Source: an uncultured virus (IMG/VR IMGVR_UViG_3300013121_000030) (lineage: Duplodnaviria > Heunggongvirae > Uroviricota > Caudoviricetes). Taken from it: a stretch of 64,000 bases of DNA. How positions within the stretch are numbered: the first letter of the stretch is position 1; the number at the start of each line of letters is the position of its first letter. This document shows, piece by piece, positions 1-64,000 of this stretch. The position numbers and the translations under genes are program-made. The notes beneath the pieces were generated by a model. It had not been told where the DNA came from. It saw only the letters and a program-made list of their open reading frames with translations, and made no database searches. The stretch is from IMG/VR virus record IMGVR_UViG_3300013121_000030, positions 170,245-234,244 of that record. One strand, 5' to 3'.

Positions 1-33
1 CTCGGGAATATGTGATAGAGGGTCTCCCTAAAT

Positions 34-69
34 AGATAGGGAGAGGCCCCTGAAAGCCTCTCCCTATCT
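34..69. terminator. Strong hairpin downstream of the 85-627 gene
   Basis: AGATAGGGAGAGG(C)...(G)CCTCTCCCTATCT perfect inverted repeat. Confidence 0.5.
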
Positions 70-84
70 CCTCGCTGCGGATCG

Positions 85-627
85 TTATCGACGGGCAGCA
101 GTCTTCTTTTTCTCCGAAACTACAATCGGAACATCCACAATGGGCTGCTTCAGTTCCGAGGGGGAAGATGCCTCGACAGTTGGCCCCAACTCAGTCCTGG
201 ACCTGTCCAGAAGTTCGGTGAGATTGTCCGTGGGGATGCTCGTCCACACCTCCTTGAGGTCCGAGAGAGCTTCGAGTGCGATGGGGATGATCGTGGCAAG
301 GAGCTGGTTGCCCTCTGCTGTCATCACTGCCTTCTCTCCCCGAGCAGCAACAGTTTGGATTTTGCTGGCCGTTCCCTCGCCGAACTTGCTGTCCAGCAGG
401 TTGGCGAAAACGCCCGCAAGGGCGTGGACTACCGCGGGGGAAGCCAGGTTGAGGAGTGTTTGAGCAACTGGGTGCTCCACAAACTCCTCTGGGACACCTG
501 CCTTCTTGAGGGCCATGGAGAAGGTGGCCGTTGTAGCATGAGCAGCCTGGACCAGGGCGATGTCCTGTGCTGCCCCTGAGAGGGCCGATGCGGCCATGGA
601 AAGGGTCGATTGAGTTTCAGAAGTCAT
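85..627 (-). CDS. Hypothetical helical protein, weakly similar to the C-terminal domain of 891-3161
   Basis: 180 aa ORF; LKKAGVPE..PVAQTLLNLASPAVVHALA resembles LKRMGLPESPATQSILMVLTPIAAHAVG. Confidence 0.55.
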   Translation of the reverse strand: MTSETQSTLSMAASALSGAAQDIALVQAAHATTATFSMALKKAGVPEEFVEHPVAQTLLNLASPAVVHALAGVFANLLDSKFGEGTASKIQTVAARGEKAVMTAEGNQLLATIIPIALEALSDLKEVWTSIPTDNLTELLDRSRTELGPTVEASSPSELKQPIVDVPIVVSEKKKTAARR

Positions 628-890
628 CGTGCGCCTAATACCCAGATATGGGACTCATGGTTTTCATCCCATGAGAGATTCCAGAATGCAGGATCCGCAA
701 GCTCTTCTGGAGTCTCCACAAAGGACGAAGGAAACACCAAACGACAGGGAAGATTCCCACAGGTGCGTGAAATCTCCACACAGGGGCCCAAGGGAAGAAC
801 CCATCGATCTGAGCCCGCGAACAGAAGTCCTGAGGTAGGAGAGGTGAGCTTCTTCGCTGGGGCCACATCCCCTCTCACCACAATTGTCAA

Positions 891-3161
891 TCATACTGGG
901 TTTCGGGAGGGGTTGTGTGCGTGGTCCTTGATGTGCGCGACAAATGATGAGGGGGAAGGTCTCGGCTTTGTGAGAGCCTTGTGTGTAGAGATCTCCAGAG
1001 CTTCAGCCTCCTTCAAGAAGACCTCGGCGTGGTCCTGAACGTGGGGCCAGAGGGACTGAATGAAGTCCGTGCCCATTTGGGCGAGGACTGATTGAAGGGC
1101 CTCTCGACTCCATTGTTGGAGGCGGACGTTTTGGAGTCGGACACCCACGGCGTGAGCCGCGATGGGCGTGAGGACCATGAGGATGGATTGGGTCGCTGGG
1201 GACTCGGGGAGACCCATCCGTTTGAGGAGGTGGGCCGCTAGATGTGAAACGAGGGCAGCAGTTGCGCGTCCCCCGATGCCTATGAAAGCTTCTACAGTCT
1301 TCTCTTGCAACATCTTCGCGGTTTTTTGGGCCTCTTCTGTCTTCCCAGGTGGGGAAATGGTGTTATCTTCATGGCTAGGAGCGTCGTTGGAGACCTCCGC
1401 AACGTCTACGTTCTTATATATGTGGGCGTAGAACACCTTGGCATCGCCGCTGACTTGGGCATCGCCGTAGACTTGGGCATCGCCGTAGACTTGGGCATCG
1501 CCGTAGACTTGGGCAGTGCCATAAATTAGGGCTTTGCCATAAACTAAGGCTTTGCCTGACACCTTGGCATCGCCGCAAATTATGGCGTTGTCAAATATCT
1601 CGGTTTCTTCACTCACCATAGCTGAGTCGTAGACTTTGGCCTCGCCATAGACCTCGGCACGGCCAAAGACCTTGGCATTGTCGTAGACTTTGGCATTGCC
1701 GTAGACCTGGGCGTTGTCATAGACTTCGGCGTCGCCATAGACCTGGGCGTTGTCATAGACTTCGGCGTCGCCATAGACTTCGGCGTCGCCATAGACTTCG
1801 GCGTTGCCGCCAACCTTGGCGTAGACCTTGGCGTTGCCGCCGACCTTGGCATTGTCGCAGACATTGGCGTTGTTGAGGACAATGGCATTGCCGCAAACAA
1901 TAGCATTGTCGCAGACATTGGCGTTGTCGCAGACATTGGCGTTGTCGCAGACATTGGCATTGTCGTAGACTTTGGCATTGCCATAGACCTGGGCGTCGCC
2001 ATAGACCTGGGCGTCGCCGCAGACAATGGCGTTGCCGTAGACAATGGCGTTGCCGTAGACTGCGGCGTCGCCATAGATCTCAGTGTTGCCATGGACCTGG
2101 GCCAAGTTCGTGACCTCGGCCTTGTCATGGACCTTGGCGTTGCCGTGGACCTTGGCATTGCCGTAGACACGGGCTCCCCCAAAAACTACTGCCAGAGGTC
2201 CAACATAGGCTGTTTGGTCCACATGGGCTGTGGACTCCACCCAACCCCCGCCATTCGTATGGCGATGCCATTTTTTGGCGAGAATGGCGTCCACCTGAAG
2301 AAAGGTTTGATTGGACCAGAGAGCATCATAGACCGTTTTAGTCCAACAGTGGTTTGTGACCCACGCAACTTGGACTCCATCACGAGTGAGGACCCCCCAT
2401 TGGGGGTGAATATGGGCATTAGGGAACTCCTCCCTGAGTTCTTCCCGTGCCTCCTCCCCCCAAGCCTCGGGGAGGTGGATTAGGATGAGGGTTGGTGACT
2501 GAAATATCGAGTGGGTTCGCAGATTGTCCAAGTCGTCGAGGAGCTTTTGAGACCAGATGCTCTTTTTTGGTGGAGGCTGAGTTGGTGAGGCCCTCGTCCA
2601 TTCTTCCCCGTGGTGGAAAGAAATCTTGACCTCCTCGGCATCCGTGAAGAAGGACAACGACTCCACGGGCCCCTCTACGATCGTCCTGGACACCGAATCC
2701 CAGAAGGTAGAGTTGTTTTTTGCAGCAGAGATTTGCTGCGACACCTCACTTGATTTGATTGGCATGGAAGTGATCGTGCTGCGTTCCACATCTTTTATGT
2801 GGGTTTGGAGCAAGATCTCATCCAAGATCTTCTCAAATTTGATTGGTGTGTTGGTCTCAACTCTTACTTGGAACGATTGTGGATTCCGGGAAAAGATGTT
2901 GATCACAACCCAGACGGCAATCAAATCCCGAATCCTGTAGGATACCGACTCCATTCGAGTCGGAATCCTAATATCCAGGGAGCGTCGGAAGGATAGGTCG
3001 GAAAGGAGAGAAGTGACCTGTTGGAGTATCCTGTTGAAGGATACAGATGCCGTGACCCAGGTGGGGAGGTCCCACACAGTAGGGGTGGTCTTGTAAAAAT
3101 CGTAAATGGAGGGCATCGGGGTGGATACCCAGAACCCCACAACCTGGTCAGAAATCTTCAA
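891..3161 (-). CDS. Phage protein with a long hexapeptide-repeat (left-handed beta-helix) domain
   Basis: About 40 tandem VYGNAK/VYGDAQ/VCDNAN units after a HxNGGGWV motif. Confidence 0.8.
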   Translation of the reverse strand: MKISDQVVGFWVSTPMPSIYDFYKTTPTVWDLPTWVTASVSFNRILQQVTSLLSDLSFRRSLDIRIPTRMESVSYRIRDLIAVWVVINIFSRNPQSFQVRVETNTPIKFEKILDEILLQTHIKDVERSTITSMPIKSSEVSQQISAAKNNSTFWDSVSRTIVEGPVESLSFFTDAEEVKISFHHGEEWTRASPTQPPPKKSIWSQKLLDDLDNLRTHSIFQSPTLILIHLPEAWGEEAREELREEFPNAHIHPQWGVLTRDGVQVAWVTNHCWTKTVYDALWSNQTFLQVDAILAKKWHRHTNGGGWVESTAHVDQTAYVGPLAVVFGGARVYGNAKVHGNAKVHDKAEVTNLAQVHGNTEIYGDAAVYGNAIVYGNAIVCGDAQVYGDAQVYGNAKVYDNANVCDNANVCDNANVCDNAIVCGNAIVLNNANVCDNAKVGGNAKVYAKVGGNAEVYGDAEVYGDAEVYDNAQVYGDAEVYDNAQVYGNAKVYDNAKVFGRAEVYGEAKVYDSAMVSEETEIFDNAIICGDAKVSGKALVYGKALIYGTAQVYGDAQVYGDAQVYGDAQVSGDAKVFYAHIYKNVDVAEVSNDAPSHEDNTISPPGKTEEAQKTAKMLQEKTVEAFIGIGGRATAALVSHLAAHLLKRMGLPESPATQSILMVLTPIAAHAVGVRLQNVRLQQWSREALQSVLAQMGTDFIQSLWPHVQDHAEVFLKEAEALEISTHKALTKPRPSPSSFVAHIKDHAHNPSRNPV
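992..1213. repeat. 222-bp dispersed duplication, copy 1 (copy 2 at 57114-57335)
   Basis: Direct comparison gives roughly 90% identity; encodes LPESPATQSILM...EAEALE. Confidence 0.9.
1433..2170 (-). repeat. 18-bp tandem repeats encoding the hexapeptide units
   Basis: Iterated units such as GTAGACTTGGGCATCGCC and GCAGACATTGGCGTTGTC. Confidence 0.9.
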
Positions 3162-3543
3162 CCAGTTGGAGGATCAGGTCGGAAGCCATGTCTGAATCCA
3201 GCGGGGGGATTTTGTCGGATTTTGAACGGAACGCGGTCAGGCGAGCAAGAGGAGTGTATTTCACAGCGATGTGTGGTTTTGAGGAGATCTGTTCAGGACC
3301 AAACATCAAGCTCAGCTCAAGTTCGTCTGAAGAGACGACGAAGCTAAATCCCTTTTTCTGTACTTGCCAAGATTCGTCGGGGAACAATGCTCTCAGCTTG
3401 GCAATCAGATCCCGAACCACGGAGGACAAGTAGCTCTCCATCAGATCTGATAATTGGTTGTGAAAAGATCGAGATGAGGCGGTCCTAAGGTTCGGACGCA
3501 ATGGGACTCGGGGATGTGCCATGCACTTCTCCCGTAGAGTCAC
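3148..3543 (-). CDS. Hypothetical protein
   Basis: ORF packed between same-strand genes. Confidence 0.5.
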   Translation of the reverse strand: MTLREKCMAHPRVPLRPNLRTASSRSFHNQLSDLMESYLSSVVRDLIAKLRALFPDESWQVQKKGFSFVVSSDELELSLMFGPEQISSKPHIAVKYTPLARLTAFRSKSDKIPPLDSDMASDLILQLVEDF

Positions 3544-3555
3544 AGAATATTGGGG

Positions 3556-4491
3556 TCACTGGGGGCGCCAATCTGGGCGACAGCGAGTCCAAGTAGCCTC
3601 TCCCACAGGGAGGTTTTTGATGGCGCTCAGATTTGTGCTGAGGTAGAGCACCACATCCGCAAGATCACGGACACATGCTCCAACCATCGGTTGGAATCCC
3701 GTGGGGGAGTTGAGGATCACCACGTCCCAACACTGGGGAGCGGTTTCCAGGTGCCTCCGAAGGAGCTTCATGCAGGGAAGGCCGTGTCCTTCGGTGTACA
3801 GAGACTCAAGGGAAAGCCTCCCCAGAAGCTCGGGGATCTTCTTCATGTCTGCCAATTGCGTCGCAGGCAGAAGGTCTGGAGGTGGGGGGATATCATAACG
3901 AGGACGCCCCGCTGCATTCATATCGGCAGGGATGGGGCAGAATGGGGACTTCGGGGCAAAGGGATTGCGGGCCACAGCAACGCTATCCGGTCCCTTTTCT
4001 GTAAGATCCACCAGAAGGTCCAGGATTCCAGGCTGGGTCCACGGGACCTTGTAGTGGAAGGCCCACCTGTGGGAGAGCTTCGGTGTGTCAATGTCCATAT
4101 CAATGATCAGGGTCTTGATCCCGAACCGGGCCAGGTTGTGGCCCAAAGTCCCACAAGCCCCTGTACGATCGTCTCCGCCAAAGAAGTCGCGGTCCACCCC
4201 ACCAAAGAAGTCGTAAACTGTTGCGATAGTCATCTCCTTCTGCATGGAGAGGGTGCCCTTTCCTGTCCGCTTGAACTTCCCCTTGAGGGAGGTGATCTCC
4301 CGTGCCTTGAGGCAAGCATCCAGGGTCTCCTGGGCGGATCTGCGGTCCGCCGGGAAGAACTGATCAAAGAGTTCTTCTCGTGTAAGCCCCGGGGCGAGGC
4401 GTAGGACTTGGTGTCGGCGTAGTGATGGCATTATATGACCTTGAACCCTAGCCCGAGAAGATCCCCCGGACGAATGGGATTGGCTCCACAT
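3556..4491 (-). CDS. ParA/MinD-like protein with degenerate Walker A
   Basis: TVYDFFGGVDRDFFGGDDRT...NLARFGIKTLIIDMDIDTP...WDVVILNSPTG matches the ParA/MinD layout but lacks the P-loop lysines. Confidence 0.6.
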   Translation of the reverse strand: MWSQSHSSGGSSRARVQGHIMPSLRRHQVLRLAPGLTREELFDQFFPADRRSAQETLDACLKAREITSLKGKFKRTGKGTLSMQKEMTIATVYDFFGGVDRDFFGGDDRTGACGTLGHNLARFGIKTLIIDMDIDTPKLSHRWAFHYKVPWTQPGILDLLVDLTEKGPDSVAVARNPFAPKSPFCPIPADMNAAGRPRYDIPPPPDLLPATQLADMKKIPELLGRLSLESLYTEGHGLPCMKLLRRHLETAPQCWDVVILNSPTGFQPMVGACVRDLADVVLYLSTNLSAIKNLPVGEATWTRCRPDWRPQ

Positions 4492-5240
4492 TGGAGGTTG
4501 AACACTTCTCGAAGCTGTGGGGGATCTCCTATGAGTTCTGCTCCCCCGTTACGGGAATCCGACACTAGGAGCCGCCACACCTCCGCATGTGGGTCCCTTT
4601 GAAGGGAGAGGCAGAGGTATCCTCCAGGAAAGGGATGGTGCAGACCTTCAATGTGCCTCTCTGAGGGGATCATTTCCTCCTCGACGGTGGAGAGGAAAAT
4701 GATAATGGCGGTCTTTCGCGGGCTCTTGCCCGCCCCAGAGAGGCGGGGTTTCCTCAAGTCGCCCCAGGCCCGCTGCACTTGGGGCAGCGGTCGTTGCTCC
4801 ACTGGATTTGGAGGAATCCAAGGTTGAAAAGACAATGGGGGCCGTCGTACCAGAAGTGGTCCTGACCGAAACCTTCCCACTGCCTGGACCACCACAACGC
4901 CCAGCATGTGGTGTGGGAAGTCCACCAGGAGACCTTTTCTGGGTCCCGACTCTGAAAGAAGATTCCCGCAGAGGAGCCATCAACTTTCAGGACGTACCTC
5001 CCGAGGCGCTTGTTGTGAGGTTGGAATTTGGGTTTGGTTGCGAACAGGATCATGTGCCCTTTTTGAGGTGCTGTGAGACCATCATGAAAATAAGGATGTC
5101 TCCCCACGACACGAGAAAGAAAAAGGCCCCCTTCAAGACCAGAGAAAATACTGATTTCTCATGGGGAAAGAGGAAGATGGCGATCAGGATCATCTGAGCA
5201 AGACAGACTGCCGCCGTGAGCCCCAAAATGAGATATCTCT

Positions 5241-5566
5241 TCATCCAACACCTCCGTAGGTCGTGCGCTCCAGACGCCTCTTAAGGAACTCACCGATCTC
5301 AACAGTCAGTGCTTTCTTCTCGTGAGAGGGTGGGCCAAAGACGTCCCCGAAATTGGTATCCGCAAGGTACTTCAGGGTGCGTTCCATTCGTGAGGCGGCC
5401 TCCTCGAACGAGGTGCCGGCCACAGGAGGCAGAACCTCGGCCCACACACCCATGGATGGGAACCGGGAACTCATGACGATGGGGGACCCGAGAACAGCCA
5501 CCCCCCCCCCCCTGGAAGGACCGTGATGGGTGACATTGCGAAGGCTTGGTGTCGAAGCTGAGTCAT
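5241..5566 (-). pseudogene. Small gene split by an out-of-frame poly-G(12) tract
   Basis: ATG 5566 lies 6 nt after the promoter -10; MTQLR...TVLP-G12 joins the VAVLGSPIVMSSRF frame only with G10 or G13. Confidence 0.45.
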
Positions 5567-5572
5567 GGGTCG

Positions 5573-5601
5573 TGAGTAGCACGTGACGTGCTGTGTTACA
5601 C
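5573..5601 (-). promoter_or_regulatory. Phage promoter motif GTGTAA-N17-TACTCA
   Basis: One of 17 copies of GTGTAAC-N11-CGTGCTACACT. Confidence 0.7.
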
Positions 5602-5619
5602 GGGGGTTGAGGTTCTGGG

Positions 5620-5692
5620 CGCTCCCGGCAGGACTCGAACCTGCATACGAGGGATTAGAAATCCCTTGCCTTATCCAGTCGGCCACGAGAGC
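5620..5692 (-). tRNA. tRNA-Arg(TCT)
   Basis: Cloverleaf GCTCTCG...AGGGA-TTTCTAA-TCCCT...GTTCGAGTC. Confidence 0.9.
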
Positions 5693-5883
5693 GTGGTTTC
5701 TTCAGCGGATCTCTCCCGAGATGATATCAGGGGCCCTTTCGATCCCAGGCTCCCGGGGAGCAGGGATCGTTGGAAGGTGTGGATGGAGATACTCCGCCGT
5801 TGCCAGCCGATTTTCCATCACGGCAATGACCCACTGTCTCGTGGTGTCGTCCGTGGGGTTGGTGTCGTCGGACATGATGTCCA

Positions 5884-5912
5884 TGTGTAGCACGTCCGTC
5901 GCGGACTTACAC
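5884..5912 (-). promoter_or_regulatory. Phage promoter motif
   Basis: GTGTAAG-N11-CGTGCTACACA. Confidence 0.7.
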
Positions 5913-6162
5913 TCGGAACTTGGAAGAATCCCAGAAGAGGCGGAGGCTGAAACGGAGTTTTCTCACCTCGGAAGCTGCGCGAGTGGCGACAACCCGACTG
6001 GGATAGGGGCCATAGGATGTCCCCATGGACCAAGTGGGGTCTGTAGACCTCTCATGTTCGAGCGATTTTGAGGGGTCCACACTAACTCCAATTTTTGTGC
6101 GGCGGCCTGCACAGAGGACATAGACCCACCACTGGAGGGGTTGATGTGGGTACGAAGTACGT

Positions 6163-6855
6163 ATGGCAGTCACGCACATCACTTTTACCGGAGTGGATGG
6201 AACCGTTTCAGGGTCTGACCTTTTTCAGTGGGCCAAACGGTTGCCTTGCTCACCATTTCAGGTGGAGCTGGGGTTTCTCTTCTCCTTGACCCGAGAGGGG
6301 TCAAGTCGATATCCGCAGATTGACCGCATTCCGTTCTTCTTGGAGATTGGCATTGACATTGGAGTTCGTACTGCGGTGCATGTGTGTGGGGAGGCTGCAC
6401 GGTTGTTGGCTTTCGAGGGAATCCTCCACCCAAGACTCTCTCCTCTCGTAGACTTGTGTGATCGAGTCCAAATTAACGTGGACTGGGAAGGGAGGGATCT
6501 GGAGAAGGGATTGGAGGTGATGAAGGGGCACCCCACAATAGGGTGGATTCTCCAGAGCCGTGATGCGGAGAAATTTCCAACTCCGCCAATTCCCAATTTG
6601 TTCTACCTCTTTGATGCTTCTGGGGGTAGGGGCAAGGAACCCGTGGCATGGCCTCCATGCCCAAACGATCAGTGGGTCGGGTACGCAGGGGGGTTGGGCC
6701 CTGGGCGGGTTGGGCCTCTCTTGAAGGAATTGGAGCAGAAGTCTCCTGAGGGGAAGTTTTGGGTGGATATGGAGAGTTCCCTTTTTGAGGATGGTAAGTT
6801 TGAGTTAAGTCGATGCACGGAGGTGCTCCATGAGGCCAACAAATTGATTTTTTGA
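6163..6855 (+). CDS. TrpF-like (phosphoribosylanthranilate isomerase-like) TIM-barrel protein
   Basis: ITFTGVD, LFDASGGRG, GYAGGLGP and WVDMESSL motifs. Confidence 0.65.
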   Translation: MAVTHITFTGVDGTVSGSDLFQWAKRLPCSPFQVELGFLFSLTREGSSRYPQIDRIPFFLEIGIDIGVRTAVHVCGEAARLLAFEGILHPRLSPLVDLCDRVQINVDWEGRDLEKGLEVMKGHPTIGWILQSRDAEKFPTPPIPNLFYLFDASGGRGKEPVAWPPCPNDQWVGYAGGLGPGRVGPLLKELEQKSPEGKFWVDMESSLFEDGKFELSRCTEVLHEANKLIF

Positions 6856-7641
6856 TTGATACTTTGTGGGAGGGGAAAGGAGAACCCACCTTTGGTACCT
6901 TCCCCACACGATCTCAAGCAACAAATTGCTCGCAAAAAGGCAGCTCAAGCTGTCCTTGAGTCTCGCCGACGCAAGGCTGCCGCTCACCGAAAAACTCAAA
7001 AATCCCTCGGGAAAGTCGCACTGCAAGACAAGCTTGCGGATGCGGTGGAGTACAATCGAGGTCGCGGTCGGCCAAAGGTCAGTGATCCCCTAACTTTTTG
7101 GATCCCGTGGTTCAACGAGAAAGTACGTCCGGTCTACCAGAAGTTGTGGAAGTACATCCTCAAGTACCGCGAAGTAGCCAGCCCCTTGGGGATCGTTCGC
7201 GGGTGGTCAGGTCAACGCGGAAACCCTGCACTCATGGTGAAGACGTGGGTTTCCCCAGAGGACCTGACTCAGGTTCCAGATATACTTGTGAACTTGGACA
7301 TGGACGTGGTGGGATTGATTGAGACATACGCCACCAATCCTCGCGCAGTGTGGGTCAATCCTTTGGTGGATCCGTCTGGAGCAGCCAAGATTGCTGCTCA
7401 CGTGAAGGCCATCATGGTTTTGGCGGACCAATTCTCCAATGTGGTGGTTTCTGGAATTGAGCCACAGCAGTTTTGGAAGAACTGGAAGAGCGCCAAAAGT
7501 CTGGCCCGTATGTTCTACAACCAGTCAATGGCTTTTGCACAATACGACACTGCGGGAGAAGTAGACAAGTTGGCTCAAAAGCTCCTCTCCCAACGGGGGG
7601 ATTTGCGGTATCGGCCCCAAAGGGTCGTTCCCTCAATCTAA
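6856..7641 (+). CDS. Hypothetical protein
   Basis: 261 aa ORF; start uncertain. Confidence 0.55.
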   Translation: MILCGRGKENPPLVPSPHDLKQQIARKKAAQAVLESRRRKAAAHRKTQKSLGKVALQDKLADAVEYNRGRGRPKVSDPLTFWIPWFNEKVRPVYQKLWKYILKYREVASPLGIVRGWSGQRGNPALMVKTWVSPEDLTQVPDILVNLDMDVVGLIETYATNPRAVWVNPLVDPSGAAKIAAHVKAIMVLADQFSNVVVSGIEPQQFWKNWKSAKSLARMFYNQSMAFAQYDTAGEVDKLAQKLLSQRGDLRYRPQRVVPSI

Positions 7642-7650
7642 GAGGACACG

Positions 7651-8862
7651 GTGGTTCTAGTACCACCCACTCGATATGGAGGTCTGGGGGCCGGTCCTGG
7701 TTGGGTCCGGCGATACGAAGCCCAGACCTCCATTCCTTTGTCTGGGTCCAAGTCGATCCTCATCGATCCCGTTCTTGGATCCCCCTTCGTTTTTCGTATC
7801 GTCCCTCCTGAAGTGCTTGTGGAAGCAATCTCGGGTGGAGCTGCAGCACGTGCAGGAAATATCTTCGATCGCCTCCTGGCAGATCAGCGACAAGCTGTCC
7901 TGGATGGGATTCCAGCAGGCACCGCATTGACAGACCAGGAGCAGACCCTCCTGGGAACGAGAGTCCCAAACTCTCCCCAGGGAGTGGTGATTGCGTCTGC
8001 GCTGCGTGCAACGAATAATTTCGAGAGGACCAAACAACGCCAAAACAAGGCGAGGCAGCTTGTCCCCCGGCGTGGGGATGACAGTGATGTCCCCTTGACG
8101 GATCCGTTGGTGGGTGGAGATGGGAAGAGATTCTCCCCTCAGCGAGACCGATCCTCCACAGCCAATCAGCTCGCGGTCGCGGACACCAAGCAATCCCGGG
8201 GCATCATGGGACAGCTCATTGCGTTGGCGTCGACCCCACCCCTGACGTTGCTCATCAATCCTCAAAGTCTCACTGTCACCTACACGAAGAAGCAGTCCTA
8301 TCAGGATCGGACGAGGACGAACTACCTCTTCCAGAGTTGGGGTGAGGATCAGCCCAAACTCTCTGTGCAGGGGAGGATAGGAGCCTTTGTCGCAGGTTCC
8401 GTGGCGGCCTCTGTGGATGCCTCAGGGCAGAGAGTCCTGAGCACAGAGGCAGCTTCGGGGGTCCAATTTGCCACGAAGAGGGATTCAGGGGCGTTCCAGA
8501 ACCTCATGAACCTGATGACGGTGTACCGCAACAATGCCTACATCTATGACCTTGTGGGGAGGTCCGAGGCCCACTGGTGGATTGGGAGCATTCAGATCGA
8601 ATACGACCAATACATCTACCAGGGTCAATTTGATTCGTTCACGTACTCTTACAGCGACGATCGGCAGGGCGGCGGTCTGGAATTTGGGTTCGAGTTCACC
8701 GTGTCTGCCATGTACGACACATGCCAGGATGTGAGTGTCGTTCCAGTGGGGAGCAACCAGCAAGCCTCTCCCCTCCCAGTGGGGGAAGCTCCTGCGGTCT
8801 ACTCTGGAGAAGCCGAAGGCGGGGAAGGAGGACTTCTCCTCAACCCCGCCTTCCGTCGATGA
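7651..8862 (+). CDS. Probable baseplate/tail-tube-initiator-like structural protein
   Basis: LLINPQSLTVTY...QSWGEDQPKLSVQG...YQGQFDSFTYS...FEFTV pattern typical of tube-fold phage proteins. Confidence 0.5.
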   Translation: MVLVPPTRYGGLGAGPGWVRRYEAQTSIPLSGSKSILIDPVLGSPFVFRIVPPEVLVEAISGGAAARAGNIFDRLLADQRQAVLDGIPAGTALTDQEQTLLGTRVPNSPQGVVIASALRATNNFERTKQRQNKARQLVPRRGDDSDVPLTDPLVGGDGKRFSPQRDRSSTANQLAVADTKQSRGIMGQLIALASTPPLTLLINPQSLTVTYTKKQSYQDRTRTNYLFQSWGEDQPKLSVQGRIGAFVAGSVAASVDASGQRVLSTEAASGVQFATKRDSGAFQNLMNLMTVYRNNAYIYDLVGRSEAHWWIGSIQIEYDQYIYQGQFDSFTYSYSDDRQGGGLEFGFEFTVSAMYDTCQDVSVVPVGSNQQASPLPVGEAPAVYSGEAEGGEGGLLLNPAFRR

Positions 8863-8863
8863 C

Positions 8864-9241
8864 TCAGAGTCCGAGCGCCGCAATCTCCTCCGGGGTGAGC
8901 TTGGAGAGCGCCCTCGCCCGGCACTCCATCTTCTTGTGGGCCTTGAAATCTTCTCCGTAACGAAAGTCGGGGAGGCAGGAGCTCGGGTTGACAGCGATGG
9001 CGCGGTCCCCAAAGGTGAGGACGAGAAAAGTCTGCTCCTCAACAACTCCAGGGCGACCCATGACTCCAAGGCCAGTCGCCGCGATATCCGCAACAGCCCT
9101 GGTTACGCTGGTGTATCGAGGGATGAGGCTTCCTCGTCCCTCAGTCTTGTCGCTGTCCTCAAACACCACAAACCTGGTTGCGAGTGTCACCGTAGGGTCG
9201 TGGTCGGAAGTGATGAGTTCTTTAAGAGTCAGAATGTCCAT
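8864..9241 (-). CDS. Hypothetical protein
   Basis: Promoter motif at 9261-9289 and GAGGA RBS upstream. Confidence 0.65.
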   Translation of the reverse strand: MDILTLKELITSDHDPTVTLATRFVVFEDSDKTEGRGSLIPRYTSVTRAVADIAATGLGVMGRPGVVEEQTFLVLTFGDRAIAVNPSSCLPDFRYGEDFKAHKKMECRARALSKLTPEEIAALGL

Positions 9242-9260
9242 GGTCGGTTTCCTCGCCTGA

Positions 9261-9289
9261 AGTGTAGCACGCCAACTCCCGGGTTACAC
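9261..9289 (-). promoter_or_regulatory. Phage promoter motif
   Basis: GTGTAAC-N11-CGTGCTACACT (consensus). Confidence 0.75.
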
Positions 9290-9296
9290 GGCGGTC

Positions 9297-10169
9297 GTGA
9301 AGAAAATCTCCCCACGGGGACGGATACACTCCTGGGGTACACAAGGCGTGTACCACAAGGCTACGATATCCAGGGGGATTCCGGGAACTCTCGGGAAGGT
9401 GCGGGAGGAACTGGAGGAGGCAGAAGATGCGGTGGAGCAGGGTTCACACATTCTTCTCGCGGTGGAGTTGTCGGACATCTTCTTGGCGTTGCGCCAAGTC
9501 GCGCGTGGCTACGGATGGACTCAAGAAGATCTGTCTTCAATGGCGGACATCACGGAACGAGTCTTCGAGTCGGGGCATCGTGGTGGTTTACCGCTTTCGG
9601 CGCACCACCAGCTCCCGAATCCAGGGCGATGTCGAGAGATCGTGGCGCTTTTGAGCGCCATGGATTTTGGGGCGAAGAGGTGGAAGACCTTCGGCACGGG
9701 ATACGCGGTGGCGAGGTTTGGCGAGCATCACAAGCTCCACATCTGGCACCCTGAGTTCGCAGATTCGCACACAGACTTTGGGGGGATTCACAGCCATGCC
9801 TACCACTTGGAGAGCACTGTGCTCCATGGGGCCATGAGGACTCGAATTTGGGGGAAGGATCCTTCGGGCCCTCCAGAACATTGGAAGTTGTGCTGTGGAA
9901 GTGGGGAAGAGTTCGTGGGTGCCGTGGTGAGGGCAGAGTTCGAGGTGGGGGAGGGGTATACCTATGCTCAGACGCAGGGATCATTTCATGATGTGGTGGG
10001 GCCGATTCAGGCAGTGACCTGGGTGTGCAAGAACAGCAAGGATGGTGAGGCATGGTTCATCCACAAGGGTCGGCCAAATCCGTATCTCAATCCGCGGGAC
10101 CTCACACGCCAACAGGAAGCTGTGGCGAGGGAAATGTGGGGGAAGGCCCTCGTTCGTTGGTCGACTTGA
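9297..10169 (+). CDS. MazG/HisE-like all-alpha NTP pyrophosphatase fused to a cupin-like domain
   Basis: KVREELEEAEDA...VELSDI (ExxE...ExxD), then IHSHAYHLESTVLHG...FH. Confidence 0.6.
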   Translation: MKKISPRGRIHSWGTQGVYHKATISRGIPGTLGKVREELEEAEDAVEQGSHILLAVELSDIFLALRQVARGYGWTQEDLSSMADITERVFESGHRGGLPLSAHHQLPNPGRCREIVALLSAMDFGAKRWKTFGTGYAVARFGEHHKLHIWHPEFADSHTDFGGIHSHAYHLESTVLHGAMRTRIWGKDPSGPPEHWKLCCGSGEEFVGAVVRAEFEVGEGYTYAQTQGSFHDVVGPIQAVTWVCKNSKDGEAWFIHKGRPNPYLNPRDLTRQQEAVAREMWGKALVRWST

Positions 10170-10699
10170 CAATCGACTGGACCCTTGCAGGAGAGGCGAT
10201 TCGGTTCTACCAGTCCAAAGGTTACGTCCACGTTTGGACCCCATGGATTGTTTCTCGCCGCTACATCGACGCTACACTCCCCGTGGGAGTAGATCCTTTT
10301 CGCTGCGGATATGGATGGCTCGTAGGGTCCGCAGAGCAAGGATTCCTTGCAATGGCTCCCCATCTGAAGAAAGGGCAGCGCTATGTGTCCGCGGGTCCGT
10401 GCTTCCGACCAGAACATGACCCGTATCAGCTCAAGTGGCCATACTTCTTCAAAGTGGAGCTTTTTTCATTTTGCAACGTAGCCCAGCAATTTGTTGACGA
10501 CGCTAGGGAGTTCATGGAGAGTCGCCTCCCCATCCAAGTCGAAAAAACCTCCGCCGGAACGGACTTGATGTGTGGCGGCATCGAATTGGGATCGTATGGG
10601 AGCCGTCAATCGCCCGAGTTGGGCGATTGGAGTTATGGGACAGGACTCGCACTCCCTAGGTTTTCGATCGCCCAAAGAGTCTACGGACGACTCTCTTGA
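10166..10699 (+). CDS. Minimal class II aminoacyl-tRNA synthetase-like catalytic domain
   Basis: Motif 1 FYQSKGYVHVWTP, motif 2 GPCFRPE...YFFKVELF, motif 3 GTGLALPR, IELGS; TTG start overlaps the upstream stop. Confidence 0.65.
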   Translation: MTIDWTLAGEAIRFYQSKGYVHVWTPWIVSRRYIDATLPVGVDPFRCGYGWLVGSAEQGFLAMAPHLKKGQRYVSAGPCFRPEHDPYQLKWPYFFKVELFSFCNVAQQFVDDAREFMESRLPIQVEKTSAGTDLMCGGIELGSYGSRQSPELGDWSYGTGLALPRFSIAQRVYGRLS

Positions 10700-10993
10700 C
10701 CCTCTCCCAGGGAGTTTCCCAGGGGAACTCCTGGGCCAATTTCAGTTGAGCATTGTGGAGTTCTTGGCATTGGAGTCGCTGATAATCCCGCATGGCCATG
10801 CGTTGCTGGTGGTCCCGCTCCGACCTTGCATATCCGACCAGAAAGTGCAGAACCCCAGGGATTATTTCGTAGTCCTCCCATGAGGATCCGGGAGGAACGA
10901 TGGTATTGAAGTAGGGCTCAAAAGAAGAGAAGTCCGGGAGGTTCCGGACTTCTTGGACAGTTTGCGGTTCCCTCATAAGAGGGATACCCAGGG

Positions 10994-11773
10994 TCACTCG
11001 ATGGGGGCCTGGTCCTTCAGCTTGTTCAGGACGGGACCCATCCTGGACACGATTGTCTGGAGCTGGTCTGTGGCCTCTTTCAACTGGTCCGACAAGGTTC
11101 CGCTGAGGAGTGTCATGAGAGCGTCATCCTCGTAGGCTTCCGAAGCACGCTCAAAGGATTGGGACTCGACGGCTCGGAGGAACGTCTCCATGGCCTTTCC
11201 AGCCCCCTGGACTTCAGAGGTGATGTCGGAGATCCTGGATGTAAGATTCTTCCAAGCTTCGCGGAGGGGCTTTCGGAGCGTCTTGGCTCGTGCAGCGGCA
11301 CCTGCCTGGGCGGCGCGGAAACTCATGTACTGCTGGGTGATCCGTTGGAGGTCGGGGAGGAAGACAGGATTCGTCTGGAGAAGCCCCCAGAGAACCTCAA
11401 TGTCCGAGGAAGCCTTCTGGAAGTCATCTTTCCCTGTGAGGACAACGTTTTGGTAGGGGTGGGCAGCTGAGGTGAGATCCGAATAGAGCTGTGCTTCGCC
11501 AAAGGTCAGCTCATCGCGCATGGCTTCCGCAGCCGCAATCAGCTCCTCCTTTTTGGACTGAATGGTATCCAAGAAGTCTGCGAGTTCTTCCTCATCCTCC
11601 ACCTCCTGGAAGAGATATTCGAGGTTCGTGAAGTACGGACCGACGAGATCCACCAACTTCCAGAAACGAGCGTCGGCAAGATCCGCTGCAACCTTCAGCT
11701 CTTGGCGGAGGAGCCGAGCAAAGGTAGGGTCTGAAGAAGCGAGGCGATAAGCTTGGTGTGCGATCCGGTTCAT
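10994..11773 (-). CDS. Hypothetical helical protein
   Basis: 259 aa ORF. Confidence 0.6.
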   Translation of the reverse strand: MNRIAHQAYRLASSDPTFARLLRQELKVAADLADARFWKLVDLVGPYFTNLEYLFQEVEDEEELADFLDTIQSKKEELIAAAEAMRDELTFGEAQLYSDLTSAAHPYQNVVLTGKDDFQKASSDIEVLWGLLQTNPVFLPDLQRITQQYMSFRAAQAGAAARAKTLRKPLREAWKNLTSRISDITSEVQGAGKAMETFLRAVESQSFERASEAYEDDALMTLLSGTLSDQLKEATDQLQTIVSRMGPVLNKLKDQAPIE

Positions 11774-12105
11774 CTCGAACTTACGACGAGATAAACGGAA
11801 AAGCGACTGCCACAGATGTTGGGTGCAGCTCCTCGAAAATCCTTCGGAGAATATTTACAAAACGGTCTTCCTCGTCCTCTCGGACTTTCTGGTGTACGAA
11901 TTGTGTCCCTTCTCCGAGGACCTTCCTGTAAGCGTCTCGAATTCTATTCTGCTCACGGGCACGAAGTTCAGGCGCAAAGGCGCAGGCTCGGGCCTGGAGG
12001 AGGAGAAGAAATTGAAGCTCGATGGCCTCGAAGGAAGATCCCCACATTTTTGGGGTTGAGAAGATGGAGAAGATGGATTCATCCGCCCAATCCCGAATCG
12101 TTTTC

Positions 12106-12912
12106 TCATCCATGTTTCTGGGTCCACCGCGTGAAGAGGTCGGCGATCTCAAAGATTCGGCGGACGGACTTGTCCGCCGTGGGAAGATCCGTGATGTCCG
12201 CCTTGCATTCCAGGTCAATTGCAGGAACCTTTAGGGTGTCCTCCACCCAGAGGGGCAGGGGCCCCAGGAGGCGGGGCTGTGCCAGCGAGTAGTGGCCGTC
12301 TTCCTTACGGATGTAGTAGCCGTGCAGCACAACGTGGAGCCACTCCTGGTACACGAACCCCACATCGAAGGGGGTCGACAGACCATCCTCCTCGAAAATG
12401 GAGGCTGCCAGATCCCCAGAGTGGGCACAATGGGTGCCCGCCAGAATCCCCTCCGCGTGCATCGAGATGACCCCCGCGATCTCCTCCTGGAAGGCAATCT
12501 CCAAGATGTCAGCCTGGATTCGGCGGCAGAGGTCCACCATCTCGGGATGCCGGAGGGCACCTCGCCAGAGGCGAAGATTCTCAGGCTGAGCCTTCGCTTC
12601 CATGGCGGAAGAGAGGAAGGCGTGGTTCATGTTCCCTTCGGCATCAATGCCTCCAGGGTCTGGGTTGATGTGGCGAACCACCCAGAAGGGAGGATGGTTG
12701 GCCGGAACCACTGGCCCATCCTGGCCTTCGGGCCAAGGACCTGACTGCGGCCCCGACTTGAAGGACGGACCAAAGCACAACCCCCTCACCAGTTCGTGGA
12801 CGGCCGTCTCCGCAGCCCACTCCGCCACGTGGATCCCCGAGACGAGGATGATGGCCGAAGCCTTCTGGAGGTTGCCGCGGCCCGGATAACGAGTCCACCG
12901 AAGGTTCGGCAT
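12106..12912 (-). CDS. Hypothetical protein (leaderless start)
   Basis: ATG 12912 lies 6 nt after the -10 of promoter 12919-12947. Confidence 0.6.
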   Translation of the reverse strand: MPNLRWTRYPGRGNLQKASAIILVSGIHVAEWAAETAVHELVRGLCFGPSFKSGPQSGPWPEGQDGPVVPANHPPFWVVRHINPDPGGIDAEGNMNHAFLSSAMEAKAQPENLRLWRGALRHPEMVDLCRRIQADILEIAFQEEIAGVISMHAEGILAGTHCAHSGDLAASIFEEDGLSTPFDVGFVYQEWLHVVLHGYYIRKEDGHYSLAQPRLLGPLPLWVEDTLKVPAIDLECKADITDLPTADKSVRRIFEIADLFTRWTQKHG

Positions 12913-12918
12913 GGATGA

Positions 12919-12988
12919 AATGTAGCACGACAACGCTCATCTTACACATGAGAAAGTTGGTGTAACATCTGCCTACATGTGCTACACT
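12919..12988. promoter_or_regulatory. Back-to-back pair of phage promoter motifs
   Basis: Minus copy 12919-12947 and plus copy 12960-12988, each with ATG 6 nt downstream. Confidence 0.75.
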
Positions 12989-13276
12989 GTCTCCATGCTC
13001 TTCAGCATTGTGAATCTTCTGGTCCAGGTCTCCTTGGTGGGCCTTCTTGTCCTGGCGTTTCTCCAGCCCTCGCTCCTCATGGCGGGGTTGCTTGGGGCCG
13101 CGATCGTGTGTGATCGCGTCTTTCGCGCCGGGTTCAGGTGTCCCCAGGGGCCACGATGCCGCTGAAGACAGCGGGCATGGCAAAGGGGATCAGAACGACC
13201 ACCCAGGACCACTCCACGAAGCCCAGCAGCTTGGCGACAATGACCGCAATTCCAATCACAGCCCACATGGCAAGCC

Positions 13277-13882
13277 TCACACGCGGACCTGGGGTCCAGT
13301 GTTGGTCTGGTTGACGGACTCGTACCACTCTTCCCACCCAGGGAGTAGAGAGTAGAGGACATCCACTTCGGGGAGCGAGAACCCCGAAGCACGACAGGTA
13401 TCAATAATCTGGCGGGCCCGCATTAGACAGACGGAGGCTCGCCGAAGAATCGAATCGACACGGAGTTGGAGGAAGGTGGACTGGACATTTCGGAAGGAGA
13501 CGTCACACTTCTTCCGAAGTTCGGGGTCTTGGAGTGCCTTCTCCAGCTCTTCCTGGCAGGCGGCTCGCTCGGATCGGAGATGATCCACCAGAGCCTTCAC
13601 AGTGAGGTTTCGACTCTCCTCGAAGGAGAGTTCAGGGCCATCATCTCGGATGGTGTCCTCCTCCAGATTTGCTCCACCCACCTCAAACTTTCGCCCCTCC
13701 GCAAGGAAGGGCTTCCCCAGACCTGGGGCGCGAGTCACACCCACGATCGGGCCCTCAACGCGCCATGCGCGCTGTCCCATGGACACGACCTGAAGGGGTC
13801 CGCAGAGGTAGGACCCCCACGAGGGGGAGCTGAGGACCGCAAAACGGCCCTGAACCCGTGCGATTGCATCAGTCTTCCTCAT
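13277..13882 (-). CDS. Hypothetical protein (leaderless start)
   Basis: ATG 13882 lies 6 nt after the promoter -10. Confidence 0.55.
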   Translation of the reverse strand: MRKTDAIARVQGRFAVLSSPSWGSYLCGPLQVVSMGQRAWRVEGPIVGVTRAPGLGKPFLAEGRKFEVGGANLEEDTIRDDGPELSFEESRNLTVKALVDHLRSERAACQEELEKALQDPELRKKCDVSFRNVQSTFLQLRVDSILRRASVCLMRARQIIDTCRASGFSLPEVDVLYSLLPGWEEWYESVNQTNTGPQVRV

Positions 13883-13888
13883 AACCCA

Positions 13889-13969
13889 GGTGTAGCACGT
13901 CACTCCCTGGATTACACAACGAAAATATTCTACGATGGGGGTGTAACTTAGGCTCTGCCGTGCTACACA
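13889..13969. promoter_or_regulatory. Back-to-back pair of phage promoter motifs
   Basis: Minus copy 13889-13917 and plus copy 13941-13969. Confidence 0.75.
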
Positions 13970-13975
13970 TGAGAC

Positions 13976-14800
13976 ATGCGTCCTGACATGCACAAGGTTC
14001 TGACGGAGCGTCCGCGTGAGCATCGTCGTAAGGGGGAAGGGTCTTTCTTCCATGAGATTCGGCCCGCTCGTCGTGGGCCTCAGGTTCGGGACATGGAGGA
14101 GGCAGAGGACCTGCCCTCCTCTCCCTCGGGTGAGGGGATGAGGCGTGCAGCCTCAGAGGTGCTGAGCTACGACCGGAAGACCTTCTCGGACCTCCTGGGC
14201 CCTCTTCGTCGGTTCCTCGCCTCTCAGGCGGGGCGTCCCTGGGACAAGGTCCAGAGCGAGATCTCGAAGCACCTCCCGCGCCGTGGCAACACGGTCCAGG
14301 CTCACATCTGGCAGCACATCGACCACCTCGTTGAGACTCGGTGTGTTCGAGAGGGTCACCTGATCCTCGACTCCAAGGGGGAGGTCATCGTGGACCTCCA
14401 TGAAGGTTCGTTCAGGCGGTGGTTCGCTGCCTTCTACGTCGCCCAAGATGGGATCCTGAGGAAGGTGCCCATGTCGAAGAAGGCGAAGCCTGCGCAGGAG
14501 GACGACCCCAAGGCCCTCAAGTTCCACTGGCTCACGCGCCCCAAGGATGGGCGTGCCAAGGCGGCTGTTCGGTGGGAGGGGATCTGGTATCAGGTGGACC
14601 TGGCGGATAAGCCCAAGGTTCCGAGTCTGGATTGCATCTTCTCGGACATCTTCTTCCCCTTCCGCTTCCATGCGTCCGAACTCAATCGGTCCACGTCCTG
14701 GGAGCAGGCTCGTACTCCCTGGGGTGCGGTGGGGATGTACGCCGTGTCCAAGACCCAGATGTCCAAGAAGGGTATTCGAGACCTTCCCAAGGCTGCATGA
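13976..14800 (+). CDS. Hypothetical protein, translationally coupled to the serpin
   Basis: Leaderless ATG; ATGA overlap with 14797. Confidence 0.65.
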   Translation: MRPDMHKVLTERPREHRRKGEGSFFHEIRPARRGPQVRDMEEAEDLPSSPSGEGMRRAASEVLSYDRKTFSDLLGPLRRFLASQAGRPWDKVQSEISKHLPRRGNTVQAHIWQHIDHLVETRCVREGHLILDSKGEVIVDLHEGSFRRWFAAFYVAQDGILRKVPMSKKAKPAQEDDPKALKFHWLTRPKDGRAKAAVRWEGIWYQVDLADKPKVPSLDCIFSDIFFPFRFHASELNRSTSWEQARTPWGAVGMYAVSKTQMSKKGIRDLPKAA

Positions 14801-15828
14801 ACAACACAAACAACACATTCGCAATCAACCTCTTTGGTCTCCTCTCTCCAGAGGAGACCACGGTGTTCTCTCCAATCTCCGTCCGAACGGCTCTCCACAT
14901 GGTCTACATGGGGTCAGCCAACGCCACCGCTGTGGATCTTCGCAAGGCATTGGTCCTCTTTCCAGGAGAGCGTCCGTGGGTTCCTTCGAGGTTCCGACAC
15001 CTGCGGTTGGACGTCGCCAACTGTGTGTGGGTCAAGGACCCCGATCCTACTCTCTCGACCTATCGAGAGACGCTGCTCCGGGAATTTGGAGCTGATGTGG
15101 GGGTTCTTCCAAAGGAAGCTTCCTCAGCCGCCGCTGTGGTCAACGACTGGGTTGCGGAGAAGACAGGGGGGAAGATCCCTCAGATTGCGGATGCCTCCTC
15201 CTTCCAGGGGGTGGGCATCGTCCTCACCAATGCAATCTACTTCCGCGGGGAGTGGGAGAATCCGTTTCCTCGCCATTACACCGCACCCCGTGTCTTCCAC
15301 GGTTCTGCCAAGGATTCGACGGTGCCCTTCATGGATGGCACCATGAAGGTGGGGATTCATCAGGATTCCACGATGACAGTCGTGAGTATTCCATTCAGGG
15401 ACTATGAAGCCTTCCTGACCATCATCATGCCGTCCAATGTGGGGGACATCCCCAAGGCGTTAGGGTGGCTAGACACCCCTCTTCGGGTTCAGGAAGTTGC
15501 TGTGGTTCTTCCCAAGATTCGGCTCGATGGGTCAGCGGAGCTGACTGGCCCTCTCACCGAAATGGGCGCGGGGATCCTCTTCCAGCCAGCGGCCAATCTC
15601 TCAGGGATGACGGGGGATCTCTCGTGTCGTGTCTCCTCTGTGCTCCACCGGGCTGTTCTGGAGTTGGATGAGGATGGGGCGACCGCCGCTGCTGCAACTG
15701 CGGTTCTCATTACGCGGGGGATTCCCATCATGGATCCACCCAAGGTGGTGGTGGATCGGCCCTTTGTGTTCGCCCTGGTGGACGAGGTGGGGACGATTCT
15801 TTTCGCTGGCAGGGTGACAGATCTCTGA
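14797..15828 (+). CDS. Serpin (serine protease inhibitor family)
   Basis: VFSPISV, VNDWVAEKTGGKI, LTNAIYFRGEWENPF, hinge LDEDGATAAAATA and DRPFVF...ILFAGRV signature. Confidence 0.92.
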   Translation: MNNTNNTFAINLFGLLSPEETTVFSPISVRTALHMVYMGSANATAVDLRKALVLFPGERPWVPSRFRHLRLDVANCVWVKDPDPTLSTYRETLLREFGADVGVLPKEASSAAAVVNDWVAEKTGGKIPQIADASSFQGVGIVLTNAIYFRGEWENPFPRHYTAPRVFHGSAKDSTVPFMDGTMKVGIHQDSTMTVVSIPFRDYEAFLTIIMPSNVGDIPKALGWLDTPLRVQEVAVVLPKIRLDGSAELTGPLTEMGAGILFQPAANLSGMTGDLSCRVSSVLHRAVLELDEDGATAAAATAVLITRGIPIMDPPKVVVDRPFVFALVDEVGTILFAGRVTDL

Positions 15829-16388
15829 TGAGCCCTGTTCCCTCGTGGGTGGTGATTTTGGGGCGAAAAGTAGCTCATTGGTGCCGCTCCATGGATTCAG
15901 GTTAAACGGAATGCCTCCACGGGGCGTTGAGGTTCTCAACGTGGAAAGGTGGCAAATTTGGAGACGGAGAAGACAATGCTGACTGACGTTCAGATCGACA
16001 CGACTCTCAAGACTACCTTCGCCAACGATGAGGTCGCCAAGCGCTATCTCGACGCGGCTCAGCGTCGGACTCTCCTAATGATGTCCACCGTCCCCCCACG
16101 GATCCTTCTGGGGGTCTGCGATCATTTCAGGATGTAGCCCCGATAAGTGACACACATGGAACAATACGACTTCGAGTCCTTCTTCGAGGAAGAAAACCGG
16201 ATGAATCGGGAGATGTCCTATCGCCTGTCCAACTCTCAACTCCGAATGTGGAAGCGAGGCGATGAGGAACAATTCACGATCATCGCGGATCTTTCGGAGT
16301 GGGCTCGCTCCAGAGGAGCAAAAGTCCTTGAGATTCGGTGTCCACAGTCCAATTCCGTCCTGGATACCGTCCCTCTTTGGAGCTGAGA

Positions 16389-17435
16389 ATGTCGACCTAC
16401 TTGAAGATCGCGGCCATGTTGATGGGGGGAGCTGCCGGGGATGCTGTGGGTTCCCCGTGTGAGGGAGACTCGCAGGATGATTGTCTCCGATACATCACCA
16501 CTCACTTTGAGAAGTGGTCCTTTTTTGGAGTGCATCGGGGACCATGGCCCTTTGGCCAAATAACGGACGACACCCAATTGACTCTTGGTCTTGTCCGTTC
16601 ATTGCTTCGATGTGGTGGATGGTCCCCTGAAGACTTTGCCCATGAACTGGTGGATCTCTTCTCCAGAGATCGCGTGATTGGATTTGGGTCAGGAACCCGA
16701 GAGGCTGTGTTGAGGCTTGAGGAAGGGACTCCGTGGTCTTCTGCTGGCAACATGGGGGACGGGAATGGTGGAGCGATGCGAGCTGCTCCCATTGGAGTGG
16801 TGGCTCCGGACCTGGCAACATGTTGTCGGTGGGCTCTTGAGCAGGCCCACATAACTCATGCCTCGCCAACAGCCCGCACTGCCTCTGCAGTTGTGGCTCT
16901 GGCTGTGGCCCTCGCACTGGAGGACACAGGCGAGTTTCGCAAGCACCCGGTACGTCTTCTCTTGAGGATTCAAGAGATTTTGGATGTTGAAGTCCCGCGG
17001 AATGCACAAGGAGCTTGGCCTGGGAAATTGGAGGAGATGGCGAACCTTCTTGCCCCCATCGAAGGTCCCTTTGGAGGTGAGGTTGGGGTGGATGCGTTTC
17101 GGGCCACAGGTGAGTGGCTTTTGTCCCTCCAATCCCCCTCAGATTGGGAGGGGATCTCGCCCTTCGCTATGACCTCAGTGCTGTGGTCTTTGGCTTGCGT
17201 TGTAACGGCTACGATTTGGGATGGGGCAGTTCCATTGGCGATGTCAATGGGTGGAGATGTGGACTCCACAGCGGCGATCGCGGGATCGGTCGTTGGAGCC
17301 CTAACTGGGGAAACCCCTCCCAAGGAGATCGAGAATCTGCTTGTAGACTATGGGGACCCAATCCCTTGGGCGAAAATCGCCCAAGATCTCTTCAATCTGA
17401 GGACGAGGCTTCGAGCCTCAAAGGAGTTGTCGTGA
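16389..17435 (+). CDS. ADP-ribosylglycohydrolase (DraG/ARH family)
   Basis: GDAVG, TDDTQ, GNGGAMR, THA and GGDVDSTAAIAG motifs. Confidence 0.9.
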   Translation: MSTYLKIAAMLMGGAAGDAVGSPCEGDSQDDCLRYITTHFEKWSFFGVHRGPWPFGQITDDTQLTLGLVRSLLRCGGWSPEDFAHELVDLFSRDRVIGFGSGTREAVLRLEEGTPWSSAGNMGDGNGGAMRAAPIGVVAPDLATCCRWALEQAHITHASPTARTASAVVALAVALALEDTGEFRKHPVRLLLRIQEILDVEVPRNAQGAWPGKLEEMANLLAPIEGPFGGEVGVDAFRATGEWLLSLQSPSDWEGISPFAMTSVLWSLACVVTATIWDGAVPLAMSMGGDVDSTAAIAGSVVGALTGETPPKEIENLLVDYGDPIPWAKIAQDLFNLRTRLRASKELS

Positions 17436-17485
17436 GAACCATTTTCATCCTCCTCGCCCTTGCCGGTCGTTTCGTTGCATTGGCC

Positions 17486-18343
17486 TCAGTCTTGGCTGGT
17501 CTCTTGGTCCTCATTGGAGCCGAGATTGGCCTCTCTGGGTGGCAATGCATTTTGACCTGGGCCACAGGCATCGTGATCGCCGTCACTGCCGAACTCATCT
17601 GCTCTGTAGAGTGAGAGTTCGTGGAGAATGTCTCGAATCCAGGCGGTGTACAGCGACTTGATTTCGTTGCTCTGCTGGGCGAGACGGAGCCAAGCGTCAA
17701 AATCCAGAGGGATCCGGAAAGACGGATTGTTGTCTTCGAGGGCAATCTTGTCGAAGATCTTGAAAAGGTTGGAGGCGATCGTTCCCTCGCGGTCAATCTG
17801 TTTCGCTGCCTTGGCAGCGAGGGTTTTCTGCTGCTGGCTTAGAGCCGCCTTCCATGGCCTAATCTTCGGCTGGAACTTCTGGCGAATCTCCCCCATCCTC
17901 TTGGCGACGGGAGACTCTCCAGCCATCTTGACTCGGCCTGTCCTCTTGTACTCGTCCAGTCGGCTCATCCATGTGCTTTTGGGGAGCATGGGAGGCCGAG
18001 AGATGGTCACCTCGGCTTTCATGGATCCGAGGGAAAGTCTGATCTCTCGTAACGAATTGTTACGGAGGCCCATTGCAAAGATCAAGTCGTTGGTCTCACG
18101 AAGGCATTCCTGTGAGAGGCGATCCATCGCATCCTCGGCCTCCATCTGGACAGCGGCACAGATGGTAGCCAGCATATCGATCTGATCTTTCACCTTGGAT
18201 AAGGGTGAAAGATCAGAGTCGAATACTTCAATGATTTTTTTGAGAATGGCGTCTGAGGGGCTTGATGATCCCCCCTCGTTAATGTCGAGGCTCAGGACGG
18301 CTTGGTTCTCATCGAAATCGAGAGAAATGTGGGGCGATCTCAT
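17486..18343 (-). CDS. Hypothetical protein
   Basis: 285 aa ORF. Confidence 0.5.
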   Translation of the reverse strand: MRSPHISLDFDENQAVLSLDINEGGSSSPSDAILKKIIEVFDSDLSPLSKVKDQIDMLATICAAVQMEAEDAMDRLSQECLRETNDLIFAMGLRNNSLREIRLSLGSMKAEVTISRPPMLPKSTWMSRLDEYKRTGRVKMAGESPVAKRMGEIRQKFQPKIRPWKAALSQQQKTLAAKAAKQIDREGTIASNLFKIFDKIALEDNNPSFRIPLDFDAWLRLAQQSNEIKSLYTAWIRDILHELSLYRADEFGSDGDHDACGPGQNALPPREANLGSNEDQETSQD

Positions 18344-18654
18344 ATTTGGATGCGCCCTATGAGAATTCTATTGGGTCAGAGTCCCAGGAGGTTCTTCCAC
18401 CAGTTGGGGTCGGAAACCCCTCCACAGTTTGTGCAGTCGGGAGGCGGAGGCGGCGGGGAGCACGTTGTGGTTTCCTCGCAAACCAAGGGAGTCAGCCGGC
18501 ACCGCTTGATGTACAGGTTTTTGACCGTGCTCTATACGAAGACACCGGAATATTCGTATGGAGGATTCCAACCCTGAGGGTCAGCGTGGGCAGTGTGGGA
18601 AGAGAGAAGGGCTCCCAGTGTTACTGGTCGTTAACTTTGGGTATGTAAGACAAC

Positions 18655-19773
18655 ATGACCCTCAAAGAGCGGCTGATTGTGTTGGTTGGATGTTCTCCTC
18701 GCACCTCACAACAAGAGTCAAGGCTTAAAACCTTGACACCTGACCACACCGACATGGTGTTGGGCTTTTTGGACGGAAATAAGTCGCAAGCACAACTTGC
18801 CAAAGAATTGAAGGTTGTGCCTTCCACAATCGGGCACAGGCTGGAGAATGTCCTCAAAATTCTGGAAGAGACTTCCCTGGAAGTGCCCGCCCCATACCCC
18901 CCTTATGAGGGGAAGAAGCCCTGGACACCTCCACCTTGGTGGTTCGGAGAAGAAAAACCCGCAACAGGGGCGGGGAGTAAGCTGGTTGAGATATCTCCAA
19001 CAATCGCCAGCGATATGTTGCGGTACAACCGCAAAAACCGCCCAATGAAGAAATCACATTGGGAAAGACTTGCGCAGGCCATGTTGGATGGTGCGTTTGT
19101 TACAACTCCAGATGCGATCGCCTTCGATGTTTCTTCTAACCTGGTGAATGGTCAACATCGACTCCAAGCCCTCATTGCCGCCAATTCGTCCCTGAAATTT
19201 ATTGTTAGCTGGGGTCATAACATGGATGCCTTCTGTTTTACCGATCGAGGGGCGAAAAGAACTGCGGGGGACGTTGCCAGCCTGGATGGCTTCAGGGATG
19301 GGAAAAAATGTAGGGCGATTGCCGCCCAGGCTATGGTTGTTTTGGATGCCTGGAATGGTGGAAGTGCGGATTTTTCGAGATCTCGTTTGCTTGGGGACCA
19401 TGATGTCCGCAATTGGATGTTGGCGCACCGAGAGGATCTGGAACATAGCTATGAGGCGACTCGTCATTTTTTCCCTTCAGCAATCTTCGGGGCTGTACAC
19501 TTCGCCGTTGGCCTTGCTAACCAGCCAAGGCTAGAGGACGCTTTTCGCAGAGCCAAGGAAGGAACCGCACGTGACAAGGATGATCCCGCATACCATATGC
19601 GGCAGCTCAACGAGATTAAGGACCGAGGAAATGAGTGGGTCTTCAAACTGTTGAAGCTTGTTTCGCGGGAGCTTGAAGATTCCAAGGTCAAAGCTCTGAG
19701 GAAACAAAAAAAAGAGAAGCTTCCTGGACCCCCAGCCGGGTGGAGAAAAGACGCGGCTCCGGGGAAGTTGTAG
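18655..19773 (+). CDS. HTH plus ParB/Srx-like domain protein
   Basis: SQAQLAKELKVVPSTIGHRL HTH; NRKNRP...IAFD...LVNGQHRLQALI. Confidence 0.7.
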   Translation: MTLKERLIVLVGCSPRTSQQESRLKTLTPDHTDMVLGFLDGNKSQAQLAKELKVVPSTIGHRLENVLKILEETSLEVPAPYPPYEGKKPWTPPPWWFGEEKPATGAGSKLVEISPTIASDMLRYNRKNRPMKKSHWERLAQAMLDGAFVTTPDAIAFDVSSNLVNGQHRLQALIAANSSLKFIVSWGHNMDAFCFTDRGAKRTAGDVASLDGFRDGKKCRAIAAQAMVVLDAWNGGSADFSRSRLLGDHDVRNWMLAHREDLEHSYEATRHFFPSAIFGAVHFAVGLANQPRLEDAFRRAKEGTARDKDDPAYHMRQLNEIKDRGNEWVFKLLKLVSRELEDSKVKALRKQKKEKLPGPPAGWRKDAAPGKL

Positions 19774-19784
19774 ATCCGGCCTCC

Positions 19785-20633
19785 TCACCCAAGGAAGGAC
19801 CTGGGGGACAGAATCCCTCGGCCAACGCTGGGACCGAAGGAGCTGCGGACGCCGAAGCCGAAGCGGGGCTGTTGGAGACCGCGGATGAACTTCACGGTTC
19901 GGGCCTTGTATTCGGCGGCCTTGTCGACCTGGCCCTCAGCGTTCTGCTTCAGGGACTCGTACTGAGAGGACTTGTTGATGTCGAGGGAGATTCCCCCGAT
20001 GGAGTACGAGAACTCATCTGCGACCCAGTTGGTGGCGAGAGCGAACAGGGCATGGACGGCAGCCCCCCAAAGGATCCATGTGGACCAACCAGGCATTTGG
20101 GCACAGAGCTGGTCCAGGGTCTGGATGTTCATGGTGGAGGGAGGCATGGACATGAACCAGTTGAGGCTCATCTCCAAATAGGTCTCCAGCTCGTAGTCCT
20201 CCCAAATGTAGCCGAAAACTCGGTTGTAGCGGCCTACGACTCCTTCTTGCTCTGGGGGACGGAACTTATAATTGCGGTCGGGGGAGTTGGAGACGAGAAG
20301 ACCAGATCTCACAAGGAGGTATCGGGAGGGGTGGTCAACAGTTAGATCATATACAAAATGGTCCTTGGTGGATGTTCGGACCTCGACGGATCCCACCCCC
20401 CATGCCTCGTTTACTTGCTTAGCCTCAATTTTGAGGTCAAGGTCTACAAATATTTTGTGGTCGGGGGTCATTCGTGAAGACCCCACTGGGGTGGTGACCT
20501 CCACCATATCGTCGTCATTCGGAAACCGACGAACGGCGCCTATGCGGCGCCAGCACAGGTTTCCCTCTTCATCAATGGTTTTGACGGCCAGAGATCCCTC
20601 GTGGTAGGCTTGGCGGATTTTATCGGCAATCAT
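19785..20633 (-). CDS. Fractured gene, 3' part: 116-aa C-intein plus C-extein (probable virion protein)
   Basis: Block B TPDHKIF, block F VYDLTV, block G GLLVSN followed by Ser (SPDRNY). Confidence 0.8.
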   Translation of the reverse strand: MIADKIRQAYHEGSLAVKTIDEEGNLCWRRIGAVRRFPNDDDMVEVTTPVGSSRMTPDHKIFVDLDLKIEAKQVNEAWGVGSVEVRTSTKDHFVYDLTVDHPSRYLLVRSGLLVSNSPDRNYKFRPPEQEGVVGRYNRVFGYIWEDYELETYLEMSLNWFMSMPPSTMNIQTLDQLCAQMPGWSTWILWGAAVHALFALATNWVADEFSYSIGGISLDINKSSQYESLKQNAEGQVDKAAEYKARTVKFIRGLQQPRFGFGVRSSFGPSVGRGILSPRSFLG

Positions 20634-21523
20634 GTTCCCCACAACTCCTTCTCTGTCCAAATCTCAAAACCCCATCCCCGACTCTCGCTCAGTCTCTTTG
20701 AGAGGTCGAGTCTTCTCCACACCTTGTGGTCGGGGGAGAGTGTGAAAATCCAAGAAGCCTTGATTTCAACCAAGGTGATGTCGCCTCTTGTAAGATACAA
20801 GAGGAAATCCGGTTTGATGTGGTGGTTCTCAAAAAGGAAGGGGGGCTCATAATCAAATTGTGCAACAGTTGGCATTCCCTCAATGATTTCTGCTGCACGA
20901 ACTTCATAACTGGAACGAACCCAAAACCTAGGCGCTCGACATTTTTTGGGAGTAATGTAGGATCCTTTTCCCCTGGACCATTTCACAGGGTCTTCTCCCA
21001 TCCTCCTTGATTGCTCAACCGACCGTCTCAGTCTTTCTTGGGGAGACCTGTGGAACTCCAGGAGATGGGCGCGATACGACTCGTCTTCCCATTTGGATTT
21101 TTGTTGGTCGCTGCGAATCCTTCGTTTCTCCTGAGTCCAGCCTTCTCGGAGGGCTTTGCGCTCTTCTGGTGTGCGGTGCCGTCCCCGGAGATGGTCAAAA
21201 TCTCCAGCTCTCCACTGCCTCTCAAGTTGACCGGGGCGTTTCTTGCCTCTCCAACTCTCACCCTGAGTTCGAGCACTGGAGGCACGGTTCTGCTTACTGG
21301 AAGGATTCCACATTGCTGTGGTGAGATTTTGGATTGTCCCGTGGGACAGACCAGTGATTGTCACCATTTCTCTCCATGTGGTTCCGGCAAGATGAAGCTC
21401 AGAGACAATTTTTTGTTTCTTCTCCTTGAATGGGGAAGCTCCTCGTCCTCGTTTATGGAATTGCTCAAGAGTCAACCCGTTTTTTTCAAGGAGAGATTGA
21501 AGGATGGGATGAGGATTATTCAT
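20630..21523 (-). mobile_element. Free-standing putative homing endonuclease (PD-(D/E)xK, TnsA-N-like) inside the split intein
   Basis: Basic NUMOD-like N-terminus; RSSYE...YEP...KPDFL...LVEIKA...FEIWTEKEL; overlaps both flanking ORFs. Confidence 0.75.
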
Positions 21524-22046
21524 GTAGCCACCGTGGGGGGCCTTCTTCCTTCAGTATCTCCCACAAATCTTTCATTGAAATCTCCAGTTGCGTCCCATCT
21601 ACGTCAATTTCGATCATCTCATCGCCGGCTACACAGTTGTCCCGAAGCATGATGCGCAGCTTGTCGATCAGGCCAGCCACACATGTGGAGTAGACTTTTT
21701 GGCCTGTGGTACAGGATGAAGGATCGTCCACTCCGAATTCCTGAACTACAGTCTGGTCTTCTCCACTCACAGTCCGCTTGAAGGTCCACCGAATCCTGTA
21801 GGTCCCAGCAGCGGCCCCCATGGGCACGAGGAAGGCGGCGTAGTATTCCCCAACAGAGGGATGCACAGGGGTCCTCTGGGCTGGGCCTATGAGGATCTCG
21901 ACTCCAGGCTCACCCTTGGACTTGTCTACGAAGTAGATCGCGTAGTAGATCGATGCGGCGTCTGTAGGGACACCATATTCGTTGACGAGGAAGATCGACA
22001 GATCGTTCCGCTTGGTCTCATAGCCAGGTTTGAAGCAAACAGCCAT
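21516..22046 (-). CDS. Fractured gene, 5' part: N-extein plus 39-aa N-intein
   Basis: ...RIMLRDN|CVAGDEMIEI...ISMKDLWE is intein block A; Cys1 codon at 21635-21633. Confidence 0.8.
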   Translation of the reverse strand: MAVCFKPGYETKRNDLSIFLVNEYGVPTDAASIYYAIYFVDKSKGEPGVEILIGPAQRTPVHPSVGEYYAAFLVPMGAAAGTYRIRWTFKRTVSGEDQTVVQEFGVDDPSSCTTGQKVYSTCVAGLIDKLRIMLRDNCVAGDEMIEIDVDGTQLEISMKDLWEILKEEGPPRWLHE

Positions 22047-22086
22047 ACCATTTTCCCTACCGGATAGAAGGGGTAATGTTCTGCGA

Positions 22087-22166
22087 GCCTGTGTGGCGGA
22101 ATCGGTAGACGCCGGGGACTTAAAATCCCCTCCGAAAGGGTGTGGGTTCGAGTCCCACCATGGGCA
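22087..22166 (+). tRNA. tRNA-Leu(TAA)
   Basis: GGGGA-CTTAAAA-TCCCC with long variable arm. Confidence 0.9.
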
Positions 22167-22198
22167 AGAAAATATTTGGATTATGCGAAGTCATAGAT

Positions 22199-22825
22199 AT
22201 GCCAACATTCTTGCAGAAGGTCCAAAAATTCTTCAACTCCCATGTGCGAGTTGCAGCGGGAAGCCAAGTCTTCGATGATGGAGATCCCCGAGCCCCCAAG
22301 ACTCCGTGGGGTCCAGCGCAAGAGATTGTTCAGGTGGTTCCTGGTGTAGTTTGGGTGTACACCGCAGGACATGGGGGACTGAGGGTTTCTCCGGCAGTGG
22401 CGCGAAAGAAACTAACTCCAGCAGCAATCAAGTTGGCGGACAAATGGGGAGGGTCCCTGTGGTACGAGGAAGACGAAGCCTATGCCATTCCTTTGTATGA
22501 AAATTATCAATGGGGGGTCATCCTAAATCAATTGACGGGCGGCCAACGAGTTTCCCAAGAGCAGTTAGGGGATATGGTTAGGTCAAGGTTCCCTAACTAT
22601 TTCAAAATGGTGGGAGAGGGCTATCAACTCCCCGCAGTGCCCAAAGTTGGTGGACATCTCCGTGTCCTGAAGGACATTCCGTATGGAAGTGGAAGAATTG
22701 TCCCCGCCGGAGAAATTGTGGAGATCGTGGAGGTCAAGAGGTCCCGTTTGGTGTTCCGTTATGCCCAAAAACGGTGGTCCCTCTCATTCGAGTGGATGGA
22801 TCGGGGCTATGCTGAAGTGGTCTAG
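22199..22825 (+). CDS. DUF7007-like protein
   Basis: TPWGPAQ...TAGHGGLRVS...WYEEDEAYAI. Confidence 0.55.
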   Translation: MPTFLQKVQKFFNSHVRVAAGSQVFDDGDPRAPKTPWGPAQEIVQVVPGVVWVYTAGHGGLRVSPAVARKKLTPAAIKLADKWGGSLWYEEDEAYAIPLYENYQWGVILNQLTGGQRVSQEQLGDMVRSRFPNYFKMVGEGYQLPAVPKVGGHLRVLKDIPYGSGRIVPAGEIVEIVEVKRSRLVFRYAQKRWSLSFEWMDRGYAEVV

Positions 22826-22970
22826 GATCTTCCACACGGCAAATGATTCGGTGGTCCTTCGCCTGAGGGTCTCCATTGCATCTCAAAAAAATACCAAGAC
22901 CCGCCCAAGTCCACAGTCCGAAACCACCATGAGGGCATTTAACCTCTTCTTCGATCATCTGTGAGAAGAT

Positions 22971-23816
22971 ATGGAAAGCCGTATGAGTTTTCTGCGCTGG
23001 TTTTCGTGGAACGGCTCCAAGCGGTGGATCCTCGATTCGCTGTCTCAGGAGTTGAGGACATACGGGGCTGGGAAGTACCTCGAACCGTTTGTCGGGGGTG
23101 GCAGCGTTTCGTTTCTCATGCGGAAACTGCATCCTTCGGTGAAACAGATAGTGTCGGATGCCAACCCGTGGCTCATCTCGTGCTACGAACGTCAGGTTGC
23201 CGAGGAACTAGACTTCCGGCTTCCTGACAACCTGCATGATTACGAGTATTGGAGATCATTTACGGACAATCGTATTGGCGAATTGGACTTGCACGACAGG
23301 GTAATTCGGTTTGCCGTGTGTCTCACAACGGCGTGGGGAAATAGGTGGAAAACGGAGGAGGATGGTCGCTTCACGAAAAGTTCAACCCCGATCGACTGGA
23401 AGCGAGCAGATCACGACTATGTGAGGACCAAGATCGAGAACTTCCTCAAGGTTCGGTGGCTCAAGACTGGGTTCGACCAAGTCTTGTCGGGAGACTGGAG
23501 GAAGGCTGTAACCTATGCAGAACCGGGGGATCTTGTGTACCTCGACCCGCCTTACCCAGAGACGTTGGGTTACGGGAACCAGATTTGGACCTTGAACGAC
23601 ATGCTTGACGTGATAGACTGGATTGCGGACGCAGTTCAGCGAGGTGTCAACGTCGTGGCGAGCAACGTGTCCGACTTGGAACGGCTCTACAAACGAGCTG
23701 GGCTACGAACTTTCACGGTGCCGAGTCCAACTCGGTCGAACACCCGCAGGGCTCGTGTGGAGATTATCGGAACAAGCCTCCCAGAGGTTAGACCTTTCTT
23801 TGGAATTGAGTCGTGA
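22971..23816 (+). CDS. Dam-like (D12 class) N6-adenine DNA methyltransferase
   Basis: WNGSKRW, YLEPFVGGGSV, LVYLDPPY. Confidence 0.85.
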   Translation: MESRMSFLRWFSWNGSKRWILDSLSQELRTYGAGKYLEPFVGGGSVSFLMRKLHPSVKQIVSDANPWLISCYERQVAEELDFRLPDNLHDYEYWRSFTDNRIGELDLHDRVIRFAVCLTTAWGNRWKTEEDGRFTKSSTPIDWKRADHDYVRTKIENFLKVRWLKTGFDQVLSGDWRKAVTYAEPGDLVYLDPPYPETLGYGNQIWTLNDMLDVIDWIADAVQRGVNVVASNVSDLERLYKRAGLRTFTVPSPTRSNTRRARVEIIGTSLPEVRPFFGIES

Positions 23817-23865
23817 AGAAGTCGCGCCTCATCTTCCTCCCACCCGGTTACTAACCCGGGCAAGG

Positions 23866-24570
23866 TCAATCTAATTGTGCTGCGAGAAGGCTCTGAATGA
23901 AGCCCGGGTCTACTGAGAAACTGGGATGCGGGAACGGACCGCTACGAAGCATTCCTTGACCTCGCTGTTGGGGGATGGGGAGATTTCCCCACTCGATCCC
24001 CTTTGAGGTCAGCATCTTGCACACATCCTCGGTGCTCTTGCCCATCAACATCTTGTGCGGGAAGTGGGCCTGCCCCAGCGACAGGATAGAATTGCGGATG
24101 GCGTCCCTCTCCCTCCAGAGGAAGTAGTTGTTCACTTCCTCTGGAGGCAAGACGAACACCCGCGCGTCGAAGTGCGCCGGACGATCCACTTGGAATCGCT
24201 GGAGCATGGTGAGTGAGAAGCTCACCGAGGCAATCGCCGCGGCAACAGACACGATCTTCTGGACACGTCCGCCAAACCATGGTTCTGTTTCCAGTGTCAT
24301 GTCAGTTCGGATGAGAACCGAGATCTCGTCGCTCTGGAAATAGCCGAAGACGGCTCCTGAGATTTCGTGGAGCAAGTCGGCAGTGGCCTTCTCCATCGCT
24401 TCATGGATTCTGGGATCAAAAGGCTTATCGAAAGCCTTGGTGTAGGTGTGGAAGGCCCTCCCATCCACCCTCAGGAGGATGGGGAGCCTTCGGGTGAGGA
24501 GGATATCCGGGACCCCCTCGTAACCCTTCATTCGTTCTCCAAGTCCAATCATGAACTTGGATACCCTCAC
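23866..24570 (-). CDS. thg1: Thg1-like tRNA(His) guanylyltransferase / 3'-5' polymerase
   Basis: RVDGRAFHTYT, QSDEIS, FGGRVQKIVS, FDARVF, YFLWRERDAIRNSI. Confidence 0.9.
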   Translation of the reverse strand: MRVSKFMIGLGERMKGYEGVPDILLTRRLPILLRVDGRAFHTYTKAFDKPFDPRIHEAMEKATADLLHEISGAVFGYFQSDEISVLIRTDMTLETEPWFGGRVQKIVSVAAAIASVSFSLTMLQRFQVDRPAHFDARVFVLPPEEVNNYFLWRERDAIRNSILSLGQAHFPHKMLMGKSTEDVCKMLTSKGIEWGNLPIPQQRGQGMLRSGPFPHPSFSVDPGFIQSLLAAQLD

Positions 24571-24761
24571 CAGATGTCGAGGTCCAGGGACTCACCCGGA
24601 CCGAGTTCCTCGATGTCGAAGAAGACGTCGTCGTAGTTGCAGGCGAGGTCATCTGCCCCCTGGAAGGAGGAGGCGGGGCCTTCGATGAAGCTTCCATTGT
24701 CGCCGTGGATGATGGCAACGAAGACGGTGGAGGTGGTGGTGTTCTTGAACGAGCGAGCCAT
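24567..24761 (-). CDS. Small acidic hypothetical protein (leaderless)
   Basis: Promoter motif 24768-24796 with ATG 6 nt after the -10. Confidence 0.55.
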   Translation of the reverse strand: MARSFKNTTTSTVFVAIIHGDNGSFIEGPASSFQGADDLACNYDDVFFDIEELGPGESLDLDIW

Positions 24762-24790
24762 GTTTCAAGTGTAGCACGCCGGCTCCCATG

Positions 24791-25228
24791 TTACACGGGC
24801 ATGGAGATAGTATCTGCGGTCCAGTCCACAAACCCCCACTTGTAGAGGTCTGCGACGACACTCTCTGGCCACTTCCGCGCATCGCAGGGACCCTTCTCCA
24901 CCGCGGAGAGGATCTCTTGATGCTGGGGGGAGAGATCCTCCACTGACTTCGTGGGTGCGTAGTCAGGGATGTGGCGCTCATCCATCAGCTCCTTGAAGGT
25001 TCCCAGGCGGACACGGGGGGATTCTCCCTCAAAGAGGAAGCCAAGAAGCGTCTGGCCAGGACGGCCCACCGCATGGAAGGCCCACCCTGCAGGGCAGAGG
25101 TTGGAGGCATCCCACTTCCAGCACGTGGTGGCCTTGGGGAAGTAGGGAGCGGTGAAATCGCTCATCTCCACGAGTTGGAGACGAAGTTCCAGGGGGAAGT
25201 TCTCGAATGATGTGATATGGAGAGGCAT
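24791..25228 (-). CDS. Hypothetical protein
   Basis: Promoter motif 25236-25264 with ATG 7 nt downstream. Confidence 0.55.
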   Translation of the reverse strand: MPLHITSFENFPLELRLQLVEMSDFTAPYFPKATTCWKWDASNLCPAGWAFHAVGRPGQTLLGFLFEGESPRVRLGTFKELMDERHIPDYAPTKSVEDLSPQHQEILSAVEKGPCDARKWPESVVADLYKWGFVDWTADTISMPV

Positions 25229-25295
25229 CCTCACCAGGATAGCACGCAGTTCCCAAAGTTACACTGACATTCTCGTTGATCAAGCGTCCCATTTT

Positions 25296-26780
25296 ATGCT
25301 CCCCGACCTTCTCCCCACTATCACTGCTTTCTCCGACATCCGCCGTGCCGCAACGTCGGATGAACACAAATCCTCGTGGGGGCAATATTTTACGTCACCT
25401 CAGATTGCCGTCTACATGGCTTCGATGGTCCACGTCGCGCCAGGTCAGCACCTCTCGGTGCTCGACCCAGGTGCGGGCACCGGAATCCTCGGCGCTGCGG
25501 TCACATTGGTGGCGTTGGCGGCTGGGGCGAGTTCGGTGCGGCTGGTTGCGGTGGAGTCTGAGCCTGGGGCGCATGCGCTGTTGCAGTGCTCATTGGAGTT
25601 TATGAAGCTTCAGCTTGGGGAGGTTTTTTCGTCCCAGGTTCGAGGCGATGACTTCCTCGATCTTCACGAACCGCGCATCGGTATCTCGCCCTTGCCCATC
25701 TTTGATACAGTGATTGCCAACCCGCCGTACTTCAAGTTGTCGCCGACTGAGGTGCGCGGAGGTGATGCGCCGAACGCCTATGCAAGATTCATGGAGGTCG
25801 CAGCCCACGTCTTGCGCCCCAACGGCCAGCTCCTGTTCATCGTGCCGCGCAGCTTCGCTTCGGGCTATTACTTCAGGCGCTTTCGCAGTCGCTTTCACGC
25901 AGAAATGGTGCTGGAGTCGGTCCACCTGTTCGACTCGCGGGGTGATGCCTTCAGCGGGGACGAGGTGTTGCAGGAGAACATCATCGTCGCCTACCGCAAG
26001 GGTGGGGTGCCGCGCGAGACCATCAAGATCAGCAGCTCGGTTGGTGTGTTGGACTTGGACCAGCGGCGCTGCTTCGAGGCCCCGCGTGAGCTGGTGTTTC
26101 ATCCAAGTGATCCGGCTGGCGTGCTCTTCTTGCCTGCTGACCCTCAAGACGTGGCGACTATGCGCTCGGTCCAGGCGTGGCCCGAGCGCCTGTCCACCCT
26201 TGGCCTGGACATCTCAACCGGGCCAGTTGTACCCTTCCGCACCAATGCCATGCGGCGCGAAGCTGATGCGGAGACAGTCCCCCTGCTCTGGATGCAGCAC
26301 ATTCGCGCTGGTGAAGTGCGCTGGCCGCTCGGGGCAAGCTTCCGCAAGGCTGAGCACATCTGCTTGGACGCGGGAGACAAACTGTTGGTGCCGAACCGCA
26401 CTTATGTCCTCATGCGGCGCTTCTCAGCGAAGGAAGAGAAGAAGCGGTTGACTGTTGCTGTGCTTGAGCAGGGAAAACTGCCTGGCGTGCGGCTTGGACT
26501 GGAGAACCACCTGAACTTCATCCATCAACCTGGTGGCGAGCTGGAGCCACGCTTGGCATGGGGGCTCGGCGTCCTGCTTGGGAGCACACTCATTGACGAC
26601 TACTTCCGCATCCAGAGTGGCAACACCCAAGTCAGCGCCACCGAGATCCGCGCGCTGCCCCTGCCAAGGCGGGCGCTTTTGGAACAGCTTGGCGACGCTG
26701 CGCGCGCTATTGGCGTTGATGTGTTTGGGTCCCAAAACAGTATCGACGCCCTTGTCTCAGACACCCTTTTGGGGTTCTAA
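25296..26780 (+). CDS. Orphan BsuBI/PstI/Eco57I-type N6-adenine DNA methyltransferase
   Basis: GQYFTSP, VLDPGAGTG, IANPPY, QENII, STGPVV, RRFSAKEEKKRL, ENHLN, SGNTQVSATE; no adjacent restriction enzyme. Confidence 0.85.
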   Translation: MLPDLLPTITAFSDIRRAATSDEHKSSWGQYFTSPQIAVYMASMVHVAPGQHLSVLDPGAGTGILGAAVTLVALAAGASSVRLVAVESEPGAHALLQCSLEFMKLQLGEVFSSQVRGDDFLDLHEPRIGISPLPIFDTVIANPPYFKLSPTEVRGGDAPNAYARFMEVAAHVLRPNGQLLFIVPRSFASGYYFRRFRSRFHAEMVLESVHLFDSRGDAFSGDEVLQENIIVAYRKGGVPRETIKISSSVGVLDLDQRRCFEAPRELVFHPSDPAGVLFLPADPQDVATMRSVQAWPERLSTLGLDISTGPVVPFRTNAMRREADAETVPLLWMQHIRAGEVRWPLGASFRKAEHICLDAGDKLLVPNRTYVLMRRFSAKEEKKRLTVAVLEQGKLPGVRLGLENHLNFIHQPGGELEPRLAWGLGVLLGSTLIDDYFRIQSGNTQVSATEIRALPLPRRALLEQLGDAARAIGVDVFGSQNSIDALVSDTLLGF

Positions 26781-27056
26781 TGGGGCACCAACTCAGCAAG
26801 AATTTCAGAGCCTGGGTTTGGGAGCAGGGCAACCAAGGTTTCACACAGTTGTGAGCGACTCGCGCTCTCTCCAAGGAGCTGACCAGCGTGACCAACAGTC
26901 TCCACAAGAGTTCGGAGGGTGGGGCTGGCTTTCGATCCAGGGCGGTCCAGCTCGAATGTTGTGACCATGGCCAACGATTTTGCGCTTCTGGGATGGGCAA
27001 GGGCATTCCGGAGAAGGATTCTCGCCAGGCTCAGGTCTTGAGCGGAAAGGGGAGGC

Positions 27057-27542
27057 ATGGTGTGTATACTCTGTATGAGAGAAGATTGCGTTATTCGGAG
27101 GGTTCGGGAGACATGGGGCCACCTTGGGAACATGGCTCCGTACCCCCTTCTTTTGGAAGATGTGGAGTGGAGGACCTCAGAGCATGCGTTTCAGGCGCTT
27201 CGATGCCCTCGTGGGCCTGTATGGGACCTAATCAATGCAGAGAAGTCCCCAATGGCTGCAAAGATGGTAGCCAAGGCGCATGCCGATCTCCGCGTGGTGA
27301 TTCCAATGTCACCAGAAGATCTTGTGCTCATGGAGCGCGTTCTGCGAGCCAAGCTGGCTCAGCATGTGAATATCCGAGAACTCCTGAGAGAGACAGGGGA
27401 CCGACATATTGTGGAGGATTGCACGTCCCGTCCACATGGAACGGGATTGTTCTGGGGAGCGAGGCGGACGGATCAGGGGTGGGAAGGGAAGAATTGGCTA
27501 GGGGTAAAATGGATGGAGATCCGTAATGGCAACAATCCGTGA
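27057..27542 (+). CDS. NADAR family protein
   Basis: TSEHAFQA, MERVLRAKLAQH, LLRETGDRHIVE, FWG, GKNWLG; start uncertain. Confidence 0.88.
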   Translation: MVCILCMREDCVIRRVRETWGHLGNMAPYPLLLEDVEWRTSEHAFQALRCPRGPVWDLINAEKSPMAAKMVAKAHADLRVVIPMSPEDLVLMERVLRAKLAQHVNIRELLRETGDRHIVEDCTSRPHGTGLFWGARRTDQGWEGKNWLGVKWMEIRNGNNP

Positions 27543-27817
27543 TCTGTTTCCCTCCCTCGTTTTTTTGATTCAGCTGATCACCTACTTTTCCTGGTAGTGT
27601 GACCTCATGAGCAAATCCGACATTGAAGATCTCCGAAATCACCTCAAAAAGCTGATTCTATCCACGCGAGATGAGAAAAAGATTGCCGTTCTGGTGGCCT
27701 CCCTCAACGAACTGTCATGGATGGAAGTTCGAGAGAAGCGCAAGAGCCGTCTACCTTTAGTCCGCAAGTTGGTGGAGACCAAGAAGGCATCCCCAAAGAA
27801 GGCAAAGGCCCTCCCCG

Positions 27818-28468
27818 TCAAATCAAAATCGTGATCCCTGACAACCGCCTGTAGGCGTGTTGATGAAGATCCGATACAATGGTGTCAATCGAATGGCCTT
27901 GCTCAAAGGCCATTTGGTAGACACCCGACTTTTCCTCCCGTACCTCAAATGGGTACGGGTCTATGTCGCTCCTGTAGCTTCGGTTTTTCTGATTGTCCTC
28001 GCGGGTGCCGCAGATGTAACACGTTCGGACACTGGGGTGGAAGGTTTTGTCCCAGTTGTCCTCTTCATATCCGTGTGAATAGTATCCAACTCCATGGGGG
28101 CAATGAGCCCGCAGAATTTTCAGGTGGTTGTCGCATGCCTCCTGTCGACGGCGGATCGCTGCGATGGTGTCAGTCTCTTCATTTGTGGGGACGCAAACTT
28201 CCAAAAGAACGTCATATGGCACACGGAGGGGACCCTCCAGGGCAGCTCGAAGAGTCTCGAATGTCTGAATGCGAAACGCCCACCACCTCAAAAGTTTGAC
28301 CTGGTGATCTAGGTCTGCGACTTTGGAGCGAAGGCATCCAATGGTTTGCTTGGTCTCTGAGGAGAGCGCAAGCAACATGTCCACATGCTGGAGGAGGAGA
28401 GTGGGGTCAACATTTGCCATAGGGCCTGATCTCAAACTCGAATCCTCCCCTGAGCACATCGTCTCCAA
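27818..28468 (-). CDS. Hypothetical protein with CxxC
   Basis: ORF within a same-strand run. Confidence 0.5.
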   Translation of the reverse strand: METMCSGEDSSLRSGPMANVDPTLLLQHVDMLLALSSETKQTIGCLRSKVADLDHQVKLLRWWAFRIQTFETLRAALEGPLRVPYDVLLEVCVPTNEETDTIAAIRRRQEACDNHLKILRAHCPHGVGYYSHGYEEDNWDKTFHPSVRTCYICGTREDNQKNRSYRSDIDPYPFEVREEKSGVYQMAFEQGHSIDTIVSDLHQHAYRRLSGITILI

Positions 28469-29046
28469 ATTTCAGCTTGTTCAGATGAGGCAGAGAGGAT
28501 CACATGGGCCTCATAGAGGAATTTGAGCGCCAGAGGATTGGAGGATCCTCGAACCATGCTCACGACTCTATTCACCAAATCCGTAGAAAACTCCACCCAG
28601 GGGCAGGAGATTGAGAGGGATGGGCTAAGGAATGGCGGTGTTTGGGTGTATTCCACCCTCCGAGGAGCAAGAGGAGCCGTGGGAGAACCTGTCACAAGGA
28701 GGTTGGGGAAAGAGAAGGGAAAGCTCTCATCTGGGATCTCTAAGGGAGAAGATGAGAACCAGTGGCGAAGGATGTGCTGGGCGACTGGGAAAAGTGGAAT
28801 CTGGAGACTGCGAGAGATTTTTTGATTAATAGACCATCGTGAAATGGTGGTCGTTTTTAGAGTGAGTGTCACCTCGCACCAAGTCTCCTCCCAAACGCCA
28901 ATCAGATCTTTTCGCTGGGCGAAAAGATCCTCGGGCTTTTCTTCTGGGCCCCACCACTCAGACCACAAAGGGTTGGCTGGGTCTTTGAACTCTGAGGGGG
29001 TGGGGCACTGGGCACTCGCCAAGAAGATCATTTCCCTTATTGACAT
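28432..29046 (-). CDS. Hypothetical protein
   Basis: Overlaps the upstream gene's stop. Confidence 0.5.
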   Translation of the reverse strand: MSIREMIFLASAQCPTPSEFKDPANPLWSEWWGPEEKPEDLFAQRKDLIGVWEETWCEVTLTLKTTTISRWSINQKISRSLQIPLFPVAQHILRHWFSSSPLEIPDESFPFSFPNLLVTGSPTAPLAPRRVEYTQTPPFLSPSLSISCPWVEFSTDLVNRVVSMVRGSSNPLALKFLYEAHVILSASSEQAEIWRRCAQGRIRV

Positions 29047-29981
29047 CCCCCAAGGACATACCCTTCTGACTTGTACTCGGCCTCAAAGAGAGCCACACAC
29101 TGGGAATCTTCTTCACAGGTGGCGTCCTGGCATGCTCCCGCGACGCAGCTCTTGTTGTAGGGGAAATCCTTGCAGGTGAATCCAGGGGGAGGATTGGTGC
29201 AGCAGTCCTCATCCTTTTCACACGGCTCCCTCGTGTACCTGCATGTCGCATGGCACCCGTCACTCACGCATCCAAATGTGTACCATCCGCGATTTTTGAG
29301 GGTGATCTCGTAGTGAGCATCACACTCCATGTCTGAGGCACAGTCCACCGGCTCACAGGACCCCTCAACACATGACTTGTGGTAGGGGAAATCCATGCAG
29401 GTATATCCCTTGGGAAGAGTGTTGGGGTCGCAACAGTCTGCATCCTCCACGCACTCCGGAGGAATATCGAGGATGCAGATGTTCTGCACTGGAGAGTCAC
29501 ACCTCTCTTGATGGGGGAGGCACCCCTTCCCAGTGAGTTCTGGGTGTGCATCGTGCATGAACCCAAAGAAGGGGCGGCACTCGTCGACACTGGAACATGT
29601 GATGTCTTGCTTACACACCCCCTGTTCACATGTATAGATGTACGGCACAGTTTCATTGCAAGTGAAGATCGCAGGGAGATTGTCGGGGCAACAATCCTTG
29701 GCGGACTCGCAGGGCCTGTCAAAATGACAGGTCTTGGGTTCAGGGAGACACACACACCCATGCCCTTCTCCGCCTGTTGAGGATTCCGCCCCCAAGGTTT
29801 CAGTGGCTGTGGATGTGGGGGACCCAGAGGATTCCACGGGGCCGCCAGTGGAAGCGCCGCCAGAAGTGGTTCCTCCTGACGTGGAGGCTCCAACAGCGGT
29901 GTCAGTACCTGTGCTCTCCCCCGAAGAGGGCTCACAGGCAAAAGAGAAGGAAACAAGGATTGTGAAGATTCGTGTGTTCAT
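29037..29981 (-). CDS. Cys-rich lipoprotein with S/T/G linker (myxobacterial style)
   Basis: Signal ending FSFAC, GST-rich spacer and three C..D.DCC..P..FTC..PY...C..G.C repeats. Confidence 0.7.
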   Translation of the reverse strand: MNTRIFTILVSFSFACEPSSGESTGTDTAVGASTSGGTTSGGASTGGPVESSGSPTSTATETLGAESSTGGEGHGCVCLPEPKTCHFDRPCESAKDCCPDNLPAIFTCNETVPYIYTCEQGVCKQDITCSSVDECRPFFGFMHDAHPELTGKGCLPHQERCDSPVQNICILDIPPECVEDADCCDPNTLPKGYTCMDFPYHKSCVEGSCEPVDCASDMECDAHYEITLKNRGWYTFGCVSDGCHATCRYTREPCEKDEDCCTNPPPGFTCKDFPYNKSCVAGACQDATCEEDSQCVALFEAEYKSEGYVLGGCQ

Positions 29982-30343
29982 GGGAAGACTGGGCTCAATG
30001 CCTCCTCAACGGGAGGGAAGAGGGCATCCTTGAGGATTTCTCGGCATTGTTGGTTGGAGTCAATGATCGGGCCAAAGATGCAGCGAAGCTTCTCCGCGAT
30101 GTAAAGCATGTGATGTGGTTGGACAGGCAGGGCTTCCCCCGTGTGCTCAGTGAGCAAGGGAAACGGAATTCTCTTCTCAGCTGCGTCTTGGCACACTTTG
30201 ATGTACTCGTTCATGAGTCCGCAAAACTCAATGAAGGGATGGTTTCCTGTGGAAACCGCCCCCACATAGAAAGCGTCCGAAACTCTCCTCATCTTCGTGC
30301 AGATCTCATGGAGTTCCCCTGTGGTGTAGGTTTCATCCTGCAT
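29978..30343 (-). CDS. Hypothetical protein
   Basis: HPFIEFCGLMNEY...YIAEKLRCIFG; ATGA-coupled to the next gene. Confidence 0.6.
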   Translation of the reverse strand: MQDETYTTGELHEICTKMRRVSDAFYVGAVSTGNHPFIEFCGLMNEYIKVCQDAAEKRIPFPLLTEHTGEALPVQPHHMLYIAEKLRCIFGPIIDSNQQCREILKDALFPPVEEALSPVFP

Positions 30344-30370
30344 GCTTGGAATACCCCGATGCGTGGGTGA

Positions 30371-31054
30371 TCACCACGTGATGGGCTCTCCAACGATGAC
30401 TTCCTTCGGAAGGGACACCCGAGCACCGTTGAGGTGGTCGTAGAGACGATCCACAATCTCCGTATCGAAGCCTCCATAGGGAAGTCCCGATGGAGACGGC
30501 TTTCGTTGGGTCCATTCAAGGAAGAAGTAATCCCCTGAATCCCCTGAGGGAAGCTAAAACATTTGACGAAGCTCGGCCCCATTGGGATCCAGAAAAACCA
30601 TGACCTCAGTCATCCTGGTCATCCCACTATCCACAAGTTTCTTCCTCAGAGTGTTCATGGATGCTTCAGGCCGGACTGAGAACGCAATGTGTTGGAGAGC
30701 CCAAGGCTTCCGAATGGAACTCAAGGCTCGATCCAAAACCAAGTTCGGGGCTCCAGGGAGTGGGACCGAAAGCCCCACCATGTCGCGCCAAACATGCCCT
30801 GCGGCATGCCCTCGAATAAGCGAGATGTGATCGGCCTTGTTCCGTGGGGTTGTCCACTTTCCATGGAAACGAAACCCTTGCTGGAACCAATGATCCAAGA
30901 AAGCATAGTGGTCATCCCATGAAGATATGAACGTGAAGTGGTCAGTGTCTGGCTCAATCTCTTCATGGGTCTCCATTCGCTTTCCAATCTCAAAGAGTTC
31001 CTCATTGAGATGACGATTCAGCCCAAATCTCTCAAATGTTTCGGTGATTGACAT
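30371..31054 (-). pseudogene. HPPD-like VOC dioxygenase interrupted by an in-frame TAG (30554-30556)
   Basis: DHFTF...QHIAF...LRQMF*LPSGDSGDYFFLEWTQR...GGFD; the C-terminal HPPD motifs continue in frame after the stop. Confidence 0.65.
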
Positions 31055-31159
31055 TTTTGTAGTCTCGAAGGCGTCTTTTACACGTCTGAGTAACGGTGTA
31101 AACCTCTTGTGGGCGTGAGCAACGTCTCCAGTGGTCCCTCTGGGAGGCACGCGGGGTCA

Positions 31160-31339
31160 TGACTCAGAAAGTCTCGACCTCGCGTGCATTCTGGGGTATA
31201 GAGCCTCGCAGCCCAGGCTGCGAGGCTGTCTGAAAACTGAAGGGATGGGGCACATAGGTCCGCAGGACCTAGTGCAACAGGTCTCGCGTGCCTGAGGCCC
31301 CGAAAACCTCAATGATCTCGTTCCCCTGGAAGGGGGTAT
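31160..31339 (+). promoter_or_regulatory. CRISPR leader 1
   Basis: Near-identical to the reverse complement of 58733-58911; hairpin followed by TCTGAAAACTGAAG. Confidence 0.8.
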
Positions 31340-32239
31340 CCTCGACTATCTGTGATCCCGTAAGGGTTTAGGCACGGGAGATCTTTTGAGGGATCCAGCT
31401 CCTGGCGGTCAAAGCCTCGACTATCTGTGATCCCGTAAGGGTTTAGGCACTTACCGCCGCGCCGATCTAGCCGAGTGGTTCGCCACCTCGACTATCTGTG
31501 ATCCCGTAAGGGTTTAGGCACACATGCACAGCGTTCGTTTGTGATCTTCAAATCGTCCTCGACTATCTGTGATCCCGTAAGGGTTTAGGCACTCCGCCCT
31601 CCGGGGCGGGGAGAGGGCATCCCCAAGGACCCTCGACTATCTGTGATCCCGTAAGGGTTTAGGCACACCTTGTAGCCGCTCGGTGCGGCGCGCACCGTGA
31701 TCCTCGACTATCTGTGATCCCGTAAGGGTTTAGGCACGACGAGCTCTTCCAGTAGACCGCTCAGGGCGAGGCGCCTCGACTATCTGTGATCCCGTAAGGG
31801 TTTAGGCACACGGCCTGGGCCGTGGCCGTGCGGGCTGCCTTGGCTAGCCTCGACTATCTGTGATCCCGTAAGGGTTTAGGCACGGGGTCATCTTGGTTCT
31901 CTTTCGGGTTTCGGGTTTCGGCCCCCTCGACTATCTGTGATCCCGTAAGGGTTTAGGCACGCTAGGCACGCCAGCGCGGCGGAATACGACACCGCCCTCG
32001 ACTATCTGTGATCCCGTAAGGGTTTAGGCACGCGACGTGGAGCCTCGGCGGCGGCCGCCCGTTCGGCCTCGACTATCTGTGATCCCGTAAGGGTTTAGGC
32101 ACCCGGCGGTGATCTCCTCTAGTAGCCATGACCCCGAACACCCCACGACTATCTGTGATCCCGTAAGGGTTTAGGCACTGGACGCGGGGGCCGGAGGGTG
32201 GGCCCCCGCCTATCTGTGATCCCAAAGGGGATGGGAAGG
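31340..32239 (+). CRISPR. CRISPR array 1: 12 repeats plus 1 degenerate trailer repeat, 12 spacers
   Basis: 36-bp repeat CCTCGACTATCTGTGATCCCGTAAGGGTTTAGGCAC; spacers 35-41 nt (last about 25 nt); resembles type I-B MYXAN repeats. Confidence 0.98.
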
Positions 32240-32242
32240 CGG

Positions 32243-32920
32243 TTATTTTTTGGCGGGAATTGGAACCCAGATTTCGCTCGGACCCGTCATGTCCCACCAA
32301 ATTTGGTAAGTGGAGCCTTTCTTGACAATGGCTTGGTAATTGTAGGCAAACGAATTGGAGCCTCCATAATCCATGACCACACCCCCTTCCGCAGACTTCC
32401 AAGCACCTGCAACTCTTTGCACAAATGTCTTTCCGCCATTTGTGACCTTCCAACGGCGGAAGGCGTTGAGATCAGCAATCATGGACTGACGGTCTTGGGG
32501 TGTTCCGAGGCGGCCGGCGGCTTTTGTCCACCGGCTGTAGGGACCATTCTGATAGTCGATCTCAAAGACGGCCGCAGAAACCTGACGGAACTCCGTGAAG
32601 TAATGGCCCTTGTAAGCATTCGGGGTTAACAACACGTTCCAAAACGGCCCGAGATTATCATTGATGACGGGCTTGAAGATGTTGCCGTCTGGCAGGAAGG
32701 ACACGGAGTGTGCGGATCCTTCCGAAAACGGTCGAACCACTGCCGTTTTCAGAGTCACACCCTTTTGAAGCATTTCACAGCTCCACTTGGTCCCAATCTC
32801 TGCCAACTTGGCAAAGGCCATGAGCGCCTGTGGCTCGGCTTCAGCGATTCGGGACAACCGATCGAGTTGTGAAAAACTTGCAGCAAGTGAAGCGAACCGA
32901 TGAGGATTGTTGGGTGACAT
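32243..32920 (-). CDS. Hypothetical protein
   Basis: 225 aa ORF. Confidence 0.6.
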   Translation of the reverse strand: MSPNNPHRFASLAASFSQLDRLSRIAEAEPQALMAFAKLAEIGTKWSCEMLQKGVTLKTAVVRPFSEGSAHSVSFLPDGNIFKPVINDNLGPFWNVLLTPNAYKGHYFTEFRQVSAAVFEIDYQNGPYSRWTKAAGRLGTPQDRQSMIADLNAFRRWKVTNGGKTFVQRVAGAWKSAEGGVVMDYGGSNSFAYNYQAIVKKGSTYQIWWDMTGPSEIWVPIPAKK

Positions 32921-32967
32921 ACCCTCAGAAGAAAAATAAACTTCAAACCTGACAAGTCTTTGTGGGA

Positions 32968-33531
32968 CTATGCGGACCCGGGTTTCCGGTTCATGGCTGC
33001 GATGGCCATGAGCTTATCCATATGTCGAATTTTGGCCTCACTGGCCTTCATGTGTGCCAGGAGGGATTGTAACTCCTCAGATGGCAAATGAAGATTTCCC
33101 TGGCGAGTGGTGAGGCCGAAGGCACCAGGCTTGATCATCTTGACTAGCTTTGTGTCGATCTCGTCAATAGCCACATCAAGTGCCATCTGAATGGTGACTC
33201 CAGTGGAGACCACGATGGGGTGACCTTCGACGATGGTGGGATAGACCTTGGGACCGAAGAGGTGGATTCCTGTCTTCGTCAGGAGGGTCATCTCCAGGGA
33301 GTGGACAGGCATAGGGAAGTCAGGTGCAGTGAAAGCCAAGGTGAATTGGAAGCTGACCCGCTTGTCTCCGAAGAGCATCACTGGGTCATCCACCCAACCC
33401 CAGTCCTTGATCTCAATCCGAAACCCATGATCATCTCGAAGCCTCTCCAAAACCTCCATCTCATCGGGGGTCATGGGGATGTAGAGGCCGTTGGGGTTCT
33501 TTCCCCCAAAGGGGTTGGTTTCGTTGCTCAT
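32968..33531 (-). CDS. Hypothetical protein
   Basis: MSNETNPFGGKNPNGLYIPM ORF. Confidence 0.6.
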   Translation of the reverse strand: MSNETNPFGGKNPNGLYIPMTPDEMEVLERLRDDHGFRIEIKDWGWVDDPVMLFGDKRVSFQFTLAFTAPDFPMPVHSLEMTLLTKTGIHLFGPKVYPTIVEGHPIVVSTGVTIQMALDVAIDEIDTKLVKMIKPGAFGLTTRQGNLHLPSEELQSLLAHMKASEAKIRHMDKLMAIAAMNRKPGSA

Positions 33532-35191
33532 GGCTTGAGGATACCGCTGCGATGCCACGCCAACAGTTTTCGACGAAACTGCGCGGTTTTTTCAGCCTCT
33601 CCTTCAGATCCAGGAAGACGGAGACCTCTCAAGTTGAGAGCAAGGTCTCCAAGGCTTGCCGTGACCATCGTTCCTTTCTTGGAGAGGCGGAACTTATTCA
33701 TGGGGTTGGTGGGCTTCGGATAGCCCACAGGCTGCAGGGACCAGTGTTGGTATCCGTACTTGTCCCGAGAAGCTCGGCCCACAACAAAATCGTGGAACCT
33801 CTTGTCCAGAAGAGGTCCTCCCATGGTAGAGGAGACTGCCATCTGGATGATGTCCTTGGGCTTGAGGGAATCGAAAATCCTGACGTACTCGGCTTCGTTC
33901 ATGGGATTACCTCTCGAAGGATGGCTACTGTCTCCTGGACGATGAGGAGGATCCATTGTCGGATCAGGTTTTTCTTGGAGGCTTCGATCTGTTGCATGGC
34001 TGCCAAGAACTCGCTGGCTACCCACAGATCTTCTGAGATCGAAGCGAGAGGAACATGTCTTCCCGACAGAATGTCCTCTAAAAGACCCGTGATACGATGT
34101 AATCCGGGCTCGCCTTCCGAGCGCAAGGCGTCCGTTAGGACTGCCAAAATTGCCCGTTGGGCTGGGTTGTCTAGGTTTCTGGCTTCTTCCTCAAGTGAGT
34201 GGAGAGCCTTTTTTAGTGTGTCATTCATTCTCCCTCCCAAATCTTGGTGAGTGCCTGAATGAGATGTTTCTGGAGTTGCTTGAAATCCGCCCTCATCCTT
34301 TGAGATTTAAGCGTCTGCCATTCCCTCCACGCCTTCTGGATGGCGCCGTTAGCATCTCTTTTTGCATAACTTCCGCCATCATTGGTGGCGATGGTCATGA
34401 TGGTGTCCCACATTTCCTCTTGTGGAGGATTCATCCAGTGGATCGGGGCATCGTACAATAGCTCAGAGACTTTTCGCTGGGCCACTCGTTTGGCAATTTG
34501 ATCTAGCGATTCCATTTTCACACCTCCACAGACCAAGTTGGGCACAATTCCGAAGGATCCCCAACCTCTGGGAGGTCCTGGGGACGGACCTCCTGAAGTC
34601 CGGCGTTGTGGCGCATCATCCCAATGTGATAGGACAGCCGAGACCTCAGAAGAAGGACCGTTTTTGCGGACTCCTCACACAGGGGTGTCGTCCACCGAGT
34701 GTTCCGACATTCACAGGATCCCGTCTGAAGGTGTTTCTCCAACAGGTCCGTCGTCTTCATGATGGACATCTGGAGGAACTCCAGCTCCATCGAGTAGACG
34801 CGAGCATCTCGTAAAATAACCTTCGGAGATGCGCATCCTACCAGAATCAAAAATGGGATGAGGGTTCGGGGGCCCATCGTACTGTTGGGCCTCCAATAAC
34901 CCAATCACCAGAGGTCATAGACCTCCCACGCCAACCCCACCGTCAATCCTATATAACCCACACATGCGGCGATGTAAGCAACCAAATCCAGTCGAAAGTG
35001 GAGGCGCTTGGAGGTGCTGCACTTCACACAAGCTTGACACGAACACCCCATTGGAGACTCCTCCCTTGAACTACTCGTTCTTGAGGAAACCTCGTTGGAA
35101 GGTGCGCAGCCAGTCAAGGCTCCCATTTTCCAGTTTCCAGAAACGAGAAAAACCGCACCCACTCCCACAACGCCTGCTGGTACCATGGGGA

Positions 35192-35755
35192 ATGGCGCTT
35201 CAGCCTTCAGCTCTTGAGGCGGCAATAATCGCGTCGTTCTCTTTTACAGGGTCACAAACTATGCCCTGGATTGCCAGGGCAGTAGGACAAGCGTTCGCAA
35301 CATGGGCTCCCACAGTTGTTTTTCAAGGGGCGACGACAGGCTTCGCTGGGTCGGGGTTGGTGACAGGCAAGGTGTTTCTCCAGGGATCTGGACTTGTTCC
35401 AGCGGCGATGGCTGGTGTGGGCCTTTCGAGTGTAGGAGTGGAGATTGGTCGGGCGATAGAAGCAGGGATTGTTGAAACGGTCCAGGCATCAGCCCAATAT
35501 GCTGGGGCCTCTGCTGGGGTTGGGACTGGATCGGATGTTTCATCTGTGCGGTTGGTGTCCCAGGCGGGGCTTTTGGTCCTTTTGACTTCGGCCCTCAGAG
35601 GAGCACAAATTGAAGGATTATCCTCCTCCCAACTCGCCGCTGGGATCTCGGCAGGAGTGGCAGCACTAACCCGTACCTGTACAGGGGTGGGCGTGGTGGC
35701 TGGCGCCAACGCAGGAGTCCCAGGGGCGGGGACATCGCTCAGCACGATGTTTTGA
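35192..35755 (+). CDS. Gly/Ala-rich probable virion protein
   Basis: Composition and context; start inferred. Confidence 0.5.
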   Translation: MALQPSALEAAIIASFSFTGSQTMPWIARAVGQAFATWAPTVVFQGATTGFAGSGLVTGKVFLQGSGLVPAAMAGVGLSSVGVEIGRAIEAGIVETVQASAQYAGASAGVGTGSDVSSVRLVSQAGLLVLLTSALRGAQIEGLSSSQLAAGISAGVAALTRTCTGVGVVAGANAGVPGAGTSLSTMF

Positions 35756-36543
35756 AGTTTTTTCTATCCCCTGTGCAGGGTATGCACAGCACAACGTTTC
35801 AGAAGAAAGCTATGGACTTCATGGCAACATCGTGGACGCAAAGTAAAAGCGGATGGGATCTGGGAGGGAAGTCCATCCGGATTTTTGTGACCAACCAACA
35901 CCGCGAAGATCCTGGGACTTGGGTGTACTCCTGTCCCGAGTTGGACATTCGGGCTCGTCCCTTGATCAGCCGAGGGCAGGCCCCTGCGGATGCTGAAGAG
36001 GCCAAGACGTGGGCTAAATCGTTCGTGGCCGCAAAACTCAAGGCTATGCTTGCTGAAGTAGTTTAAAACCACTCCACAGTCTGAGAGGAGAGAAAGTGGA
36101 TTCGGAGAGCCCCTTGAATCCCGTGCCGCAGAGCTAGGCTCTTGCAGCAGGAGCCTATCCGGTGCTCAAGAACGTGAGGTAGAACTTGAAAGGCTCCCGC
36201 GATCTCCAGGACGATGTTGGGGGGAAGGGGGACTCCTCCCGTGAAGTCTCCCACCTCAAGGTCTCTCTCCCAGAGAGACCCAAAGGCAACGAGATGCTGC
36301 CACACGGGCACAGGACGAGGGATAACGACCGTTTGCGCAGGGGAACGACTCTCTCTGAGGAAGGCGGGAGGCACCCGTTTGAGCATCTTCAAGAGGAGAT
36401 TATGCATGTCCCCATGGTAGCCGGCAGACCTAGTTACATGGAGGGTTCTCGGCATGTGAAACGGAGCCTGGAGAATACCCGCGGTCCTGGGCCTACCTAC
36501 ACCTACATGTAATACAAAAGTTTCGGTGGGGTGTTGATCCTCC

Positions 36544-36572
36544 GTGTAACTTTGGGGTACACGTGCTAACCT
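36544..36572 (+). promoter_or_regulatory. Promoter of the tRNA/ncRNA cluster
   Basis: GTGTAAC-N11-CGTGCTAACCT. Confidence 0.7.
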
Positions 36573-36697
36573 TCAATCATCGGGAAGCGGAGAAGCTTCT
36601 CGAATCCCTTCGGGGTTTGGCACAAATCTGGGGACGAGGGTTCGATTCCCTCACCTCCTGCTCCTTTCCAACCGAATAGCCGAAGAAGAGCATTCTT

Positions 36698-36769
36698 GCA
36701 GGTGTAGTTCAGTGGTAGAACGCCAGCCTTCCACGCTGGATGCCGAGGGTTCGAGTCCCTCTACCTGCT
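36698..36769 (+). tRNA. tRNA-Gly(TCC)
   Basis: CCAGC-CTTCCAC-GCTGG cloverleaf. Confidence 0.92.
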
Positions 36770-36773
36770 CTGA

Positions 36774-36843
36774 TCCTGGATGCTACATGGGGATACATCT
36801 GACCGTTAACCAGAACCACGACCCTCATGCGTTTTTGCCAGGG
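36774..36843 (+). ncRNA. Y-RNA-like element 1 (short; GTT-containing hairpin)
   Basis: CCTGGATGC...GGGATACA-TCTGACCGTTAACCAGA...TTTTTGCCAGG shared scaffold. Confidence 0.6.
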
Positions 36844-37106
36844 TCTTCTTTTTGGGGGAAAAAGTGATCCCCCGACACCCAAGAGACTGACCTAGTTCTT
36901 CCCCTTGACTCTGGGGGAGTCTGCGAGGTTGAGGGTGGTGGGCCATGAGTCTTCCGCCCACTCACTTTGACGCTTGGGGGAATAGACCCCGGAGTACAGC
37001 ACTGTTGCTCGCAGATCTCTCTCTTTTGAGAGAGGAGTTGTAGGCCAACAACTTCAGCCCCGCTGGGGATCTGGAAACAGGCGGACACGCTGGATAGACA
37101 GCGGGT

Positions 37107-37177
37107 GGGGAAGTCCTCGCTGGTGCGAGGCCAGGGTCTTGAAACGCTGGGTGTAGGTTCGATTCCTATCTTCCTCA
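37107..37177 (+). tRNA. Atypical tRNA-like gene (TGA loop, 6-bp D-stem, no variable arm)
   Basis: GGGGAAG/CTTCCTC acceptor, CCTCGC-TGGT-GCGAGG, CTTGAAA loop, GTAGG-TTCGATT-CCTAT. Confidence 0.5.
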
Positions 37178-37179
37178 AA

Positions 37180-37398
37180 GCCTCTGTGTGCCCAACGGAT
37201 AGGGCGCCCCAAAAACGTAGGGGGGGTACCTGTAAAAAGGCCGTTATCGACTCTGGGGGGTAGAAACGATCCTTCGGAGGTAGACCACATAGGTTGCGGA
37301 TGCACCGGGCCCGACTAAAGAGTTATCGGGTAGGGAAGCGAGTTTCCTAAATAGGGTCTTTTGCGCGACGGATGCGGGTTCGACTCCCGCCTGAGGCA
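37180..37398 (+). ncRNA. tRNA-like RNA with a ~160-nt insert replacing the anticodon arm
   Basis: 5' GCCTCTG plus D-arm GCCC-AACGGATA-GGGC; 3' GCGGG-TTCGACT-CCCGC-CTGAGGC-A. Confidence 0.6.
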
Positions 37399-37408
37399 TT
37401 GTTCGAGA

Positions 37409-37482
37409 GCGTGCCTAGCTCAACTGGATAGAGCATCGGTCTTCGGAACCGAGGGTTGGGGGTTCGATTCCCTCGGCGCGCG
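37409..37482 (+). tRNA. tRNA-Arg(TCG)
   Basis: TCGGT-CTTCGGA-ACCGA. Confidence 0.92.
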
Positions 37483-37486
37483 CTTC

Positions 37487-37570
37487 GCTCACCTGGTGGA
37501 ATTGGCAGACACACTGGATTCAGGTTCCAGTACCGTAACAGGTGTGGGGGTTCGACTCCCCCGGTGAGAA
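37487..37570 (+). tRNA. tRNA-Leu(CAG)
   Basis: CTGGA-TTCAGGT-TCCAG, variable arm; 1:72 mismatch. Confidence 0.85.
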
Positions 37571-37574
37571 ACTG

Positions 37575-37712
37575 TCCTACATGTGGGACATACTTCAGAG
37601 GTCGGTGAAAAAAGTTGTGTAACTCGGGTCGCCCCGTGCTACACTTGGGGTGTCGCGGTTGAGACCACGACGCCTCTCTGAAAACTGAAGAGTTCTGAAG
37701 AAGAGCATTCAT
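37575..37712 (+). promoter_or_regulatory. Internal promoter/leader module, copy 1 (copy 2 at 39347-39485)
   Basis: Promoter 37617-37645, hairpin, then CTGAAAACTGAAGAGTTCTGAAGAAGAGCATTCAT. Confidence 0.8.
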
Positions 37713-37783
37713 GCAGGTGTGGTCCAGCGGTAGGACGCTGCCTTGCCAAGGCGGAAGCGAGAGTTCGACTCTCTCCACTTGCT
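37713..37783 (+). tRNA. tRNA-Gly(GCC)
   Basis: CTGCC-TTGCCAA-GGCGG. Confidence 0.92.
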
Positions 37784-37799
37784 TACGGATCTTTTCGAG

Positions 37800-38100
37800 T
37801 CGTGTGAACCCTGGTCAATCAGGCTGCACCTAAAAGAATGGGGTGCGGGTGAGGAAGACCCACAAGGCTCGAAAGAAACATGCGCCCCCTGGCTGATCAT
37901 GGGGGACGCGGGCGGATGGCCCCTGTCCAGGGTCTGGAGCCGACAGACACGATCTCATGTGCCGTTGAACGGGGGGGGGGTGATCACCCTCGCTAGGCGG
38001 GATCGGGTCGACGGCGAAACTGGGCTTTCCAGTCCCAGCAAGCGGCGGACACACTGCGTCGCATCTGTGATGTCCCCCCACAGGCCAACCAGGGGGACGC
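37800..38100 (+). ncRNA. Large structured ncRNA, paralog A
   Basis: Colinear conserved blocks shared with 38440-38810. Confidence 0.6.
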
Positions 38101-38101
38101 T

Positions 38102-38174
38102 GCCCGAATAGCTCAACAGGAAGAGCGCCGCTTTCGTACTGCGGAGGCTATCGGTTCGATTCCGGTTTCGGGCT
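38102..38174 (+). tRNA. tRNA-Thr(CGT)
   Basis: CCGCT-TTCGTAC-TGCGG. Confidence 0.88.
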
Positions 38175-38361
38175 TTCCGATCGATGGGAGTTTCGATCGG
38201 GGTGTTATCCTCCGGTCCGCGGAGCCTCGCCAAGTCATCTCCACGGTCTGTCCGGAGGATTTCTCTGGGGGAACTTGGCTCATCCCACAAACCCTCCACA
38301 CTGCCCCAGTGTGCTTGACAGATGGACTGGCCAGTCCTGAAGACAAGAGAATGGGGTTTTT

Positions 38362-38434
38362 GCCCGAATAGCTCAGATGGGAGAGCGCTACCTTGGTACG
38401 GTGGAGGTCGCCGGTTCGATTCCGGTTTCGGGCT
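38362..38434 (+). tRNA. tRNA-Thr(GGT)
   Basis: CTACC-TTGGTAC-GGTGG. Confidence 0.92.
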
Positions 38435-38439
38435 CGATT

Positions 38440-38810
38440 GCGTTTGTAGCTCATCGTCACAAGCGCAACTGTGAACCCTTGATAAGTTCACAGAGGGTGC
38501 TCCCCATCCATCCTAGGTCGTGCGTGGGGAGATGTCCGTGGAGCTGATAGCTACTTTCGCAGTCTGGAGTGAGGTGATTCCTCCCCAGGGGTTTCTAGTG
38601 GCCCCAATGAACTGCGTTACCGTGGGCGTGGAACCCCATGGGACAGAGAGCGACGGCGAAATGGGGGTGAGGTGACCCCACAAGCGGCGGAAACACTGCG
38701 TCGCAAAAACAGGACAGTTGATCGGGTCCTGAGGCCCCTCCCGAAAGGGAGGAGGTAGCCAGATTCGAGTCCCAAACCTCGGCCGCAGGTTCCTAGAACC
38801 TTGGCGAAGT
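38440..38810 (+). ncRNA. Large structured ncRNA, paralog B
   Basis: GTGAACCCT...GTCTGGAG...CGACGGCGAAA-hairpin-CAAGCGGCGGAAACACTGCGTCGCA. Confidence 0.6.
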
Positions 38811-38816
38811 GGGGGT

Positions 38817-38888
38817 AACCTTGAAGCTCAATGGTGGAGCAACCGTTAAATCACCGGGGGTCGTCAGTTCGATTCTGACCAAGGGTAC
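38817..38888 (+). pseudogene. tRNA-like gene with a degenerate anticodon arm
   Basis: D-arm GCTC..GAGC and T-arm GTCAG-TTCGATT-CTGAC intact; anticodon arm irregular. Confidence 0.55.
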
Positions 38889-38951
38889 TGAGGGAGCCAT
38901 CCCTTTCTGGCATGGGGCGCTGATGTCTTCGTGTCAGAGAAAATGGCAACT

Positions 38952-39023
38952 GCCCGGGTAGCTCAGCGGTAGAGCGATGCCCTTACAAGGCGAGGGTCGG
39001 GGGTTCGATCCCCTCCCTGGGCA
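38952..39023 (+). tRNA. tRNA-Val(TAC)
   Basis: GCC-CTTACAA-GGC. Confidence 0.9.
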
Positions 39024-39065
39024 CAATGAGGTTCCAGGATAAAACCTCTTGAAACGCCTGGGAAT

Positions 39066-39138
39066 GGGGCCTTAGCTCAATTGGGAGAGCGCCTGCTTTG
39101 CACGCAGGAGGTCATCGGTTCGATCCCGATAGGCTCCA
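39066..39138 (+). tRNA. tRNA-Ala(TGC)
   Basis: G3:U70; CCTGC-TTTGCAC-GCAGG. Confidence 0.95.
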
Positions 39139-39261
39139 CTGAAGTGCTGTCGTCTAAGTTGCTGGGCCCCCGCGACGCCCAGTGGCCCCCGTGATACCAA
39201 TCATCGGGAGAAAGATCCCGTTAGGGAAATGCCAGAGAAACCCTGGCCATGCACTTCTCAA

Positions 39262-39343
39262 GCTCGCCTGGTGGAATTGGCAGACACGCCAGACTAAGGA
39301 TCTGGTGCCTTCGGGTGTGGGGGTTCGAGTCCCCCGGTGAGCA
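39262..39343 (+). tRNA. tRNA-Leu(AAG)
   Basis: CCAGA-CTAAGGA-TCTGG, variable arm. Confidence 0.88.
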
Positions 39344-39346
39344 AGT

Positions 39347-39485
39347 ATCCTACATGTAGGACACATCTTCGGAGTCGAAGAAAAAAGTTGTGTAACTCGG
39401 GTCCTCTCGTGCTACACATGGGGAGCCGCGGTCGAGATCGCGGCGCCTCCCTGAAAACCGAAGAGTTCTGAAGAAGAGCATTCAT
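39347..39485 (+). promoter_or_regulatory. Internal promoter/leader module, copy 2
   Basis: Promoter 39390-39418; near-duplicate of 37575-37712; both follow a Leu tRNA. Confidence 0.8.
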
Positions 39486-39572
39486 CCGTGGGTGGTTGAC
39501 TGTCGGTAAGTCACAGCGGTCTGTAAAACCGCCCGCCTTCGGGCGTCGGGGGTTCAACTCCCTCCCCACGGA
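39486..39572 (+). tRNA. tRNA-Tyr(GTA) with C1:G72
   Basis: CCGTGGG/CCCACGG-A; GCGGT-CTGTAAA-ACCGC; long variable arm. Confidence 0.8.
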
Positions 39573-39649
39573 CCGAAAAGTGCGTTGTCTCGGCTACGAA
39601 ACCGAGGCTGTGGGCTCCGCCAGACAAGCCCGAAATGAAACCTGGCCCT

Positions 39650-39737
39650 GGAAGGGACGCGAATGTTGGGTTTTCGCACTCGATTGGAAATCGAGCGTTC
39701 TCAAAAGGGACCGAGGGTTCAATTCCCTCCTCTTCCG
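39650..39737 (+). tRNA. tRNA-Ser(GGA)
   Basis: CTCGA-TTGGAAA-TCGAG, long variable arm, G73. Confidence 0.8.
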
Positions 39738-39894
39738 CAAGGTCTTCCCATTCGTATCATTGGAACCCCTCCTTGAAGCAGGGAGAGAGCTTCTGGTTAG
39801 CCTCATTTGACCAAGGTGGTTCGAGTCCACCACTTTCATGACTCTCGTATGAGGACGAGAGTGGGGAAAGATGGGTACGTTGGGAAGCCTCTAT

Positions 39895-39968
39895 CGCGGG
39901 ATAGAGCAGTCTGGTAGCTCGTCAGGCTCATAACCTGAAGGCCGCTGGTTCAAATCCAGCTCCCGCAA
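39895..39968 (+). tRNA. Initiator tRNA-fMet(CAT)
   Basis: C1xA72; TCAGG-CTCATAA-CCTGA. Confidence 0.92.
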
Positions 39969-39979
39969 TTCGTCGATCA

Positions 39980-40051
39980 GGGATATTGGTCCAGTGGTCA
40001 GGACGCTGCGCTGTCTACGCAGAAGCGAGGGTTCGATTCCCTCATGTCCCG
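39980..40051 (+). tRNA. tRNA-Asp(GTC)
   Basis: CTGCG-CTGTCTA-CGCAG, G73. Confidence 0.92.
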
Positions 40052-40198
40052 CAGCTTCAGTTCAGGTCTACCCTGTGTGACCGGGGTGAGAGGTCATGGT
40101 GGGTCTGCATATTCATCGTTCCGTTCGATTCGGATAGCGGCCGGGCGGCTGCGAAACAAACGCCGATGCAGAGGCGGTGAGATCTGAGCTGAGCGTTT

Positions 40199-40271
40199 GC
40201 AGGAGTAACTCAGTTGGCAGAGTGTCAGCTTCCCAAGCTGAATGTCGCGGGTTCGAGCCCCGTTTCCTGCT
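40199..40271 (+). tRNA. tRNA-Gly(CCC)
   Basis: TCAGC-TTCCCAA-GCTGA. Confidence 0.92.
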
Positions 40272-40280
40272 AGATCTTCT

Positions 40281-40354
40281 CGGAGTACGGGCTCAAGGTG
40301 GGCCGCCTGTTTTGGGAACAGGATATCAGGAGGGTTCGATCCCCTCTACTCCGA
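40281..40354 (+). tRNA. Atypical tRNA-Pro(TGG)
   Basis: C1:G72; CCTGT-TTTGGGA-ACAGG; C8 and non-standard D arm. Confidence 0.75.
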
Positions 40355-40356
40355 CT

Positions 40357-40422
40357 GTTCGGATGCCCCTGGGGGATTACATTCTTTTGGTGAACTGCAC
40401 ATCTCCCAAATATTTGCCGAAC
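40357..40422 (+). ncRNA. Y-RNA-like element 2 (short; Gln TTG anticodon-like loop)
   Basis: GTTCGGATGC...GGGGATTACA-TTC-TTTTGGT-GAA...TTTGCCGAAC. Confidence 0.65.
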
Positions 40423-40426
40423 AAAC

Positions 40427-40498
40427 GTCCGTATAGCTCAATGGATAGAGCAACGGTCTACGGAACCGAAGATCCAGGTTCGAGTCCTGGTATGGACA
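40427..40498 (+). tRNA. tRNA-Arg(ACG)
   Basis: CGGT-CTACGGA-ACCG. Confidence 0.92.
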
Positions 40499-40500
40499 CT

Positions 40501-40582
40501 GCCTCGAATGCTGTAGAGGACTACATTGAAAACGTCCGACTAACCCTCGGATAGAAGTGTCTTCTCAATCTTTCGTCGAGGT
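40501..40582 (+). ncRNA. Y-RNA-like element 3 (short; TTGAAAA Phe-like loop)
   Basis: GCCTCGAATGC...GAGGACTACA-TTGAAAA...TTTCGTCGAGGT. Confidence 0.65.
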
Positions 40583-40586
40583 GTTA

Positions 40587-40660
40587 GCGCGTGTAGCTCA
40601 GTTGGTTAGAGTGCTGTCCTGATAAGACGGAGGTCGCAGGTTCAATTCCTGCCATGCGCA
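40587..40660 (+). tRNA. tRNA-Ile(GAT)
   Basis: CTGTC-CTGATAA-GACGG. Confidence 0.93.
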
Positions 40661-40664
40661 CTGT

Positions 40665-40790
40665 CCTGGATGCTCGATGGGGTTTCATTTCGTCTGAACC
40701 ACGAGAGGACTGGGTTCGAGTCCCAGCGGTCGGGAAACTGGCTGTGGTGTAAAGGTAGCACAAAAACAAGTCTCATCACACTTTGCCAGG
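40665..40790 (+). ncRNA. Y-RNA-like element 4 with a circularly permuted tRNA (GAA)
   Basis: ASL TTCGT-CTGAACC-ACGAG, T-arm CTGGG-TTCGAGT-CCCAG, acceptor CGGTCGG-GAAA-CTGGCTG, D-arm GTGT-AAAGGTA-GCAC. Confidence 0.8.
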
Positions 40791-40795
40791 CATCT

Positions 40796-40867
40796 TGGTG
40801 TGTCGTCCAAAGGCTAGGACGTCGGTTTCTGACACCGCGAATGGGGGTTCGAGTCCCTCCACACCAA
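40796..40867 (+). tRNA. tRNA-Gln(CTG)
   Basis: U1:A72; CGGT-TTCTGAC-ACCG. Confidence 0.9.
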
Positions 40868-40889
40868 AGGATTCTCAGGGTTTAGACAC

Positions 40890-40962
40890 GGGCTGGTAGC
40901 TCAACTGGCAGAGCGGCGGACTCTTAATCCGTAGGTTGAGGGTTCGACTCCCTCTCAGCTCA
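40890..40962 (+). tRNA. tRNA-Lys(CTT)
   Basis: GCGGA-CTCTTAA-TCCGT. Confidence 0.93.
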
Positions 40963-40967
40963 CACAT

Positions 40968-41038
40968 GGTCTCATGGTCGATTGGTCAGGCGGCAGTCTG
41001 CAAAACTGCATAAGGGGGTTCGATTCCCCCTGAGACCT
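40968..41038 (+). tRNA. tRNA-Cys(GCA)
   Basis: GCAGT-CTGCAAA-ACTGC, U73. Confidence 0.9.
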
Positions 41039-41040
41039 CA

Positions 41041-41113
41041 GGGCGCATCGTCTAACTGGCGAGGATAGGAGGACCTCACCCTCCAGATGCGGGTTCGATC
41101 CCCGCTGCGCTCA
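41041..41113 (+). tRNA. tRNA-Glu(CTC), with C33 instead of U33
   Basis: GGAGG-ACCTCAC-CCTCC. Confidence 0.8.
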
Positions 41114-41115
41114 CA

Positions 41116-41253
41116 GCTCGGATGCTGTAAGGGAATACATCAAACCGCGGGTCGCAGGTTCAAGCCCTGCCCCCCACAATCGACGTGGGGGTAGCTCAGT
41201 TGGGAGAGCAGCGGTCTTGCCGTCAGGCATATTCTCTTCGATTTTCGCCGAGT
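41116..41253 (+). ncRNA. Y-RNA-like element 5 (YrlA-type; tRNA opened in the anticodon loop)
   Basis: ACCGC, T-arm GCAGG-TTCAAGC-CCTGC, CCCCAC-loop-GTGGGG, D-arm GCTC-AGTTGGGA-GAGC, GCGGT. Confidence 0.8.
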
Positions 41254-41258
41254 CACTA

Positions 41259-41332
41259 CGGGATGCGGGCTCAAGGTGGGCCGCCTGTCTGGGGGACAGG
41301 ACATCAGGTGGGTTCGATCCCCATCATCCCGA
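41259..41332 (+). tRNA. Atypical tRNA-Pro(GGG)
   Basis: CCTGT-CTGGGGG-ACAGG; same body as 40281. Confidence 0.75.
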
Positions 41333-41334
41333 CC

Positions 41335-41461
41335 GCCGAATGCTTTGAGGGAGTACATCCATTGGGCGGACGAGGACCAGGTTCGACTCCTGGCCTCCCC
41401 AAATGTGGGGAGGTAGTGTAACGGATAGCACGCGAAAAATCCTCTCTCTACTTTTGTCGGC
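41335..41461 (+). ncRNA. Y-RNA-like element 6 with a circularly permuted tRNA (TGG)
   Basis: GCCGAATG 5' motif; TCC-ATTGGGC-GGA, T-arm, CCTCCCCA-AATG-TGGGGAGG, D-arm GTGT-AACGGATA-GCAC. Confidence 0.8.
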
Positions 41462-41467
41462 ACCTAT

Positions 41468-41544
41468 CGGAGTACGGACTCAAGGCGGGTCGCCTGTTTC
41501 GGGAACAGGATATCAGGAGGGTTCGATCCCCTCTACTCCGACCA
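41468..41544 (+). tRNA. Atypical tRNA-Pro(CGG) with encoded CCA
   Basis: CCTGT-TTCGGGA-ACAGG; same body as 40281. Confidence 0.75.
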
Positions 41545-41555
41545 GTAATCTCCAT

Positions 41556-41639
41556 GGAGGGATGGCCGAGAGGTAAGGCAGCGCTTTGCTACAGCGTCGT
41601 CTGGTACAGCCAGCGGGGGTTCGATTCCCTCTCCCTCCG
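41556..41639 (+). tRNA. tRNA-Ser(GCT)
   Basis: GCGCT-TTGCTAC-AGCGT, variable arm. Confidence 0.9.
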
Positions 41640-41645
41640 CACCTT

Positions 41646-41730
41646 GGAAGGGCAAGCCAATGGGCGATGGCGCCGAACTCGAACTTCGGTGAGCGTAACT
41701 GCCTTGTGGGTTCGACTCCCACTCCTTCCG
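41646..41730 (+). tRNA. tRNA-Ser(CGA)
   Basis: CCGAA-CTCGAAC-TTCGG, variable arm, G73. Confidence 0.8.
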
Positions 41731-41734
41731 CAAG

Positions 41735-42130
41735 GAATGCTTAGACGCCTGTGGATTGGGGTCAGCGTCGTCCACAGGGGGCCGACTTTGAGTCTGAAAA
41801 TCTCAACGAGGGATTTTCGGGCTTGCACGTTCGGTGGTGTCTCTCCGGGGGCAAGCCATAACGGCCCTGAGGTGCAGGTTCTCTTAGTGGAACAACACAC
41901 TTCGAGGAGAGACCACTGGTGCCAACGAACCCACATTATTAGTGGGAGCGAGCTTTCTGCTAGGCTCTCCAGAGTGCTGTAGGGTGAACCGACTGCCTCA
42001 ATAGGTTGGTGACGATGGTGGAGAGACACCTGAGATCAGGTCTCGTGGAATCCGTTATTTTTATAACGGTGCTTGTAAGTGGCTCGCAAGTGAGGTCTCT
42101 TAAAAGGGATCACTCCAAGAACCTGAACTT
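41735..42130 (+). ncRNA. Unidentified ~400-nt structured RNA region
   Basis: Many hairpins; long-range CAGGTTCT/AGAACCTG pairing; no credible ORF. Confidence 0.5.
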
Positions 42131-42135
42131 TTTTC

Positions 42136-42264
42136 TGCGGATGCTCGAAGGGGTTTCATCACTGCCAATGACGAGTTCCAGGTTCGATTCCTGGCTCCCG
42201 CAAACGTCTGCGGGAGTAGTTTAAGGGTAAAACGCGATACGATCCTCTTCACTTTTTTGCCGCG
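42136..42264 (+). ncRNA. Y-RNA-like element 7 with a circularly permuted tRNA-Gly(GCC)-like module
   Basis: TCA-CTGCCAA-TGA, T-arm CCAGG-TTCGATT-CCTGG, CTCCCGCA-loop-TGCGGGAG, D-arm GTTT-AAGGGTA-AAAC. Confidence 0.8.
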
Positions 42265-42270
42265 GATTCT

Positions 42271-42342
42271 CGTGGGGTAGCACAATGGTAGGGCAGGGGC
42301 CTCATAAGCTCAAGGTTGCGGGTTCGATTCCCGCCCTCACGA
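42271..42342 (+). tRNA. tRNA-Met or Ile2 (CAT)
   Basis: GGGC-CTCATAA-GCTC. Confidence 0.85.
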
Positions 42343-42349
42343 CTCATCT

Positions 42350-42423
42350 CGGAATGTAGCGCAGTCTGGTAGCGCGCCTGTTTTGGGTACAGGAGGCCGA
42401 GGGTTCGAGTCCCTCCATTCCGA
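42350..42423 (+). tRNA. tRNA-Pro(TGG), canonical
   Basis: CCTGT-TTTGGGT-ACAGG with a standard D arm. Confidence 0.93.
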
Positions 42424-42424
42424 C

Positions 42425-42664
42425 TTATTTCCTCCAGAATCGAGTCACGCGAATCTTGGCGGCTTTGTGGAGAGCATCAGCGTTTTGGTCCAGAAGTTTT
42501 CGGATCGCTTCCAGCTCCCGATAATTTTTGGCATTACGATGCCAACACAGGTATTCAAGGTGTTCGGCTTTCAGCCATCCCACCTGAGAATCCTCGTGCG
42601 AAGCAAGGATTGCTCGCTGTTCAAGAGCAAGGTTCTCTCTCTCGTGCAATGTCTTCACATCCAT
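42425..42664 (-). CDS. Small antisense ORF inside the tRNA cluster
   Basis: 79 aa with GAAGG RBS upstream. Confidence 0.45.
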   Translation of the reverse strand: MDVKTLHERENLALEQRAILASHEDSQVGWLKAEHLEYLCWHRNAKNYRELEAIRKLLDQNADALHKAAKIRVTRFWRK

Positions 42665-42685
42665 GGCACCTTCTTACCCTTCCGA

Positions 42686-42760
42686 TCGGGGTTCGTCTAG
42701 TCTGGTCTAGGACGGCAGATTTTGATTCTGCTTACCGGGGTTCAAATCCCTGACCCCGAA
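42686..42760 (+). tRNA. tRNA-Gln(TTG)
   Basis: GCAGA-TTTTGAT-TCTGC. Confidence 0.92.
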
Positions 42761-42766
42761 TCTCTT

Positions 42767-42838
42767 GCCCCAGTAGCTCAATGGCAGAGCGCCCGGCTGT
42801 TAACCGGATGGTTGTAGGTTCGAGTCCTACCTGGGGCG
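42767..42838 (+). tRNA. tRNA-Asn(GTT)
   Basis: CCGG-CTGTTAA-CCGG, G73. Confidence 0.92.
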
Positions 42839-42870
42839 TTTGGTGCTCTTCTTCGATCTGTGATTCCGCT

Positions 42871-42943
42871 GGCCCCATCGTCTAGCGGCCTAGGATGCCG
42901 GTCTTTCACGCCGGTCACGCGGGTTCGAGTCCCGCTGGGGTCA
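42871..42943 (+). tRNA. tRNA-Glu(TTC)
   Basis: CCGGT-CTTTCAC-GCCGG. Confidence 0.92.
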
Positions 42944-42954
42944 AAACTCGTCAG

Positions 42955-43006
42955 GGCCCGCGTCCTTCCTCCCTCCGAAACGAAAGGACGCGGGCCATTC
43001 CTTTTT
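42955..43006 (+). terminator. Intrinsic terminator of the tRNA cluster
   Basis: GGCCCGCGTCCTT...AAGGACGCGGGCC followed by a T-run. Confidence 0.7.
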
Positions 43007-43058
43007 AAGGCACACTACAGTGTAGTTGGCAGGACCACGTGCTACACTGGGGTCACAC

Positions 43059-43631
43059 ATGACTCCCAGTGATATCGTTCGTATGCGCCGTGGGCGCGTG
43101 TACTCCGCCGCCAATCGAGACCTCATCCTGAGCAATCTTCCGCAGATTGCCAGAGCGGTGATCGATGGTCCTCCCCCCACGTGGGGGGATTTCCTGGACT
43201 GGGCGGACGAACCCTCCCTGGAGGTCTTTCGGCCCTTGGAAGGCCAGCCGCTCCGCCTGAAATCCGCCTTCATCGCTGCCGAGAGACTTGTGGATGCCTT
43301 TGATCACAAGTCCCTTGTGGATCACGAGGGGGTGCGCGTTTGGAGGTGGAAAAGTCCTGTCAATTGGGTGAATGCTCTTCACATTGCCCTCCAGGCCCTT
43401 CGAGATGCTGTTCTTCTCTATCAAGGGCGTGCGAAGTGGGTGTCATACCGTGACACGGCCATCAAAGTCCCCTCCCCCTGGGAGGCGAGTTTGTGGCCGT
43501 CGTTGGGATGGGGGGATCTTGGGCTGGGTTCGGATGTGGAGGCGGTCCTTTTGCGGGGAGAGATCCCCGAGAGGGTTTGGGATTGGGATGATCCCAATGG
43601 ATGGCATGGCTTCAACGACAAAACCGCATGA
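43059..43631 (+). CDS. Hypothetical protein
   Basis: Promoter motif 43020-43048 upstream. Confidence 0.6.
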   Translation: MTPSDIVRMRRGRVYSAANRDLILSNLPQIARAVIDGPPPTWGDFLDWADEPSLEVFRPLEGQPLRLKSAFIAAERLVDAFDHKSLVDHEGVRVWRWKSPVNWVNALHIALQALRDAVLLYQGRAKWVSYRDTAIKVPSPWEASLWPSLGWGDLGLGSDVEAVLLRGEIPERVWDWDDPNGWHGFNDKTA

Positions 43632-43869
43632 TCCGGAAGAACAATGAACTTTCGGGAAGCTAAGCGTCGCGTCCTCCATGGTGCTGCCACCATTCTTGAC
43701 GACGGTGGGTTCAACACCTGGCTGTCCCAGGATTTGGATGGGAGTGCCCTGTCCGAGGAGGACGAAGAGAGAATGCAGAGGGCGTTCCGGGAGCTGGTTG
43801 ACGAACTTCGGGAGCGAGCTGGACGCCTCAACTACAAAAAAGTGTAACTTATCTCCTGGCGTGCTATCT

Positions 43870-44352
43870 ATGGAGAGAACGATGCTAACTGACCCGAACT
43901 ACGAGGTGGCTCCCACAGGGTGCTTCCGCTGCAAGGATTGCGGCAGAACGGGCGCTCGCCCAGGCTCCGCACTCAAGCATGCGCGTTCATGTGACCTCTT
44001 CCCCAACCAGCTCGCTGGCCCCAAGGTTCAGGATGAGGCAGAGGAGAAGGGGGTCGCAGCCGTGCATGCGGGTGGTGTCTGCACCTGGACCAAGGAGGAT
44101 GGTCGGTGGGTGGTCACGGGACCTGAGCAGCTCCTCAGGGCTGCCCAGGTCATGGTGCAGGCCAAGGGCAAGCCCGCAGAGCAGATCGAGGTCACGAACC
44201 TGCGCCAAGTGGACGGGCGGTGGATTGCGGACAAGCGGCGCTCTCCTTCAGCAATTCAGGACCAAGTCTCCCCCGTCAGCGACGATGCCGTGTTCGAGGC
44301 GTTCCGGCGGGGGGAGATTAGCATGTCGGACGCGATGAACCGCGACTTCTGA
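43870..44352 (+). CDS. Zn-finger-like hypothetical protein
   Basis: CKDC...H...C; promoter motif 43842-43870; start uncertain. Confidence 0.5.
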   Translation: MERTMLTDPNYEVAPTGCFRCKDCGRTGARPGSALKHARSCDLFPNQLAGPKVQDEAEEKGVAAVHAGGVCTWTKEDGRWVVTGPEQLLRAAQVMVQAKGKPAEQIEVTNLRQVDGRWIADKRRSPSAIQDQVSPVSDDAVFEAFRRGEISMSDAMNRDF

Positions 44353-44353
44353 G

Positions 44354-45190
44354 GTGTTCTTCCCCATGGAAACTAAGACTGCAGCAATCAGCTTCCAGGA
44401 CGACTCCACGGTCCTCTATGTGATGGGGGAGGCGACTTTTTCCCTTCGGAGGGATGGTCGTCTTTGTGTCACGTTGCCCCCCAACAGCGGCTACCTTGTC
44501 GCTCGGGGAGGCCTGAACACCAAGTTTCTCCTTCACAAGGAGGATGGGGAGGTTCTTCGGGGCGATTGGGATGGGATCTATACGCTTGAGGTGACAGCAG
44601 TGGTGGCGGTGAGGGGTTTGGCGAAGCTTGGTGTTTCGGTGGCGCTCCTCCAGGAGGGCAAGGTTCCTCAGATGTGGGTTTTCGATGGAGAACTTCGTCG
44701 CGTTGCCACGGACATTGGGGACGCGGTGGCAGAGGCTCGCAGCCTCCTCGCTGAGGCTGGGAACGAAGAAACTGAGGAGGAGGGGGTTCGCATCTCGGAT
44801 TTTGTAACTCTTCCACGTGATGTGGTCCGACGCTACAATTGTGGGATTGGCCCCATCACTCTGGTGAAAGAGTATCCTCCGTCGACTGAGGAGCCTCCCA
44901 AGGCTCCTTGGGGGTACCACTATGAGTGGGAGACGTTTGGGGTGGGGCGCCGCGTCACTCAACGGGATCTTGCTGTGGTGGAGATTTTGCGTCGTGCGGA
45001 TCGTGACCTCTATGGGAGGGTTGCTCCTCTTCTGGAGATGATCGCGGGGGTAAGCCGGCACGAGACGGGTGGGGCTGTGTGGCAGGAGCTTCGGCTTCGT
45101 GCAGATGTGGTCTCGGAGCGGGAGGCGTACTTCCAGAAGAGGGAATCTCTCCGCGGGGAGGTCGAAAAGCCCAATCCTAATCGGGATTGA
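44354..45190 (+). CDS. Hypothetical protein
   Basis: 278 aa ORF. Confidence 0.55.
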   Translation: MFFPMETKTAAISFQDDSTVLYVMGEATFSLRRDGRLCVTLPPNSGYLVARGGLNTKFLLHKEDGEVLRGDWDGIYTLEVTAVVAVRGLAKLGVSVALLQEGKVPQMWVFDGELRRVATDIGDAVAEARSLLAEAGNEETEEEGVRISDFVTLPRDVVRRYNCGIGPITLVKEYPPSTEEPPKAPWGYHYEWETFGVGRRVTQRDLAVVEILRRADRDLYGRVAPLLEMIAGVSRHETGGAVWQELRLRADVVSEREAYFQKRESLRGEVEKPNPNRD

Positions 45191-45737
45191 CCGAGAACTC
45201 GTCACACCTGTACTGAGTGCGACGAGTGGGGTCCCAGAGACCTGGGAGATGGGCCTTGAAGGTCTCGTATCCGAAGGTCGTGGACACGAGGGACGAGAAT
45301 CCAACAACTTCGTCCCACTCGTTCATCCAGTCTCGAAGATCGCAAAGGCCGCAACAGGAGTGGAGGCTTTCCCACATACTCCGAGCCTTTTGTTTGGTTA
45401 TGAATTTCATCCGACGAGCTTCTGTGATCTCGCGGGATAGGGACTTGATGGACTCGGCTTCCAAGATTTGGACGGGGTAGCCGAGGCACAGCTTCTCGGC
45501 AATGTAGCTGGGGTCGTGACGCACGACTCGATCAACCCAGGCGAAAAAGTCTGAGGTCTCGTCGGAGCGCCAGGATGACCATCCATGGTGGCCGCAGACA
45601 TCATCCACAGAGAAGAACATTTCGCCATATGTGCCTTCCTGGCGGAGGACAGCAGCAACCTGGAAGCCCTGGGAAACCCACGAGAGATATCGAATTCGCA
45701 TGGGTTGGATACCCGGAGTTTCTTCTATTCCCTCCAT
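45177..45737 (-). CDS. Hypothetical protein
   Basis: DPSYIAEKL-type phage protein. Confidence 0.45.
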   Translation of the reverse strand: MEGIEETPGIQPMRIRYLSWVSQGFQVAAVLRQEGTYGEMFFSVDDVCGHHGWSSWRSDETSDFFAWVDRVVRHDPSYIAEKLCLGYPVQILEAESIKSLSREITEARRMKFITKQKARSMWESLHSCCGLCDLRDWMNEWDEVVGFSSLVSTTFGYETFKAHLPGLWDPTRRTQYRCDEFSVNPD

Positions 45738-45777
45738 TGAGGGATGGTCTGGGTTGTAGTGGTGTTCTTGTCAGTGG

Positions 45778-46701
45778 TTGTTGGGTGGGTCGAATATTTT
45801 GTTGAAAGGGCTGGACAATCCGCCAGAAACAGATTATCCAAAAAGAAGAATGGTTGAAATCGTTTCCGCGGTGAGGGAACCTCAGTTCCTTCCATTTCAA
45901 GATCTGAACCACATTTTTGTGGTGCCTCGCCCTCAAGAGACCCAAGTAGCCCTGGAGGTGGAGGTAGTCTTCCAAGGATTCCTCAAAGCTCTTGTTGAGG
46001 TGGAGGTGGAGGCAGTTTTTCAAGGTCTCCTCAAAACCATCTCCATCAATGAGGTCGAGAAGGTTTACCAGGACTTTCTCGTCGGGGTGGAGGTGGAGGG
46101 GGTTTTTCGCCAGATTGAGAGAGGTCAGGAACGCTTGGGGATCGACCTCAAGACCAGGGGGCATGAGGTTCGGAAACTCATGTTTGCGGGGTTCTCAACC
46201 CTGATCCACAGCCAGGGATATGATCCTGAGGAAGTGCTCCAAGAAGTCTACATGGGGATTGAGGTCAGGAATCGCGGAAAGTGTCCTTGGGATCCGCGAA
46301 TTTCTTCGTTTGGTCATTATGTTCATATGGTCATTGGGTGCATCCTGCGAAACTATCACCGAAAAGAGAGCGTGAGACGATCTCATCTGGTAATGGAATC
46401 CTCTCTCGAAAATCAGAACGAAGATTTTTTGGGCGTGGACTCATTGGCTTCGACGAGTGGGTCGGAGATCCTTCCTGAGGAGTCCTTGATGTGTGCGACG
46501 CAGAATCTTGCAGAGTACATGTCCTCCTTCCAAGAGGAGTTGTTGGTCCCCAGTCTCCAAATCATGCCTCATCTCCTCTCTGGGAGGACGAGAGAGGAGA
46601 TGGTGGGTCTTACTGGCTTTAGCAAGTCGTTGGTGGGTCGTTGTGTGACTTGGATTCGGGATCGAGCTGCGGAGTGGGGTGGTCGAGTATCCAAGGCATG
46701 A
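45778..46701 (+). CDS. Phage sigma70/ECF-like sigma factor
   Basis: Region 2 EEVLQEVYM...WDPRISSFGHYVHMVIGCILRNYHRK; region 4 HTH GRTREEMVGLTGFSKSLVGR. Confidence 0.7.
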   Translation: MLGGSNILLKGLDNPPETDYPKRRMVEIVSAVREPQFLPFQDLNHIFVVPRPQETQVALEVEVVFQGFLKALVEVEVEAVFQGLLKTISINEVEKVYQDFLVGVEVEGVFRQIERGQERLGIDLKTRGHEVRKLMFAGFSTLIHSQGYDPEEVLQEVYMGIEVRNRGKCPWDPRISSFGHYVHMVIGCILRNYHRKESVRRSHLVMESSLENQNEDFLGVDSLASTSGSEILPEESLMCATQNLAEYMSSFQEELLVPSLQIMPHLLSGRTREEMVGLTGFSKSLVGRCVTWIRDRAAEWGGRVSKA

Positions 46702-47324
46702 AAGAGGGCCTCTTCCGTGTTCAAGCATCCATAACCTTTTACGTTTGGGCCTCCTGTGAAACGGAGGCTGAAGAGATCGCAGAAGATGAGCTGGTAACGG
46801 GAGGGGTTTGGGAAGGTGAGGATGTCCAGATTGGGGCAGAATCGGTCTCAGCGTGGGAAAACGACCCAGAGATGATTCCAATTTCCCGGACTTGTCCGGG
46901 GATTACACTTGGGAAGTTGAGGGAAGGAGATTCGGAGAGCCTTCTGGCGAATCTTTTTCCCCTGTCTGTCACACAACAACCCCCAGTGCGCCACAGAACC
47001 CCAGCTGGGGAACTTGCAGTCTCGTATGGAGAAGGTTTGGTGGTGATCTACCACCTCCAACGAGCCTCCGAAGAGAATCCAGTGTGGTCGGGTCAGGCGG
47101 AGTTGGTGGGTCTTCCAACGACAACTTCCGAAGACTTTGACTTTGGTCTTTTGGATGAAATCATCCAGGTGCTTCTGAGGCACTTTCCAAAGTCCTCTCC
47201 TCAAGAGACGAGCCAGAGGACCTTGGCCATGGAAGGGGGAGCTGTGTTGGAGGTGCGTGGAGGTAGATTCTGGACAATCTATCTGGCTTCGGAGAAGCCA
47301 GGGTATGAGGAGCATGATCGTTGA
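46698..47324 (+). CDS. Hypothetical acidic protein upstream of cas6
   Basis: ATGA-coupled to the sigma gene; overlaps the cas6 start. Confidence 0.5.
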   Translation: MKEGLFRVQASITFYVWASCETEAEEIAEDELVTGGVWEGEDVQIGAESVSAWENDPEMIPISRTCPGITLGKLREGDSESLLANLFPLSVTQQPPVRHRTPAGELAVSYGEGLVVIYHLQRASEENPVWSGQAELVGLPTTTSEDFDFGLLDEIIQVLLRHFPKSSPQETSQRTLAMEGGAVLEVRGGRFWTIYLASEKPGYEEHDR

Positions 47325-47955
47325 AGTCTCCATCCCACTCATTCCTCTCGACACAGCCCCTCTTCCAGTCCAACATGGCTACGCTCTCTTCGGAGCCCTC
47401 AGCACCCAGTTTGGTGGAGCGATCCATGAGACACCATGCCAGATCGCTCCCATCCGGGGGAACTTTGTCCCCGGGGAGAACGCCCATCTAGTCATCCCGT
47501 CGCCACATCCAAATGCTCCGTTCAATCCTCGTATCCTCATCAGGACCGATGAGATGAGCGCCGGGGCATTTCGTTTCACACGGCCCAAGCTCCTTCAGGT
47601 GGCGGGCAAGTTCTTCGCCTTGCAGCCCCCGAGGATCCAGGGGATTATGCCGTGGGCCCATCTCTGGGCTCGATGCGTTACCTTTTCGGGGGCTCGGGAG
47701 CGGGCCCACTTTGAAGCCTGCCTTCAGAAGGATTTGGGGTGGCTGGATCCGACGAAGATTCGGATTGGCCGGAGGAGGGTCGTGTCCGTCAAGGACCTCG
47801 ATTATGTGGGGTACGAGGTCAAGCTCTCGCAGCTCTCCCCCGAGGAGTCCTGTGCAATCCAGGCTTCGGGAGTAGGCGGCAAGAAGCATATGGGAGCTGG
47901 TGTGTTCCTGGGCACCGCTCCTGCGTTCTTCGGGGCACAGGACTACGTCCCCTGA
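47314..47955 (+). CDS. cas6: Cas6 (MYXAN-type)
   Basis: LPVQHGYALFGALS; C-terminal G-loop QASGVGGKKHMGAGVF. Confidence 0.9.
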   Translation: MIVEVSIPLIPLDTAPLPVQHGYALFGALSTQFGGAIHETPCQIAPIRGNFVPGENAHLVIPSPHPNAPFNPRILIRTDEMSAGAFRFTRPKLLQVAGKFFALQPPRIQGIMPWAHLWARCVTFSGARERAHFEACLQKDLGWLDPTKIRIGRRRVVSVKDLDYVGYEVKLSQLSPEESCAIQASGVGGKKHMGAGVFLGTAPAFFGAQDYVP

Positions 47956-47982
47956 TACCCCAGACTTTCCACGGAGGGAAAG

Positions 47983-50181
47983 ATGCTGCACGCAAAGAGT
48001 GTCAAGGACAACATATCTCTGATTCGGCATTCCTTGGAGACGGAGGAGGCCGCATCTGCCCTCTTTAAGGGGAGATTTTTCCAGAACTGGTGCAACTTCT
48101 TTCAGCTCAAGGACCCTGAGCGCTATCTCCTCCACGTGCGGGTCGCGGCGGTCTTCCATGACCTTGGGAAGGCGAACTCTGGATTTCAAAACGCAGTAAA
48201 AACCAACTCCATCCGATACCAGCCCTACCGGCATGAACACCTCTCAGCGATGATTTTGCATCTTCCTGAGATGCGGAAATGGCTGGGAACAGCGCCCGGG
48301 CTGGATGTAGATGTGGTGTTGGCGGCAGTGTTGGGTCATCACCTCAAGGTGACGGATGACCCCAGCGATGGCAAATACAGGTGGATGATCTTGCGGATGG
48401 GACAAACACAGCCGCCGAAGATCTATTTGGGGAACGCGGAGGTCCAGGGAATCTTTCGTCGTGTCCAGGAAATTGCTGGGGTTGGGGACCCCCCTTCTCT
48501 TTCCTTGTCAGAGTGGGGATGGAAGGAAGGTCAAATGTGGGAGGCTTCGGCGTTCCAGGCCGCCTTCGCGTTTGCCAGACGGAAGCGTGGTTTCACAGAC
48601 AAAACCTTCACAGCAGCCGTAAAGGCAGGAGTCATCCTTGCAGACACGGTGGCTTCGGCGCAAACTGCCTCTGGGAAGATCTCGGAGTGGATTGAGGAGG
48701 TGATCCATCGAGATCCAGCGGATCCGTCTGTGATCCACACAGAGATCTTGGCGCACCGTCCTTCTTCAGACCCAGGGAAGACCTCCTTTCAGGATGAAGT
48801 GGCCAGGCTTGGGGATCGGGCCATGGTGTTGGCAGGAACGGGCTCCGGGAAGACCCAGGCCGCCTATCGATGGGCGTCTGAGGTTCTCGGACGTCACCCA
48901 CGCAAGCATGTGGTGTTCTTGTATCCGACTCGGGCGACCGCTGCTGAGGGGTTCCGAGGATATCTCCATGCCCCGTGGGCAGAGTCAGCTCTCCTCAGTT
49001 CGTCGGCCCGCTACGATCTCTTGGGGATGGCGGATGGTGAGCCCCATGAGGAAGATGAGCAACAAGATCGGTTGCGGGGGTTGGGGTTGTGGGGCAAGAG
49101 CTTTTTCAGCTCGACAGTGGACCAGTTCCTTGGGTTTCTGACAAACACCCGAACGGGGATTGTCCTGCTCCCTGTATTGGTGGATGCGGCACTCATCTTC
49201 GACGAAGTCCACGCCTATGATGATCTCCTCTTCGGTCATCTCCTAGCATTTTTGGAACATTTCAGGGTGCCTGTGCTGTGTCTCTCGGCCTCTCTCCCCG
49301 AGGCCCGAAGGAAGGCACTGGAAAGACTCGGGGTGGAGGTTTTCCAAGACACCCCAGACATTCAGCATCGGCAGCGGAAGCGGCACCTTGTCTCCCCAGT
49401 CAACCAAAACGATGCTTTTGTTGCGGCCTCGAAGGCACACGGTCGTGGGGAGAAGGTGCTGTGGGTGGTCAACACAGTTGCCCGGTGCCAGGAAATTGCT
49501 CGGGAGGTGGGGATCGAGCCATGGTTTTTGCCATACCACGCCAGATTCCGACTCATGGACCGAGTGGCGCGGCATCGTGCGGTCATGGATCTCTTTGAGA
49601 AGGATGGTCCCTGCGTGGCAGTGACCACACAGGTTTGCGAGATGAGCTTGGACCTGGACGCTGACCTCTTGATCACAGAGGTCGCACCCATTCCCTCTCT
49701 GATTCAGCGGTTTGGTCGCTCTGCTCGGTTGGGGAGCCAACGGACGTCCGAAATCCTGTGGTATGACCCCCAAAAGGATGGGAGGAGTCTCCGTCTTCCT
49801 TACGAGGAGAAGGAGATGAAAAGGGGCGAGGATTTTTTGAAGAGACTTTCGGGGTCTTCATGGGTTTCTCAGGAAGACCTGGCGGCACTCATGAGCGCTC
49901 TGGAGCCGGGACGTGGGGTCATCGTGGACGATCCGAAGTTCATCAAGGATGGATACTTCGTGTCCAAGGGCGACCTCCGAGACATTCGGAATCAAGCCGA
50001 GGTGGTTCTGGATTCCGATGTGGAAGAGGTCCTTCGGCTTCGGGGAGAGGGAAAGCCTATCGACGGGTATGTCCTCGCAATTCCCAAGGGATCTGCACTC
50101 CAAGTGGATCCTCGCCTGCCACGCTATCTGAAGGTGGCCCCCGCTTCAAACTACACCACGGAGTTCGGATATGACGCATGA
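47983..50181 (+). CDS. cas3: Cas3 HD nuclease-helicase
   Basis: FHDLGK, HE, GHH, LAD; GTGSGKT, DEVH, SAS, TTQVCEMSLDLD, QRFGR. Confidence 0.95.
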   Translation: MLHAKSVKDNISLIRHSLETEEAASALFKGRFFQNWCNFFQLKDPERYLLHVRVAAVFHDLGKANSGFQNAVKTNSIRYQPYRHEHLSAMILHLPEMRKWLGTAPGLDVDVVLAAVLGHHLKVTDDPSDGKYRWMILRMGQTQPPKIYLGNAEVQGIFRRVQEIAGVGDPPSLSLSEWGWKEGQMWEASAFQAAFAFARRKRGFTDKTFTAAVKAGVILADTVASAQTASGKISEWIEEVIHRDPADPSVIHTEILAHRPSSDPGKTSFQDEVARLGDRAMVLAGTGSGKTQAAYRWASEVLGRHPRKHVVFLYPTRATAAEGFRGYLHAPWAESALLSSSARYDLLGMADGEPHEEDEQQDRLRGLGLWGKSFFSSTVDQFLGFLTNTRTGIVLLPVLVDAALIFDEVHAYDDLLFGHLLAFLEHFRVPVLCLSASLPEARRKALERLGVEVFQDTPDIQHRQRKRHLVSPVNQNDAFVAASKAHGRGEKVLWVVNTVARCQEIAREVGIEPWFLPYHARFRLMDRVARHRAVMDLFEKDGPCVAVTTQVCEMSLDLDADLLITEVAPIPSLIQRFGRSARLGSQRTSEILWYDPQKDGRSLRLPYEEKEMKRGEDFLKRLSGSSWVSQEDLAALMSALEPGRGVIVDDPKFIKDGYFVSKGDLRDIRNQAEVVLDSDVEEVLRLRGEGKPIDGYVLAIPKGSALQVDPRLPRYLKVAPASNYTTEFGYDA

Positions 50182-50737
50182 CGCACCCATCCAATGTATT
50201 TCGGAGCGAGAGGCTATCCGAAAGCGTTCCGCGTTGTACGTCGGGACAGGAGAGAAGGCTCTTCTCAAGCTTCTTGGGGCGAGCCTCTACTTTTGGTCGG
50301 AGGGATATCCCACCACCACTTCAAGAGTGGTGGTGTCGTACGGATCTGATGGGAGATTTGGTGTTGATGAGGATGGGGAGGGGATTTCTCCAGAGGAACA
50401 TCCCCTCTTGAAGTGCTCTATCCTGGAGTCACTGCTCACAAAAATGGGTGGCGGTTCGTGGAACAACCTTCCGATTGTGAACGCCTTGAGTTCTGTCTGC
50501 TCGCTCCAGTCCCATTGGCACGGTGAAGTGTGGGAAATCTCCAGCCGTCAGGGGGTCCTTGAATCCCCGCCTCAGTATGTCGGGAAGACGGACCGGACAG
50601 GAACGGTTCTCGGGTTCATCCCGGACCCTGAGATCTTCGGCGACATTCGAGTAAGTGGTCTGGCCCTACGGCAATATTTGGACGAAATCCGGGCTGGGCT
50701 TCAGCCTGGGGATTCCATCCTCCTCAAGAATTCGTGA
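50171..50737 (+). CDS. Stand-alone GyrB/ParE GHKL-like fragment within the cas operon
   Basis: EAIRKRSALYVG, VDEDGEGI, IVNALS, TGTVLGFIPDPEIFG; lacks the ExxDN motif. Confidence 0.75.
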   Translation: MTHDAPIQCISEREAIRKRSALYVGTGEKALLKLLGASLYFWSEGYPTTTSRVVVSYGSDGRFGVDEDGEGISPEEHPLLKCSILESLLTKMGGGSWNNLPIVNALSSVCSLQSHWHGEVWEISSRQGVLESPPQYVGKTDRTGTVLGFIPDPEIFGDIRVSGLALRQYLDEIRAGLQPGDSILLKNS

Positions 50738-50743
50738 CGTGAC

Positions 50744-52279
50744 ATGGCAATGAAAGTCATCTTTCCAGATCCTATCCAGCTCCAGTACGACCTGAATGAC
50801 CTCCCGGATCCCATTGAGAGGGCAGGGTTGGTGTCGGTGGTGGTCTTGAGTGCGTGGATGAAGGACCCACGGATCAACTGTGATTTTGTGGCCCCTTCGG
50901 GGGTGTGGGAAGTGGTGGTGGACGGTTCCAAGGTCATGCTGACTTTGAACTTCGAGGGGTTGCAGACGTTTTTCCGGTTTGCGTGGCCGGCAAAACCCAT
51001 CGACTATGGCAAGTGGGTGGCCAAAAATATCCAGAGTCTCATTGATCACAAAAAGAGGCCGCGCACCCAAGAAGAAGCTGAGGCGGAAACCCGGGAGGAA
51101 TGGGAAAAGGCTGTTCAGGACGGAACCCAAGACACGCTGGATCCACACGTTGCGTATACCTTCCTAGCCAGGGTGGGGGACCCTTCGTGGGAAGAGCCCA
51201 CATTGGGGGGTTTCAACCTGCTCCTCGGGTCGTTTACGGGGAGGAAGGCACTCCTGGAGTTTGGGAACAAGGCCACACTATTGTGGGAAAGTCTCTGCAC
51301 CGAAGAGAATGTGGAGTTGGTGGGGTACTTGGCACCTGGCCAAGAGAAGATTTGTGGCAATGGGGAGACCCCAAGCTTTGCTGCGGACAAGGCTCTGATC
51401 CGTTACTTTGCGCCCATACTCGCTATCTTTCAAAAACCTGGGTGGATGGTCATTCCTCTTTGGAATGCTATCCCGGACCCTGATGAAGTTGCGCGAGCCT
51501 TCCAGAGTCGTTCCTCTCATCCCGAGAAGAGTTGGCCCAAGACGATTGAGGAAGCTTCCAGTGCAGTCCTCTCAATGTTTAGGAACAATTTGGCACTGGA
51601 CTGCTTTGAGAGCGTTGTGGGCTTGAAGGTGAAGAAAGGAGATGTGATGCTCATTCGAGCATACAAAATCCTTTCGAGGCAAGGACTCCTGGATTTGTTG
51701 GGGCCCGCTGGCGCTCTTTATCAGAGCCAAACTTTCCGCGAAATGTACATCAAAAACTCCAGGGCGGGTAAGCCATGGTGGACAGACCTGGACTTGTACC
51801 TTCCGCCTCCTTCGGGGAAGAAGACGAAGGATGTGAACTGGGAATTCGTTCACTTTGTCAAGGATATGGAAGCAATGCTCAATAGCGAAAACCACAGCAA
51901 TTCTGGTGAGGATGCTGCCGAAGACCACAACAAGCCATTTTCTCTTCAAAGAAGCTTGAAGAGTATTCTGTGGGCTTCTCAACAGCAGATCGTAGCTTCT
52001 GTTGAAGAGCCCAAAAAGAAGGATCGGGCACTCAAGTGGGCTACAGAGATCCTCTACACCTTCCAGGGCATTCGGACCCACGAAATGTTTGTGGAGCAGT
52101 TCTTGCTCAGATTCATGCGGGGAGGAGGGGTGCATTTCAAGTGGGCCGAGGAGTTTGGGGATTGCCTCACGGATCCCCGAAAATTCCCAGAGCTGAAGGC
52201 ACGGTTCCTCATCCAGGTGTCCTCCACAATCAACAGTCTCAACTGGTCACCAAAAACCACCGCGAACACACAAGGATAA
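50744..52279 (+). CDS. cas8: Cas8 (Cmx8-like large subunit)
   Basis: LQYDLNDLPDPIERAGL N-terminus, GKPWW, and position before cas7. Confidence 0.7.
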   Translation: MAMKVIFPDPIQLQYDLNDLPDPIERAGLVSVVVLSAWMKDPRINCDFVAPSGVWEVVVDGSKVMLTLNFEGLQTFFRFAWPAKPIDYGKWVAKNIQSLIDHKKRPRTQEEAEAETREEWEKAVQDGTQDTLDPHVAYTFLARVGDPSWEEPTLGGFNLLLGSFTGRKALLEFGNKATLLWESLCTEENVELVGYLAPGQEKICGNGETPSFAADKALIRYFAPILAIFQKPGWMVIPLWNAIPDPDEVARAFQSRSSHPEKSWPKTIEEASSAVLSMFRNNLALDCFESVVGLKVKKGDVMLIRAYKILSRQGLLDLLGPAGALYQSQTFREMYIKNSRAGKPWWTDLDLYLPPPSGKKTKDVNWEFVHFVKDMEAMLNSENHSNSGEDAAEDHNKPFSLQRSLKSILWASQQQIVASVEEPKKKDRALKWATEILYTFQGIRTHEMFVEQFLLRFMRGGGVHFKWAEEFGDCLTDPRKFPELKARFLIQVSSTINSLNWSPKTTANTQG

Positions 52280-52286
52280 CTCATCC

Positions 52287-53201
52287 ATGGCTAAGCCCAA
52301 GTCCAAGTCCACAGTCATGCCCACGGAACACTTCCATCCGAAGGGTTCCAAGAGTGTCTTCTTCTCGATCCTCACCCACGAGGGCCCTTCGTCGAACTAC
52401 CGTGGTGAGGGAGACGGCTCCTCCACGACACATCTCCAGAGGATCCACTGGAGAGGCAGCGACCACACTGTCGTCTCCGCAGAGGCAATCCGGAATGCGC
52501 TGAGGGATACTCTTCGGTATCTTGGGCTCCCCTACAATCGTTCTCGTGTGGAGAACTCGGACAAGCCCACAGTTCACTTCAAGGAGAGGTGCAACGAGAA
52601 CCTGTACGCCGATGATTTCATCTTTGGCTACATGCTCACGAAGCCGGACCACCACAAGCGAGACTCGATCATCCGTGCCAACAAGGCGATCGCCATTGCT
52701 CCCTTCAAGTTTGAGAGCACATTTCACCAGTCGCCACACACGGATTTGGAGGGCACCGCGGAATGTGCCCTTCTTCGGCATGAAGTAGTGTCGACGAGCT
52801 ACCAGTTCCCGCTCGCTTTCCGGGCGTCGGACTTCATGCGGGCTGGGGAGACCGCAGTGGAGTGGGGGAAGGCACTTCTTCAGGCTGTTGGCCAACTGAA
52901 CGATGTGGCGGGCAATCGTGCTCGAAGCTACTTCGAATTCAGCCCCAAGTCCATGGTGGTCCGCTGTACCACGCGGCTGGCCGCAGGATTTGACTACTAC
53001 GGCTTCCGTCCTGATGGGACCCATGCCGTGGTCGATGCCATTCTCCGTGGAGAAGTGGATGGCAAGGGATTCTTCATGGCCGGAGAGATTGTCTCTCTTC
53101 TGGACAAGGAGACCAAGGAAGCTCTTGCGAAAAAGGACGTGAAGCTCATCCATTCTGTGGAGAAGGCTCTGGACGATCTCGCAGGGGAACTCTTCCCATG
53201 A
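52287..53201 (+). CDS. cas7: Cas7 (DevR-like)
   Basis: SNYRGEG, VSAEAIRNALR, DDFIFGYM, VAGNRAR..FEFSPKSMV. Confidence 0.9.
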   Translation: MAKPKSKSTVMPTEHFHPKGSKSVFFSILTHEGPSSNYRGEGDGSSTTHLQRIHWRGSDHTVVSAEAIRNALRDTLRYLGLPYNRSRVENSDKPTVHFKERCNENLYADDFIFGYMLTKPDHHKRDSIIRANKAIAIAPFKFESTFHQSPHTDLEGTAECALLRHEVVSTSYQFPLAFRASDFMRAGETAVEWGKALLQAVGQLNDVAGNRARSYFEFSPKSMVVRCTTRLAAGFDYYGFRPDGTHAVVDAILRGEVDGKGFFMAGEIVSLLDKETKEALAKKDVKLIHSVEKALDDLAGELFP

Positions 53202-53881
53202 ACCCGGTCTGGATTCGCGTGAAGGCCCCGTTTGGGGCCTTCCGCCCTCTCTTCTCAGGTGGAATGGGCAGCATTCGGCCCACCACACCTGTCATCTCTC
53301 CTTCATCTGCATGGGGTCTCCTGCACAACATTGCAGGCCAGAATCAAAGAGGAGACCTTTCCAGGGTCCAAACTCCGCTCATCCCCAAGTGGGATATGCT
53401 GATTGCGGTGGGAATGGTGGGGTCGCCATCGGTGGAATCGTTGTTCCAGCAAATCCATGTGGTCAAAGGATCCGCCACTGCGGAGGAGAGGGAACAATTT
53501 CCCCACGGCCAGAAGTTCAGCATCACCCCAGTCCATCGAGAGTTCCTGGTGGACGTGGAGCTGATCCTGGGTGTGATGGCAGAGGATGAGTTCGTGGATC
53601 TCCTTCGAGGAGGTATCCGGGGGGAGCATGACGACCGCTACGGTCTTCCGTTCCTTGGGGACAACAATTACTTCCTGGAGGTCCTTGAGGAGATTCCTGA
53701 GCCTCCGTCCTCAACTACATGGTACGTGCCCTCCCCAGGCAATGAGTGGGTCCACGGTGCGGTCCAGCTCTCCATCTGGGCAGGTCGTGGGGTTTGGGAG
53801 GCCAAGAGTGCCGTCTTTGTGCCCCACCAGGCACCACTCCCTCCCGAAAAAGCCTGGATTTTTTATTTGGGTAGTGAGTGA
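53198..53881 (+). CDS. cas5: Cas5 (MYXAN-type)
   Basis: VKAPFGAFR...SPSSAWGLLHNIAG...REFL...RYGLPFLGDNNYF. Confidence 0.9.
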   Translation: MNPVWIRVKAPFGAFRPLFSGGMGSIRPTTPVISPSSAWGLLHNIAGQNQRGDLSRVQTPLIPKWDMLIAVGMVGSPSVESLFQQIHVVKGSATAEEREQFPHGQKFSITPVHREFLVDVELILGVMAEDEFVDLLRGGIRGEHDDRYGLPFLGDNNYFLEVLEEIPEPPSSTTWYVPSPGNEWVHGAVQLSIWAGRGVWEAKSAVFVPHQAPLPPEKAWIFYLGSE

Positions 53882-54140
53882 CGGATTTTCACCCACAAGA
53901 CGCTCATCTCCATGCCACATGGACCACATCTTCACTGGGAGATCCATGGGTTTTCTGTCCACCCCGTTGTGGAAATCAGTCGGCGATCTTCACGTCGGCG
54001 ATCTGCTGAGAAGTGGGTGAGGCGGCGGCGCCTGGATCGGATGGTCCTCCAGGCGGATCCTTCTCCCTCTTCACGTGTTCGCTGAGGTGGCGCAGATACC
54101 GCTCCTTTACCTCCGGCCCAACGGCCGGAGGGCTCGGGGA

Positions 54141-54169
54141 GTGTAAAATCGGAGGCAACGTGCTACACT
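54141..54169 (+). promoter_or_regulatory. Phage promoter motif (leaderless ATG at 54177)
   Basis: GTGTAAA-N11-CGTGCTACACT. Confidence 0.7.
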
Positions 54170-54426
54170 GTGGAGCATGAGCGAAACGCAACCCTCCGAG
54201 GACAAAGGGGCCTATGTAGGCCCAAAGGAGCGTCAGCGCTGCCCGCGCCATCCTACACGGTGGGTTATCTTTCGGTGGGTGGGTCCAAGTGAGGAAGATT
54301 CAGAGCCAGAGGTTCTTCGTCCATGCGCTCGCTGTCAGGACGAGGACCTGTGGTCAGTTTTCCACGAGGAAGACTGAAAAAGTCGTGTAACCTTCTATCG
54401 GGCGTGCTATACTACATACATCCCAT

Positions 54427-54499
54427 GCTGGCGTAGCTCAGTTGGCAGAGCGGCTGCCTTGTAAGCAGCGGGTCGGGGGTTCGAGTCCCTTCGCCAGCT
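54427..54499 (+). tRNA. tRNA-Thr(TGT)
   Basis: GCTGC-CTTGTAA-GCAGC; promoter motif 54385-54413 upstream. Confidence 0.93.
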
Positions 54500-54570
54500 T
54501 TCAGACAGAACAATAGCGAGCCCCCATCCCATGCTCAAAACATGGGATGGGGGCACATCCCCAGGACAAC

Positions 54571-55176
54571 ATGTCTCATTTCACACTCAACTCTCTGATC
54601 CAATCGCCTGGAAACCTTTTGGTGGTGAGGAACACCAATGGTCCAGTCCAAGTCAAGGTGGACCCTTTTCTTCCAGCGATCAAGATCGAAGCCCTCGTTG
54701 AGGGCGACGATGAGGAGGAGTGTCGCTCCGTCAAACTGGAGGTTTCCTCGACCCCATCCTCCAACACCGTGACGGTCAAGATGCCCAAAGACGTGAGGCC
54801 ATCCGAGCGTATGGCTCGGGGTTCGACCGTCATCAACAACTTCAACCAGCTCGGTGGGTTCTCCGCTCCGGGGGCGGTCTTCAACGTGCGGGGCGACTTC
54901 GTGCGGGGGAAGACAGTGATCAACGGTGTTGTCCAGAGCCCCCCGAACCCACCGAACGGGGTTCGAGTGAGTCTGTCCCTTTGGGTCCCAAGTGTTCAAA
55001 ACTTGGACATTTCCTCAACCAACGGGGACATCGTTGTCCAATTTCCCTCCGGGTGGAGGGGAGAGGTCGAAGCCTCCACCACCAACGGGAACCTCCACAT
55101 CCCACAACACCCCGCGGGAGAAGGTTACTTTCGGCTCTCGACGGTCAATGGGGACATCATTCTCCGCCAGGTGTAA
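54571..55176 (+). CDS. DUF4097-like beta-solenoid protein
   Basis: Repeated S/T-TNGDI, TTNGNL and TVNGDI. Confidence 0.6.
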   Translation: MSHFTLNSLIQSPGNLLVVRNTNGPVQVKVDPFLPAIKIEALVEGDDEEECRSVKLEVSSTPSSNTVTVKMPKDVRPSERMARGSTVINNFNQLGGFSAPGAVFNVRGDFVRGKTVINGVVQSPPNPPNGVRVSLSLWVPSVQNLDISSTNGDIVVQFPSGWRGEVEASTTNGNLHIPQHPAGEGYFRLSTVNGDIILRQV

Positions 55177-55205
55177 CCTGGACGTTGGCGTGCTACACTG
55201 AGGCT

Positions 55206-55541
55206 ATGAAGATCGAGTCCATCCACGATCCCACTTCCCTCGTCAAGTCCGCCCATCAGATCCATGTGGGCGAGAATTGTGTGACGGTGGTGCTCCATTT
55301 CAAGGAACCTCCGTTTTTCTCCTACGTTCGTGGGGGAAACCTCATTGTCAAGTTCGAGCGCTTTGAGGACGGTGTCGTTGGCGGAGACCTGGTAACTCGT
55401 GTCGTCGGCGCAGTTCATCAGGTGGTGATAAAGTGCTCCACTCCCGTGTGTAGCTTCTGGGACAGTCGGCAGGGTAGCGACCTGACTTTGATCCTCTTCG
55501 GGGATGGAATCCTTCCCTGGGAAGAGGTCAAGATTCGGTGA
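55206..55541 (+). CDS. Hypothetical protein (leaderless)
   Basis: Promoter 55171-55199 with ATG 6 nt after the -10. Confidence 0.55.
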   Translation: MKIESIHDPTSLVKSAHQIHVGENCVTVVLHFKEPPFFSYVRGGNLIVKFERFEDGVVGGDLVTRVVGAVHQVVIKCSTPVCSFWDSRQGSDLTLILFGDGILPWEEVKIR

Positions 55542-55544
55542 GCC

Positions 55545-56054
55545 ATGGGCCATTTCCTCATCCCCCCGCTGCGTATTCCAAACGTCCAGGGACGACCATT
55601 CAAAACGGTCGTTGTGGACAGCCTGGATCCTCTCACGATTCGTTCCTTCTGGCATCACCCAGAGGACGTGATGGAGCCCCACAGTCATCCCTGGGACTTC
55701 ACGCTGGAAGTCCTGTCAGGGAACATCGTGATGTTGCGGTTCACAGCCCCAGAGGGCCACTCCAGGTGGGAGTGTGATCGTCCAGCTCCGGTGAGGTGCG
55801 AGGAAGTCTCTCTTCGCCAGGGAGAGACTCTGGAGGTGCCCCAGACCGCATACATTCGCATCGCTGGGGTGGCGCCTTCCACTGTCACCCGAATGGTGTG
55901 CGGCCCCCATGAAGGGGGGTGGGGCTACCTGGATATGTTCTCCGGAGAACACATCCCTTCGTTTATTGACCCCAGGTACCAGGCTCGGTTTCGAGCCCTC
56001 AATCCCGATGCAAAAGACCCTTTCGCCAAGCACGCCCGTGACCTCCCCATCTGA
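55545..56054 (+). CDS. Cupin-like protein
   Basis: PHSHPWDFTLEVLSG. Confidence 0.55.
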   Translation: MGHFLIPPLRIPNVQGRPFKTVVVDSLDPLTIRSFWHHPEDVMEPHSHPWDFTLEVLSGNIVMLRFTAPEGHSRWECDRPAPVRCEEVSLRQGETLEVPQTAYIRIAGVAPSTVTRMVCGPHEGGWGYLDMFSGEHIPSFIDPRYQARFRALNPDAKDPFAKHARDLPI

Positions 56055-56414
56055 CAAACAAGTCGCGCTCTGGGCAATCTCTTCGTATCGAGGGGACGCA
56101 ACCTGGCTGGTCCATTCCTCCCCTGTTGGGGGGCTCGCAGGGGAAGTATGGGAGGGCCTTAGGGCATACTTCGTCGCCTCTCCTTTCATCCGGGCAATCC
56201 AATGCGCGATTGCCGAGCTGCGGGGAGAGGTGGCAGTGTCCATCCAAAGCCAGGAACTTGGTCGCCTTCTCTACCAAGAGAAGGCAGAGGAGTTCTTGCG
56301 GGCGATGTATGTCGCCCATAATAATGGGCTGATCCCGTTCGGAGACGACCCTGCGGCCATCGAGGCGTGGGTGTCTGAGCACGTGGGTTCTGGGACTATT
56401 TCAGCCTGCTAAGC

Positions 56415-56756
56415 ATGCTCGTACCAACTCGGTTCAGGAACCTCATGGTCGCCTTCACCAAATCCTCAGCACTCAAATTTGAGCCAGCGCTCCTCGAAAC
56501 TGAGGCCCTCAACAACCGAGGACCAAATTCTGTGGGCTCCAAGGTGTGGCGCATCATGGATGCAGAGGGTCCACGTCCTCAGCGAGTGGGCACAATTACG
56601 TTTCATCCCTACTCGTCGAGATTTTCCGTCGATCGATGGGTCTCGGACGCGGACCCTGCCTACAACCTGGGCTATTTTCAGGCAGGGAAAGACGAACAGA
56701 AGGACCTCAAAAAGGCCTTGGACCTGTTCAAGAGGAACCGGGCTTCCTTCCAATAG
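56415..56756 (+). CDS. Hypothetical protein
   Basis: 113 aa ORF. Confidence 0.5.
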   Translation: MLVPTRFRNLMVAFTKSSALKFEPALLETEALNNRGPNSVGSKVWRIMDAEGPRPQRVGTITFHPYSSRFSVDRWVSDADPAYNLGYFQAGKDEQKDLKKALDLFKRNRASFQ

Positions 56757-56997
56757 AAGCCCTGGCAAAGAGGATTAGTTCTCCCCCTGCGGATCTGAGG
56801 GGAAGCAAATCCTCCGATCGATGCCTGTGTGAGCCGCACAGGCGCTCAGCTTGCAGGACACTCCTCCTTCGGAGGAGGAGCAGCAGGCAAAGACAGCAAC
56901 CTTGATGCTGCCTGCACTTCCCTTCAAGATGGCGGAGCACTCCTCCGCATCCGAGGACTCAGTTACGCATGAGAAATGAATCTCACCCTTCTCAGGG

Positions 56998-64000: not shown

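What the first reader, a model, noticed from the sequence alone, without database searches (positions are those of the whole stretch)
14797..15828. Phage-encoded serpin with an inhibitory-type hinge
Seen: a full serpin signature with no signal peptide, hinge EDGATAAAATA and reactive loop VLITR-GIP. P1 is Arg or Gly depending on loop length. It is co-transcribed from the phage promoter at 13941. Known: poxvirus serpins such as CrmA block host caspases; serpins are uncommon in phages. Inference: it may inhibit defence proteases (caspase-like, CHAT or trypsin-like activators of gasdermin-type cell death), which are abundant in myxobacteria.
Basis: partly seen in the sequence, partly recalled or inferred. 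Interest (0 to 1): 0.7.

Follow-up and report, generated by a model that had tools for sequence, protein, structure and literature searches.

The report
Cytoplasmic serpin in a jumbo phage
An uncultivated 234-kb phage carries a complete, compact protease-trapping serpin with no export signal and an arginine bait, so it most likely disables a host protease inside the infected cell, much as poxvirus serpins do, but neither its target nor its purpose has been shown.

Summary
Window 14797-15828 (+) encodes a 343-residue protein that matches the Pfam serpin model end to end (E 2e-70). It folds confidently as a native serpin with an exposed reactive loop. It keeps the shutter and breach residues and an inhibitory-type hinge (EDGATAAAATA), and it has no signal peptide.

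The contig is a phage: I found a large terminase and a portal, and it is an IMG/VR record rated 90% complete.

The gene overlaps the stop of the upstream gene (ATGA). That gene follows a promoter-like motif present 41 times in the genome against 0.05 expected.

Arg307 is the likeliest P1 residue. It aligns with the P1 Asp of poxvirus xVAD serpins and with Arg/Lys in many homologues, which gives a CrmA-like 16-residue spacing. Gly308 is the canonical 17th residue.

The protein is an orphan lineage, at most 39% identical to anything in 15 billion proteins, yet its codon usage fits the phage. Serpins are rare in phages: 2 weak hits in 50,697 records and a few unrelated large viral contigs. I found no paper describing one.

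The phage encodes no serpin-sensitive protease, so a host target is likely. The anti-defence reading is plausible but untested, and the myxobacterial host is unsupported. Other notes in this scan report short serpins in giant phages on other DNA.

The parts
13941..13969 (+). Promoter-like motif GTGTAAC-N12-GTGCTACACA. It reads as a sigma-70-type extended -10 (TGnTACACA) with an unusual upstream box. The ATG of the first gene lies 6 nt after the -10 hexamer, so the mRNA is leaderless or nearly so.
   Evidence: Sequence. The pattern [AG]TGTA[AT]-N13-GTG[CT]TA occurs 41 times in the 234-kb genome against a mean of 0.05 in 20 Markov shuffles, and an ATG usually follows about 10 nt later. Promoter function is inferred.
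13893..13917 (-). Divergent copy of the same motif. It drives the minus-strand gene that starts at 13882 (MRKTDAIA...).
13976..14800 (+). First gene of the transcription unit: a 274-aa protein of unknown function from a widespread family in viruses and bacteria. Its stop overlaps the serpin start.
   Evidence: About 120 homologues and no Pfam family. The N-terminus MRxDM is nearly invariant, which fixes the start at 13976. The AF2 model has pLDDT 70, with only weak winged-helix-like matches for residues 64-166 (Z at most 6). In 2 of 4 bacterial contexts the homologue sits directly upstream of RtcB.
14797..15828 (+). Serpin gene (343 aa, protein P0001).
   Evidence: Pfam PF00079 E 2.3e-70. AF2 pLDDT 86.4, pTM 0.85. 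Foldseek TM 0.83-0.86 to native serpins. 52 of 64 highly conserved serpin columns are kept.
15670..15702 (+). Hinge, Glu292 to Ala302 (EDGATAAAATA).
   Evidence: The published inhibitory consensus is ExGTEAAAA (PMC8233489).
15703..15744 (+). Exposed reactive-centre loop VLITRGIPIMDPPK. The Arg307 codon is at 15715-15717 and the Gly308 codon at 15718-15720.
   Evidence: Residues 298-311 have pLDDT below 50, as expected for a free loop. Arg307 aligns with the P1 Asp of poxvirus xVAD serpins and with Arg/Lys of other serpins.
15976..16137 (+). Small ORF (53 aa) downstream, same strand, function unknown.
   Evidence: No PADLOC hit.
16156..16386 (+). Small ORF (76 aa) downstream, same strand, function unknown.
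   Evidence: No PADLOC hit.
16389..17435 (+). ADP-ribosylglycohydrolase gene (DraG/Tri1-like), probably the last gene of the same unit.
   Evidence: Pfam PF03747 E 4.2e-53. NCBIfam DraG E 5e-21 and Tri1 E 9e-14, both below the family cut-offs. No further + strand copy of the promoter motif occurs before window 36544.

Best explanation
The gene encodes a working, cytoplasmic, suicide-substrate serpin. It is made inside the infected bacterium from a recurrent phage promoter, as the second, translationally coupled gene of an accessory operon. A host protease that cuts after arginine attacks the exposed loop, most likely at Arg307-Gly308. That protease would be a trypsin-fold serine protease or an Arg-specific caspase-family cysteine protease. 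The cut loop then snaps into beta-sheet A and the protease is dragged along and inactivated as a covalent complex. The benefit to the phage is protection of the infection from host proteolysis. The most attractive version is a block on a protease-triggered suicide or defence pathway, the phage counterpart of poxvirus CrmA. Shown here: serpin identity, fold, hinge, the conserved mechanism residues, lack of an export signal, phage origin, operon layout and rarity. Inferred: inhibitory activity, P1 = Arg307, a host target and the anti-defence purpose. The confidence given is for the general statement, an inhibitory cytoplasmic serpin aimed at a host protease. The specific anti-defence version is about 0.3.
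For: The match to the serpin HMM is full length, and the native-state AF2 model is confident, with a disordered exposed loop and TM 0.83-0.86 to solved native serpins. The residues needed for the conformational trap are present: Ser25, Ser28, Trp153, His284, Glu292 and Gly294, plus four alanines at 297-300; 52 of 64 columns conserved at 85% or more are kept and most changes are conservative. The hinge fits the inhibitory consensus ExGTEAAAA (PMC8233489), with small uncharged residues at the two deviating positions. Arg307 shares an alignment column with the P1 Asp of poxvirus xVAD serpins and with Arg/Lys in L001, L018, L012, P0090, P0115 and P0168. Across 59 homologues the 16th residue from the hinge Glu is Arg or Lys in 17, while the 17th is mostly Thr/Ser/Ala/Gly, which looks like P1'. 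A 16-residue spacing is known for some serpins (PMC3534287). There is no leader peptide, unlike 45 of 59 nearest homologues. The phage has no S1, S8, C14, CHAT or C1 protease of its own, so the target should be host-encoded. Codon usage correlates with the phage genome at 0.80, the 95th percentile of its genes, so this is a long-resident, maintained gene. The promoter motif is absent from the terminase-portal block and marks accessory-gene regions, and the operon also holds an ADP-ribosylglycohydrolase. Bacterial defence systems that depend on trypsin-like or caspase-like proteases exist, and a phage protein that blocks one by another route is known (PMC10312443).
Against: No target protease is known, and the host is unknown. 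No biochemical data exist. The hinge departs from consensus at P14 (Ala for Thr) and P13 (Thr for Glu), and Asn at the conserved position 21 is Thr. By canonical counting P1 is Gly, which no common protease prefers. No PADLOC or PHROG family covers the gene, so it is not a recognised defence or phage family member. Neighbourhood evidence is weak: the translationally coupled upstream gene looks like a winged-helix protein whose bacterial homologues sit with the RNA ligase RtcB, not with proteases. The protein has no close relatives, so there is no conservation signal across related phages.
Confidence: 0.55

Rival explanations
1. The serpin is inhibitory, but its target is ordinary host proteolysis such as housekeeping or stress proteases that would degrade phage proteins. 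It would then be a general protective factor, as proposed for cytoplasmic prokaryotic serpins, rather than a counter-defence protein.
For: A published hypothesis holds that leaderless prokaryotic 'hub' serpins control cytoplasmic proteolysis (PMC8233489). No defence-related partner was found near the gene. The Arg/Lys or Leu/Ala pattern at the same loop position is common in bacterial serpins generally.
Against: From general knowledge, the main cytoplasmic proteases of bacteria (Lon, ClpP, FtsH, HslV) are not of the classes that serpins trap. From general knowledge, cytoplasmic S1, S8 and C14 proteases in bacteria are often conflict-associated. The gene sits among accessory genes with an ADP-ribosylglycohydrolase.
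Confidence: 0.2
2. The protein has the serpin fold but is not a protease trap. It would act as a chaperone, a binding protein or a cleavable decoy or sensor, like ovalbumin, Hsp47 or the hormone-carrying serpins.
For: The hinge deviates at P14 and P13, and the conserved Asn near strand 6B is replaced. The protein sits on a very long branch (1.44 changes per site). It lacks helix D.
Against: P15 Gly, P12-P9 Ala4 and P8 Thr are intact, and no bulky or charged residue sits in the inserting stretch. The shutter and breach residues are kept. From general knowledge, helix D is also missing in the active inhibitor CrmA. The same region is equally short in the pox xVAD-type serpins and several bacterial ones in my alignment.
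Confidence: 0.12
3. The serpin controls a protease of the phage itself, for example by timing the head-maturation protease.
For: The phage has a 969-aa protein with a weak head-maturation-protease match (phrog_18299, E 1.7e-7).
Against: From general knowledge, prohead proteases belong to folds that serpins are not known to trap, and those studied cleave after Glu or small residues rather than Arg. The serpin lies about 120 kb from the head module and under a different promoter class. No S1, S8, C14, CHAT or C1 protease is encoded by the phage.
Confidence: 0.06
4. The serpin acts outside the cell after lysis, shielding virions or neighbouring hosts from environmental proteases in wastewater.
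For: Most bacterial relatives are exported (45 of 59 carry a leader), so the ancestral role was probably extracellular.
Against: This copy has lost, or never had, a leader. A one-shot stoichiometric inhibitor released at lysis would be diluted at once (inference).
Confidence: 0.05

Closest known systems
Poxvirus CrmA / SPI-2-type serpins (cowpox CrmA, PDB 1F0C and 1M93; a 'minimal serpin' that inhibits caspase-1 and caspase-8, PMC7863939)
   Same: Both are virus-encoded with no signal peptide, are compact (343 aa against 315-334 aa for the pox xVAD-type serpins fetched here) and have a short region where helix D would be. The candidate P1 sits in the same alignment column, giving 16 rather than 17 residues from the hinge Glu. 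The proposed logic is also the same: a viral inhibitor of a host cell-death protease.
   Different: P1 is Arg, not Asp, so the specificity would be trypsin- or metacaspase-like, not caspase-like. Identity to the pox proteins is only 23-25% and the tree shows no supported kinship. The host is a bacterium. Activity is untested.
Prokaryotic serpins (miropin PDB 5NCS, thermopin, tengpin, Tk-serpin, Pnserpin, siropins; groups S-U of PMC8233489)
   Same: Same family and hinge type. The nearest sequences are uncharacterised bacterial and metagenomic serpins at 31-39% identity. Miropin is among the top structural matches.
   Different: Most relatives are exported. This one is leaderless and phage-borne, is shorter than all 59 aligned homologues, and has no relative above 39% identity.
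Plant 'LR' serpins such as AtSerpin1 (inhibits metacaspase 9 and the papain-like RD21; PMC3534287)
   Same: Both are intracellular serpins with Arg at P1 followed by a small residue. AtSerpin1 is a precedent for a serpin restraining an Arg-specific caspase-family protease.
   Different: P2 is Thr here, not Leu. The lineage is different and no target is known.
CARD-only protein of Acinetobacter phage 133, which inhibits a bacterial gasdermin system run by trypsin-like proteases (PMC10312443)
   Same: It is a phage-encoded antagonist of a protease-dependent bacterial cell-death pathway, the role proposed for this serpin.
   Different: It works by interfering with CARD-CARD recruitment, not by trapping the protease, and its fold is unrelated. 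Its activity is shown experimentally, whereas the serpin's is not.
Serpins on other large uncultivated viral contigs (IMG/VR loci L001, L012, L018)
   Same: All are leaderless serpins of 337-385 aa with Arg or Lys in the same loop column. L012 lies in a 430-kb record with a large terminase, and L018 sits beside phage-type helicase genes.
   Different: Identity is only 25-30%. No flanking genes are shared apart from one unrelated ORF in L018, and the terminase is unrelated. These look like independent acquisitions.

Membership tests
Serpin superfamily (Pfam PF00079, MEROPS I4) | Full-length match to the family profile | tested here: met
   E 2.3e-70 and 238 bits against a cut-off of 27, with residues 4-342 on profile positions 2-369 of 370. 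Repeated on the genome, E 2.1e-71.
Serpin superfamily (Pfam PF00079, MEROPS I4) | Serpin fold with a central beta-sheet A and an exposed reactive-centre loop | tested here: met
   AF2 pLDDT 86.4 and pTM 0.85, with the loop at 298-311 unstructured. Foldseek E 1e-28 to 3e-31 and TM 0.83-0.86 to native serpins. Helix D is absent (residues 52-69 are coil).
Inhibitory serpins | Hinge consensus P17-P9 ExGTEAAAA, with small uncharged residues that can insert into sheet A | tested here: met
   The sequence is E-D-G-A-T-A-A-A-A. Glu, Gly and the four Ala are kept. P14 is Ala rather than Thr and P13 is Thr rather than Glu, and both are small and uncharged (consensus from PMC8233489).
Inhibitory serpins | Shutter and breach residues (alpha-1-antitrypsin Ser53, Ser56, Trp194, His334, Glu342) | tested here: met
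   The equivalents Ser25, Ser28, Trp153, His284 and Glu292 sit in columns conserved at 85% or more. The mapping to antitrypsin numbering is from my own knowledge.
Inhibitory serpins | Loop length of 17, rarely 16, residues from the hinge Glu to P1 | tested here: met
   Arg307 is the 16th and Gly308 the 17th residue. The counting rule and its exceptions are in PMC3534287.
Inhibitory serpins | Stressed-to-relaxed transition and an SDS-stable covalent complex with a protease | not testable with these tools
   This needs purified protein.
CrmA/SPI-2-type caspase-inhibiting viral serpins | Asp at P1 (xVAD motif) | tested here: not met
   Arg occupies the column that holds the Asp of the CVAD and LVAD motifs in L014, L016 and L009.
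CrmA/SPI-2-type caspase-inhibiting viral serpins | Specific sequence kinship with poxvirus serpins | tested here: inconclusive
   Identity is 23-25%. The FastTree topology places the protein near long viral branches without support, and the tool itself warns of long-branch attraction.
Phage anti-defence proteins | Shown to neutralise a defined host defence system | not testable with these tools
   Only indirect context is available: an accessory operon with an ADP-ribosylglycohydrolase, a recurrent non-structural promoter class and no phage target protease.
Known defence-system components (PADLOC) | Match to a defence-system protein model | tested here: not met
   No PADLOC family matched the serpin or its operon partners at E of 0.001 or better.

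The most novel reading that the evidence does not exclude
This would be a phage counterpart of poxvirus CrmA: an early, cytoplasmic serpin that covalently traps the Arg-specific protease which executes a bacterial abortive-infection or cell-death pathway. Candidates include the trypsin-like or caspase-family activators of gasdermins, CARD-linked proteases and CRISPR-associated caspase-like proteases. It would be the first anti-defence protein of a bacterial virus to work by suicide-substrate protease inhibition, and it would show that viruses of bacteria and of animals converged on the same inhibitor fold to block protease-driven host suicide.
Probability: 0.3. Interest if true: 0.8.

Novelty: new member of a known kind. 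Interest (0 to 1): 0.55.

Why it matters
Serpins are well-known weapons of poxviruses and other large eukaryotic viruses, but I found no paper describing one in a bacteriophage. Phrase searches returned nothing. A jumbo-phage comparative study and the 6,000-sequence serpin phylogeny do not mention phage serpins.

Protease-triggered cell death is now known to be a common bacterial defence. The phage countermeasures described so far act on signalling or recruitment, not on the protease itself.

A leaderless, Arg-baited serpin in a phage accessory operon gives a concrete protein to test against those systems. Because the complex is covalent, it could also be used to fish out the unknown host protease. 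The protein is also one of the shortest complete serpins and lacks helix D, which is useful for defining the minimal working fold.

Tried and rejected
- The serpin has no PHROG, NCBIfam or PADLOC family.
- Megablast of window 10000-20000 against 50,697 phage records found nothing.
- Both protein searches found no relative above 39% identity, so no orthologues in related phages could be used for conservation or synteny.
- The maximum-likelihood run of treekit did not finish in 300 s. The FastTree run left the query on an unresolved long branch, so I draw no donor or origin from it.
- Host inference from the phage's Cas7 gave only spirochaete relatives at 37-42% identity, too distant to name a host.
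- The upstream protein was folded and searched against 48,161 PDB chains. Only winged-helix-like matches with Z of 6 or less appeared, and no protease fold was listed.
- Searches of the phage genome for Trypsin, Trypsin_2, Peptidase_S8, Peptidase_C14, CHAT and Peptidase_C1 were all empty.
- A search of the phage proteome for the loop motif (LITR, xxTRG) found only the serpin and one unrelated LITR.
- Rfam found nothing in 12000-19000.
- Two papers on CrmA loop length and structure (PMC2253425, PMC2144729) are not held. CrmA's missing helix D and shorter loop are therefore quoted from my own knowledge, backed by the alignment to the pox xVAD-type serpins.
- IMG/VR locus L004 (504-kb contig) was first taken as phage-like. 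Its neighbour carries a TFIIB repeat and it groups with eukaryotic-virus serpins, so I do not count it as a phage.
- I sent no complex-prediction job, because there is no candidate partner protease and I do not claim the serpin binds its neighbour.
Full report
**What is there**

The ORF at window 14797-15828 (+) translates to 343 residues. Its ATG overlaps the stop of the upstream ORF 13976-14800 as ATGA. The public protein collection holds an identical 343-aa gene call from a 234,244-bp contig.

A longer reading from a TTG at 14632 would overlap the last 55 codons of the upstream gene. That gene's full length is conserved in homologues, so 14797 is the start.

Pfam's Serpin model matches end to end: E 2.3e-70, residues 4-342 on profile positions 2-369 of 370. 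The best solved relatives by sequence are conserpin and tick and insect serpins (E 4e-40 and weaker).

An AlphaFold2 model built on 60 sequences is confident (pLDDT 86.4, pTM 0.85). Only residues 298-311 are disordered, which is what an exposed reactive-centre loop of a native serpin should look like. Foldseek puts the model at TM 0.83-0.86 on native PAI-2, antithrombin, miropin, alpha-1-antitrypsin and others.

The model has no helix D: residues 52-69 are coil. In an alignment the same region is equally short in the pox xVAD-type serpins and in several compact bacterial and viral serpins.

**Is it built to inhibit?**

The hinge reads EDGATAAAATA (15670-15702), against the homologue consensus EEGTEAAAATA and the published inhibitory consensus ExGTEAAAA (PMC8233489).
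- Glu, Gly and all four alanines are kept.
- The two departures, Ala for Thr at P14 and Thr for Glu at P13, are small and uncharged.
- Of 64 alignment columns conserved at 85% or more among 60 serpins, the phage protein keeps 52. These include Ser25, Ser28, Trp153, His284 and Glu292, which by my own mapping are the shutter and breach residues of antitrypsin.
- Most of the 12 changes are conservative.

I therefore rate it a probable active inhibitor. The conformational trap itself cannot be tested here.

**Which residue is the bait?**

Counting from the hinge Glu292, Arg307 is residue 16 and Gly308 is residue 17. The canonical rule takes residue 17 as P1, with known exceptions at 16 (PMC3534287). 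Three observations favour Arg307:
- In the MAFFT alignment it shares a column with the Asp of the CVAD and LVAD motifs of three poxvirus-type serpins fetched from IMG/VR (L014, L016, L009). It also shares that column with Arg or Lys in L001, L018, L012, P0090, P0115 and P0168.
- Among 59 homologues, residue 16 is Arg or Lys in 17 and otherwise mostly Leu or Ala. Residue 17 is mostly Thr, Ser, Ala or Gly, the profile of a P1' position.
- Gly is a poor P1 for any common protease (general knowledge).

The likely site is therefore L-I-T-R | G-I-P-I. That would suit trypsin-fold serine proteases or Arg-specific caspase-family cysteine proteases. AtSerpin1, with Arg then a small residue, inhibits metacaspase 9 (PMC3534287).

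**Where does it act?**

Only seven residues precede the helix-A phenylalanine, and there is no hydrophobic segment. The 59 nearest homologues have a median of 36 residues there, and 45 carry a leader-like hydrophobic stretch by a crude window test. This agrees with the statement that most prokaryotic serpins have transport peptides (PMC8233489). The phage protein should stay in the cytoplasm.

**Is the contig a phage?**

Yes.
- The window is the last 64 kb of a single 234,244-bp contig.
- It is an IMG/VR virus record that CheckV rates 90% complete.
- I found a large terminase (phrog_2, E 7.7e-26), a portal (phrog_16240, E 2.3e-27) and a weak head-protease match in the 54-73 kb block.
- Earlier agents of this scan had described its tail sheath and tRNA array.

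**Expression context**

The motif at 13941 is GTGTAAC-N12-GTGCTACACA, with the ATG of the 274-aa gene six bases after the -10-like hexamer. The pattern [AG]TGTA[AT]-N13-GTG[CT]TA occurs 41 times in the genome against 0.05 in Markov shuffles. An ATG usually follows about 10 nt after GTGCTA.

It reads as a sigma-70-type extended -10 promoter giving leaderless mRNAs. That function is inferred. A mirror copy on the minus strand (13917-13893) drives the divergent gene. No copy lies in the terminase-portal block.

The next plus-strand copy after 13941 is at 36544. The unit therefore probably runs from 13976 through the serpin and two small ORFs to an ADP-ribosylglycohydrolase at 16389-17435 (Pfam E 4.2e-53).

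The serpin's synonymous codon usage correlates with the genome's at 0.80, the 95th percentile of comparable phage genes. It is neither an assembly chimera nor a fresh import.

**Relatives**

Nothing in 5.8 billion clustered proteins, or in a full HMMER pass over 1.84 billion representatives, exceeds 39% identity, although 34,430 representatives are recognisable serpins. A FastTree phylogeny leaves the protein on an unresolved branch of 1.44 changes per site, and the tool warns of long-branch attraction. I claim no donor.

Serpins are rare in phages:
- tblastn against 50,697 GenBank phage records gave two hits at 24-28% identity, both unannotated 'Bacteriophage sp.' contigs from human faeces.
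- All named BFVD structural matches with E below 0.001 are from eukaryotic viruses; several of these matches carry no name.
- A pattern-limited scan of 2.9 million IMG/VR contigs gave 26 loci, many of them poxviruses or giant-virus bins.

A few of those loci look like large phages and carry leaderless serpins with Arg or Lys in the same loop column:
- L012, in a 430-kb record with a terminase.
- L018, a fragment rated 4% complete, beside a phage-type helicase.
- L001, 136 kb.

They share no flanking genes with this phage apart from one unrelated ORF, and their terminase is unrelated. These are separate acquisitions. Other notes in this scan mention shorter 'miniature' serpins in giant phages on other DNA. 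This protein keeps its N-terminal helices, unlike the miniature serpins those notes describe.

**What could the target be?**

The phage genome has no match to Trypsin, Trypsin_2, subtilisin S8, caspase C14, CHAT or papain C1 models, while the control genomes rang. A host enzyme is therefore the likely target.

Bacterial gasdermin and CARD-containing defence systems are run by trypsin-like and caspase-like proteases. One phage protein that blocks such a system by CARD mimicry has been shown experimentally (PMC10312443). A serpin doing the same job by trapping the protease would be new, and it fits the data, but nothing here demonstrates it.

The neighbourhood gives only soft support. The ADP-ribosylglycohydrolase could reverse ADP-ribosylating toxins (inference).

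The coupled upstream gene belongs to a family of about 120 virus and bacterial proteins without a Pfam model. In two of four bacterial contexts its homologue sits directly upstream of the RNA ligase RtcB, once with a PrfH-like release factor. In two other contigs the serpin lies beside PF09414 RNA ligases. That may mean serpins travel in counter-defence or repair gene clusters, or it may be chance. This phage's own PF09414 ligase is 92 kb away.

**Host**

The phage's cas genes hit 'I-MYXAN' and I-B models only weakly. The nearest Cas7 proteins in a one-genome-per-species collection are from Spirochaetota at 37-42% identity. The host is unresolved.

**Verdict**

The protein is a new, very divergent, compact, cytoplasmic member of the serpin family, carried by a jumbo phage.
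- The general mechanism, trapping a host Arg-specific protease inside the infected cell, is the best-supported reading (about 0.55).
- The specific anti-defence purpose is attractive but unproven (about 0.3).
- The literature I could search contains no description of a phage serpin.

Noticed in passing
window 47983-53881 (+): The phage carries a type I CRISPR interference gene set. It comprises Cas3 with HD and helicase domains (Pfam and NCBIfam, E 7.5e-47), a 188-aa GHKL/GyrB-N-like ORF, a Cmx8-like large subunit (weak, E 4e-6), Cas7/DevR (E 3.4e-19) and Cas5/DevS (E 3e-13). An earlier follow-up on this genome stated that the phage has a CRISPR mini-array but no CRISPR protein genes, which this contradicts. 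The nearest Cas7 relatives in species genomes are Spirochaetota at 37-42% identity.
   Followed up: partly
window 13976-14800 (+); loci L032, L033, L038, L039: The gene coupled to the serpin belongs to an unnamed family of about 250-aa proteins from viruses and bacteria. It has a nearly invariant N-terminus MRxDMxKVxxERPR and invariant His110 and His114. In two of four bacterial contexts it sits directly upstream of RtcB, once followed by a PrfH-like release factor, which hints at an RNA-repair link. The AF2 model shows only a weak winged-helix-like match for residues 64-166.
   Followed up: partly
L001:4530-5738 and 8313-9065; L018:4432-5121: In two unrelated large viral contigs the leaderless serpin lies within about 1.3 kb of PF09414 RNA ligase genes: two in L001 and one in L018. 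This could be a counter-defence or repair cluster, or a coincidence.
   Followed up: no
whole genome; window copies at 5601, 5912, 9289, 12947, 12960, 13917, 13941, 24796, 25264, 36544, 37617, 39390, 43842, 54141, 54385, 55171: The promoter-like motif [AG]TGTA[AT]-N13-GTG[CT]TA occurs 41 times against 0.05 expected. It often appears in back-to-back divergent pairs (12947/12960 and 13917/13941), usually with an ATG about 10 nt downstream. Three copies (36544, 37617, 39390) precede RNA genes in the tRNA and Y-RNA region rather than ORFs.
   Followed up: partly
window 16389-17435 (+): An ADP-ribosylglycohydrolase (Pfam E 4.2e-53; DraG-like and Tri1-like below the NCBIfam cut-offs) sits in the same transcription unit as the serpin. 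It is a candidate eraser of ADP-ribosylation by host toxins.
   Followed up: no
window 891-3161 (-): A 756-aa protein made of YdcK-type beta-solenoid and bactofilin-like repeats, with strong matches to PHROGs of unknown function (phrog_7964, E 6.5e-98).
   Followed up: no
window 25152-26780 (+): An Eco57I / N6-adenine type DNA methyltransferase (phrog_1600, E 2.9e-71), possibly self-protection against restriction.
   Followed up: no
window 6163-6855 (+) and L018:1995-2717: Apart from the serpin, the only protein shared between this phage and any serpin-bearing IMG/VR locus is a 230-240-aa ORF without a Pfam family (28% identity, E 6.6e-18).
   Followed up: no
L004:4951-5958 (504-kb IMG/VR contig): The neighbour of a leaderless 336-aa serpin carries a TFIIB repeat, and another neighbour is collagen-like. 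This 'viral contig' is more likely a giant eukaryotic or archaeal virus than a phage.
   Followed up: no

What the first reader, a model, noticed from the sequence alone, without database searches (positions are those of the whole stretch)
36774..42264. Family of seven Y-RNA-like scaffolds displaying permuted tRNAs or bare anticodon loops
Seen: seven elements (36774, 40357, 40501, 40665, 41116, 41335, 42136) share one scaffold. It runs 5' stem-(C/T)GRATGC-purine strand-TWCA-[cargo]-pyrimidine strand-U-rich bulge-3' stem, and the terminal stems covary (CCTGG/CCAGG, GTTCGG/CCGAAC, CCTCGA/TCGAGG, CTCGG/CCGAG, GCCGA/TCGGC, GCGG/CCGC). The cargo differs. Four copies hold a tRNA in permuted order. 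Three hold only a small anticodon-like loop (GTT Asn, TTG Gln, GAA Phe). Known: bacterial YrlA Y RNAs have a Ro60-binding stem with a GNCGAAN(0-1)G motif (exact at 41335) and a T-acceptor-D tRNA-like module. Inference: this is an expanded phage-encoded panel that presents different anticodons. It could act as decoys for anticodon nucleases, as Ro60/RtcB tethers, or as regulators of aaRS or tRNA repair. No Ro60 or RtcB gene lies in this window.
Basis: partly seen in the sequence, partly recalled or inferred. Interest (0 to 1): 0.92.

Follow-up and report, generated by a model that had tools for sequence, protein, structure and literature searches.

The report
Seven phage Y RNAs among tRNA genes
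A 234-kb wastewater phage carries seven small RNAs of the known bacterial Y RNA type (partners of the Ro60 protein, which the phage also encodes) wedged between its tRNA genes; this is a large new example of a known system, and three of its four tRNA-like copies also imitate a tRNA anticodon arm.

Summary
Seven elements on the + strand share one scaffold, and a strict motif and a covariance model each find exactly these seven in the whole 234-kb phage genome. The scaffold is that of bacterial YrlA Y RNAs: a terminal stem, CGAAUGC-type motif, purine/pyrimidine helix and conserved UAC. Four copies carry the T arm-acceptor hairpin-D arm module, and three short copies resemble YrlB.

They score below Rfam's YrlA threshold but align to it full length. 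The same model hits about 120 copies elsewhere. These lie in tRNA arrays of other jumbo phages and in tandem arrays directly beside Ro60 genes in 18 bacterial or MAG loci. One of those copies passes Rfam's threshold. Covariation is strong (97% of cells paired against 66% in shuffles).

The phage has its own Ro60 gene outside the window, and no RtcB.

One addition: in long copies, the hairpin after UAC is a 7-nt loop with U33/R37, placed exactly as a tRNA anticodon arm. This is highly enriched over shuffles. It is not enriched in short copies, so the "bare anticodon loop" reading of the three short ones is weak.

This scan has met phage Ro60/Y-RNA arrays on other DNA before.

Verdict: a new member of a known kind. 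No expression or binding data were obtained.

The parts
36773..36844 (+). Y RNA copy 1, short (YrlB-like): scaffold plus a small cargo hairpin with a 9-nt loop
   Evidence: R1 33.2 bits, full model; 7-bp terminal stem, GGAUGC, UACAU; begins 2 nt after tRNA-Gly(UCC)
40356..40423 (+). Y RNA copy 2, short: cargo loop UUUUGGU on a 3-bp stem
   Evidence: R1 35.8 bits; the same loop occurs in L004:10008-10079; 0 nt after tRNA-Pro and 3 nt before tRNA-Arg; weak Rfam YrlB hit of 21.6 bits, E 1.2
40501..40582 (+). Y RNA copy 3, short: cargo is a 6-bp hairpin with loop CUAACCC
   Evidence: R1 43.1 bits; GAAUGC paired with GUC; 1 nt after tRNA-Arg and 4 nt before tRNA-Ile
40663..40791 (+). Y RNA copy 4, long (YrlA-like): anticodon-arm-like hairpin, T arm, closed acceptor hairpin, D arm
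   Evidence: R1 78.7 bits; fold and alignment; between tRNA-Ile and tRNA-Gln with gaps of 1 and 3 nt
40689..40705 (+). Anticodon-arm-like hairpin of copy 4 (5-bp stem, loop CUGAACC)
   Evidence: U33 is present but position 37 is C. Loop end to T stem is 9 nt (read).
41115..41254 (+). Y RNA copy 5, long, canonical YrlA topology: a long-range 5-bp stem ACCGC/GCGGU closes the T-acceptor-D module, with an extra 3' hairpin
   Evidence: R1 83.6 bits; best Rfam YrlA hit at 37.4 bits, E 1.7e-5; fold; nearest relative L012:12923-13059, which by my reading has the same layout
41333..41463 (+). Y RNA copy 6, long; the only copy with an exact GNCGAAN0-1G motif
   Evidence: R1 96.3 bits; Rfam YrlA 29.1 bits over model 1-114; 77% identical to L004:10391-10523 in another phage, which has the same loop type; lies between tRNA-Pro(GGG) and tRNA-Pro(CGG)
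41358..41370 (+). Anticodon-arm-like hairpin of copy 6 (loop AUUGGGC; UGG, Pro-like)
   Evidence: 9 nt to the T stem
42134..42266 (+). Y RNA copy 7, long
   Evidence: R1 98.0 bits; Rfam YrlA 33.6 bits over model 1-114; ARAGORN miscalls part of it as tRNA-Gly(gcc) at 42136-42203; 4 nt before tRNA-Met
42159..42171 (+). Anticodon-arm-like hairpin of copy 7 (loop CUGCCAA; GCC, Gly-like)
   Evidence: one mismatch from this phage's own tRNA-Gly(GCC) loop UUGCCAA
36698..42944 (+). tRNA array that hosts the seven Y RNAs (30 ARAGORN tRNA calls on the + strand once the false call on copy 7 is removed, plus one further tRNA that only Rfam calls at 38817-38887)
36544..36568 (+). Phage promoter-like motif GTGTAA-N13-GTGCTA upstream of tRNA-Gly(UCC) and copy 1
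37617..37641 (+). The same promoter-like motif, inside a repeated spacer
39390..39414 (+). The same promoter-like motif; the nearest one upstream of the run of tRNAs that holds copies 2 to 7

Best explanation
The seven elements are phage-encoded bacterial-type Y RNAs: four YrlA-like and three YrlB-like. They most likely serve as RNA partners of the phage's own Ro60 (Rsr) protein.

Shown here:
- They share the YrlA scaffold.
- That scaffold covaries across about 120 homologues.
- Homologues sit beside Ro60 genes.
- This phage encodes a Ro60.

Inferred:
1. The RNAs are transcribed as part of polycistronic tRNA transcripts from phage promoters.
2. They are cut out by the enzymes that mature the flanking tRNAs. 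RNase Z or 3' trimming of the upstream tRNA makes the 5' end, and RNase P on the downstream tRNA makes the 3' end. The reason is that the copies lie 0-2 nt after one tRNA (6 of 7) and 3-4 nt before the next (6 of 7).
3. The terminal stem and CGAAUGC/UUGUCG internal loop bind Ro60, as in other Y RNAs.
4. The tRNA-like module acts as the effector side. It may gate the Ro60 ring and tether it to a tRNA-binding or RNA-decay factor such as host PNPase, as shown for Deinococcus, Salmonella and Thermus phage phiLo.

In three of the four long copies the module is a whole cloverleaf opened between D stem and anticodon stem, and it includes an anticodon-arm mimic. The paralogues are old and differ in that arm, so they probably address different tRNA-recognising partners.
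For: Identity:
- Rfam YrlA (RF02553) aligns over model positions 1-114 to 41333-41466 and 42134-42269, with the same S1, AUGC loop, S2, UA(C), T arm, acceptor hairpin and D arm.
- Exactly seven hits in the genome, by regex and by model R1.

Family:
- R1 finds 49 copies in 13 loci from 11 IMG/VR phage contigs plus the window.
- It finds 69 copies in 25 bacterial or MAG loci.
- One of these, L027:4845-4979, passes Rfam's YrlA gathering score at 69.5 bits.

Structure:
- 97.0% of cells are paired, against 65.6% in shuffles and 40-56% when partners are slid.
- 20 of 23 pairs show compensatory changes, and the covariation score is 0.664 against 0.181.
- RNAalifold on a plain MAFFT alignment already gave 18 of 23 compensatory pairs.

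Ro60 link:
- The phage ORF of 564 aa has TROVE and Ro60 vWA domains. It matches Rsr 2nvo at E 4.5e-22 and vertebrate Ro60.
- Ro60 homologues of 33-37% identity lie beside the RNA arrays in 18 loci (14 bacterial or MAG, L033 among them, and phage loci L004, L009 and L014), with partial matches at the ends of L013 and L026.
- 7 of 11 related viral records have a Ro60, including 4 of the 5 that are at least 90% complete.
- In cultured phages Mx1, Atuin and RHph_TM30 the Ro60 gene lies among tRNA genes and R1-type RNAs.

Processing: gaps to flanking tRNAs; 32 of 49 phage copies abut a tRNA within 10 nt; promoter-like motifs in the array.

[quoted passage not shown] PMC12135203 shows that phage phiLo Ro60 binds two phage Y RNAs and forms a complex with host PNPase.
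Against: - No copy reaches Rfam's YrlA gathering score (29-37 bits against 69). A tandem-tRNA false positive scores 32 bits, so the Rfam score alone would not be enough.
- Six of seven copies depart from the literal GNCGAAN0-1G motif. Five have GGAUG, with a compensating change in the partner strand.
- The Ro60 gene is not nearby. It lies about 176 kb away on the linear record, on the other strand. The published criterion was within 4 kb on the same strand.
- One related 52-kb phage record, rated complete, has a copy but no detectable Ro60.
- R1 finds nothing in phage phiLo, whose Y RNAs are published. The model does not cover all Y RNAs.
- There are no expression, end-mapping or binding data.
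Confidence: 0.78

Rival explanations
1. Anticodon-arm decoys or sensors. The panel exists to present anticodon stem-loops of particular tRNAs. It would soak up or report host anticodon nucleases (PrrC/RloC, PARIS, retron PtuAB, colicin-like enzymes) or bind synthetases and modification enzymes, with Ro60 as carrier or stabiliser. This extends the main explanation rather than replacing it.
For: - Long copies carry a hairpin with a 7-nt loop, U at position 2 and a purine at position 6: 17 of 32 in phage loci against 1.8 in dinucleotide shuffles, and 11 of 51 in bacterial loci against 2.4 (0 of 500 shuffles reach either value).
- In the all-copies test, 20 of 49 copies have a loop within one mismatch of a real tRNA loop and 6 are exact, against 3.7 and 0.45 in shuffles. 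Examples are CUGAUAA, CUGUUAA, CUCGAAA and CUACGAA.
- Loop end to T stem is 9-10 nt in all 17 phage cases, which is tRNA geometry.
- Loops of the same type recur in distant genomes, for example AUACGGA in a 36% GC element and a 60% GC element.
- Phage tRNAs are known counter-measures to tRNA-cutting defences (PMC11555353; 10.1101/2024.01.02.573894).
Against: - Short copies show no enrichment (3 of 15 against 1.4; 75 of 500 shuffles reach it).
- Many loops start with A (AUUGGGA, AUACGGA), which is rare at position 32 of real tRNAs: 5 of 234 here.
- Stems are often only 3 bp.
- The tRNA-like bodies do not match the tRNA of the displayed anticodon more than chance (2 of 26 against 1.5).
- No nuclease or synthetase data exist.
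Confidence: 0.18
2. The anticodon-like hairpins are relics, not functional. YrlA arose from tandem tRNAs (the Sim and Wolin model quoted in bioRxiv 10.1101/312249). Inside tRNA arrays, the anticodon arm of the upstream tRNA is simply carried along or refreshed by recombination with neighbouring tRNAs. The Y RNAs work through the scaffold and the T/D elbow only.
For: - The order anticodon arm, variable loop, T arm, acceptor 3' strand, spacer, acceptor 5' strand, D arm is what a tRNA dimer would leave.
- Copy 5 and several relatives lack the hairpin and use the canonical closed stem.
- Only about half of the phage long copies and about a fifth of the bacterial ones keep the signature.
Against: - The paralogues are old, 60-66% identical to each other, yet the U33/R37 signature persists.
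- The nearest neighbour by tRNA body in another contig shares the triplet in 5 of 26 cases, against 1.4 by chance (37 of 2000 shuffles).
- Acceptor stems are perfectly paired within a copy. This fits one permuted tRNA better than two different tRNAs.
Confidence: 0.25
3. Permuted or split tRNA genes that mature into working tRNAs, as in Cyanidioschyzon merolae, with the shared scaffold acting as a processing helix.
For: - Three copies contain every arm of a cloverleaf in permuted order.
- ARAGORN calls part of copy 7 a tRNA-Gly.
- M. smegmatis YrlA is cut by RNase P and receives CCA (PMC4201824).
Against: - The junction is the conserved YrlA Ro60-binding module, not a bulge-helix-bulge splice motif (by reading).
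- Three copies have no tRNA body at all.
- The phage already has ordinary tRNAs for GAA, UGG and GCC.
- The acceptor stems are closed by 4-8-nt loops without CCA.
- No RtcB ligase is present.
Confidence: 0.03
4. Decayed tRNA pseudogenes or inert spacers of the array.
For: They lie in a tRNA array that also holds other odd tRNA-like fragments.
Against: - Scaffold helices are conserved with compensatory changes across about 120 copies in phages and bacteria.
- The copies are linked to Ro60 genes.
- AUGC and UAC are invariant.
Confidence: 0.02

Closest known systems
YrlA (Y RNA-like A; Rfam RF02553; Chen et al. 2014, PMC4201824; structure in Wang et al. 2018, bioRxiv 10.1101/312249)
   Same: - Terminal stem with a GNCGAA-type motif.
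- AUGC internal loop.
- Purine/pyrimidine second helix.
- Conserved YUAY.
- T arm, closed acceptor hairpin and D arm in that order.
- A stem-loop ('V') upstream of the T arm.
- Association with Ro60, and occurrence in phages.
- Copy 5 has the canonical closed 'anticodon stem' topology.
   Different: - All copies score below the Rfam gathering score.
- Five of seven have GGAUGC/UUUGCC in place of CGAAUGC/UUGUCG.
- They are not within 4 kb of Ro60.
- There are seven paralogues, interleaved with tRNA genes.
- In copies 4, 6 and 7 the 'V' hairpin has the size, spacing and loop signature of an anticodon arm. The Salmonella structure paper states that YrlA lacks the anticodon loop.
YrlB (Salmonella and M. 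smegmatis short Y RNAs; Rfam RF02565)
   Same: A short RNA with the same Ro60-binding end and no tRNA-like domain, encoded beside YrlA. This fits copies 1 to 3.
   Different: There is no meaningful match to the Rfam YrlB model (21.6 bits against 97). Chen et al. found relatives of YrlB only in Salmonella enterica serovars. The cargo hairpins are unrelated.
Thermus phage phiLo Ro60 with Yrl1 and Yrl2 (PMC12135203)
   Same: A large phage that encodes Ro60 and its own Y RNA-like partners with a CGAA motif. Binding to phage Ro60 and a ternary complex with host PNPase were shown there.
   Different: - phiLo has two RNAs next to the gene; here there are seven, far from it and inside a tRNA array.
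- R1 does not detect the phiLo RNAs.
- This phage's Ro60 is only 23.5% identical to phiLo's over the matched part.
Unannotated R1-type RNAs in cultured phages Myxococcus phage Mx1, Arthrobacter phage Atuin and Rhizobium phage RHph_TM30
   Same: The same scaffold by R1 (2, 2 and 4 full-length or near-full-length hits), among tRNA genes and near a Ro60 gene. Mx1 has the closest Ro60 in GenBank phages at 34.7% identity.
   Different: They have fewer copies and lower R1 scores (27-57 bits). I did not examine their hairpins.

Membership tests
YrlA (RF02553) | Score at or above Rfam's gathering threshold (69 bits) | tested here: not met
   37.4, 33.6 and 29.1 bits for copies 5, 7 and 6. Copy 4 and the short copies were not reported. 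A tandem-tRNA artefact scores 32.4. A homologue in the same R1 family (L027:4845-4979) does pass at 69.5 bits.
YrlA (RF02553) | 5'/3' terminal stem carrying GNCGAAN0-1G near the 5' end (the presumed Rsr-binding site) | tested here: met
   Exact in copy 6 (GCCGAAUG). Copy 3 has CUCGAAUG. The other five have YGGAUG, with the partner strand changed from GUC to GCC, so the pair is kept in 7 of 7. Most relatives have NCGAAUGC.
YrlA (RF02553) | tRNA-like domain: T arm, closed acceptor-like hairpin and D arm in that order | tested here: met
   Present in copies 4 to 7. T stem and acceptor pairs covary. Acceptor hairpins are 7 bp. Absent from copies 1 to 3.
YrlA (RF02553) | Conserved YUAY after the second helix | tested here: met
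   AUAC, UUAC, CUAC, AUAC and GUAC in copies 1, 2, 3, 5 and 6. Copies 4 and 7 have UUUC. UACA is present in 47 of 49 phage-locus copies.
YrlA (RF02553) | Encoded within about 4 kb of a Ro60 gene, on the same strand (criterion of Chen et al. 2014) | tested here: not met
   Ro60 lies at C1:30086-31780 on the - strand. The RNAs lie at C1:207017-212510 on the + strand. The criterion is met by homologues in 18 other loci.
YrlA (RF02553) | Structure supported by covariation | tested here: met
   (figures in the For line). Caveat: alignment A4 was fitted to the model. The MAFFT-only alignment A3 gave the same helices.
YrlA (RF02553) | Bound by Ro60/Rsr in vivo | not testable with these tools
   Needs pull-down or gel shift.
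YrlB-type short Y RNA | Ro60-binding scaffold without a tRNA-like domain, encoded beside YrlA | tested here: met
   Copies 1 to 3 give full-length R1 matches of 33-43 bits with the cargo skipped. The Rfam YrlB model itself does not match (21.6 bits, E 1.2).
Ro60/Rsr protein (partner) | TROVE (HEAT-repeat ring) plus vWA domain with a MIDAS motif | tested here: met
   PF05731 and PF25045 are both above their cut-offs. DVSGSM is present. Matches 2nvo at E 4.5e-22 and 1yvp at E 2.1e-10.
Permuted tRNA genes (Cyanidioschyzon type) | Bulge-helix-bulge junction and maturation to a normal tRNA | tested here: not met
   The junction is two helices of 7 bp separated by an asymmetric internal loop of roughly 7-8 nt on the 5' side and 8-12 nt on the 3' side. 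It is conserved as the YrlA module (by reading). Maturation is not testable here.
tRNA (RF00005) | Gathering score of 29 bits in normal arm order | tested here: not met
   Only copy 7 gives a hit, at 20 bits. The ARAGORN call at 42136-42203 is an artefact of the permuted module.

The most novel reading that the evidence does not exclude
The 'V' stem-loop of many YrlA-type Y RNAs is really an anticodon stem-loop mimic. Multi-copy Y RNA panels in phages and bacteria would then give one Ro60 ring a set of isoacceptor-specific faces (here Phe-like, Pro-like and Gly-like). These faces would lure, sense or hand over to repair or decay the proteins and damaged tRNAs involved in anticodon-targeted defence. 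That would name the long-sought class of partners of the tRNA-like domain.
Probability: 0.18. Interest if true: 0.8.

Novelty: new member of a known kind. Interest (0 to 1): 0.45.

Why it matters
Bacterial Y RNAs have been known since 2014, but what their tRNA-like domain binds is still open.

This locus and its relatives show three things:
- Large phages routinely place several Y RNA paralogues inside tRNA operons, where tRNA-processing enzymes can release them.
- Copy numbers of 7 to 11 or more occur.
- Long copies carry a statistically clear anticodon-arm mimic with varied 'anticodons'.

That points experiments towards anticodon-recognising proteins and towards the conflict over tRNA cleavage between phages and hosts. 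Cultured phages with the same RNAs (Mx1, Atuin, RHph_TM30) make this testable.

Practical consequences:
- These RNAs fall below Rfam's threshold. They are absent from the feature tables of the three cultured phage records I looked at.
- They cause false tRNA calls.

Tried and rejected
- Rfam at gathering thresholds gives only tRNAs in the window and in the 13 phage loci.
- The search for related loci with the single Ro60 protein found nothing in IMG/VR. A DNA pattern worked instead.
- blastn of the region against GenBank phages hit only tRNAs.
The small shares are not used as evidence of anything.
- RtcB (PF01139), T4 Rnl1-type ligase (PF09511; its control search rang nowhere, so this says nothing about absence) and a CCA-adding enzyme (PF01743) were not found in the genome.
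- Test of whether each tRNA-like body derives from the tRNA of its displayed anticodon: negative (2 of 26 against 1.5 expected).
- Test of whether nearest neighbours share the triplet: weak (5 of 26; 37 of 2000 shuffles).
- MFE folds of the short cargo regions were too unstable to use on their own.
- Two reviews (PMC10870794, PMC6047535) and the supplements of Chen 2014 are not held. I therefore could not check whether anticodon-like V loops or large arrays are mentioned there.
- A literature search for a Ro60-like phage protein acting against a defence system found nothing I could verify.

Full report
**What is there**

The window is bases 170245-234244 of a 234,244-bp IMG/VR virus record rated about 90% complete. 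DNA runs that hold most of the stretch come from aquatic and wastewater metagenomes.

Between 36.7 and 42.9 kb lies a + strand tRNA array. ARAGORN tRNAs there, one of them false. The whole genome has 41 tRNAs once the false call is removed.

The strict motif G[AG]ATGC.{3,6}[AG]GG[AG].{1,3}[AT]CAT occurs seven times in the genome.

Each element folds with a 5-8-bp terminal stem (S1), an asymmetric internal loop, a second helix (S2) of a purine strand against a pyrimidine strand, and then a variable cargo. The R of GRAUGC pairs with the Y of UUGYC in all seven: G with C in five copies, A with U in two.

**What it is**

At permissive thresholds the only non-tRNA family that stands out is Rfam's YrlA. 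It scores 37.4, 33.6 and 29.1 bits for the elements at 41116, 42136 and 41335.

These are below the gathering score of 69, and two adjacent tRNAs at 42297-42402 score 32.4. The score alone therefore proves nothing. The alignments are informative, though. The YrlA consensus is S1 cggCga/uCGccg, loop AUGCu, S2 uggGgaa/uucCcca, CUA, then T arm, closed acceptor hairpin and D arm. Elements 41335 and 42136 align to it from position 1 to 114 with all of these parts in register.

It includes their GNCGAAN0-1G motif, the conserved YUAY and the 'V' stem-loop upstream of the T arm.

**Relatives**

A DNA pattern that joins the scaffold to a T loop found 13 stretches on 11 IMG/VR contigs of 10-424 kb. All of them lie in tRNA arrays, and most hold several copies with long or short cargo.

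I built covariance model R1 from 21 long copies.
- In the phage's own genome R1 gives exactly seven full-length hits (98 to 33 bits). The next full-length hit scores 19 bits and spans a tRNA.
- In the phage loci plus the window it gives 49 hits at E below 1e-5. Counts are at least 11 on the 424-kb contig, then 7, 5, 5, 4, 3, 3, 2, 1, 1 and 1 on the others.
- On that alignment 97.0% of cells pair, against 65.6% in shuffles and 40-56% when partners are slid. 20 of 23 pairs show changes on both sides.
- The alignment was fitted to the model. RNAalifold on the plain MAFFT alignment had already found the same S1, S2 and T helices, with 18 of 23 compensatory pairs.

**Link to Ro60**

The genome encodes a 564-aa protein with TROVE and Ro60-type vWA domains at C1:30086-31780 on the - strand. 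It matches D. radiodurans Rsr (2nvo, E 4.5e-22), the phiLo phage Ro60 and vertebrate Ro60. RtcB is absent. An Rnl2-type RNA ligase is present at C1:92417-92944.

Of the 11 related viral records, 7 have a Ro60, including 4 of the 5 that are at least 90% complete.

The same DNA pattern in GTDB genomes gave 25 loci from many phyla. R1 finds 69 copies there, often in tandem runs of up to nine. A Ro60 homologue 33-37% identical to the phage protein lies directly beside the run in 14 of them, L033 among them. The same holds in phage loci L004, L009 and L014. Partial matches sit at the ends of L013 and L026. One of these copies, L027:4845-4979, passes Rfam's YrlA gathering score.

In cultured phages Mx1, Atuin and RHph_TM30 the Ro60 gene sits among tRNA genes. 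R1 finds 2, 2 and 4 copies nearby, and none of them is annotated.

Together this makes the identification as YrlA/YrlB-type Y RNAs secure, even though the Rfam threshold and the '4 kb from Ro60' criterion are not met in this genome.

**How they are probably made**

- Six of the seven copies start 0-2 nt after an upstream tRNA, and six end 3-4 nt before a downstream tRNA.
- Across the phage loci, 32 of 49 copies abut a tRNA within 10 nt.
- The tRNAs whose 3' ends I read do not encode CCA.
- Three copies of a phage promoter-like motif (GTGTAA-N13-GTGCTA) lie in the array at 36544, 37617 and 39390.

The simplest reading is polycistronic transcription, with release by RNase P and RNase Z as by-products of tRNA maturation. 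This is inference only.

**The cargo**

Copy 5 (41115-41254) has the canonical YrlA topology. A long-range stem ACCGC/GCGGU closes the T-acceptor-D module, and a small extra hairpin follows.

In copies 4, 6 and 7 the sequence right after the conserved UAC/UUC forms a local hairpin with a 7-nt loop: CUGAACC, AUUGGGC and CUGCCAA. Next come 9 nt and then the T stem.

The same holds across the family.
- Among long copies in phage loci, 17 of 32 have such a hairpin with U at loop position 2 and a purine at position 6. Dinucleotide shuffles give 1.8, and 0 of 500 reach the observed value.
- Among bacterial long copies it is 11 of 51 against 2.4.
- Over all 49 copies, 20 loops lie within one mismatch of a real anticodon loop from the same data set and 6 are exact, against 3.7 and 0.45 in shuffles.
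- The distance from loop end to T stem is 9 or 10 nt in all 17 phage cases. That equals a 5-nt anticodon-stem strand plus a 4-5-nt variable loop.

So in these copies the tRNA-like module is a complete cloverleaf, opened between the D stem and the anticodon stem, with the Y RNA stem attached at that point. Even the Rfam-passing copy in L027 has a Thr-like loop, CUGGUAA.

The papers I could read call this hairpin a variable arm and state that Salmonella YrlA lacks an anticodon loop. I found no description of the mimicry, but two reviews and the 2014 supplements were not available.

**Limits of the anticodon idea**

- Short copies show no enrichment (3 of 15 against 1.4; 75 of 500 shuffles reach it). 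Of the window's three short copies, only 40357 forms a 7-nt loop with both U33 and R37.
- Many loops begin with A, which is rare in real tRNAs, and stems are often 3 bp.
- The tRNA-like bodies do not resemble the tRNA of the displayed anticodon beyond chance.
- The sharing of triplets between nearest relatives is only modest.
- The paralogues are old. They are about 60-66% identical to each other, and copy 6 is 77% identical to a copy in a 392-kb phage with the same Pro-like loop.

Both a functional panel and a relic of an origin from tandem tRNAs remain possible.

**Verdict**

The interpretation as Y-RNA-like is right, and the specific functional ideas are untested.

This is a new, large member of a known kind. 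Phage Ro60 and Y RNAs are established by Chen 2014, by the phiLo study PMC12135203 and by the jumbo-phage survey PMC7824862. This scan has already met similar phage Ro60/Y-RNA arrays on other genomes.

The features worth carrying forward are the tRNA-punctuated layout, the copy number, the separation from the Ro60 gene, and the anticodon-arm mimicry of the long copies.

Noticed in passing
window 37568-37716 and 39341-39489 (partly also 36500-36700): Two spacers of about 148 nt, roughly 80% identical by eye in the three-way alignment. Each follows a tRNA-Leu and carries the promoter-like motif GTGTAA-N13-GTGCTA. Both have a stem-rich leader that ends in GAAGAAGAGCAUUC just before the next tRNA. 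The same 3' tail precedes tRNA-Gly at 36698.
   Followed up: partly
window 42136-42203: ARAGORN calls a tRNA-Gly(gcc) here. This is a false positive made from the anticodon-like hairpin and T arm of Y RNA copy 7.
   Followed up: yes
window 36597-36665, 37106-37177, 37366-37400, 38817-38887, 39800-39835: Further T-arm-bearing or tRNA-like pieces in the array that ARAGORN does not call. 37106-37177 scores 40 bits on the tRNA-Sec model, below its threshold. 38817-38887 scores 35 bits on the tRNA model. Their nature is unknown.
   Followed up: no
window 41732-42133: A 400-nt spacer without tRNA or Y RNA between tRNA-Ser(CGA) and copy 7. It was not analysed.
   Followed up: no
G000:C1:92417-92944 (outside the window): An Rnl2-type RNA ligase (PF09414, 74.6 bits) in a 374-aa frame. 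The genome also holds eight scattered tRNA genes upstream of the window (Lys at C1:4695, Leu at C1:96626, and Phe, His, Arg, Arg, Ser and Met at C1:101-103 kb).
   Followed up: partly
L017:2203-4472, L020:7361-7999, L018:300-1472, L029:4537-6166: Bacterial or MAG contigs with tandem runs of 5 to 9 Y RNA copies. In L017, L020 and L029 the run lies directly downstream of a Ro60 gene; no Ro60 match fell within the L018 stretch. I have not seen such runs described in the papers I could read.
   Followed up: partly
L040 (Myxococcus phage Mx1, OR576727.2) record positions 45169-45294 and 45521-45624: Two unannotated R1-type Y RNAs in a cultured phage, about 11 kb upstream of its Ro60-like gene. This is a possible experimental system.
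   Followed up: partly
L007:736-1087: A related jumbo-phage contig encodes a tmRNA (Rfam, 113.7 bits) next to its tRNA/Y RNA array.
   Followed up: no
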